DNA from: Tubiluchus corallicola
Lineage: Eukaryota > Animalia > Priapulida
Assembly (NCBI GenBank): GCA_030141605.1
Contig: JAQGDQ010000857.1
Span: forward strand, 1-50,550
Length of the DNA: 50,550 bases
Direction of reading: 5' to 3'
A program made the position numbers and the translations under genes. The notes under the pieces are model-generated. The model worked only from the letters and a program-made list of their open reading frames with translations, searched no databases and was not told the origin of the DNA. Shown piece by piece: positions 1 to 50,550 of this stretch. Position 1 is the first letter of the stretch. Every line of letters starts with the position of its first letter.

Positions 1-212
<212 letters not shown>

Positions 213-274
213 TGTCTCCTTCTCATTTAATTATTTAGTCACTATTCACTCAGTTGTCTGCTCTGGTTTTTCAG

Positions 275-3200
275 TGTTTCTCTTATCTTCGGTGCCATCA
301 CTTGTGCAGCTGGGCTAATCGGTGTCGCTGCGGGAGCCGAGGCATCGCGTCGAATCAAACGGACGAATCCTCGTGCCGATCCGTTAGTTTGTGCCTTCGG
401 ATTACTCGCCTGTGCCCCGTTTCTCTACTTTGCTCTAGTCGCTAGCGAGTACAACAGTGCTGCCACCTGGGTTAGTATATTGCACGTAAAACTAAACATT
501 GAATTGAAAATCATTATGTAAATATTTGCATTGCAAATAAGGTTTTATTTTCAATATGTCAAAAGCTGTAAGTTTATCACTGTGTACTGTGTACTGCTTG
601 CACATCTCTTAGCTGGTTATCTTTTCTTTATTATTTACATCACTGAAGTCTTTTGCCAGCAGAAAAATAAACTAAAGCATTTTTTAATTGATGAAGGAAT
701 TTTATTAATTGTTGAATTTTAGTATTTGTGGATATGCTTGTAGATGAACTTGTGAATAAACCTTTTCAAAGTTTCGTTGTGCGCACAGTTGCTGTAGGTC
801 AAAGGTTAAGTGTACCACAGCAACACGTCTTAACTCAACAGTCACGTAACTTATGGGTAAATCAAAGCTGCTTTCATTCAGTAAATTCGGTTGTTTTATG
901 TGGACTTTATTTAATTATGCATTAGCCTGTGCATAGAGTGATTTACTAGCAGGATCTTGCTTGGGAACAAGAAAAAATGAACTAGGTATTTAAGGTTCTA
1001 GTTAGCTGTTAAAACTTTTACTATTACAATAGCACGGACTGCAAGGTGTTGTCAAGTGTAGACAAATGTGTTGTCCAGTACACTTAACCTTTGACCTTTT
1101 TATGATCATCAATCGCTGGAACTGTGAAAAGGCTTATTAAGATCGGATTGTTCATTATTCATCAGAAGTGTTTTGTTGTCGTCATTACCATTGCCGTTGT
1201 TGCTCTTAGGACTTATACTGTTTTGACGGACAGACAATACCTTTTTATTGAAGAGTCTGTAGTGTTAGTTTTAACTCAACCCTGTGTCGCTGTTATTTTC
1301 CAGGTGTTAATTTTTATCGGTGAAACTTTCCTATGTTTAAACTGGTCGGTTCAAGCAGACATTGTTTTGGTAAGTGTTCATGTTAGTTCATGTTCACTAA
1401 ATGTGTTTATCATAGAATCTCATTTAGTCCATTTCGGCAGAAAATACAATTTACCAGATGAAATATTGTTTGCATTGCCAAAACAAATAACACAGAAATT
1501 ATTGGAAATTAGTGATTTGGACCATATAGCAGACATATAGCGGGGTTCCCACAGAATTTTAAAATAATTTTCTCTGACTTTTCTATGACTTTTCCCTGAC
1601 CAAATATTCATTTTCCATAACCAAGATAAGCAGAAATTGCATTACCAGTGTACATATTCAAACATTCTCATACAGACACTGATATATAATGTATCGGCAC
1701 AGTTGCAGTAATGCTAACGAAATTACACTAATCACATTAAATAAACTTTCTTAATTCAATCATTATTTTGGAACAGAAGTCGAAACTGGGAGTCTGCCAA
1801 GTCTGGCAAGATTTCGTTTGAATCGATGAAAAAATGTTCTGAAAAATATCGCTTCACAGTGATTATTTTTGCAACCCTTTCCAATTTTACCAACTTTTCA
1901 CCCCATCTTCATCATTTTCCCTGACTTTTTATCAAATTATCTTTTTCCCTGACTTTTCCATGACTTTCCAGGATAGAGCCCGTATTTTCAAGAATTTTCC
2001 AGGATTTTCCCTGACCGTGGAAACCCTGTATAATAACTTTTTGTGTGATTGATAACATTTTTAGACAGTTGAATGGTAGTGTTATCTAATTTTTGCCTTA
2101 AAGTTTTTCACTTTAGGGGTTAAATTTTAAGAAACTGCTATTTATGTTGCTCAAAAGTGTGATTAGTTGTACGTTTAGCAGAAAGCCATGTTACATGCTC
2201 TCTTTTTTAGAAAGCAAGCTGTCGTAATTGCTGCTCTCATTCTACCTTGTTTTTGTTGTAGTATGTTGTGGTTCCGACAAGGAGATCAACCGCTGAAGCC
2301 TTTCAGATCTTATTCTCTCATTTGTTCGGCGATGCCGGTAGTCCGTATTTGATAGGAAGTGTAAGTTTAAACGAAGACCGGACGATTGTTTAGACTCGAT
2401 CTCATTTTAATGTACTGTCCAAATTATACATTTTCTTGCCTGTAAAAGTTAGCAAATGTTTCTTATATTTGAATAATTAGCTTAGAAAGTTAATTAACGG
2501 CAACTGAACACAGCTATTGCTTACTTCAGAAACTAACCACAGTTTGTGCAATGGCTGGCATCTTCCCTTGCGCGTCAAGCACGTTTGCGTAAGTGTTATT
2601 GCTTAAACGCGTGATGTCACGAAAATGGTGTCTACGTCATATGACGTCAGAAACTAACACTGCAGTTCATGATCACAGTTATCACGGTACCGCCTTCTAT
2701 TTGTTGGCCATGCAAATGTGACAAAAGGCGCAGTTGCCAATCTTAGTAGATTCACTGAGCTGCGCGTAGCTTTCAAAGTTTGACGAAATTTGAGTATCTC
2801 GAAGTAATTATTATTTAATCTAAGCTTTCATGTAGGCAGTGTTAGTTTAAGTTTAACAAAAATTTTTAAAAAAGTATCACATAGATGCAAACAAAAAATT
2901 TCACAAAGCGTCTGGTGTGTGTGAGCCAATCCCTAATGATCTTCCAAAAATGCTTGAAACGCATCTAGTACATTTGCGATAATCTTAGCGAAATGTTTTA
3001 ATGTAGGTTACTAGTCATAAAGCAAGGACTTGTTTTTTCCCATTACTTTTTAACTAACTTATCTTGTGAATGAGTGCTCTCTGTTTAACCCACAGAATGA
3101 AACATCAATTCTCTAGTCAAGGAACTGAAGAACTTTATTGAATTTTCCTAGCTCATGTTTGTTCATGCTGTTGAACTTATTCATCTGTGATATTTTTCTC

Positions 3201-6200
3201 ACTTTTTGCTTCGACTATTTCAGATATCGGACATTCTAAAAGACAGCAAATTTTCCATCTATCCAAGCGATTCTACATTTGCCGAGTTTTTCTCCCTCCA
3301 GTATGCCATGTACATCACAGCGTTTGTGTCCGTGTTTGGCGGAGCCTCTTTCTTAGCCTGCGCTCTTTGTGTCGAGTCGGACAAGGCTAGAGTCGACAAG
3401 ATCATAAAAGGTTTGGCCGGCTTTTTCATTGCGATTTAGAGTAGCGACGTGAACGGGCATTTTTTAGCCAAAAAACTTCCTTTGGTGTTGCTGTACCGAC
3501 ACACGTGCAACTGAAGTTGAGCCAATTTTCAACTCGGGTCGTGAGCAAAATGTTTTCATTTAGCTACGATTTTATCTGGAGTTTGAGAATTGATTTTAAT
3601 TGACAAAGTTTCTCTAAATATATTGCAGAAGTTGGTGGTCTGAAATTGCCCATTCTCGACAATTCCTACCGACTTTTACGATGACTTATCATTTTGACAC
3701 ATGTACGATTTAGCTCCATTTGTACAACTATTGTTTTCTGAAAGAATATAATTTATTGGCTTTGTTTTCATCCAGAAAAACTTTGCTAAGGAAATCCTTT
3801 GTAAAATTGCAATTTGTGTGATGAAAGCTTTTGCCCTTAAAGGAAAACCGGACGATTGTTTAGACTCAATCTCATTTGAATTTACTGTCCAAAATGTACA
3901 TTTTCTTGCCCATAAGAGTTAGCAATTGTTTCTTATATTTCAATAATTAGCTTGGCTCTTCACCGTACCTCAAAATAATATACACTCATATCTCGGTTTG
4001 CCAGACAAAAGCGGGAAGACGTCGGTCCAAAGTTGCCGATTGTCCATATTTTCCGATTCTAAGCTAATACAGTAGGCGCCGTGTATTAGACTCACAGTAA
4101 TGTAGAATCAATCATCTAACTGTCTCAGAAAACGTCTTGTGCGGGTCGCTGCTATGCAAGAGTATGTAAAAACTGCCGCCAACTGACTCGAACAACTCTG
4201 CATAATTGACTCTAAACCACTTAAAACCACTGTGTCGTTACATGCTGCTTGGATGTAAACAAAGTGACGACCCGCAAACTAGTGGTCAGCTCGCGAAATA
4301 ATGGATTGTGTCCGTAGTATGCGGGACGTTCTACGGACTAGGTTTTGTCGTCGAGTGAGTACATCTACCGCATCTTGTCTTGCACCAGTGGCTAAAATAG
4401 CTACAAGACATAGCTAAAATTAGTGGGGGTGCTGCTTCAGAAAATGTTTAGCCATTGTTTTAATACCGTATAAAACGTAGCAAACGTATATAATTTGAAT
4501 GTTGTAGTTATATTTGAAGATCGGGTGTTGAACAGTCTTTTTTCTTAACTGCAACTTTCTCATGAAGAGACAACTGTGAAAAATTAAGCTGTTGTAGTTC
4601 ACTTACAATCACAGAACTTATTTCTTGGGAATGCAAGGCGTCCTTTATTAAATTATTTATGTTTTAAGCACACACGCTAAGTTTACACTTTATCATATCC
4701 AAGAATATGACGGTACATGGTAAGCACGTGACAATTGTTGCTGTAATAGACACAGTACTTTTCTACTTAGCAGCAGACGTTAGCGTCTAGCATCTTATCT
4801 CAGACATGTGCACATGGCTGCATGCGCACTACAGCTAAACACCACGTTGCTTGGGAATTGTACTACCCTCACATGCTCCGGTTCCGCACAAATATCAAAA
4901 ACAACTAAAGAAAAAAGACTTATTATATATGAATATTATCGATTATAATGAGTGAAAACAGAGGGCGCTGCAGTAGCACAGTACCTACACACGAGTCTCC
5001 ACTGTCTTGCACCAGTTTGGATTAGTTGCATGCAAATTTCAAAATTGTTCTCTCACGTTCACATTTTTTGCACGTGTAAGGTGCTTAGCGCTATGCATTA
5101 TGGGATGCATGTAAGCATGAGATGTGTTCGCTTGATAACTGAGTTAACATTAGTCTTTGCACATTGTAATAACCATTGCATAAACCCAACTATGGCTAGC
5201 ATCACCATTTTTTGTTTCTATCGAAAAAAGTTCAAAATCTTGTTTGCTCGTTCAGGTTCTAATTCCCGCTTACAGTGTGATACTCAACCTCTTGCTAAGG
5301 GGGTGCAGAAGTAATGAGTGACAGAGTGTTTCTGAAACAATGGCAAATATCGTGCCCTCGAAATTTAATGTATTGCTTCTGATGTTTGTTCAAACTTTAC
5401 GCATTGTTATCTAAACTTATTTCAATTGTCTTACCATTAAAATGGCTACAGCGTTACTGCTAACACAAGCTCTGTTTGCAATAAGGCAGTATGTAAGTGG
5501 TAGAAAATTTCAAGACGAATTTTTTAAGCTTGATGTAAGTGAAGGGTTTTCCTGCGCTTTAATTGGTAACTTCGACGATATGTACAAATTCATGGAATGT
5601 TTGCATTGTACTCAGGTGTACTTTTAATTTTTTATTCTATTTCACGATGAATTTTTTAAACTTTATTAATGACGAATGTTTCCTTGTACTTTAACTCAGC
5701 TACGATAAGCAGACATTTTGATCACTCAGACCTTCCTTTTACAAACATTACAGAATGTTTCCTTGTCCTTTAACTCAGCTGCGATCAGCAAACATTTTGA
5801 TCACTCAGACCTTCCTTTTACAAACATTACAGAATGTTTCCTTGTCCTTTAACTCAGCTACGATAAGCAGACATTTTGATCACTCAGACCCTCCTTTTAC
5901 AAACATTACAGAATGTTTCCTTGTCCTTTAACTCAGCTACGATAAGCAGACATTTTGATCACTCAGACCTTCCTTTTACAAACATTACAGAATGTTTCCT
6001 TGTCCTTTAACTCAGCTACGATAAGCAGACATTTTGATCACTCAGACCTTCCTTTTACAAACATTACAGAATGTTTCCTTGTCCTTTAACTCAGCTACAA
6101 TAAGCAGACCTTTTGATCACTCAGACTTTCCTTTTACAAACATTACAGAATGTTTCCTTGTCCTTTAACTCAGCTACGATAAGCAGACATTTTGATCACT

Positions 6201-7833
6201 CAGACCTTCCTTTTACAGACATTACAGAATGTTTCCTTGTCCTTTAACTCAGCTACGGTAAGCAGACATTTTGATCACTCAGACCTTCTTTTTACAAACA
6301 TTACGGCCTGTAGCATTTATTTCTTCCTGCAGAAATATAGCATAAGAATTTGACAAAAAACGTCTTTCGTTAACAGAGATTCGTGATTCCGGTGTTTTGC
6401 TTCGGCGCGGCGATGATAATATCAACATGGCCGCCACGTTCCAGGACAGTCCGACATCTTGTTAACTCTTGTTTGATTGTGAGATTTTTATTGTTTTACT
6501 GCATGTTATTTACTATTGTTGTTGTTTTTTTGTTTTCTCACGTGGATTTACAGCTTTGCTGGACTAACCCTTTTTCGTGTTGATTTTAACACTATGCATA
6601 AACAACCTGAGCATTTTTAGAAAAAGCTCCCTACTGAAGAGAATATATGCTGCTTCGTTTAGAATGATGCGATGCTTTAAGCTTAATAAGCCTTTTCACA
6701 GTTCCGGGAATTGATGATGATCATGAAAAGGTCAAAGGTTAAGTCTACCAGACAACGCATTTGTGCATACTTGACAACGCCTCGCAGCCCATGCTATTGT
6801 AACAGTAATAGTTTTAACGGCTAGCCAGAACCTTACCTAGTTCATTTTTTATTGTTCCCAAGCAAGATCCTGCTTGTAAATAACTCCACGCACCGACTAA
6901 TGTATTATTAAGTAAAGTCCACGTAGAACAACTGAACTTACTGAACCGATGTGGCAGACGGCTTTGCTTTACACACATGTCATGCGAGGGCTGGTTGTAG
7001 TTAAGATGCGTTGCTGTGGCACACTTAACCTTTGACCTACAGCAACTGCGCGCGTACACAACAAAACTGTGAAAAGGCGTATTGTACTAACAGCTACTCT
7101 AACACTGCTAATAGCTCTCGTGTCCTTTGAACGCTAATACGTTTTCATTACTGTCGTCTAAACTTGTGCGTAGAACCATTTTTCTAGATTGGCTAGAGCC
7201 ATTTGCATAGACATGTATTATTAGCTCATATTGTTTTTCCTGGACTATGTCATTAGGGTAGAGCATATCATCTGCCTAGAGTCATTTGCTTACATTATCT
7301 CATTTGTCTACATTATGTCATCTGTCTTGAGCATTTTGCATGGATTATCATTTGACTGCAGCCCTAGACATAATTTTCTAGATTAGGTAACTCATGGTTT
7401 GCCTAGAGTCACATTTTCCTAGGCATGTTACTTCCCTAGACTAGGGCAATTTGCTATTTGGGATGGGATCATTATGCCATTTACTTAAGCCTACTGCTTC
7501 CCCAGATTTCAGCTAGATGTTATGGCAGGACCACAACCTATCGCATTATCAACTACAATCCATTTAAAAGAGTTACTGAACCAGCAGATGTGTTTTAGCC
7601 ACATTCGGGCGTTGTGAATCATGACAGCGTGATAATTAGCCACAGACCGTATGGCTGATGAAACCACTTGTCAAGTTTTATATTTTTCACCCATCTAATT
7701 ACTGTTCGGGTTCAGTGTTGCTAAACTTACGCACTTTTTTCTTTTAGCTTCTATTGTATCTCCTCTGAAGAAGATGGCCGCGGACGACACAAACGAAGAT
7801 TCATCTCAGGAAACGAGACAAGTGATTACTTAG
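275..7833 (+). CDS. spns1: Spinster-family (SPNS1/spin-like) MFS transporter, 3' part; the 5' exons lie outside the window
   Basis: Phase-consistent AG/GT exons: 275-470 ([65 protein letters not shown]), 1304-1369 ([22 protein letters not shown]), 2262-2360 ([33 protein letters not shown]), 3224-3410 (ISDILKDS...[42 protein letters not shown]), and probable last exon 7748-7833 ([28 protein letters not shown]). [25 protein letters not shown] and [14 protein letters not shown] are Spinster hallmarks. The terminal exon is less certain than the internal ones. Confidence 0.93.
755..1138 (+). mobile_element. Non-autonomous DNA element, family A, copy 1
   Basis: Termini aataaaccttttcaaagtt ... aactgtgaaaaggcttatt form an imperfect TIR. 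Homologous copies occur at 6685, 9363 and 48543. Confidence 0.85.
1541..2028. mobile_element. MITE with C(A/G)GGGTT(T/C)CCAC-type TIRs
   Basis: Left end cggggttcccac and right end gtggaaaccctg, with repeated subterminal ttttccctgac motifs. No clear TSD. Confidence 0.75.
2367..2850 (+). mobile_element. TTAA-type (T2/Kolobok-like) MITE, family B, 3'-degenerate copy inserted 6 nt after a spinster donor
   Basis: ttaaacgaagaccggacgattgtttagactc... aligns with the copies at 3837, 16120 and 46345(-). Confidence 0.8.
3837..3953 (+). mobile_element. Family B MITE 5' fragment
   Basis: ttaaaggaaaaccggacgattgtttagactcaatctc...aataattagctt has the same structure as the start of the 16120 copy. Confidence 0.8.
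5674..6304. repeat. 79-bp minisatellite, 8 copies
   Basis: Unit gaatgtttccttgtcctttaactcagctacgataagcagacattttgatcactcagaccttccttttacaaacattaca, repeated with few substitutions. Confidence 0.97.
6377..6465 (+). CDS. Candidate alternative terminal exon of spinster
   Basis: Acceptor gtctttcgttaacAG at 6375-6376 is phase 1, compatible with the donor at 3411. It reads (E)[28 protein letters not shown] and is a GC-richer island in AT-rich intron. Confidence 0.5.
6685..7083 (-). mobile_element. Family A element, copy 2 (inverted)
   Basis: Reverse-complement homolog of 755-1138, with termini aataagccttttcacagtt ... aactgtgaaaaggcgtatt. Confidence 0.85.
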
Positions 7834-8644
7834 GTGACGACTCCAGCGATGTGGATGCCTGCTGCTGGTTGCCCAGGCGACTACATCTCCCTTGGTGTCG
7901 AACTTTTCTCAATTTGGCCTACTGTGATGAAATTTTGTACAGCAAATTGTTATGTAAATAAGAGTGAAAGTAGTATGGCTGATGTGACTCTGCGTCAACT
8001 TGAGCAGAATGCTGACGCAGAAAGTGATTTGTTGTCAAATTAACCATGCCTTTGCTGAAATAACTGTGTAGTATATTTCTCCATTTGAAACATTTCTGTG
8101 TGTGAAACGACTCCGACTCCCACGTGAAACAGGCATATTTTGTAAAAGTGTAATACATGGTTGCTGTTTCGGTCCCCCAAAAAAGGGAAGGCTGTGCCGT
8201 ATTCTTGAAAAAGTTTTGACCGTGTTTGCGCATTTTCACATAATGCCAAAGGCATCTTTTCTGGAAGTTGCCTATCCATTCATGGATTCAGCGTTGTTTA
8301 ACTTTGCTACGCACACGCCGTGACCACCCGACTGCTATGCTAAGCAACTAGAAAATTTTAGCTTTCGGTCAAAAACTTTTTTCGAATAAGATGAATGATG
8401 ATTTCTGATCTTATGGCAGCAATTATGAGCATATTGAAGGAATCCGTTTAGCTGCCTTTTTCTTTGTATTTTGGAATATATTTATTTATGATTTTTGCTG
8501 ATAATGTCTGTAAGATTTGAACAAATTATGGAAAGAAATTGGTCTATAATTTTTATGTGATGATGATCTTTAATTAAGTCTGCAGTTGACAAAGGGTGGC
8601 ATCATTTTTTGCTTGGCATACCTAAAAGTCGAACCGAGACCATG

Positions 8645-9315
8645 ATGTGTGTGCTTGTAAACCAAAATCGGCCACAAGTCGGCATAGTTAAAACTACGTT
8701 ACGATGCTTCAAAGTAGAATGTTCCAGAAATTTGGTCTAATGTCGATTTTTCACTTTTTATGAAAACAAATGCTAAATATATCAGACTTTCATATTCTAG
8801 CATCAAATTATCAGGAAAATGTCCAAAAATACTAAAAATCTAATTTTATCTACCCACTTTTCCTTCTAGAAACTAGTACTGCAATTGTAAATAACCTTGT
8901 ATTTTCTAACTCCGATTGTAGCTCGTGGAAGCAGCCATTTTGTTTCAGGTTTTTTCTGTTGACAAGTCCAAATCTTCGTCAGGAAGAGCCATCTACTGGA
9001 TTTAAACAAATTTAAACAACTTTAATGTGTTCTTGCATAGTCCGTAACATCCAACATTTGTACGGCTGCTAAGTGTTTTGCAGAGATGTGACAAAAAACA
9101 ATGGCTGACTTTAATAACAGTGATTTTCTTAAGATTATATTTTTCAGTGCGCAGCCTGCACCTCAATTTCAATGTTGATTATCTCAGCTTAGAAACAACA
9201 TAGAGTGATGAACTTGGTATAAAAATAATTCTTATGAAATAGAGATTCAGGATGTGTGAATAAATAGAAAAACTTAATAGCCTTATGGACGATTTTGCTA
9301 TACAAGCACACGTAT
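8645..9315 (+). mobile_element. Non-autonomous DNA element, family D, full-length copy
   Basis: TIR-like ends atgtgtgtgcttgtaaaccaaaatcggccacaag ... cttatggacgattttgctatacaagcacacgtat. Homologs occur at 18159, 21605, 24160 and 27610. Confidence 0.85.
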
Positions 9316-9362
9316 TATTGATGGCCTCACACTTCATTTTAAAAGCTTCATGCAGTTAATGC

Positions 9363-9712
9363 AATAATCCTTTTCACAGTTACGTTGTGTGCCGTGCAGT
9401 TGCTGCCACAGCTATGCATCTTAACTACAACCATAATTTGTGTGTAAAGCAGAGCCGTCTGTCGCATCAGCTGTTTTATGTGGACAGTACTTAATAATGC
9501 ATTAGTTGGTGCGTAGAGTGATTTACTAGCAGGATCTTGTTTGGGAACAAGAAAAAATGAACTAAGTAAGATTCTAGATAGCTGTTAAAATTGTTACTAT
9601 TACAGTAGCATGAGCTGCGTTGTCAAGTTTACACAACTGTGCTGTCTGGTACACTTAACCTTTGACCCTTTCAAGATCATTATCCATGGCTGGAACTGCG
9701 AAAAGGCTTATT
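9363..9712 (+). mobile_element. Family A element, copy 3
   Basis: aataatccttttcacagtt ... aactgcgaaaaggcttatt, with small internal deletions relative to copy 1. Confidence 0.85.
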
Positions 9713-10087
9713 GCAAAATGCAGTAGAGTCTTTTGTTATGTGGGGGTTACTCCATCATTAACTTCCCTGATTTTTCGCACACGCAGCTGTCAATCAGATC
9801 AGCTTCACTTATTGATATACAGGTTGCTATTGTATAGAGAATTATTTAATGAATGATAAACGTTATATCATGTCTACCGCAATATTACCGCCATTAGAGT
9901 TTTCACGTTGTATATAATTTCCACCTGAAATGGATTACTGATTTTTGTGAAAACTTTTGCAGCTGCAGACTTGGATTTATATTCGTATGATTAACTGCTG
10001 AATTGTTAATGGATAACAAAGTTGTCTATGTACCTCATACAGTTTTGCAGGAAGTTTTTGTCTACGTTTCGTGATGCAATTATAAAT

Positions 10088-10176
10088 CAGGGGCCGGTTT
10101 TGCAAAGTTGTCACTAGATCACTAAGTTATTTGTAATAATTGTTAACTTAACGACGGCTTTGTGAGATGGGCCCTG
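10088..10176. mobile_element. Very short TIR element (Harbinger/PIF-like GGGCC ends)
   Basis: cag-gggccggttttgcaaag ... ctttgtgagatgggcc-ctg is an imperfect inverted repeat. The superfamily assignment is an inference. Confidence 0.5.
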
Positions 10177-10449
10177 ATTTTTTTTTACTAAAGGGCACGC
10201 AACAGCACATTTGGACAGTCCTTGGAGTAGAAAAAGGTAAGCCGACTCACTTACACAGTATTTGGGCCTGTGACTCGGCAATACTGCATATCTAGCCATA
10301 GCATATTGTTACATCATAGCACTTTGGTTACCATTGATACGTGTTGCCATAGTAACTGTTCGTTGGCGCGAGCTCTACTTGCCACCTTCGGGGGTTTGTC
10401 TAAAGTTCTTGGGCCGAGTAATGCAGACGGCTACGGTATTTCTTCCAGA

Positions 10450-11142
10450 ATGAAGACTAGGCCGTTCGCTATCTGCGTTTTAGCTGTAGGCCTAGGCCTG
10501 TCGAAGGCCTGTCTGCCTCTGTATGCTTGGAAGGTAAATAAAGATGTGGCAACGACGACAGTTCAAGACACAATGCAGAAACAGACGCAGAGAATGTGCA
10601 GACTGCCTACGCAGACAGCCTTTGGAGACAGTTTGGTGCAGCAGACGAATGCCACAGAACGGGAACAGACGGCAAATGCAACGAGGGAACAGCCTCTAAA
10701 CACAACGGCCGGGCAAACGGCTACTGCTGACCAGACGACGAGTCTGAATGCATCACAGAGCAGGACAGAGCAGACAGGGAGTGCAAAGGAAGAAACGAAC
10801 AGCACGGGTCTGTTGGCAAACGTAACAGCGAAATCAGATCTCGTAGTCAGACGGGCACAGAAGACAAATATCGCTGACCACAAAAGACAACAAACACCAT
10901 CACCTCAGATAAGCAATACTACTACAAATAACACATTTGATGTTGAAATTGAAGGTAAATTTTTATGAAAATGAATCCAACCTTTATAAATTCTCGTCAT
11001 CCATGTAGCTGTAAGAATGGTTTGAGGAGCTAGACCAGGGCCTATTTCAAGGGGGGGAAGTGGGGATACTTCCCCGGGGCCTCACCCTCCAGGGGGGCCT
11101 CGCGCCAAGGTAACATTTTTTTGCTTTATGCGAACATACTGC

Positions 11143-11192
<50 letters not shown>

Positions 11193-13343
11193 CCTCTCTC
11201 TCTTGCCGCACGTGCGCCATTTGCCAGTATTGACAAGTATTAAGGATGGGTCTTGAGAATAAAGCAGTTTTTCTTTCAATTGTTCTTTCCTTTAACAACT
11301 GTATAACTCCATATTTTCTCTTCGAAAATGCTTCTCCGGCGTTGTAGCTGTTCAAAAATTTTCTGGGCGATAAACATCCCCCCATGGGGCCTCATACTTC
11401 CCCGGGCCTCGCCTAGGCTGAAATAGGCCCTGGCTTGGACCTTTCCAATACTTATAGTAAGAGTTTGCAGCATTTTGCATGGGTTCATAAAAAACTGCAC
11501 TCACTAAGCAATGATTGCATTATATTTGACAAATTTTGTGCATTTTTACTCCTCACACAATAGATTTTAATGCAAAATTATACATGAAATGCTTTGCTTA
11601 TCTTAGACAAATTAAAAATCGATTTTTGATGAAAAATTGAAAAAGCCTTCAGTAAGTACAGTGTTAGAAATCGGCTAGCAATAAAATTTCCATGCACTAT
11701 CCAGACAGGATACTCTTTGGCTTCAAGTCTACTCTATTTTTGTGGATAAATTCCTGTCAAAAATTGAAGCGACCTTAATTTGTCCTTGCTTGATTTTTTG
11801 GTTTTTCCTGGAATAGCAGCAGAACACTGCACAGCTTGGGCTGTCGTAAGCAGGCGATCAGTAAATTAGTGTGTACGATCACGCAAGTGTACACCAGACC
11901 AAGCTACTCAATAGGCTAAGTTAGAGTGACTGAAGAGGTCGTGTTTTTCTTAATTTATCCAATTAAATCACTTATAAATGTTTAAACAAATAGTATGATT
12001 GGATACCTTTGATTCTCCTGAATAGAACAGTCCCTAATTTGTAATCCCATAGAGAAAAGTCATGGATCTTATAAGACCTATTTTGAGTGGAGGGGTCCTG
12101 AAGTAGTGAAACAAAGTCTCAATCTACTGTCTTCCCATTAACAAATATTTTTTTTAAATTAAGCACCTTGTCAGCACTCAGTCAGGCTAACTATTGTTTA
12201 CCGGTAAAGCACCACAGATACAAAACTATGCTGAATGTTTGTGCATTATTGACTATAATGCACAGGGGTTTCTGCAGGGCTTTTTGCTTTGCTTGTTTTA
12301 CAGTAGTAAATGAGTCTTTGTGTGTTCAATAATAGGTCCACATTATGTAGTGCATATGTCACTCTGCAATAAGACATTAGCAAAGATGGGCGGGTATCAC
12401 TTTATCATTTATCCGCAAAAAATGTAGGAAAAAAATTAACTAGGCTTGCTAAGTGTGCCCTATTGTTAAAAACCGTTCCTTAATATGAAGTTAGGAGTTA
12501 TAATTGTGAATCAATAATAAATTACTAACCAGACCCCAATTTTGCTTGTAAACCTTCAACGGCGACATACACAGCACGATGTACGGGGTACATTACTCGA
12601 CCATTATCATGCTCATCACACCACACTACAAACCATAATGGGCTCGAATAAAAAGCTATAATATTTGTAATTAAGAGCAATGTTTTGCATCTAGAAGTTT
12701 CCAGGTAAAATATCGGGAGGAGCAAAAAAGTAAGAGGTGATGAGGAAGATAAACTAGTGATGAAAGGCGTTTAATGTGGCAACAAGCCCTTTAATGTGCA
12801 AGGGCATGCTTAACGAACTGAAATTGGGAGCACTTTTTGTGCAAACACTTGAGAATTTACTTTAAATAAGTGGCTTTGCATGTTGCAATTTCGAGTGAAA
12901 TCCGCGATTTAGGCAATAAAAATCCGCAGCCCTCATCCGCTCATAATATACTATCTGCGATCCGCCCATCTCTATACATTAGTGCTTATTGGTGAACCAT
13001 GCTCTACCAACTTTTTTAACAGAGTAATGTTCTAAAGTGGTGTGTAATTTCTGATCCGTCTGAGCAAACTGCTTCTACGTTTTTTTTGGTATGTACAAGC
13101 TAATTATGCAAATAACATAATCCTCATCTTTTCGCTATAGTTTATCCCTTTGAAAGGAACGAACACGCAGCAACTATCTTCCTGATTTCCCTAGTGTCCG
13201 GCACGTGGTGCGTACTCGTCTCCTTGGTGGTAGTTTCCGCTGTGATCATGTCTTATTGCAAGTATAAACATCGAGTCAGGGGAGAAGTGATACCAGAAGA
13301 ATTCAAGAACTACGAAGTCAGAAATGACCTCCACTTCATTTGA
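10450..13343 (+). CDS. Uncharacterised mucin-like single-pass type-I membrane glycoprotein (~235 aa, 2 coding exons)
   Basis: Exon 10450-10954 has its ATG just after tttcttccAG, a signal-peptide-like MKTRPFAICVLAVGLGLSKA, a T/Q/A-rich ectodomain with about 8 N-x-S/T sequons, and a phase-1 donor G|gtaaat. Exon 13141-13343 follows ttttcgctatAG and reads VYPFERNEHAATIFLISLVSGTWCVLVSLVVVSAVIMSYCKYKHRVRGEVIPEEFKNYEVRNDLHFI* (TM helix, basic stop-transfer, short tail). Confidence 0.8.
11036..11432. mobile_element. hAT-like MITE carrying an internal (TC)n tract
   Basis: Perfect 14-bp TIR cagggcctatttca / tgaaataggccctg, subterminal atacttccccggg(g)cctc motifs, and a TC run at ~11145-11202. The TSD is degenerate. 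Confidence 0.85.
12381..12974. mobile_element. hAT MITE
   Basis: TIR caaagatgggcgg / ccgcccatctcta with an 8-bp TSD gacattag / tacattag (7/8 match). Confidence 0.8.
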
Positions 13344-14314
13344 AGAACTATCGATTCCTTCCTGATATTGTATCTATGTAAACTGAAAATTAACGCAAGG
13401 TAGCAAATATGAGTGCATGTAGCGTCCATTGTAACTGTTCTTGTGTTCATTATATGAAATATAAACGCCGTTAGATTATTACCATAGCAATACAGGCTTT
13501 AGAAAAAGGGTCCAATGAAAAAGCAGCTAGGGTGTCTGGGGAACCACAGCTACCAGTGCATTTTAGACCATTTTTCTTACTATTTCCTCAAGCAAATTCA
13601 ATAGTTTAAAACTCATTATGTCACTTCAAACTTTTGACTCTTAATTACATACCAATATAATAGTACACACCCCGTGTATAGCATATAATTGCGCACAGCG
13701 ATATCTTTGCCAAAAACTTCAATTATCACTTAAAGGGCACAAACGTTTTTACGCTGAAATCATTAATGCAGAACTTTTTACTCGATATAAGTCATTAAAA
13801 GCTACCACTAGACGTTCTAAAGCTTATAATCCAGAGAAGATATTCACTTGGGTTGCTGTAACTGCGACTATGAAAGGGACTTGGGGCTGGGCCTCAATCT
13901 GACACTAATTACTATCTCCGTCTGTAGGTGGCAGCACAAAAGGGTCATAACAATGCCAAGACACGTGGCATGTGTTGTGCACTGGATGCCCTCTTTTGAC
14001 GACTGGATGACGACAAATCCAGAAAGTAAAAGAAGGCATCGCAATTTATTGAAAACTGATAGTAGCTAATAAGATTCTAACTTCCTTGCTGGTGACCACA
14101 GTGTGTAATTTTTAATGTGAAAAATGATACATTTTTTATTTAAAATATTAGATTATTGCTATCTCCGCCTATTACTAGCAGTAATAATCTAACTAGATGC
14201 ATCGTTTATCTTTCAATTTTTGTCCAAAGATGGCGCCATAAATTTTACGCCCTCTTCAGCAGCTTGATAGCAGCACATGGTAAAAATTCTGATAGCCGAA
14301 ATTCCAGTTTGCTG

Positions 14315-14422
14315 AAAAATGCATTTTTTGCAAATATGGATACAACGTGCAATACTCATGGAAATTTTAAAAATGCATTTTTTGCAAATATGGATACAAC
14401 GTGCAATACTCATGGAAATTTT
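14315..14422. repeat. 54-bp tandem duplication
   Basis: aaaaatgcattttttgcaaatatggatacaacgtgcaatactcatggaaatttt occurs twice. Confidence 0.95.
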
Positions 14423-14754
14423 TCTGTTTTGCACTTTACAACTTAACTCAAGTTACAACATCAGCAACAGAGCAATTTGAACAAAATTCAGTCATTTTAT
14501 TGACAAACGAAATATACAATAAACTTATAGACTGAATAAATACATTCATAAATACAACTGTATGTGTAGCAGTAAAGTTACATAACAATCAAATGATTGA
14601 GCTAACTTAACATAATAATAAAATTACAAATCATTGTAATCTCAACATTCCGTATTACTGGCAAGGTGAAAGTATCCGAGTTTTGAGTCGAAATGTAAAC
14701 AGAGTTTTCTTACTGAACCAGAATAAATATAATTGACGAGTGATAAGCTATAAT

Positions 14755-15611
14755 GGCGCATTCAGACTAGCGAGTTTTCTGTCGAGAGTTTCCTCTATGA
14801 CAGCATACTCACAAGGGTGAATTGCTTTACGAGTTACTGTCAACAAGTTATTGCAAATTTTCCGACAATTGTTGCAATCCAACAGCTGCTGCGAGTTGAT
14901 TTATTGTCTAGTGTGAACACCTCGGTGAGCTACTCTCGACTCTTCTCACTGTGAATGAAGTAGTGAGTGTCAGCTCGCGCCTACTGTCATAGAGTAACTC
15001 TGGTTTGGTGTGTAGCCTGAATTTGCTTGAAAGTTACCTGGCGAGTTACTTGGTGAGTTTCTTGCAGCAAATAGAGAATTGAGTGTCAGCTCGTACTTAC
15101 TGTCATAGAGTGAGAGAGTAACTCGCAGCAAGTTTAGACCTGTAGTTTGAACATGCTTGAATGTTACTTGGCGAGTTTCTTGCAGCAAATAGACAATTGA
15201 GTGTCAGCTCACGCTTACCAGTGAGAAAGTAACTCGCAGCAAGTTTTGAGCTGTAGTTTGAACATGCTTAAATGTTACTTGGCGAGTTACTTTGGTGAGT
15301 TTCTTGCAGCAAATAGACACTTGAGTGTCAGCTCGCACTACTGAGAATGCTTGCGAGTTACTTGGCGAGTTATTTGGTGAGTTTCTTGCAGCAAATAGAC
15401 AATTGAGTGTCAGCTCACGCTTACCAGTGAGAAAGTAACTCGCAGCAAGTTTTGAGCTGTAGTTTGAACATGCTTAAATGTTACTTGGCGAGTTATTTGG
15501 TGAGTTTCTTGCAGCAAATAGACAATTGAGTGTCAGCTCGTGCTACTGAGAATGCTTTCGAGTTACTTGACGAATTTACTTTGTACGAAAACGCGCCAGT
15601 CTGAACTTGCT
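14755..15611. mobile_element. TIR element (Harbinger-like) with internal composite tandem repeats
   Basis: Imperfect TIR ggcgcattcagactagcgagtttt / aaaacgcgccagtctgaacttgc. The interior 14965-15570 consists of repeated gcgagttacttggtgagtttcttgcagcaaatagacaattgagtgtcagctc modules. Confidence 0.7.
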
Positions 15612-16119
15612 CGTTTTATGCAATAACACAACAGATTCAAGGACAACTTCACCTCGGGCAATTGCGATGACAATTACATCAACTTTAAGAATAAATTAGA
15701 ATGCAATAAACAGAAACGCGTCATTAACAATTATATACACACACGTCATATGTACAGCGTACACATAAACCGTAAATAGAATTATTATATTCTCATATTA
15801 AGACAGATATTGTCGCCATAAATCACAGCTTACTCGACTCTCACTCCAAGACAAACAACATTACTTAACACCAGACTGGCCAATGATAAATGAGGTCAAG
15901 AAACATATAAAGGTCAAGGCCATCTAGATATTTTGGTATTGCACTAAGGATTAAACGAGACATAGCAGAGTATGATGAATCAAGTTGTAATTTAATACAG
16001 CAGTTTTTTGAATTAAATAATATAGCAGATTATGCAGTAAACTTTAACAAATGAATGATTAACACTGCAAATTTGGACTACAAAAAGTTTTCAATATACC
16101 AGAAAAGAAAATTCAGATA

Positions 16120-16858
16120 TTAAAGGAAAACCGGACGATTGATTAGATTCAATCTCATTTTAATTTACTGTCCAAAATATGCATTTTCTTGCCTATCAAA
16201 GTTAACAATTGTTCCTTATATTTGAACAATTAGCTTAGAAAGTTAATTAATGGCAACCGAACACAGTAATCACTTACATCACAAACTAACCACAGTTTGT
16301 GCAATGGTAGGAATATTTCCTTGCGCATCAAGCGCGTTTGCATAAGTGACGACTGCTGTAAGACGCTGATGAGATGTCATGAAAGTTGGCTCAACATTGT
16401 GATGTCATGAAAGTGGGCTCTACATCGTGATGTCATGAAAGTGGGCTCTACATTGTGATGTCATGAAAGTGGGCTCTACATTGTGATGTCATGAAAATGG
16501 GTTCTACATTGTGATGTCATGAAAGTGGGCTCTACATTGTGATGTCATGAAAGTGGGCTCTACATTGTGATGTCATGAAAGTGGGCTCTAAATTGTGATG
16601 TCATGAAAGTGGGCTATACATCACACTGACATCACAGACGAATACTGCAGCTCATGATCATGCTTATCACGGTGCCGCACGTATTTACCGGCCACGCGCA
16701 TGTGACAAAAAGGTGCCATTGCCAGTCAACAAAATTTAACTATCCGAGGTAATTATTACTTAAACTAAGCTTTCGTTGGAAGCTGTTGCAGTTTTCAATA
16801 TTTTAGAGCATTCTTTATTCTGAACCAATGTCTACACAATCATCCGGTTTTCCTTCAA
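16120..16858 (+). mobile_element. Family B TTAA-type MITE, full length, with an internal 28-bp array
   Basis: TTAA-aggaaaaccggacgattg ... caatcatccggttttcct-TCAA. It contains about 9 copies of gatgtcatgaaagtgggctctacattgt at 16373-16621. Confidence 0.88.
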
Positions 16859-17760
16859 GGCCGAGGTAATCATGCTGAGCAGCAAACCTAACACATCAAA
16901 GATTTCTTCCATTGTGCTTTTTGTTCTTTTTTACATCAAAATGTGATTAAAGAATACGGCAGGCAGGAAACCACCAAAGGAATGGTGTAGAAGTACCTGG
17001 ACATCTGTTGTTTACAAACAACACCGTTTATGGAAGCACAAAATGATAAACGTGCAACAAAATTAACGCGAAATCATAAAGGTTTCTTTTTTGCAAGTCA
17101 CTGTTTAGTTCTGGGCAAAAAAAGCATTTACAAAATGGCTGAAGTGCGAAAGTTGCAGTCTTTGCAAAAAATATGCAGAATATACAGAACATTACAGAGA
17201 CGCGGCAAAGCATGAACTGCTTTCTGACGGTAATCACAGACATTCACACATCACAAGACAATGAACAATAAAATTGTTCTTTCGATTATAAGAATTTCTC
17301 GTTTAAAGTATGCCGTGCAGTAGTATGCTCGAGTCGCCTCCGAACTTCCAAACTAGCATTTTACACGAGTGGCAAAATCACTATGCATGTAGTACACCTG
17401 GAAATGTGCCACATAATGCTAGACTAAGCATAAACCAGTTCAGTGTGGATAGGCTTCAACCATGACGTAGTAGATTTTCTTTTCATTTGATGTGATTTGG
17501 CAAAATCTTTCTTTGTGTTTGTTACCAAATTACTTGGCTAAAATTGTTCATTAAATTTCACTAGAAAAAATGTTTCCTTTGGCAGAATTCGACTGAACAG
17601 TTGTTAGAGGTAAGGACGCTAAAATTGTCGAGCAATTTTAATCCTGAATTTGTCAAATATATTAGATACCTTTAAGCTTTCTACACACTGTTTACATGCA
17701 TGTATTAACAAATAAATCGATTGCACATATTGAAAATATTAAAAACTATTGCAGTAATTA

Positions 17761-20700
17761 TCATTCACACTTCTGAGCGCCAGACGCCTTTTCTGACTCG
17801 CGTAGATGGCGCTGCTTGCATAATCTCTTGTGATACGACTGTGCCATGCTGTTTACTATCGATAGGAGAAAGTACGCTATCATCACCATGACGACACGTT
17901 CGAAAACCCACTGCAGCCAATTAGCATCCTAGAAAAATCATCAAGTCAGAGTTAGTAGGTCGTTCAAGTTGTTTGCGCACCTTGAGTTTTTGGAATGAAT
18001 CTTTTTCTAATGTTGCAAGAATACGAGTAAACAGCGTATTGCAAGTTTCTGCAATTTGGGGCAATCCACATGTAACGGATATGAAGTTTAGGGTAGGTAG
18101 GAGACAGGAGACGTGATAACGCCATTGTGCCACAGGGTAAGTAAGTGATTTAGTCGTGATATGTGTGTTTGCAAATCAAAACCGTCCGTAAGATGGCATA
18201 GTTAAAACCACGTTATGATACTTCAAAGAAAAGTGCACCAAAATTTTGTTCAAATGTGAATTTTTTGTTTTTTAGAAAAACATAGACATAGAACATTTAT
18301 TTTCTCTAATTAGTTTGACATCAAGTTTTTTAAATATTAAGTAATTATAATCATGGAGCACAGCAGGTAGGTAGATGGTATTGGTAAATATATTGGAGTT
18401 TTATATTCTAGCATGAAATTATCAAGAAAATGTCCAAAAAATACTAAAAATCTAATTTTATAAACCCGTGCCCACTTTTCCGGTTAGAAATTAGTACTGC
18501 AATTGTAAAAAACTTGTATTTTCTAACTCCGATTGTAGCTAGTGGAAGCAGCCATTTTCCTTTTGGTTTTTTTTGTTGACAAGCCCAGATCTTTGTCAGG
18601 AAGAACCATCTACTGGATATAAACATAACTTGTGCTCTTGTAAAGTCCATAGCAACCACACCTTCGAATGGTTGCTAACTGTTTTGTACAAACGCGACAA
18701 AAAACAATGGCTGACTTTAACAATGAATTTCTCAAGGTTATGTTTTTCAGTGTGCAGCCTGCACCTCAACTTCAACGTGGATTATCTCAGCTTAGAAATA
18801 ACATAGAGTGATGAACTTGGTATCAAAATGATCCTCATGAAATGGAGATTCAGGATACGTGAATAACTAGAAAAGCTTAATTCCGACTTATGGACGATTT
18901 TGCTATGCAAGCACATGTATCGTTATCTGACTTCACGTTTTTTTCACATGTGCAAGCAGCAGCCGACACCACAAAAGCGAGACCATTTTGTGCTGATCCC
19001 AACATAAAACCATTTTTACTCAAAAAAGGGGATATCTTTATATGTGGATGGCTCCTATTGCTCAAAAACAGGGATGTTGTTATATGTGAATGGTCCCTAT
19101 ACTCAAAAACAGGGATATCGTTATATGTGGATGGCCCCTATACTCAAAAACAGGGATGTCGTTATACGTGAATGGTCCCTATGCTCAAAAAAGGGGATGT
19201 CGTTATATGTGGATGGCCCCTATGCTCAAAAAAGGGATATCGTTATATGTGGATGGCCCTATGCTCAAAAACACGGATATCATTATATGTGGATGGTCCC
19301 TATGCTCAAAAAAGGGGATGTCGTTATATGTGGATGGCCCCTGTTTCAAAAAAAGGGATATCATTATACGTGGATGGCCCCTATTTCAAAAAAGGGATAT
19401 CATTATACGTGGATGGCCCCTATTTCAAAAAAGGGATATCATTATACGTGGATGGCCCTATGCTCAAATACTCTTACTCTCGAAACACATAGCAGGTAGT
19501 TAAATTCCGCATAATTCATGCTGCTTCTTTTACTTTTTCAACAATATTAACAATTTCAATACAGCAGAGAAATTAAGTGAAACGTTAAGAGAAATTAAGC
19601 ACTTAAACTTTGACTCTTTGCAACTGCACGTGTGCACAATGAAATTGTGAAAAGGCCAATTGCTCACCGGATAACGGTGCTTTTCCGGTCGATGGTGCAA
19701 ATGCGCGTGTGCACAACGAAACTGTGAAAATGCCAATTGCTCACCGGATAACGGTGCTTTTCCGGTCGATGGTGCGAATGCGCGTGTGCACAATGAAATT
19801 GTGAAAATGCCAATTGCTCACCGGATAACAGTGCTTTTCCGGTCGATGGTGCGAATGCGCGTGTGCACAATAAAACTGTGAAAAAGCCAATTGGTCACCG
19901 GACAACGGTGCTTTTCCGGTCGATGGTGCAACTGCGCGTGTGCACAACGAAATTGTGAAAAGGCCAACTGGTCACCGGATAACTGTGCTTTTCCGGTCGA
20001 TGGTGCAACTGCGGGTGTGCACAACGAAATTGTGAAAAGGCCAATTGCTCACCGGATAACGGTGCTTTTCCGGTCGATGGTGCAACTTATCCTTCTGCTT
20101 CTGCAGATACTGTTTAAATGGAGCTTGAAGTCTCTTTCCATACCTTGGAACATAGCTGAAACAAAGTGAAAATACACTAACTGTACGCAACCGGAAACAT
20201 ACATTTTAGAAAATACTGTTTCCACGGTAACTGCACCGTTATGCTGCACTTTTTATTACACCTCTTGAACATCCGACTCTCGTAAAGATGGAAAAACCAG
20301 CAGGGGAATCAGGTTCATTCTGAACAAAGTCTGAAAATATAAGAGTTTCACACGGAGGCGTAGGAAGGGGGAGGGGGACAACTGCCACTGGGCGCAAGGG
20401 TGAGAAGGCGCAAAATTCCTCTACAGTTCAATGACTGTTAATTACTAATTACTAATCCGACATTAACAAAACAATTAACATAAGTTTTCAAACTACAACA
20501 AAACTGCCTAGGTAGAGATCATCACAACTGACTTAAATACTACCTACAGTTCAGAAAAAAGGCTAATGTTATTACTTAACGGCATGTGTAGGGTGTCGTG
20601 TGGCGTAGCATATCGATAATTTTGGGAGAAACAGCGACATTTCTGTAAATGCCGATTGCATTATTGTGAAAACCTGTAGTGTTCTGTATCTTTCGTAATC

Positions 20701-23700
20701 TTTGCATGTTTTAATGCTGGAGCTGAATGTTTAATGACTGTCGTGTTATGAGCAATTTATGCATAGAAAAGAGTTACTCTGCTGCAGTACCACAAATCAA
20801 ACTCCGGGTGATTCGTAGAAAAAAAATTGTTTACCTTTATCGTCGAAAAAGCAAAGCCGGGCTCACACAAAATTTGTCGCATCACCCACAAATGATCAAA
20901 ACATTAAAAGCGTAGGCCGCAAAAAGTTTTTTCGCCCCCTAGTGCCACAAGCACTTGCTACACAACTGGGTTCACATCATTTTAGACAAGACAAGCGCAA
21001 ACTGCAGGAAAAATTACTCGAATCGACAAAAATTCAAGTTATATTTACAACCAACACTAAGGAGATTTGTTAGCCATAAGTAAACAAAGTATTTCACACT
21101 GACTTACCCTATCCATGATACTAGTTTATCTACGTGATGTTCACTAAAAGTCACGATCACAAATAGCTTCTGAATGTGCATTTTGATCACGGCCTTGCCG
21201 ATTAGAGTCGCGCCAAAGAACGTCCAAAACGGGACCAGAAAGTGTCCGCAGGTGATCCCGGCGAGGTCAAACAGTGGATTGGGAATCTAGAAAAGACATT
21301 AATAATCAGTTTACTGAAAGAAAAGTCCAAAATGGGATCAGCAAGTGTCCGCACAAGATCACGGCGAGGTCAAAAAGTGGATTGGGAATCTAGAAAAGAG
21401 ATATTAATAATCAGTTTACCAAAAGAAAAATACCGGGAACATACATACCCCATACAGGCAAGCAAATTTTAACTTTCACGGTAAATTATGATTTTCCGCA
21501 AAACTCGTAAAACTCATTTTGGCGATGTCAAAAGCAGGCAGGGATGGATTACCTTATAGACTATATAGTATTTTGCATTGCTGAATAACTGATTTAACCT
21601 TAAATAAAATTTAGTCGCTCTACGTTATTTCTAAGCTGAGATAATCTACATTGAATTTGAGGTGCAGGCTACGCACTAAAAACATAATCTTGAGAAAATC
21701 ACTGTTAGCCATTGTTTTTTGTCGCGTCTTTACAAAACACTTAGCAACCGTACAAAAGTGTGGTTGCTATGGATTATAAACAAGCAAATTGAAGTTACGT
21801 TTAAATCCAGTAGATGGCTCTTCCTGACGAAGATTTGTTCTTGTCAACAGAAAAAACCTGAAGCATGATGGCTGCTTCCACGAGTTACAATCGGAGTTAG
21901 AAAATACACGTCTTTACCATTGCAGTACTAGTTTCCAGACGGAAAAGTGGGTATGGAATTATAAAATTAGATTTTTAGTATTTTTAGACATTTTCCTGAT
22001 AATTTGATGCCAGAATATCAGTCAAATATATTTTGCAAAAAATAAAAAATCGACATCTGACCAAATTTTTGGTGCATTCTACTTTAAAGCATCATAACAT
22101 AGTTTTAACGACTTACGGACGGTTTTGGTTTGCAAGCACACATATGATAACATGACAAAATGACAAAAAATGTGAAGAATTGACAGAACCATAACTATAA
22201 TCACATTCGTTAAGAAATTGAAATTCCAACGGCGGAGTTTTAGATGAGAAATTTCGATGACGTGTGTGTTAACTACAAGCCGAGTCTACAGCTCCTAAAA
22301 TATTGCTTACTGCAACATAGTAATACAAAGGCTATTGTTTTTGAAAGCATGTCACTAAATCCAAAGCAAGTTTTGTGACAATGTCAGATTCTCACAGCTT
22401 TTTCAACTAACGCGGTAGATTTTAAGGCTTTGAAAAGGCAGATTCTCACAGCTTGTTCAACTAACACTGTAGATTTCAAGGCTTTGTAAAGGCACATTCA
22501 CACAGCTTGTTCAGCTAACGCTGTAGATTTTAAGGCTTTGTAAAGGCAGATTCACACAGCTTGTTCAGCTTACGCGGTAGATTTTAAGGCTTTGTAAAGG
22601 CAAATACTCACAGCTTGTTCAGCTAACGCGGTAGATTTTAAGGCTTTGAAAAGGCAGATTCACACAGCTTGTTCAGCTTACGCGGTAGATTTCAAGGCTT
22701 TGTAAAGGCACATTCACACAGCTTTTTCAACTAACGCGGTAGATTTTAAGGCTTTGAAAAGGCAGATTCTCACAGCTTGTTCAGCTTACGCGGTAGATTT
22801 TAAGGCTTTGTAAAGGCACATTCACACAGCTTGTTCAGCTTACGCGGTAGATTTCAAGGCTTTGTAAAGGCACATTCACACAGCTTTTTCAACTAACGCG
22901 GTAGATTTTAAGGCTTTGAAAAGGCAGATTCTCACAGCTTGTTCAGCTAACGCTGTAGATTTTAAGGCTTTGTAAAGGCAGATTCACACAGCTTGTTCAG
23001 CTAACGCTGTAGATTTTAAGGCTTTGTAAAGGCAGATTCACACAGCTTGTTCAACTAACGCAGTAGATTTCAAGGCTTTGTAAAGGCAGATTCACACAGC
23101 TTGTTCAGCTTACGCGGTAGATTTTAAGGCTTTGTAAAGGCAAATACTCACAGCTTGTTCAGCTAACGCGGTAGATTTTAAGGCTTTGAAAAGGCAGATT
23201 CTCACAGCTTGTTCAACTAACGCGGTAGATTTTAAGGCTTTGTAAAGGCACATTCACACAGCTTGTTCAGCTAACGCTGTAGATTTTAAGGCTTTGTAAA
23301 GGCAGATGCACACAGCTTGTTCAGCTTACGCGGTAGATTTTAAGGCTTTGTAAAGGCACATTCACACAGCTTGTTCAACTAACGCGGTAGATTTTAAGGC
23401 TTTGTAAAGGCAGATTCACACAGCTTGTTCAACTAACGCGGTAGATTTCAAGGCTTTGTAAAGGCAGATTCATACAACTTGTTCAGCTAACACGGTAGAT
23501 TTTAAGGCTTTGTAAAGGCAAATACTCACAGCTTGTTCAGCTAACGCGGTAGATTTTAAGGCTTTGAAAAGGCAGATTCTCACAGCTTGTTCAACTAACG
23601 CGGTAGATTTTAAGGCTTTGTAAAGGCACATTCACACAGCTTGTTCAGCTAACGCTGTAGATTTTAAGGCTTTGTAAAGGCAGATTCACACAGCTTGTTC

Positions 23701-26700
23701 AACTAACGCGGTAGATTTTAAGGCTTTGAAAAGGCAGATTCTCACAGCTTGTTCAACTAACGCGGTAGATTTTAAGGCTTTGTAAAGGCAGATTCTCACA
23801 GCTTGTTCAGCTAACGCGGTAGATTTTAAGGCTTTGTAAAGGCACATTCACACAGCTTGTTCAGCTAACGCGGTAGATTTTAAGGCTTTGTAAAGGCAGA
23901 TTCACACAGCTTGTTCCAGAACCACTACTTACCGATGCGCAAGCTAGGATGCCCAGAAATCCAACTTTTTCCACGATGCTTTCGACAGCAAGTTTCGCCC
24001 TTTCTAGAAACGACTGAAAAAATATTACACAATTAATAATTATGTTGATTTTCGTTTACACGACAAGCAGAAATCAAAGACTCAAAATAATACCAATGCC
24101 CATTGTGCAAAACGTAGGGTCATCATCGTGCGCAAGTTTAAAGTTTCGCTGACAAATAAATGGTTTTTTATAATTGCAGTACTAGTTCTAGCCTGAATAG
24201 TGAGTAAGGGGTTTAAAAATTGGATTTTTAGTATTTTTTGAACATTTTCTACATAATTTTATGCTAATATAAAACTCCAATATATTTAGCATTTGTTTTT
24301 AGAAAAAAATGACATTTAAGCAAATTTTCGATGCACTCTACTTGGCAGCAAAATAATGTAGTTTTAACTATGCCGACTTATGGACAGTTTTGGTTTGCAA
24401 GCACACATGTAATAAGTGTTGTTTGCTTACGCTGTTGTAAAGTTTTGCAACATACGTAATAAGTGTTTTTTGTGTACGCTGTTGTAGTATTTTGCAAGCA
24501 CATATGTAATAAGTGTTGTATGCTTACGCTGTTGTAGTGTTTTGTAAGCACATACGTAATAAGTGTCGTTTGCTTACACTGTTGTAGTGTTTTGTAGCAC
24601 ATGTAATAAGTGTTGTTTGCTTCCACTGTTATAGTATCTTACAAGCACATATGAAATAAGTGTTGTTTGCTTACACTGTTGTAGTGTTTTGCAACATACG
24701 TAATAAGTATTGTTTGCTTACGCTGCCGTAGTATTTGAATCCATGTATTTGAAAGTAAACAATACGGTAACTAGCAAATTCTACAATTGGCACAAAAGCC
24801 AATGAACAAACCTGTGGGTGTCCTCTGTGCTCCTGCAGCTGTTGAAACTCTTCCAGTTCATCCAAATCAGCTTCAGTACCGGACAGAGCTGCAGCACGCG
24901 CCATGAAATACGGAGGCAGCTCGCCTAGTGCCGTGCCTGCACCCTGGTGGCAGAAATAATATTTTAAAGAACAAACAATCTTATTAAATCTAAACAGAAA
25001 GAAGGGAAGTGAGAAAAAAGGCACAACAGAAAGAAAAAGAGCAAAAGAGGGAAGGGCTGTGAAGGTATTGCATATAGGAGAGGAACACAGAATGAGAAAG
25101 AGAGTGAATACGAAAGTACAGAACATGGGAGCGGGACAGAAAATGAGAGGAAGAAAGAAAAAGAGAGCAAGAGAATGAGTATGAAAGTACCACTTATGGA
25201 AGAGGGACAGAGAATAAGAGAAAGAAAGAAAAAGAGCAAAAGAGAGAGCGAATATGAAAGGACCGCATATGGAAGAGGGACAGAGAATAAGAGGAAGAAA
25301 GAAAAAGCGAGCAAGAGAGAGAGTGAATATGAAAGTATCGCATGTGGGAGTGGAGCAGAGAATGAGAAAGAAAGAGAGCAAAAGAGTGAAGATGAAAGTA
25401 CTGCATATCGGAGCGGGACAGAGATTTGCTATCTTGAGATCTAATATAATGCAAAATGCAGTGGTACCTTGTTGCACTCTATCTGTTTCTGTGTTTTTGC
25501 TTTTGTTTGACTGTTCTTCTGGTTCTGTAATGGTCCCGGTGGATGCAGTCTCTCTGTCACACTGATATGCTGCTGGTTTCCCTTATTGTAGTTCCAACTT
25601 GTAAATTGTGCAAAATGCAGAAGTTGTGTTTTATACTTATAAATGTTTACTGCTGTGGTTCTTCATTGCGTAAACTTAGATTAATTGTTTACCATGTTGT
25701 GTTTTATACATATAATGTTTACTGCTGTGGTTCTTCATTATGTAAACTTGGACTAATTGTTTACTATGTTGTATTTTATACTTATAATGTTTACTGATGT
25801 GGTTCTTCATTATGTAAACTTGGACTAATTGTTTAATATGTTGTATTTTATACTTATAATGTTTACTGCTGTGGTTCTTCATTACGTAAACTTGGACTAA
25901 TTGTTTAATATGTTGTGTTTTATACTTATAATGTTTACTGCTGTGGTTCTTCATTACGTAAACTTGGACTAATTGTTTACTATGTTGTGTTTCATACTTA
26001 TAATGTTTACTTCTGCTGTGGTTCTTCATTGAGTAAACTTAGATTAATTGTTTAATATGTTGTATTTTATACTTATAATGTTTACTGATGTGGTTCTTCA
26101 TTATGTAAACTTGGACTAATTGTTTACTATGTTGTATTTTATACTTATAATGTTTACTGATGTGGTTCTTCACTATGTAAACTTGGATTAATTGTTTAAT
26201 ATGTTGTATTTTATACTTATAATGTTTACTGATGTGGTTCTTCACTATGTAAACTTGGACTAATTGTTTACTATGTTGTGTTTTATACTTATAATGTTTA
26301 CTGCTGTGGTTCTTCATTATGTAAACTTGGATTAATTGTTTAATATGTTGTATTTTATACTTATAATGTTTACTGCTGTGGTTCTTCATTATGTAAACTT
26401 GGATTAATTGTTTAATATGTTGTATTTTATACTTATAATGTTTACTGATGTGGTTCTTCACTATGTAAACTTGGACTAATTGTTTACTATGTTGTATTTT
26501 ATACTTATAATGTTTACTGATGTGGTTCTTCACTATGTAAACTTGGATTAATTGTTTAATATGTTGTATTTTATACTTATAATGTTTACTGATGTGGTTC
26601 TTCACTATGTAAACTTGGACTAATTGTTTACTATGTTGTGTTTTATACTTATAATGTTTACTGCTGTGGTTCTTCATTATGTAAACTTGGATTAATTGTT

Positions 26701-29700
26701 TAATATGTTGTATTTTATACTTATAATGTTTACTGCTGTGGTTCTTCATTATGTAAACTTGGATTAATTGTTTAATATGTTGTATTTTATACTTATAATG
26801 TTTACTGATGTGGTTCTTCATTATGTAAACTTGGATTAATTGTTTAATATGTTGTATTTTATACTTATAATGTTTACTGCTGTGGTTCTTCATTATGTAA
26901 ACTTGGATTAATTGTTTAATATGTTGTATTTTATACTTATAATGTTTACTGCTGTGGTTCTTCATTATGTAAACTTGGATTAATTGTTTACAAAATGTGT
27001 TCTTTTCTGGTTCTCATGTGTTCAATAAAACTTTTTACATTTCTCTACAATTTCTTCCGTTAGAATCACGTTTATTTTGACACGTTAATTTCTAATCTGT
27101 TGTTTTGTAGCTTCAGTTTGTGCCTTTGTATAATCATTAATGCATTGTTTGCATGTTGCTTATACATTAAGTATGTAAGACTCTAAACGTTTTTGAAAAT
27201 CCAACCCTTCTGCAACGCAATTTCAGTTTATGATAAATCAACACATGTGACCAGCGTCCCCCCATTCCACCCACTGACCTTGCTTCCTCACCATACCGTG
27301 ACAACTGCTGTTAATGTATTATTTATTCTTTTTGGCTTCATTTAAAGTTTGATAATGGCTTCAACAGCCGAAATGATTGTCAGTCAATAAACATGGTGAT
27401 TCCAAGAAGCATATTAGAGTACTGTTGTTAACTCACCCACATACAAGCTTCTAGTCGTACTTTACTCATGATGGTCCAAATAGATATGTGTCCTGTTATA
27501 GGTACCGTGTCTTCTGGACAAATGATGCTGTACAAAGAAAACGAAAAGAATCAAATGAACGAAACAAAAAATACGAATCCTAGATATGTGATTTTAATTT
27601 AGAAATTGTACAAGAGCAAATTGAAGTTACGTTTAAATCCAGTAGATGGCTCTTCCTGACAAAGACCTGGTTTTGTCAACAGAAAAAGCCCGAAGCAAAA
27701 TGACTGCTTCCACGAGCTACTATCGGAATTGGAAAATACAAATTTTTTACAATTGCAGTTATAGTTTCTAGCATGAAAAGTGGGTAAGGAGTTATAAAAT
27801 TAGATTTTTAGTATTCTTTAGACATTTTCCTGATAATCTGATGATAGAATATAAAGTCCAATATATTTAGCATTTAATTTCATAAAAAAAATGATATTTG
27901 ACCAAATTTTTGGTGCATTCTACTTTTTAGCATCATAATGTAGTTTTACTATGCCGACTTATGGACGGTTTTGGTTTGCAAGCACACATAAGTAATTCTC
28001 TCTCAATTATTGTCACATGAAAGGCTCCTGGTAATTTGAAAACAATTTGGTTTGTGAGACAGACCAGCTAGCATTGAATGTTATAGTATTGAACATTAGT
28101 ATAGTATAGGATACTGAGTGTCACAGACAAAAATACAGCATCTAATGGATTTCCGTTCACTGGATTTGAACATTGTTCAGTCATAAATTGATTTCTTTTT
28201 GTTTGAACGCGTTCAATGCTTGTCGTAAGAGCAAGCTTTGATAATGTGATTATTTTTGTTCATAGATCCAGCACCCTGTAACCATTCTAGTAACTAAGTC
28301 CTACACTTTAGAAACTGGCCTACGACGCAGTCAGCCAGAGACAGTAGAAAGGAGGAGCTTACTCGTCTGGATACGGAGGCTCCGGAAATTTTACGGAATC
28401 ACACTCGTAAGCAGCTAGCGTGACGGCAGCTATGTGCGGACCCTGAAACGTACATTGCACACATTTGATTAGCTGTACAACAAACACGATGCTGTTACTT
28501 CATTTTGCATTAAGTTGCGACTGTGACTTTTATTTGGATAAACTTGGTATGCCAAAGTCCTGATAAGACAGGCAAATTTGCGTAGGAGTTGTCATAAAAA
28601 TCAGTTGACTAACAGGGACTGTTCTAATATACAGTAGACGCAGCTTAATAGACTCATTTTGGGACCGAAGTGTTTTGACCCAATTAACCGAATGAACCTA
28701 TTAACCTATGGGTGTAGTATTACAGGTACAGAAGTATGAGTCATCAGCTTACTATGCACTGCAAAGGTTTTTAAAGAATTTTAGAAACGAAGTAATGCCT
28801 AAAAAAATGTTTTAAAATATTAGTTTACATAAGTGAATTACCAGTAAATTAAAAAGTATACTTTTCTAAATCACAGACCTTTCTAAGTCTGTTTATTAGC
28901 AAAAATTACAAAAATTCCTTCAAACTCGGCTGCTTCATTTTCTCGCGAAAAAGTTGGCTCCCAAAGTTCTCGTAATTATAAAAACGCTGAAAATCTGTTG
29001 TTGTCTGATGCACAAATTCTCGTAAACGGCACTTAACACGACTGTTTCTACGTATATTACAGTGCATAAAAGGGAAGTAAAGATAACATAAAAGTAGGAA
29101 AGGCTCTTTGGGTACATACAAAAGTCTTATTTTAAGTACGTGAAGGAAAAATATTGAGTCAACTATGCGGAGTTATTAGAGTCAATTACCGATAGTTTTA
29201 TGTACATTTGAATAGAAGCGGCCCGTTCCAGGCGTTTTTGAGTCAATTAAGCGATTGAGTCTATTAACCGTGAGTCTATTAAGCGGCGACTACTGTACTA
29301 CAACAAACGATTAGCAATATGTTTAAAATAACTCAAAATAACAAAGGAGATTATGTTCTAAATTTAATTTCAGATTAATGCAAACAAAACTTACTAGTGT
29401 TAGCTAAACAACGAACATATCAAAAATTTGTTAAAACAAATTACATTCTGCTCAACATGCGCATTTCTACACAACCTTAAATTGCCATTGCCGACCAAGC
29501 TACATACCAGGTACAGCAAGAAAGTGTGTAATCCAGTACCAAGACCCACAGAAGATAAAACACCCAAGCCAGTCCAGTACACGCACCATAAAAACACTTT
29601 ACGAAATGACTCCACATACTGAAAAAATGCAAAAAATTCTGCATGAGAAAAATAACAATTACACACAATCTTTAACAAGCCGAGATAAAAGTTTTTCCTC

Positions 29701-32681
29701 AAATCCAATTTTATTGTATTAATATTTCCTCATAATAATTGTCCATGAGGTAGATTAAAATGTTAAAACAATTCAGGACGAACTTTACAAGATAATGCGG
29801 GACAACTTTTTGGATCCAGAGATTTTCGTGAACACGATCCAGACTACTTACTGACCGAACTCGATGCTTCGTAATGATTTGTCACAGGATTCTTCATGGC
29901 AGACCCTATTTTTCACTACTTGGAAGTTTAAAGCAAAACCGGATACAATCTTAAGTTGTAGGTCAAAACAATCTACACTTTAAAATATTGAAAGGAAACA
30001 CTGTTTTTTCCAGAATGACTTACGTGAAAGAATTATTACCACACAAACACAATTTCATGTTCGCGCCACTAGTTCTCCGCTGTTACATGCATTTTGCCAT
30101 TCGCTAGTTAGACGGGTACTAGTGCCTGCATTTTGGAAACGTGTTGCACAAAAAACAGGTGCAGTACCTCTCAGTTCAGATATGTTAGTTTACGACACAC
30201 TGCACACGTTCGACAGCTCATGCGTGAGTACAGCGGTAAGTTTGAGATTTGTATTTTTATCTTAACTTGCCTAGTTTTAGCACAAAACACTGAATATCTT
30301 ACAGTAGCACTGTATTTCAATTTTCACTTTCGCAAACACGTGCAACACACTCGTTGGATGTTTTTGCTGCTAGAAATTATGTATGTTAGTTTGTGATGTC
30401 ATCAATAGTTGGACTTGCTTGCCATTAATTAAGTTTCTAATCTATTATTTAATTACAAGAAATGCTTTTGCAATATTAAATACGTTAAAATGTATACTTT
30501 TTATCAGACTTGAAAATGTGGTAGTATATGAAAAATCATCCTGTCTTCATCAAAACAAGTGTGAAAAAATAATAATAGCACGCAGTACGTGAAAGTACCT
30601 TTTGATGAGCGCCAGCACTATGATAAGTAGCTACAAATAATAAAACTGCGGAAAGAAAAGCTGAAACCATCTTCTTGTTCCTCCATAACCTAAAATAGAA
30701 CAGATAAACAATAAAATCTCGAAACCGATGACATTTAAATCGGGAATAATGCGCATCATTTAGTTGCCTCCTCCAGAAATGCTTAGCAAATGCGTTAAAA
30801 CATTCATCATTTCTCTGCACCGTACATCAGTTCACACTAACGCCCTCTGCAACTCACACTAATTATTAATAATAATTAGTTAATTAGAATGTGTTAAAAC
30901 ATTAGCAACTGTTAATGATCTAGTTGCCTCCTCCACAAATGCTTAGCAAATGCGTTAAAACATTCATCATTTCTCTGCACCGTACATCAGTTTACCTCGT
31001 AATTATGAAATACTACTAACGCCCTCTGCAACTCACACTAGTTATTAATAATAATTAGTTAACTAGAATGTGTTAAAACATTAGCGACTGTTAACGATCT
31101 AGTTGCCTCCTCCACAAATGCTTAGCAAATGCGTTAAAACATTCATCATTTCTCTGCACCGTACATCAGTTTACCTCGTAATTATGAAATACTACTAACG
31201 CCCTCTGCAACTCACACTAGTTATTAATAATAATTAGTTAACTAGAATGTGTTAAAACATTAGCGACTGTTAATGATCTAGTTGCCTCCTCCACAAACGT
31301 ATCTGTCAGTTCGTACATTTAAACTTCATCTTTTTTGAACATGTCCAAGAGCTAAGCAAAGAAGATATGAGTAATAATATGATCTGCTAGTGCACTGGAG
31401 ACACGGCCTAAACTTTAACCATCAAAACACAAACACCGAGGAAGTCAAGACAGGGCTGCTTCTCTGTGGATTACGTACCTGATTCCATAATCATGAATCA
31501 CACATAGTAGCTCTAGTACAAAGTAATGGACTGTGGTCACGGGGTGCTTGTAGAGAACAATGTTCTTGCGTTCCTGTCGCTCGTGGAACGTGGAACGTAG
31601 AGACGGCAGTCGAGGGCTGAAAAAAGTAATTAGATTAAAGAACAAATCAATCGCCACATCTATAAATCAATATGGTGTCTCCACTGTCCTTCGAAATGTG
31701 CACGGGAAATAGCAAAAATTACTTGAATGTAACTAATGTATTCTGAAGATTTTTCATGTTGCAGCATTTGAAGTAATTTTACACTTTAATTTTAGTAGTG
31801 GAAGTGGTGCTGACAAGTCACTGGCATAGCAGCATTTAGTTTTTTTGCTGGATTACTGCTGTGTTTACCCATCTTGAGGGCAGATTTCTTTTATTTTAGA
31901 ATTTTGCTTGTCCAACGTCTTCAGTTTTACATAACGTGCATTATGATGATGATGACGACGATTTTAAGAAATCTTGACGTATTCCGTTCCGGATTGTTAT
32001 AAAATGCTCACAAGGAATAGCAAAAATTACTTGACAGTAACTAATTTACTTTGAAGATATCTCATATTGTAACACTTGCAGGAATCATACATTTTAAGAA
32101 ATCTTGACGTATTCCATTCCGGATTGTTATAAAATGTTCACAAGAAATAGCAAAAATTACTTGACTGTCACAAGCTTACTTTGAAGATTTCTCATATTGT
32201 AGCACTTGCAGTAATCATACATTTTGAGAAATCTTGCTGTATTTCATTCCGTAACTATATCCTCAAGAAATTGATTTGGTGCTGCCATCTGTAGTCTAGT
32301 TTGTGGGGAGAGCTATAGTGGAGTTCTCTGTACGCAAACTTACGTATGATTATCTCATACCCCCCTTAAAGGTTAGATTACAATGCAAAATCGCCATACT
32401 AGCTGAGTGCGTGACAGTGATGCCACTAGCAATGTGGGAGATCTTTGCATTTTCTTGAGAAAATCGTCAGCGGTTTTCACTGCGCATGTGCACTGTCGGC
32501 ACGACAGACATCTACTAACAGCAAAATTGAAATTTTATTTAGTTTACCCGTGAGAAATATTTGTGCAATTTCTGTCCGACGGTGAATGAGGAGGGCTGCC
32601 ATTAGCTACCCTTGATCCCAAATTGTGCCCCGATTTAATGCCTCTACGAGACATGACCTGCACCGGTTCTCCTTCCTCCAT
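17761..32681 (-). CDS. VMP1: Vacuole membrane protein 1 (VMP1/TMEM49), DedA/VTT-domain ER scramblase and autophagy factor; complete, 435 aa
   Basis: Eleven phase-consistent exons on -: 32681-32548, 31616-31479, 30689-30599, 29618-29508, 28442-28363, 27527-27437, 24943-24812, 24013-23933, 21286-21108, 20155-20053, 17928-17761 (total 1308 nt). Hallmarks include [100 protein letters not shown] and [13 protein letters not shown]. An acceptor at 32736-32737 implies a further upstream 5' exon. Confidence 0.97.
18159..18920 (+). mobile_element. Family D element, full-length copy in the last VMP1 intron
   Basis: atatgtgtgtttgcaaatcaaaaccgtccgtaag ... cttatggacgattttgctatgcaagcacatgtat, colinear with 8645-9315. 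Confidence 0.88.
19016..19468. repeat. ~41-bp minisatellite, ~11 copies
   Basis: Unit ctatgctcaaaaaaggggatgtcgttatatgtggatggccc, with length variation in homopolymers. Confidence 0.95.
19621..20086. repeat. 77-bp minisatellite (6 copies) containing the VMP1 exon-10 3' end and splice donor
   Basis: Unit caactgcgcgtgtgcacaacgaaattgtgaaaaggccaattgctcaccggataacggtgcttttccggtcgatggtg. On - it reads [10 protein letters not shown]|GTGAGC. Confidence 0.97.
20353..20968. mobile_element. Degenerate hAT MITE
   Basis: The ends cggaggcgtagg / gctacacaactg resemble CAGTGGCGTAGC-type TIRs. 8-bp TSD gtttcaca / ggttcaca (7/8 match). Confidence 0.65.
21306..21430 (-). pseudogene. Duplicated VMP1 acceptor plus partial exon (pseudo-exon)
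   Basis: Duplicate offset by 103 bp: ttttctAG|[27 protein letters not shown] versus the true exon [25 protein letters not shown]. Confidence 0.88.
21605..22145 (-). mobile_element. Family D element, inverted and truncated
   Basis: Reverse-complement homolog ending ...cttacggacggttttggtttgcaagcacacatat. Confidence 0.85.
22385..23916. repeat. 54-bp minisatellite, ~28 copies
   Basis: Unit cagattcacacagcttgttcagctaacgcggtagattttaaggctttgtaaagg. It begins about 15 nt into the intron after VMP1 exon 8. Confidence 0.99.
24160..24410 (-). mobile_element. Family D element fragment
   Basis: aattgcagtactagtt...aactatgccgacttatggacagttttggtttgcaagcacacatgt matches the family D left end on the reverse strand. 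Confidence 0.8.
24390..24736. repeat. 47-50-bp minisatellite, ~7 copies, seeded at a family D terminus
   Basis: Unit gcaagcacatatgtaataagtgttgtatgcttacgctgttgtagtgtttt. Confidence 0.92.
25020..25425. repeat. Degenerate purine-rich ~55-75-bp minisatellite, ~6 copies
   Basis: Recurring aagaaaaagagcaaaagagagagtgaatatgaaagtac...gggacagagaat modules. Confidence 0.85.
25625..26990. repeat. 72-bp minisatellite, ~19 copies, with a 360-bp higher-order duplication
   Basis: Unit ttatacttataatgtttactgctgtggttcttcattatgtaaacttggattaattgtttaatatgttgtatt. 26102-26460 is repeated at 26462-26820. Confidence 0.99.
27610..27990 (-). mobile_element. Family D element, inverted and truncated
   Basis: Homologous to 21780-22145 and ends ...cttatggacggttttggtttgcaagcacacata. 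Confidence 0.85.
28632..29295. mobile_element. Tc1/mariner-superfamily MITE
   Basis: TA|cagtagacgcagcttaatagactca ... tgagtctattaagcggcgactactg|TA gives a 25-bp TIR and a TA TSD. Confidence 0.9.
29928..30552 (+). mobile_element. TTAA-type MITE, family C, copy 1
   Basis: ttaaagcaaaaccggatacaatc ... gaaaaatcatcctgtcttc, colinear with 34097-34752. Confidence 0.85.
30761..31297. repeat. ~179-bp tandem repeat, 3 copies
   Basis: tagttgcctcctccacaaatgcttagcaaatgcg... starts at 30761, 30921, ~31100 and ~31279. Confidence 0.96.
31690..32250. repeat. 130-bp tandem repeat (~2.2 copies at 31961-32250, plus a diverged copy at ~31690-31795)
   Basis: aatagcaaaaattacttga...tgaagat..ctcatattgtagcacttgcag recurs, with a period of 130. 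Confidence 0.85.
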
Positions 32682-33188
32682 ACTGTGCTGAGTTGAATTG
32701 GGGAGGCTGTAATCAGATTTCAACAGCCGCTGGACCTGAAAAACAGACCCACGAGAGTAGTTACAAGCAGTTAAACAGTAAATTTCTATTTTACAACACA
32801 AATTTTAGAAACCAGAAACAAAATAAAGTATGTATTATTGGTACAGGCACGAACTTTACACTTTTATGGCCAGTAAGATGTTTTAGTTGTCTTTAAACTG
32901 CCTTTGTCATTGACAATCACAATGCAAATAAATTGTATTATTAGATATAGTAAAAACATATACTGTTCTAAGCAAATGCACTGTACTGTATCGTAATGTA
33001 GCTGATGTTTATTCACCATACAAATTTAACTAACATTAAATACACACAGTACTAACCAAATAATCTTACAGAATCATCAGGTAACACTAGTAGATACAGG
33101 TATCTTATATTTGTAACATCCTAAAATGAAACAGAGCATTGGTGGGCCCACAAAATGGTTGTCAATACCAAACGATTAAATTAACTTA

Positions 33189-33671
33189 CCGTATTTTCCC
33201 GTGTATAAGAGACCCTTTTTTGCTCAGAATTTTCACTTTAAAAATAGGGGGTCTCTTATACATGGGAGTAAGTCTTTTCAATAAGATGCATAAATTGTGA
33301 CACTAATGATTTTAAAGAAATAAGTGCTCTACAACTGTTTTATTTCGAATAATTATAGTTTCCTTTCAATAAATCTTCTCCGTGGCTAAATTCTAATGAT
33401 AAAATTAATGTACCGGGTAAGTTATTATTTTTTTAAATGTCAAAAGAGGACAATGCCATTTTTGAGCAGAGTGACTCCTCTGATGATGAACTGGCTGGAA
33501 TTGCTGAAGGTCTGACTCCAGTTGATATTTTTGATGAGAGTGATGAGGAATTTAATGATTTCTATGATGAATAAAGTTATTCATTACCAAAAAACTTTTT
33601 TCCAGAATTTTTGCCTAAAAATTGAAGGGGTCTCTTATACACAAGGGTCTCTTATACATGGGAAAATACGG
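33189..33671 (+). mobile_element. pogo-like (Tc1/mariner) internal-deletion derivative retaining an acidic transposase-like tail
   Basis: TA|ccgtattttcccgtgtataagagaccc ... gggtctcttatacatgggaaaatacgg|TA. Internal 33437-33574 reads MSKEDNAIFEQSDSSDDELAGIAEGLTPVDIFDESDEEFNDFYDE*. Confidence 0.88.
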
Positions 33672-34096
33672 TAATTATAGAAAAGCACAAATAGTAATAA
33701 GACCACCAGAGTACTGTACAAAAACAGCTCACATTTATGTGAAGAAGCAATACTCTACAAAAAATTATATTAGTTATAGTTAACACCACGCTTAGCTATT
33801 TGAAAGACTTACGTAACTGGAAAAAATTCTTGATAATTTAAAATAATCGTGCCTCATGGCAAAACGGCACTGCATCGCCATCCCAGTGTGCGCCACTGAC
33901 TCATCAAAAAACTACACTAGCGGCTATTGATCTTATTGACAATGTAAAATAATTAAAAGTTTTGGTTAGTTTGGTACGTGTGGTACACAAAAAGCGATTA
34001 TTTTTTCAAAGCTTACTCAATTTGCTATCTAAACTTATTTCAACTGACTTACCATTAAAATGGGCCATGGCTGCGCCTAATGGTCATCCGTGGGAG

Positions 34097-34752
34097 TTAA
34101 AAGCAAAACCGGACCCAATCTTAAACTGTAGGTCAAAACAATCTACTCTTTAAAATATTGAAAAGAAAACATACTTTATTTTCAAAAATGACTTACGTGA
34201 AAGAATTATTACCACATAAACACAATTTCACATTTGCGCCACTAGTTCTTCGCTGTTACATGCATTTTGCCACTCGCTAGTTAGACGGGCACCAGCGCCT
34301 GCACTTCGGAAATGCATTGCACAAAAATAGGTGCTGTACCTCTGACTTCAGATGTGTTAGTTTGTGACGAACTGCAAACATTCGACGGCTCATGCGTGAG
34401 CCCAGCGGTAAATTTGAAATTTGAATTTTTCTCTTAAAACTAGTCTAGTTTTAGTACAACACACTGGCTATCTCACAGTAGCATTGTACTTCAATTTTCG
34501 CTTTGGCAAACACGTGCGACACGCTCGGGGAATATTTTTGCTGTTGAAAATTATGTTCGTTTGTGATGTCATCAATAGTTTGGCTCGCCCGCCGTTGATT
34601 AACATTTTAATCTATTCGTCAATTAAGATTTTAATCTATTATTTAACCAACAGAAACACTTTTGCAGTATTAATTGTGTTAAATTGTACACCTTTTTACC
34701 GTACTTACTGAAAATGGGGTAGTGAGCGAAAAATCATCCTGCCTTCCTTTAA
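34097..34752 (+). mobile_element. TTAA-type MITE, family C, copy 2
   Basis: TTAA-aagcaaaaccgga ... tcatcctgccttcct-TTAA. Confidence 0.88.
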
Positions 34753-35029
34753 ATTCAACATAATCACTGGTAATCTAGACAGTAACGCGCGTATAATTTT
34801 GTTTACTAGACGCAGCTGCTCATCGGAAGGGTTGAAAGTCACCTCTGGGGGAAGGAAAATGTCGAATAAGTGAGCTTAAGAATGCAAAACGGTAAAAACA
34901 AACAACAACGTACATCACTGGTGTGGATTATGGCTACCGTTTGTCAGTTACACTGCAGAAAAAACTCCATTTAGTCTAGAAAACTGAATGAATTATCGTG
35001 CCCATATAGAAGCTTCAGAAACGTGGCAC

Positions 35030-35092
35030 ACGATGATGATGATGAGGACGACGACGACGACAATGATGAGGACGACGACGATGACAGTGATG
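35030..35092. repeat. (GAY)n trinucleotide microsatellite
   Basis: gatgatgatgatgaggacgacgacgacgacaatgatgaggacgacgacgatgac, not in a supported exon. Confidence 0.9.
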
Positions 35093-35199
35093 TTCTATTG
35101 TACTGTTCTACAAACATTCTACTGTTTTTTATCGGATTTTTTTTAGTTAATGCTCACATTATCCATTTTCTGTTATGTTAAAAATCTTAAGTTACTTTT

Positions 35200-35506
35200 A
35201 TTTTGTTTGCATCGCATATTCACAGTATTTAGAATTGTAAATTTTTGGTTATTTAAATTATAATGTTCTACAATATTGCGTTTCCCATCAGTTAATTGCC
35301 AATTACACACGTCAACAGAATTCAAATTTAAATTGAAAACGGCGCCAAAATTAATTTTACTTAATCGTTGCTATTTAAGGGTGGCTGACTAGATAACCTA
35401 CGAGTTCTTCACTGCCCTTCTCCTTTGTTACGTAATATTGCATGTATTTCTAATACTGTATTTTGTTAATTCTTGAGGAGTCAATAAATAAATTGAATTG
35501 AATTGA
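35200..35506 (+). mobile_element. CR1-group LINE 3' remnant
   Basis: Stem-loop agggtggctgactagataacc-tacg-agttcttcactgccct (35378-35418), followed by aataaa and an (attga)n tail. Confidence 0.65.
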
Positions 35507-35621
35507 TGATGATGCTAAATCTTTTATTGAACAAAATAATTAATAGAAAAATATACAAAAGATGCTCCATTTGCATGTTTACAAAAGTTTAACAAATTTA
35601 CGCTATAAAAAGTGCAATTTT

Positions 35622-35775
35622 ACAATGTTACTTGCAATGACAATAGACCGTTTTACTGCCATAAAACATCCTCTCAAGTGTGACGGCCTGATGAGAAGAT
35701 AGTTACTTCAGTTTATTATTATTAATTCATGGTTGTAATCATTTAGTGTAAGTGCTGTTATTTACTATCACAATT
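35622..35775 (+). pseudogene. GPCR fragment (TM3-TM4)
   Basis: TMLLAMTIDRFTAIKHPLKCDGLMRR*LLQFIIINSWL*SFSVSAVIYYHN is paralogous to the cluster genes, with two in-frame stops. Confidence 0.9.
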
Positions 35776-36024
35776 TGACACATTTTCCCCTTTTTATTTG
35801 TGATGTCAATTATATGCATTGTATGAGTGCTATATATTATAAAAGATATTATAACACATTTACAAGGTGTTATTATAAATGCTTGTTATTAATTATTAAT
35901 AACCCTTATTAATTGCGTTTATATCTCGTGCAGTTCACTGCTGAAAACACATATGTGAATGTTCAGAAATGGTGTTTTGAGAGATACGGAAATAAAATCT
36001 TGCATATGTAGATACTCAGTAACT

Positions 36025-36978
36025 ATGGAATCTGAAGGAGAATCTTACAATTTATGGTGTCACTGGCATGGAAATGATACTGAAAAGAATTTGATTTCCA
36101 AAGGTTGTGCCACATCACCAAGCATGTTTATTAATTACACTATAGCAGTACTTATCGAATTATCTAATCTTCTGGTTGTCATAGCTCTGGTCAAGTACAA
36201 GCACTTGGAAGAACACAAGAACTGGTACATATGTAACCTAGCTGTTGCTGACATTTTAACCGGTGCATTTCTCCATGTACGTACATATATGCACTGGCAA
36301 CGGCATGGTAGGATATCTAACAGTCAATGCTTATTATTGTTTCAATTTGGTTACATTTTTGTAACCGCCTCAGCAACAACGTTACTTGCTGTCACAATAG
36401 ACCGTTTTATCGCCATAAAATATCCTCTCAGATATGACAGTCTGATGAGAAGGTGGTTAGTTCAGTTTATTATTGTTATTTCATGGTTGTACTCATTTAG
36501 TGTAAGTGCTCTTGTATATCACCATGATAGCTGGGGAGGTCGATGTTTATTCAGAGATGTTATTAGCCGGGATTTGATCCTAGTGCTTGCCATACAGCAG
36601 CTGATAATTGTAACTGTGTTGTTGCTTATCAATGCCAACATCATGTGCATTGCACGAAAACATATGCGCCGGATTGAACCAGATGCAGCAAGATCGTACA
36701 AGCACATCGTGAAATCAGCCAAGATGATCAGTTTAGTTGTAGGTACTTTCATTTTGTGCTATTTTCCTATAATCTTTATCAATATAATCTTTGCATACAG
36801 TCAAATTTACAACATATCACCACTCATTGTTGATATCTTTACTACGCTGATATTCAGCAATTCGTTTATGAATCCGATAATTTATTCATGGAAAAATAAA
36901 GAGCTCCGGGAATCATTCAAGAAAGTGCTTCACTGGGACAGATTAAAAGTGTTCTTTAGAAGAAACTCCCACAATTAG
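36025..36978 (+). CDS. Class A (rhodopsin-like) GPCR 1, single coding exon, 317 aa; adenosine-receptor/MECA-like orphan
   Basis: Seven hydrophobic segments with NLAVAD (TM2), TIDRF (TM3), YPLRY, CYFP (TM6), NSFMNPIIY (TM7) and helix 8 KELRESFKK. Start MESEGES was chosen by comparison with paralog 41150; the ORF is open from an ATG at 35959. Confidence 0.93.
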   Translation: MESEGESYNLWCHWHGNDTEKNLISKGCATSPSMFINYTIAVLIELSNLLVVIALVKYKHLEEHKNWYICNLAVADILTGAFLHVRTYMHWQRHGRISNSQCLLLFQFGYIFVTASATTLLAVTIDRFIAIKYPLRYDSLMRRWLVQFIIVISWLYSFSVSALVYHHDSWGGRCLFRDVISRDLILVLAIQQLIIVTVLLLINANIMCIARKHMRRIEPDAARSYKHIVKSAKMISLVVGTFILCYFPIIFINIIFAYSQIYNISPLIVDIFTTLIFSNSFMNPIIYSWKNKELRESFKKVLHWDRLKVFFRRNSHN

Positions 36979-38168
36979 TAGGCACTGGTGTTATTATCAA
37001 TGGTACTTACTCTAATGAATAAATTAAAATTTGCAAAAGACCGCCGAATGTAAATAATGACTTAAATATACAACAACTGCTAGACTCCAGCCATTATTAT
37101 TAAGTGAAATCTACTACAACTTGCCTACAAGAACAGCAATAGTTAAATTTCACAAGCTGGACTCATCTCCCAACACAAAAACTGCATATTTGTGCAAATA
37201 ATGGAAACACCTTTTTAGAATTACAGAGTTAGGTAACAATGCGATGAACTCCTTTACCTCTCTAAACTGGAAATTTGAAGATACAAGCAGACGACAAAAG
37301 TGAAAATGTTTTTGATGTTTAATATCATAACAGATCACAACTAAACTTATAGACAGTGCAATCACTATAGTTCAATAAGTTCAACAACTGTTGCTGTTTT
37401 GTGAAGTTCTGATATTTGTACAGCCATGACAGCTCGAAAACATGCTGAAACTTCTACAATAATTGTTGCTGTGACTTGCACAGAGGGTGTGAATGGACTG
37501 GTCCTTGGAACGTCTGCTACTTGTTTTGCAGTGCATCTATTGCATGACATTTCAGTGCTTTCACTCTGTCACAGATATAGCATGGAACTTGCGTGAATTT
37601 CCTGTGTCACTGTTATAGGTTTTCCAAGAACTTAAATGATTTTAAGTTCGCAGAGGTAAAAAACTTTTTGAATTTAACTTCATTTCTTCTATATAACTCC
37701 TAGAATTTAGCATTTGGTATTTATTATAAACTGTAGGTATCATTTTACTGTCACTTTACCGACATAAGCTTACATTGTCCTTCATTATCAACATCTTTTT
37801 CATCACTCTTGTATTGTTGTGTCGTTTAATCATTATTGTGATGACAAGTGCAAATTGCAACACAATGCTGATGATATCGTACTAGCCAGATAAACAAAGC
37901 ACCATAATTTCTTTGTGTTGATTCAAGTTAGAGGCACCTATTTGTTGAGGTACAATATCAATACAACTTTAACTGCGGCACTAAATATCAGCAGGTCACG
38001 GTTATAGCTGACATAGCTGACAGTGAATCACAGTCATATACCAGTGTTAGACATGATAAACAAAGTAAAAGTCGAGTTGATACATCATGTAGTTTATCAC
38101 ACATAATGAGAAGGTTTAGAGATGGCATTTCAGAGATATGGAATTAAAAGTGTCATACACATCTAAGC

Positions 38169-39098
38169 ATGGAATTTGACTGGAACGGAAATAGTACTAA
38201 ACATATGATATCCAATGGTTGGGCCACATCACCAAGCGTATTTGTTTATCACACTACAGCAGTACTTATTGAACTGTCTAATCTTCTAGTTGTCATAGCT
38301 CTCGTAAAGTACAAGCACTTGGAAGAACAGAAGAACTGGTACATATGTAACTTGGCTGTTGCTGACATGTTAACTGGTGTATTTCTACATGTACTTACAT
38401 ATGCAGTCTGGCAACAGAAAAGCAAGATATCTCACAGTGAATGTTTGTTGTTGTATCACTTTAGTGCTGCTTTTCTATACGTCTCAGCAACAACGTTGCT
38501 TGCTGTCACAATAGATCGTTTTATTGCCATAAAATATCCTCTCAGATACAACCATCTGATGAAAAGATGGTTAGTTCAGCTTTTTATTATTGCTTCTTGG
38601 TTGTATTCATCTAGTGTAAGTGCTCTTGTTTACTATCAAAGTAATTGGGATGGTCGATGTGTCTTCAAATATGTTGTTAATCAGCATCTAGTCCTAATGG
38701 GTGCCATTCATCACCTGATAGTTGCAACCGTGCTGTTGCTTATCAATGCCAACATCACGTGCATTGCACGAAGACACATGCGCCGGATTGAACAGGATGC
38801 AGCAAGATCATACAAGCAGAACATTAAATCTGCAAGGATGGTCAGCTTAATTGTTGGTACTTTTATTTTGTGCTGCCTTCCCTTCAGTGTTATCAATACC
38901 ATGGCTGCATACAGTCAGTTTTACAAAATATCTTCTTTTAGTGATAATTTCTCTACCTTGTTGATGTTCTCCAACTCATTCATGAACCCGATAATTTACT
39001 CGTGGAAAAATAAAGACCTTCGGCAGTCATTCAAGAAATTACTTCACTGGGACGTATTAAAAGCATTCTTTAGAAATCTGAGATGTCCACAAAATTAG
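38169..39098 (+). CDS. Class A GPCR 2, 309 aa
   Basis: Intact ORF with the same motifs (NLAVAD, TIDRF, CCLP, NPIIY) and an N-terminal sequon (NST). Confidence 0.93.
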   Translation: MEFDWNGNSTKHMISNGWATSPSVFVYHTTAVLIELSNLLVVIALVKYKHLEEQKNWYICNLAVADMLTGVFLHVLTYAVWQQKSKISHSECLLLYHFSAAFLYVSATTLLAVTIDRFIAIKYPLRYNHLMKRWLVQLFIIASWLYSSSVSALVYYQSNWDGRCVFKYVVNQHLVLMGAIHHLIVATVLLLINANITCIARRHMRRIEQDAARSYKQNIKSARMVSLIVGTFILCCLPFSVINTMAAYSQFYKISSFSDNFSTLLMFSNSFMNPIIYSWKNKDLRQSFKKLLHWDVLKAFFRNLRCPQN

Positions 39099-39470
39099 AA
39101 ACACACAAAAAGGGGGCACTGCATCATCTCGGGTATAATCTAAATTTAGATTTTGCTAAGCAGCACTAAAACTAGATAATTGAAAGCTAAACAGCACTTA
39201 ACAGCATCACCAAGTAAGTGAAATCTATTACAACATGCCCACTTGAAAAATGGAAGATTTTAATAATACTACATTTCACTAGAGACAATTCCAGTTAGAG
39301 CTGTATTGGCAAACACACCGAGTCAGCAACAGGACTTTCAAACAAGCCAAGAACAATATATGGTCACCAGCCGATATATCAAATAGAAATCAGAACTATC
39401 TTGTAACCTCCCACCAAATTGTTCTCATTTGAACACAAAATTTAACGATGGACAAAATGACAAGAAAATG

Positions 39471-39589
39471 CAATTCATTTATGAATCCAATAATTTATTC
39501 CTGGAAAAATAAAGCTTCGGGAATCGTTCAAGAAAGTGCTTCACTGGGACAGATTAAAAGTATTCTTTAGAAGAAACTCGGGCAATTAG
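39471..39589 (+). pseudogene. GPCR 3' fragment (TM7-helix 8)
   Basis: NSFMNPIIYSWKNK, then a 2-bp deletion (aaagcttcgg versus aaagagcttcgg), then ...ESFKKVLHWDRLKVFFRRNSGN*. Confidence 0.9.
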
Positions 39590-39894
39590 TAGCACTGCTG
39601 TTGTTAAATTACATTATCAATGATGCTTACTCTATTCAATACATTTTGATTTTGCATAAGTGCAAAAAGATTAATAATGATAAAAATGTGAAATAACAAC
39701 AGCTAGTAAACAGCCATTACCTACTAAATGAATCCCATTACAACGTTACTGTAAGTGCTGATTAAATTCCATGTAACGTTGGAGTCGTTTGCCATGGCAA
39801 TGGTTTGGTTTTCAAGCAATATGGCTGGGTGTTGAAACAGTAGTGACGACATTTTTTTCTAGGGAAGAAATAGCTAGTAATCGATACTGGAAAG

Positions 39895-40726
39895 CCACGC
39901 CACCAAGCATGTTTATTAATCATACTATAGCAGTACTTATCGAAATATCTAATCTTCTGGTTGTCATAGCTCTGGTCAAGTACAAGCACTTGGAAGAACA
40001 CAAGAACTGGTACGTATGTAACTTGGCTGTTGCTGATATGCTAGCTGGTATACATCTACATGTAGATGCACATGGAATCTGGCAATGGAATGGAATGGTG
40101 TCAAAAACTGAATGCTTGTTACTGTGTTACTTTGCTGCAGTTTTTGTAAATGCCTCAGCAACAACATTACTAGCTGTGACATTAGATCGTTTTATTGCCA
40201 TAAAATATCCTCTCAGATACAACCATCTGATGAAAAGATGGTTAGTTCAGTTTATAATTATTGCTTCATGGTTGCACTCATTTAGTGTAAGTGCTCTTGT
40301 GTATCATCGTGATAATTGGGAAGGTCCATGTATAGTAACTTATGTTATTAGCCAGGATCTGCTCCTGCTGTTTTCCACTCAGCAGCTGGTCATTGCAACT
40401 GTGTTGTTACTTATCAATGCCAACATCATGTGCATTGCGCATCGTACAAGCACATCGTGAAATCAGCCAAGATGATCAGTTTAGTTGTTGGTACTTTCAT
40501 TTTCTGCTGTTTTCCCCTCAATGTTATCAATATAATCACTGCATACAATCGGTTTTACAAAATACCTCCATTCATTGTGGATATTTGTGCTGCGCTGATA
40601 TTCAGCAATTCATTTATGAATCCAAATATTTATTCATGGAAAAATAAAGAGCTTCGGGAATCATTCAAGAAAGTGCTTCACTGGGACAGATTAAAAACAT
40701 TTTTTAGAAGAAACTCCCACAATTAG
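39895..40726 (+). pseudogene. GPCR 3, frameshifted
   Basis: Nearly identical to GPCR 4 but with a net 37-bp deletion in ICL3 at ~40439 that splits the ORF (39789-40460 and 40430-40726). The normal N-terminus is missing and NPIIY has become NPNIY. Confidence 0.88.
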
Positions 40727-41149
40727 TAGGCACTGCTGTGATGGTTAACGTTTAATGAACTTTTGTGATGGCAAGTGCAGTTTAATATTTGAATAGCTGT
40801 ATCATTATTAGAATTATCAATTTGTGACACAATGATTGTGATATTGTACTGCCTAGACAAACATATCCGCAGGATTTCATTCAGTTTAGTGGTGGATGTG
40901 TGATACATTTTATTTGCAGTATCGATTATGAAGAGGCTCTTCGTTTATAACCAACGTAACATATTGCATCAGTGCTAGAAATGAGAAAAGGAATTATAAC
41001 ACATTTGCAAGGTGTTATTGTAAACGAAACCGATATTGATTGTGTTGATATCTCATGCAATTATTTGCTGAAAACACATATAACAAGGTTTAGAGAATGT
41101 GTTTGAGAAATAGGGAAATAAAAGTTTTACACATGTACTCTCAGTAACT

Positions 41150-42109
41150 ATGGAATCTGAAGCAGATTCTTGCTATCCGTGGTGTCAGTGGAATAGAAGT
41201 GATACTGAAAAACATTCAGTTTCCAATGGTTGGGGTACATTATCAAACATAGTTGTATATTATACTGCAGCAGTACTTATTGAACTATCTAATCTTCTAG
41301 TTGTCATAGCTCTCGTGAAGTACAAGCACTTGGAAGAACACAAGAACTGGTACATATGTAACTTGGCTGTTGCTGACATGCTAGCTGGTATACATCTACA
41401 TGTAGATGCGCATGGAATCTGGCAATGGTCTGGGAGGGTGTCAAAAACTGAATGCTTGTTACTGTGTTACTTTGCTAGAGTTTTTGTAAATGTCTCAGCA
41501 ACAACATTACTTGCTGTCACAATAGACCGTTTTATCGCCATAAAATATCCTCTCAGATACAACCATCTGATGAGAAGATGGTTAGTTCAGCTTATAATTA
41601 TTGTTTCATGGTTGTACTCATTTAGTGTAAGTGCTCTTGTGTATCATCGTGATAATTGGGAAGGTCCATGTATAGTAACTTATGTTATTAGCCAGGATCT
41701 GCTCCTGCTGTTTTCCACTCAGCAGCTGGTCATTGCAACTGTGTTGTTACTTATCAACGTCAACATCATGTGCATTGCACGAAGACATATGCGCCGGATT
41801 GAACCAGATGCAGCAAGATCGTACAAGCACATCGTGAAATCAGCCAAGATGATCAGTTTAGTTGTTGGTACTTTCATTTTCTGCTGTTTTCCCCTTAATG
41901 TTATCAATATAATCACTGCATACAATCGGTTTTACAAAATACCTCCATTCATTGTGGATATTTGTATTATACTGATATTCAGCAATTCATTTATGAATCC
42001 AATAATTTATTCATGGAAAAATAAAGAGCTTCGGGAATCATTCAAGAAAGTGCTTCACTGGGACAGATTAAAAGCGTTCTTTAGAAATCTGAGATGTCCA
42101 CAAAATTAG
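41150..42109 (+). CDS. Class A GPCR 4, 319 aa
   Basis: Intact ORF with NLAVAD, TIDRF, CCFP and NSFMNPIIY. Confidence 0.94.
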   Translation: MESEADSCYPWCQWNRSDTEKHSVSNGWGTLSNIVVYYTAAVLIELSNLLVVIALVKYKHLEEHKNWYICNLAVADMLAGIHLHVDAHGIWQWSGRVSKTECLLLCYFARVFVNVSATTLLAVTIDRFIAIKYPLRYNHLMRRWLVQLIIIVSWLYSFSVSALVYHRDNWEGPCIVTYVISQDLLLLFSTQQLVIATVLLLINVNIMCIARRHMRRIEPDAARSYKHIVKSAKMISLVVGTFIFCCFPLNVINIITAYNRFYKIPPFIVDICIILIFSNSFMNPIIYSWKNKELRESFKKVLHWDRLKAFFRNLRCPQN

Positions 42110-42326
42110 AAACCCACGAAAAGGAGGCACTGCATCATCTCGGGTATAATCTAAATTTAGATTTTGCTAAGCAGCACTAAAACTAGATAATTGAAAGCTA
42201 AACAGCACTTAACAGCATCACCAAGTAACTGAAATCTATTACAATCTGCCCACTTGAAAAATGGAAGATTTTAATAATACTACATTTCACTAGAGACAAT
42301 TCCAGCTAGAGCTGTATTGGTAAATA

Positions 42327-42646
42327 TACCAAGTCAGTAATAGGACTTTCAAACAAACCAAAAACAATATATGGTCACCAGCCGATATATAAAATAGAAA
42401 TCAGAACACCAAGTCAGCAGTAGGACTTTCAAACAAGCCAAGAACAATATATGGTCACCAGCCGATATATAAAATGGAAATCAGAACACCAAGTCAGCAG
42501 TAGGACTTTCAAACAAACCAAGAACAATATATGGTCACCAGCCTATATAAAAAATGGAAATCAGAACACCAAGTCAGCAATAGGACTTTCAAACAAGCCA
42601 AGAACAATATATGGTCACCAGCCGATATATAAAATAGAAATCAGAA
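42327..42646. repeat. 80-bp minisatellite, 4 copies
   Basis: aagtcag recurs at 42331, 42411, 42491 and 42571. A single copy sits in the paralogous spacer at 39316-39395. Confidence 0.95.
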
Positions 42647-43119
42647 CTATCTTGTAACCTCCCACCACATTGTTCTCATTTGAACACAAAATTTAACGAT
42701 GGACAAAATGACAAGAAAATGCAGCTCAACAGCCTCTTGTCGTAAGACTAAATTCTTTGCTGTCGCTTACCTTATACTAAAGTTAACCAGACATTTTGCG
42801 ATACAATGCAATGACAATATCACTTTCTTTATAGTACTAGTTAAAAGTGACAGCTTTTGTAGCCAGTGTAATGACAGTCATACTTGTCAGTCCCTTCATT
42901 AGATGTCATCAAGACGAGAAGTGCTGACACAACATAAAGTCATTATAATTGTATTGATACATTATGCAGTTCACAACTGGAGGCACGTAGCTGTATTGTA
43001 CCAGTGTTTGATGATATAAATGTTGCAAAGTGCTTATACAAAACAAGACTCATGATAACTATGACCATACTTCATTTATTTTAATGATACGAAGTTAATA
43101 GATCAGACATTTGACAAAC

Positions 43120-43242
43120 GTGGAATTAAAAAGTGTCTTGTGCACTTAATAAGCATCCGTGATGGAATCTTAGAATTCACGGTCTCTATGGAATGGAAGT
43201 GGTACTGAACAGCACTTGGTTTCCAACGTCTGGGAAAGACCA
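43120..43242 (+). pseudogene. GPCR 5' fragment
   Basis: ggaattaaaaagtgtc...atggaatcttag...tggaatggaagtggtactgaacagcacttggtttccaacgtctggg resembles the 5' UTR and N-terminus of cluster genes, and ends before TM1. Confidence 0.7.
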
Positions 43243-43596
43243 TTTGATAGAAATTTTATAAATTATTAAAACTTTCAATTCATGACACAATGCTGGAGAT
43301 ATGGTACTGGCGGGATAAACATGTTTCTAGGATCTTCGTTCAAGTTAGTTTTGAAGGTGCAATATCACAGTATTTTACATGCCGTATCAACTGTCAAGAG
43401 GACCATTCTTTATAACTGACGTAATAATTGCAAATGCATTGTATAGGCATTAGATACTATAAAAGGAATTCTAACACATTCACAAGGTGTTATTATAAAC
43501 ACCCTCCCTCAACGAACGTTTGAGTTGACAAATATAACAAGGTTTACAGATGGTGTTTGAGAGATATGGAAATAAAAGTGTCCTACACATCTAGGC

Positions 43597-44541
43597 ATGG
43601 AATATGAGAAGAAGTTTCAGTATCTGTCTGACTAGAATGGAAACAGTACTGAACAGTATTTCATTTCCAATGGTTGGACCACATCACCAAGGGTATTTGT
43701 TTATCACACTATTATTGAACTATCTAATCTTCTAGTTGTCATAGCTCTGGTCAAGTACAAGCACTTGGAAGAACACAAGAACTGGTACATATGTAACTTG
43801 GCTGTTGCTGACATGTTAACTGGTGTATTTCTACATGTACTTACATATGCAGTCTGGCAACAGAAAAGCAAGATATCTCACAGTGAATGTTTGTTGTTGT
43901 ATCACTTTAGTTCTGCTTTTCTATACGTCTCAGCAACAACGTTGCTTGCTGTCACAATAGATCGTTTTATTGCCATAAAATATCCTCTCAGATACAACCA
44001 TCTGATGAAAAGATGGTTAGTTCAGTTTATTATTATTGCTTCATGGTTGTACTCATTTAGTGTAAGTGCTGTTGTTTACTATCACAATAACTGGGATGGT
44101 CGATGTGTCTTCAAATATGTTGTCAATCAGCATCTAGTCCCAATGGGTGCCATTCATCACCTGATGATTGCAGCAGTGTTGTTGCTTATCAATGCCAACA
44201 TCATGTGCATTGCACGAAAACACATGCACAGGATTGAACCAGATGCAGCAAGATCGTATAAGCGTAATGTGAAATCTGCCAAAATGATCAGTTTAGTTGT
44301 TGGTGCTTTCATTTTGGGTTATTTTCCCTTTAATGTCACCAATATAATCACTGCATACAATCGGTTTTATAAAATATCTCCAATCATTGAAGCTACCTCT
44401 CTTACGCTGATATTCAGCAATTCTTTTATGAACCCGATAATTTATTCATGGAAAAATAAAGAGCTTCGGGAATCATTCAAGAAAGTGCTTCACTGGGACA
44501 GATTAAAAGCACACTTTAGAAGAAACTCCCACAATTATTAG
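43597..44541 (+). pseudogene. GPCR 5, 5'-disrupted
   Basis: ATG at 43597 is followed by an in-frame TAG at 43633-43635 (TGG in paralogs) and a net 8-bp deletion at ~43710 in TM1. The remainder from TM1 to the stop is open. Confidence 0.82.
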
Positions 44542-45400
44542 GCACCCGCTGTCATCACATATTATTAGTAGTTGTTGAGGATTTTTGTTTATTAAATAAT
44601 CAAAATAGTTTGTTCTAACAATATAACTAATAATAGTTAAGTGTGCATTTTGATTAGATTAAGTTAACTTACCTGTTGTTACCTGTAAGGTGGTGACATA
44701 TGGTTTCAATATTAGCGCCCTAGTTTTAAATACCTGTCATTCAAGTTTCAATGTGTTCAAGGCAGTGATGCCGCGTTGATGAATTTTCTGTGTAACTCAC
44801 GATTTGATGCCAAAGACGTATGTAGATTTTGTCTAATTTTAATTAGTTACTCACTGAAAGTCTCTGATTAATTTCACTTAATCGTAATTGACATTTTGAT
44901 AGAAAATTAGTTTATATAAAAGAATTTGCATTTCATTCAAGATAAAATGTGTAATTTGGGAAAGGCCGTCTAAGGGCAAATGTGAAGAAAAATGATACGA
45001 AAGGGCATGTGCCAGTATACATGCGTGTTGGTAGTATTATCAACTTTACCTCTTTTGCAAAGTTGCCTTTTTGTTTTCAACTTCTTCGTTTTTCAGTTGC
45101 GCTCATCTTTCTAGTTATAACCTCGTTACTTTGCGGGTTACAATAAAGTTGTTAAACTTATTCTTGTCGCCTTGGTGTTTGAGACAGGGCTGGTACATTC
45201 TTTAATTAAAGGCGGTGTGCCTTGATGATGGCGCACGAACATAAAAAATATTATACTAAGCAACGACTTTGTTTGTTTGTTTGTCACCATAAAACCCAAA
45301 GAGTAGTGCGTACTCTATAGTCAATAAATTTAGATTTTGCTAAGGAGAGTTAAATGTAAATGGTGGCTAGAATGTCCAACAACAGCTAGGCACCAGCCAT

Positions 45401-45778
45401 TAGGGGTGAGCATCGAACGTTCGAGTTCGAACTCGATTCGAATCCAAAACTATAGATTCGAATAATTTAGCACTTCAATCACATATGTTCCTGATCATTA
45501 AAATGATTGAAACATCATGCAATTAGCATAATTTAGCTGTGATTTCTGCACACAACTTTAAACAATTTACTAGTCGTTTTATTGCAGAACAAAATCTAGT
45601 GATATGCATGATCTTTGTAAGACTAATTTTTACTGGTGGTTCTAAAACTTGTTCGAAAATCGTTTAATCTCAATTTGAATTCGGTTCGAATTCGAAACAC
45701 TGAAGTTCGGTTCGAATTCGAAAGTCACAAATTCGGTTCGATTCGAATTCGCTTTCTGGTACAGAATGCTCACCCCTA
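45401..45778. mobile_element. hAT MITE with TTCGAA-rich subterminal repeats
   Basis: Perfect 13-bp TIR taggggtgagcat / atgctcaccccta and a perfect 8-bp TSD ccagccat (45393-45400, 45779-45786). Confidence 0.95.
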
Positions 45779-46344
45779 CCAGCCATTACTAGTTATTAAG
45801 CGCAAATCTACAACAACTTGCTTACGAGTACAGTAATAGTTCACATCAAGCTGGACACGTTTCCCAACACAAACGCTGCATATTTATGCGAATAGTGCAA
45901 ACATTTTTCTAGAAATTACAGAGTAGTAAACAATGATGATGAACTTTTTTCTCTCTCTCTAAACTGCAAACTTGAATAATACAAACAGATAGCAGGAACG
46001 AAAATGTCTACGATGTTTGACAACAGAAAAAATCCCAATTAAGCTCAGCTCTTATTTGCAGAACTAATTATTAATCTGTAAATTGCCTTTTACAGCCACA
46101 AAATGTATCAGTCATTCAATTCAATAAATTTTGATTTTTCGTAAGTGCACTAAAGGTTGATAATGACAAAAATGTTAAACAAAAGCTGTGACACAGCAAT
46201 TTTACCTACTAAATTAAATCCGCTGCCATTTTTCTATAAATACCAATTAAAGTCCACGTAATGAGGGAGTCGTTTACCATAGCAAAGGCTGGGCAACAGT
46301 TAAAAAGCTGTCTACTCCTTTTTAGGAGTGATTACAATGCATAT

Positions 46345-46660
46345 AACCATGATCAACTGCAGTGTTAGTTTCTGACGTCATATGATGTAAAGCCCATTTA
46401 TCGTGACATTATGCATTTAAACAATAACGTAACACTTATGCAAATGTGCTTGATGCGCAAGGGAAAATGCCTGTCATTGCACAAACTGTCTTTAGTTTTT
46501 GACGTAAGCAATAGCTGTGTTCGTTTGCCGTTAATTAACTTTCTAAGCTAATTATTCAACTATAAGAAACAATTGCTAACTTTTATAGGCAAGAAAATGT
46601 ATATTTTGGACAGTAAATTAAAATGAGATTGAGTCTAAACAATCGACTTGTCTTCCTAAA
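46345..46660 (-). mobile_element. Family B MITE, inverted and truncated
   Basis: Reverse complement of 2367-2680. Confidence 0.85.
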
Positions 46661-47336
46661 AATATATGGTGTTCATGGTAATGTAAAAAAGTTCTATCAT
46701 TGTGAAGTTTGAATGGTATGGTAAACCAAAATTTTCAAAGTAAATTTACATTACAAATTGTGGTAAATGATGTACACCATGCAAATCAACATATTTTCCA
46801 TCATTTTATAAAAAGATGAAAGTGTAAACGTAATGAATTATTTCAGCTGTACTTTTATGCTAAAGTTGAATTTTCTAAATTTTACGAATAACATGCTTAA
46901 ATTAATCTATAGTATATGCCTTAATGCACCAAAATTTAACGCTTTGACATAAATTTACTCAATTTTTTATGGTTTAGGGTCACTTTTGTAACTTAAATAT
47001 GTATGTTGATGGGTAATATTTGGCTAGCACTATAGCAGAGGTTAGTAGGTAAGTTCGTTTTAAAATGGAAAGCAGTTGATTGGTGCTTTATATGATAGTA
47101 ACAGACGTTAAGAAGCAATCAATCGGATATTGGCACTCATCCGAGAGATTTTCATCAATTATTCAACCTCATCGCTTGACTTATTACCTGGCAAACACAC
47201 CTGAGCACCTGTGTTGCATTTCCAGTCACATATTAATCAATGATTCTATTCGATTCCAAATTTCAAATCATGAACTTATTACCGGCACACTGTTTGAACA
47301 AATGTAGCAGTAATGTAACTTTGTACATAGTGAGCA

Positions 47337-47620
47337 ATAATAATAATCTTTTTATTTATCTTGTAACACACGCACAGTTATAATACAATTAATTTGGAAA
47401 CAAAAATGTGAAGAAAGGGTAGCAAAAAACCAATTGGTCATCTAGTCACCTGCCCTCTGGTTAGAGTTTTTTTTCTCCTCATCTCCTAAGTAATTGTTGC
47501 TCTTTCTTATACTTACTTTTTCTCTTAAATTTTTCTATATTACACTTTTTTTGATACTTATTTTATCTCTCCATACTCTCAGTTTTTTAACTTTACTCAC
47601 TAACCTTGGTCAAATTCCCC
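47337..47620 (-). mobile_element. CR1-group LINE 3' remnant
   Basis: On -: agggcaggtgactagatgacc-aatt-ggttttttgctaccct (47456-47416), then aataaa and an (att)n tail. Confidence 0.65.
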
Positions 47621-47639
47621 TGTCAATAAGACCCCTATT

Positions 47640-47966
47640 TGAAAATATATATAATAATCATAATTACTGATTAATTGTATTGTTTTGTTTAGATTTAGGT
47701 ATCATCTAACTCTATTATTTTTTGTTTTCACTTATACTGTTTTCATTTATACTGTTTTTTATTATTATTTTTTCTTATTTGTTTTTGTTATCTGCAGCCT
47801 CACCATTTATTTTTAATATACTAATTTAATTATAAGACAGGGCAGGAGACGAGATGACCCTATGGTCCTTCCCTGCCCTGCTCCACGATTATAATTACGT
47901 AATATTTAACAAACTCTTTATGTCAAACAAATTGGAGAAAATAAATGTTCTATGTCTATGTCTATG
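47640..47966 (+). mobile_element. CR1-group LINE 3' remnant
   Basis: Hairpin cagggcaggagacgagatgacc-ctat-ggtccttccctgccctg (47838-47880), then aataaa and a (tctatg)3 tail. The 5' boundary is approximate. Confidence 0.7.
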
Positions 47967-48542
47967 CGTATGATGACCATTTTTATAGGCGCTATGCTAC
48001 AACTTACAAACACAATTTCAATTCACTTACAAAAGCAAATTACACTTACATTTCTATACTGAAGCCAACAGCTTCTACTGTTTATCATCCCAGGAAAACA
48101 TGGAAACGTGTGGGCTTCTTTTGCCCCACAATCGCACACAGTAGCAACTGATGAAACAAATTTAGAAACCTCTTCATTTTGGGAACAATCCAGCCTATGT
48201 TCGTAGAACCTATCCACTTCACAGAAATTCGCCAGCCGAAAAGCTGTAGTTGAACTCTTAAAACGACGTTGGAATTTCGTTGTGCGGCTAATTTAATTTT
48301 CCAAAAAACTTCTTGTGATTTTAAAAAAATTTAGCGGTGATATGTCTAATGAATTAACTGAACACCCATTGAGTAAAAAAGCATCTATAATCTGGTTGGA
48401 GAATGGATAGATTCCTGTACAACAAACAATTTAATATCAGAAAACTTGAAAAATGAAAGATTTCTTGCAAATTGAGTGACCTAATCTGTCTGCTGCACAG
48501 AGTTGCTAGAATATTTTACAACTTCCACAAGCAATTCTGTTC

Positions 48543-48939
48543 AATAAGCCTTTCACACTTCCAGCGATTGATGATGATCGTGAAAAAGGCAAAGGTTACG
48601 TGTACAACATAACACATTTGTGCACACTTGAAAATGTCTCGCAGTCCATGCTGTTGTAATAGTAACAGTTTAAACAACTAGCTAGAATCTTACCTAGTTC
48701 GTTTTTTTCTTATTCTCAAGCAAGATCCTGCTAGTAAATCACTCTACACACAGACTAATGCATAATTAAGTAAAGTCCAGGTAAAACAAGCGAAGTTACT
48801 AAACTGATACGGCAGATGGCTTTGCATTACCCACATGTCACATGACGGTTGTACTTAAAAGACGCGTTGTTATGGTATGCTTAACCTTTGACCTACAGCA
48901 GCTGCGTGTTCGCACAACGAAACTGTGAAAAGGTTTATT
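48543..48939 (-). mobile_element. Family A element, copy 4 (inverted)
   Basis: aataagcctttcacac ... cgcacaacgaaactgtgaaaaggtttatt. Confidence 0.85.
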
Positions 48940-49149
48940 CACATGGCGCCCCCAAGTTTTGCATACACTAAATATGAAAGACAAAATAAAATGTTAAACA
49001 TAAATCTCCCTAACGGAAACACTGTAGAACCTGAAAATCTTAATCTCGGTTACTTTCGTTGCACAAATGTTGTAATTAATCTGCACCTCATTAATTTTGC
49101 TAATGAATCACTTATATTCTTATAATTTGCCCCTCCCCCTCCCTCCCCA

Positions 49150-49687
49150 TAGCCCATCTTTAATGGTTATGATGGCTACATTACTACCATCAATTACATT
49201 TAAATGTTCTATACAATTATAGTTATTACTACAAGTATAATGTATAATTTAATCTCTTCTCCCCCACTTAAATTTGGGTACATATGTGTGCATATGTACA
49301 TCATTGTATATACAAGTAAGTGGTGCATTGACAGATAATCACATAATTTAATTCCTAACTATTTAAAAAATGTTTCACTCTTTAAGGCTCACTCAAAGTC
49401 GTAATTACATATTATGTTTTCCTTTCTCAACTTTCAGGTTTATTGCTCTTATACCATTGCTATTATTACATCATTTACTTCATCCTTATTTACATTAAGT
49501 TATCTACAGCAGCATGCATAACTATAATCATTTTTTCATTAAGTAAGTAAGGTGAGTGTGTTAATGACCGTATGGTCGTACACTCACCTCGCACTACTCA
49601 AATTATTTTATTTAAAGTTTATTAATCTCTAATGTGTTTGATATTGTGTTTTTTGATGAGTGAAATAAAATTCATAGTTCATAGTTC
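49150..49687 (+). mobile_element. CR1-group LINE 3' remnant
   Basis: Hairpin aggtgagtgtgttaatgacc-gtat-ggtcgtacactcacct (49550-49589), then aataaa and a (ttcatag)n tail. The 5' boundary is approximate. Confidence 0.6.
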
Positions 49688-50550
49688 TGGAACAATTGTT
49701 TCACAGCCAAATTTACAAAACACGAGTGTAGCCTATAACAGCAAAACTAGCTGGACAGTATACACTACTCAGCCATTACTCTATTTGTATAATTCCTAAC
49801 ATTGAACCATTGAAAACCAAAGTTGAACATCTGCCAGGACGTCTGGCCTTTGTGGTTATCAGTAATTTAAAGCCATAGCTCTACCATCTATTAAATATCA
49901 TTCCTAATTCATTCACTAACCACTTACAAAGGTCTTTGTTTGGGGATGCTAGTACACAACTACTGGAATTGCATAAGCAGACACAGCAGCACACTGCCCT
50001 GCACACATACACGCATCTGATACCACAGTATGACACATTTATACAGTACACAATGTAGTGTACATGGCACATATTCGAACAGCTGAGTGGGCACGATATC
50101 AGCACTATTAAGATGGAGGTGAATCTAAGCACATATTTTCAGTTTGTTAAAGCAGAATTAGGCTGACGAAAAATACTTCTGTTTCCGTCTAATCGCCTGG
50201 ATAATATTTTTTATCGCGCACGCGGCTGAGAATTCTACAAATTTTTCTGTATGTTCATATGCTTGCTTGATGCAGTCATATAAAAGCAAATTTTTTTAAA
50301 TTTAATATGCAAAATGCAATAATTATTATAACGTCGTTCTTTCGGGGAATGCAAGATGCGCAAGATTTTTTCACGGCTAACTCTCAGCCAGTGTTGCCGT
50401 TTTGTATGATGCTCATTGCATTGGAGGTTAAAAATTTCCCCCCAAATTAGTGTATTATCAGCCAAATAGTGTTGCCGCTTATACCATAATTATCAAAACA
50501 TACAATTTCATGATACAAAAAAGAGAGTCTATACAATAATCGATGATTAT

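What the first reader, a model, noticed from the sequence alone, without database searches (positions are those of the whole stretch)
19600..20086. Six tandem splice donors: a satellite built from a VMP1 exon end, its donor and a transposon terminus, with the nearest decoys weakened
Seen: on -, each 77-bp unit contains the last ~10 codons of exon 10 ([10 protein letters not shown]), the donor and the intron start. Donor GTs lie at 20052, 19975, 19898, 19821, 19744 and 19667. Only the first gives the in-frame 103-nt exon; the second shifts frame, and reading past it meets TGA. The authentic donor and the three distal decoys are GTGAGC, whereas the two decoys closest to the exon are GTGACC (+5 G>C). 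The intronic half of the unit (caactgcgcgtgtgcacaacgaaactgtgaaaaggc, continuing to acttaaactttgac at ~19600) is the family-A terminus (compare 7023-7083 and 48880-48939). Established: +5G is a major U1/U6 pairing position. Inference: a transposon end beside a donor seeded the amplification. The array is either tolerated because nearby competitors were silenced, or it acts as a copy-number-tunable unproductive-splicing dial on a key autophagy gene. The shared +5 change may be one mutation later duplicated, so selection is not proven.
Basis: partly seen in the sequence, partly recalled or inferred. Interest (0 to 1): 0.8.

Follow-up and report, generated by a model that had tools for sequence, protein, structure and literature searches.

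The report
Splice-donor minisatellite in worm VMP1 intron
A 77-base stretch covering the end of one exon of the autophagy gene VMP1, its splice signal and a scrap of an old transposon is repeated six times in a likely priapulid worm; this is an ordinary example of a repeat type known from human and lancelet genes, and likely only the first signal is used.

Summary
In detail: six 77-bp units (19619-20087) each carry a VMP1 exon end, a GT donor and 43 bp of a 62-bp relic of a high-copy MITE; units 2-3 have +5 G>C. Short-read contigs of one sample reproduce the units. Only donor 1 gives the conserved protein. The class is known: human F7, CBS, LMNB2, PDGF, 6-16 and amphioxus 'mirages'; this scan has met it on other DNA (31 notes, at least 16 genomes). 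The array ends sit on a 7-nt microhomology 43 bp inside the MITE end, pointing to slippage, not transposition; 0 of 85 sampled family ends lie in arrays. The +5 change lowers predicted U1 pairing (-8.3 to -5.3 kcal/mol) but fits drift (simulated P 0.22 to include unit 2; 0.08 for both 2 and 3); all five decoy GTs are intact, and an unweakened duplicated acceptor persists one exon upstream. In F7, copy number did not alter splicing, and a CBS paper's title already reports a silencing substitution in repeat 2. Donor 2 would not make an NMD-type transcript. Splicing here is untested. Verdict: real, ordinary, likely neutral.

The parts
19619..20087 (-). 77-bp minisatellite, 6.1 units, spanning the exon/intron boundary
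   Evidence: unit-specific short-read contigs
20053..20155 (-). VMP1 penultimate exon, 103 nt (10th of 11 mapped)
20047..20052 (-). Donor 1, authentic (GTGAGC); predicted U1 duplex -8.3 kcal/mol
   Evidence: gap-free junction against 6 of 6 homologues aligned
19970..19975 (-). Decoy donor 2 (GTGACC, -5.3 kcal/mol); use would shift the frame and stop 46 nt into the last exon. Holds the in-frame TGA (19974-19972) met by donor 3-6 transcripts
19893..19898 (-). Decoy donor 3 (GTGACC); stop 73 nt before the junction
19816..19821 (-). Decoy donor 4 (GTGAGC, intact); stop 150 nt before the junction
19739..19744 (-). Decoy donor 5 (GTGAGC, intact); stop 227 nt before the junction
19662..19667 (-). Decoy donor 6 (GTGAGC, intact); stop 304 nt before the junction
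20081..20087 (-). 7-nt microhomology, exon side of the duplication
   Evidence: array length mod 77 = 7
19619..19625 (-). 7-nt microhomology, intron (MITE relic) side of the duplication
19600..19661 (+). 62-bp relic of the right end of the family-A MITE, 81% identical to the family majority; rest of element not found in the intron
17761..17928 (-). VMP1 last coding exon (55 aa and stop)
21215..21429 (-). Separate two-copy duplication of the previous exon's acceptor and start (decoy exon start 21389, real 21286; 98 of 110 identical; copies overlap by 8 T-rich nt); decoy AG and pyrimidine tract intact
6682..7083 (+). Full-length family-A MITE used as reference (others at 755-1141, 9352-9712, 48543-48939)

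Best explanation
This is an exon-boundary-spanning minisatellite in a single-copy VMP1 gene, likely born by slippage at a 7-nt microhomology and likely spliced out harmlessly because the first donor is predicted to be the one used. Steps: (1) shown by alignment: an old MITE end lies at intron +7 and only 62 bp remain; (2) shown in sequence, mechanism inferred: the relic and the exon share 7 nt 77 bp apart, and the array ends fall exactly there; (3) inferred: slippage or unequal exchange grew it to six units and spread variants between neighbours, the +5 G>C among them; (4) inferred from precedent: the exon-proximal donor is chosen, so all decoys leave with the intron; the +5 change may trim leakage from donors 2-3 but need not have been selected.
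For: Donor-1 product is gap-free against 6 of 6 homologues aligned, closest a Priapulus VMP1; 11 mapped exons give one open frame. Breakpoints on a 7-nt match. 12 of 77 columns vary, 1 of 9 in the donor; four of six shared variants are shared by adjacent units, as +5 is. Random placement of the 14 observed changes hits a decoy donor (-1..+5) in 65% of runs and includes unit 2 in 22%. All five decoy GTs intact; -5.3 kcal/mol lies within the range of the gene's other nine inferred donors (-4.5 to -10.9), and 2 of 10 of its donors lack +5G. The gene holds 8 TRF arrays plus one duplication; 1.6 boundary-spanning units expected by chance, 2 of 9 seen. An intact decoy acceptor persists one exon upstream. 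F7: identical or stronger downstream donors ignored and 1-12 monomers made no difference (PMC1557585); amphioxus mirages do not disturb splicing (PMC3087553).
Against: Donor choice was not observed in this organism. The chance that a change shared by exactly units 2 and 3 falls in the donor was 0.08 (post hoc). In human CBS and 6-16 the two nearest pseudo-sites are used, and a CBS paper's title says a substitution in repeat 2 prevents multiple splicing (reference list; text not seen), so weakening of these two sites can matter. Donor 2 is the one that would escape a junction-based NMD rule and truncate the protein. F7 data are mammalian; its discussion notes duplicated-donor studies with opposite results.
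Confidence: 0.74

Rival explanations
1. Compensated array: the +5 G>C in units 2-3 was favoured because the nearest decoys leak, and donor 2 makes a truncated VMP1 that would escape decay.
For: The weakened sites are the two nearest; 3 kcal/mol weaker predicted U1 pairing; CBS and 6-16 use the two nearest pseudo-sites; CBS repeat-2 precedent by title; P 0.08 for the exact pattern.
Against: One mutation copied once explains it, like the adjacent-shared variants at +14, +44, +46; no GT was lost; units 4-6 and the decoy acceptor are intact; P 0.22 to include unit 2.
Confidence: 0.17
2. Regulatory dial: copy number or conditions tune unproductive splicing from donors 3-6 and so VMP1 dose.
For: Donors 3-6 would leave a stop 73-304 nt upstream of the last junction (the 50-55 nt rule is recalled). 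Human repeats associated with splicing variation exist (PMC10078293, search listing only).
Against: F7 monomer number did not change splicing. Unit-specific contigs of the one covered sample lie near flank depth, with no listed joints, so no second length allele showed there. Units differ by 3-9 of 77 nt, as in a young local array.
Confidence: 0.05
3. Transposase-driven amplification: the MITE end itself caused the repeats.
For: The terminal inverted repeat lies in every unit; transposon ends are reported sources of tandem repeats (PMC9659126, passages).
Against: Breakpoint is 43 bp inside the end; the relic is truncated and 81% identical versus a family mean of 90%; 0 of 85 family ends in 42 loci lie in arrays; exact tandem-end patterns gave 0 and 1 genome hits.
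Confidence: 0.03
4. Assembly artefact.
For: No listed contig spans the whole array, and the covering sample may be the assembly's source.
Against: Units differ from each other; contigs of runs X1 and X2 match unit-specific stretches without differences.
Confidence: 0.01

Closest known systems
Human F7 IVS7 37-bp VNTR, with LMNB2 (100 bp x 10-15) and PDGF intron 4 (81 bp x 16-18) (PMC1557585: abstract, introduction, most results, passages of discussion read)
   Same: First unit spans the exon/intron boundary, so the donor is reiterated into the intron; similar copy number (5-9) and, for LMNB2 and PDGF, similar unit size.
   Different: Here use of the first donor is inferred, not shown; length polymorphism not shown; the intronic half is a MITE relic.
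Human CBS IVS13 VNTR (described in PMC1557585; Yang et al. 2000, PMID 11186895, title only from the reference list)
   Same: Donor-reiterating array; a single substitution in the second repeat is reported to stop multiple splicing, the same idea as the weakened nearest decoys.
   Different: 15-20 units; pseudo-site use was observed there. The paper's text could not be read.
Amphioxus 'mirage' minisatellites in Adh3 and globins BflGb6, BflGb9 (PMC3087553, abstract and section 16 read)
   Same: Invertebrate; both 5' and 3' exon boundaries duplicated; units 81-100% identical; 3-6 units; homogenised neighbours.
   Different: Haplotype length differences and normal splicing were shown there; generation mechanism called unclear, whereas here a microhomology is visible.
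Tandem repeats derived from transposon sequence (PMC9659126, passages read)
   Same: A non-autonomous element's terminal repeat forms part of the monomer.
   Different: The monomer is a hybrid of coding exon, donor and MITE end.

Membership tests
Exon-boundary-spanning minisatellite (F7/CBS/'mirage' type) | Head-to-tail units of 10-160 bp | tested here: met
   77 bp x 6.1, 92% matches
Exon-boundary-spanning minisatellite (F7/CBS/'mirage' type) | First unit spans a real exon/intron boundary and reiterates the splice site | tested here: met
   boundary inferred from frame and homology
Exon-boundary-spanning minisatellite (F7/CBS/'mirage' type) | Authentic (first) site used mainly or only | not testable with these tools
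   No junction-spanning RNA was available to lay
Exon-boundary-spanning minisatellite (F7/CBS/'mirage' type) | Length polymorphism between alleles | tested here: inconclusive
   One covering sample matches the assembly; the second sample had only 3 contigs, those listed being MITE ends
VMP1 | Orthologous sequence with the conserved VTT/SNARE-associated region and C-terminal segment | tested here: met
   85-90% identity to proteins named VMP1 over 60 aa, hits carry PF09335; single locus in the assembly
MITE (family A) | Short, high copy, terminal inverted repeats | tested here: met
   393 bp, perfect 19-nt inverted ends in the column majority; 4222 first-look candidates, 40 scored
MITE (family A) | Both ends present at the VMP1 site | tested here: not met
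   Only the right 62 bp; a relic, not an element
PHIS (PIF/Harbinger-ISL2EU-Spy) transposons | 0-3 bp target duplication and a matching transposase | tested here: inconclusive
   Ends read AAT...ATT in most of 16 copies printed, compatible with a 0-3 bp duplication (PMC12730594 passage); no autonomous partner was sought
Regulated unproductive splicing (AS-NMD) | Alternative junction gives a premature stop well upstream of the last junction | tested here: inconclusive
   Met on paper for donors 3-6, not met for donor 2
Regulated unproductive splicing (AS-NMD) | Observed, regulated use and conservation across species | not testable with these tools
   No related genome or junction reads were offered

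The most novel reading that the evidence does not exclude
An old MITE end beside a donor supplied the microhomology that multiplied the donor, and a selected +5 change then silenced the two decoys able to truncate VMP1, while donors 4-6 remain as a decay-coupled leak that sets autophagy gene dose by allele: a caught-in-the-act case of compensatory evolution in a splice-donor ladder.
Probability: 0.07. Interest if true: 0.55.

Novelty: new member of a known kind. Interest (0 to 1): 0.17.

Why it matters
As it stands it is a tidy extra case of a known tolerated repeat, extending it to a likely priapulid, with an unusually readable origin (microhomology between exon and MITE relic) and with donor-side and acceptor-side duplications on adjacent exons. 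It would matter more only if the +5 change proved compensatory or the decoys proved used, which would show how essential genes absorb duplicated splice sites.

Tried and rejected
RNA evidence: no RNA holder listed. The one RNA-guess run X6 gave a contig over 17719-17886 with 13 differences that does not reach the junction, and no cover at 20089-20350; uninformative. Second sample X4 had too little cover on the array. A 107-nt X3 contig with 3 differences at 19701-19807 fits a unit-5-to-unit-5 path through shared 31-mers (inferred), so it was not counted as an allele. RNA structure hiding decoys: all six donors sit in the same predicted hairpin, unit z = -0.1; rejected. Exon-derived half more conserved than intron half: 2 of 31 versus 10 of 46 variable columns, Fisher P 0.11; not significant. 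A closer MITE subfamily: best other hits 81-86% over the relic; none found. N-terminal exon search gave no credible hit. Literature: two searches for UPF3A VNTR found nothing; VMP1 with NMD gave 7 listed papers, none on such an array by title or abstract start; no listed paper held 'priapulid' (10 of 576 listed). No supplements were read.

Full report
Observation. The array is in the sequence as described: period 77, 6.1 copies, 92% matches, 19619-20087. On the minus strand the six donors lie at 20052, 19975, 19898, 19821, 19744 and 19667; units 1, 4, 5, 6 read GTGAGC and units 2, 3 GTGACC. Short-read contigs of runs X1 and X2 match unit-specific stretches with no differences, at depths of 138-234 in X1 against 197-212 for the flanks (8 of 50 X1 and 8 of 27 X2 records were listed; one X1 bin, 19875-19893, was empty but covered in X2). 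X1-X3 are one sample and may be the assembly's source, so this excludes an assembly slip better than it shows stability between individuals.

Gene. The upstream exon matches proteins named VMP1 at 85-90% and has one locus in the assembly. Eleven exons between 32735 and 17761 join into one open frame (edges inferred from frame and homology). The best full-length match among the six homologues tried is Priapulus caudatus, so the animal is likely a priapulid. The exon ending at donor 1 and the last exon abut without a gap against 6 of 6 homologues aligned, which marks donor 1 as the conserved junction. Donor 2 would add 77 nt, shift the frame and stop 46 nt into the last exon, replacing the last 55 residues by 40 others. 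Donors 3-6 would carry the TGA at 19974-19972, 73 to 304 nt before the junction. By the junction rule for NMD (recalled; its validity in this animal is unknown), donors 3-6 would be decay substrates and donor 2 would not.

Transposon. Family A is a 393-bp element with perfect 19-nt inverted ends (28 distinct of 30 copies) and 4222 first-look candidates in the genome (40 scored). The intron holds only its right 62 bp, 19600-19661, 50 of 62 identical to the family majority against a family mean of 90%, ending at intron +7. The array's two ends coincide with a 7-nt match between exon (20087-20081) and relic (19625-19619); six of the seven bases are the family's own. The breakpoint is thus 43 bp inside the element end. 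In 42 fetched loci (136 kb; chosen as best matches to the element or relic plus three U1 loci and one pattern hit; several duplicate or overlap) arrays of period 20 or more occur at 2.8 per 10 kb, yet 0 of 85 family ends lie in one; selection for intact copies biases this count downwards. Exact patterns for two ends 40-75 nt apart found 0 and 1 places in the genome. The relic therefore looks like passive substrate for slippage (inference).

How surprising is the position? The gene has 8 TRF arrays in 10 introns plus a two-copy duplication found by eye. Placing nine such units at random in the pre-array gene gives 1.6 expected to span an exon edge and P 0.83 for at least one; 2 of 9 do. The second is a duplication of the previous exon's acceptor and start (21429-21317 and 21324-21215, 98 of 110 identical), whose decoy AG and pyrimidine tract are intact; contigs of the second sample cover both copies.

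The +5 change. With this genome's U1 the predicted duplex drops from -8.3 to -5.3 kcal/mol; the gene's other nine donors range from -4.5 to -10.9, and 2 of 10 lack +5G: weakened, not dead. Twelve of 77 columns vary, one of the nine donor columns; of six shared variants four are shared by adjacent units (+5, +14, +44, +46) and the patterns conflict, as in ordinary array turnover. Scattering the 14 observed changes at random hits a decoy's -1..+5 in 65% of runs, includes unit 2 in 22%, and both 2 and 3 in 8%. The last figure is the best support for selection, but it is post hoc and rests on one event. No decoy lost its GT. Folding gives no donor a structural advantage.

What is known. PMC1557585 (abstract, introduction, parts 1-3 of 6 and passages read) describes the same architecture in human F7 and lists 6-16, CBS, LMNB2 and PDGF. 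In F7 only the most upstream functional donor was used, even against stronger downstream copies short of a perfect consensus, and 1-12 monomers did not change this; in CBS and 6-16 two pseudo-sites are also used. [quoted passage not shown] PMC3087553 (abstract and section 16) reports donor-side and acceptor-side 'mirages' in amphioxus that do not disturb splicing. PMC9659126 (passages) reviews tandem repeats derived from transposon ends. This scan has 31 notes in at least 16 genomes under these words, 8 shown; they are AI notes and were used as leads only.

Verdict. Real, correctly described, and a new member of a known kind. Best reading: a slippage-born, tolerated donor ladder spliced at its first donor (0.74); compensatory weakening 0.17; regulatory dial 0.05. 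Which donor is used in this animal, and whether the array varies in length, remain open.

Noticed in passing
window 21215-21429 (-): Two-copy duplication of the acceptor and first 27 codons of the preceding VMP1 exon, 89% identical, intact decoy AG, 8-nt overlap at the junction. Runs X1 and X2 differ from the assembly at 6 sites within 21052-21391 and X4 at 3 within 21303-21500.
   Followed up: partly
window 22385-23916: 54-bp x 28 minisatellite that begins only 16 nt into the intron after the donor at 23932, a near miss of the same kind.
   Followed up: partly
window 17761-32735: VMP1 introns hold 8 tandem arrays (periods 41-179); arrays of period 20 or more cover 14% of the window.
   Followed up: partly
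window 35622-44552: Five or six diverged copies (about 80-98%) of a segment of several hundred bases spaced 1.3-2.4 kb apart; may be repeated exons or a local gene cluster on the plus strand.
   Followed up: no
window 18128-18915, 8648-9215, 21608-22109, 24186-24408, 27624-27855: A second very high-copy dispersed repeat family, with copies in both orientations in neighbouring VMP1 introns.
   Followed up: no
window 20244: Run X1 reads G for the assembly's C at full depth: an assembly error or a different individual.
   Followed up: no
L039 (G000:C31:19142-19229): A family-A right end followed by a short partial repeat of internal element sequence; the only genome hit for two ends close together.
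   Followed up: no
window 17719-17886: Run X6, carrying the same species label as X1, differs at 13 of 168 bases in the last exon, and X5 shares almost no words: the label may cover diverged lineages.
   Followed up: no
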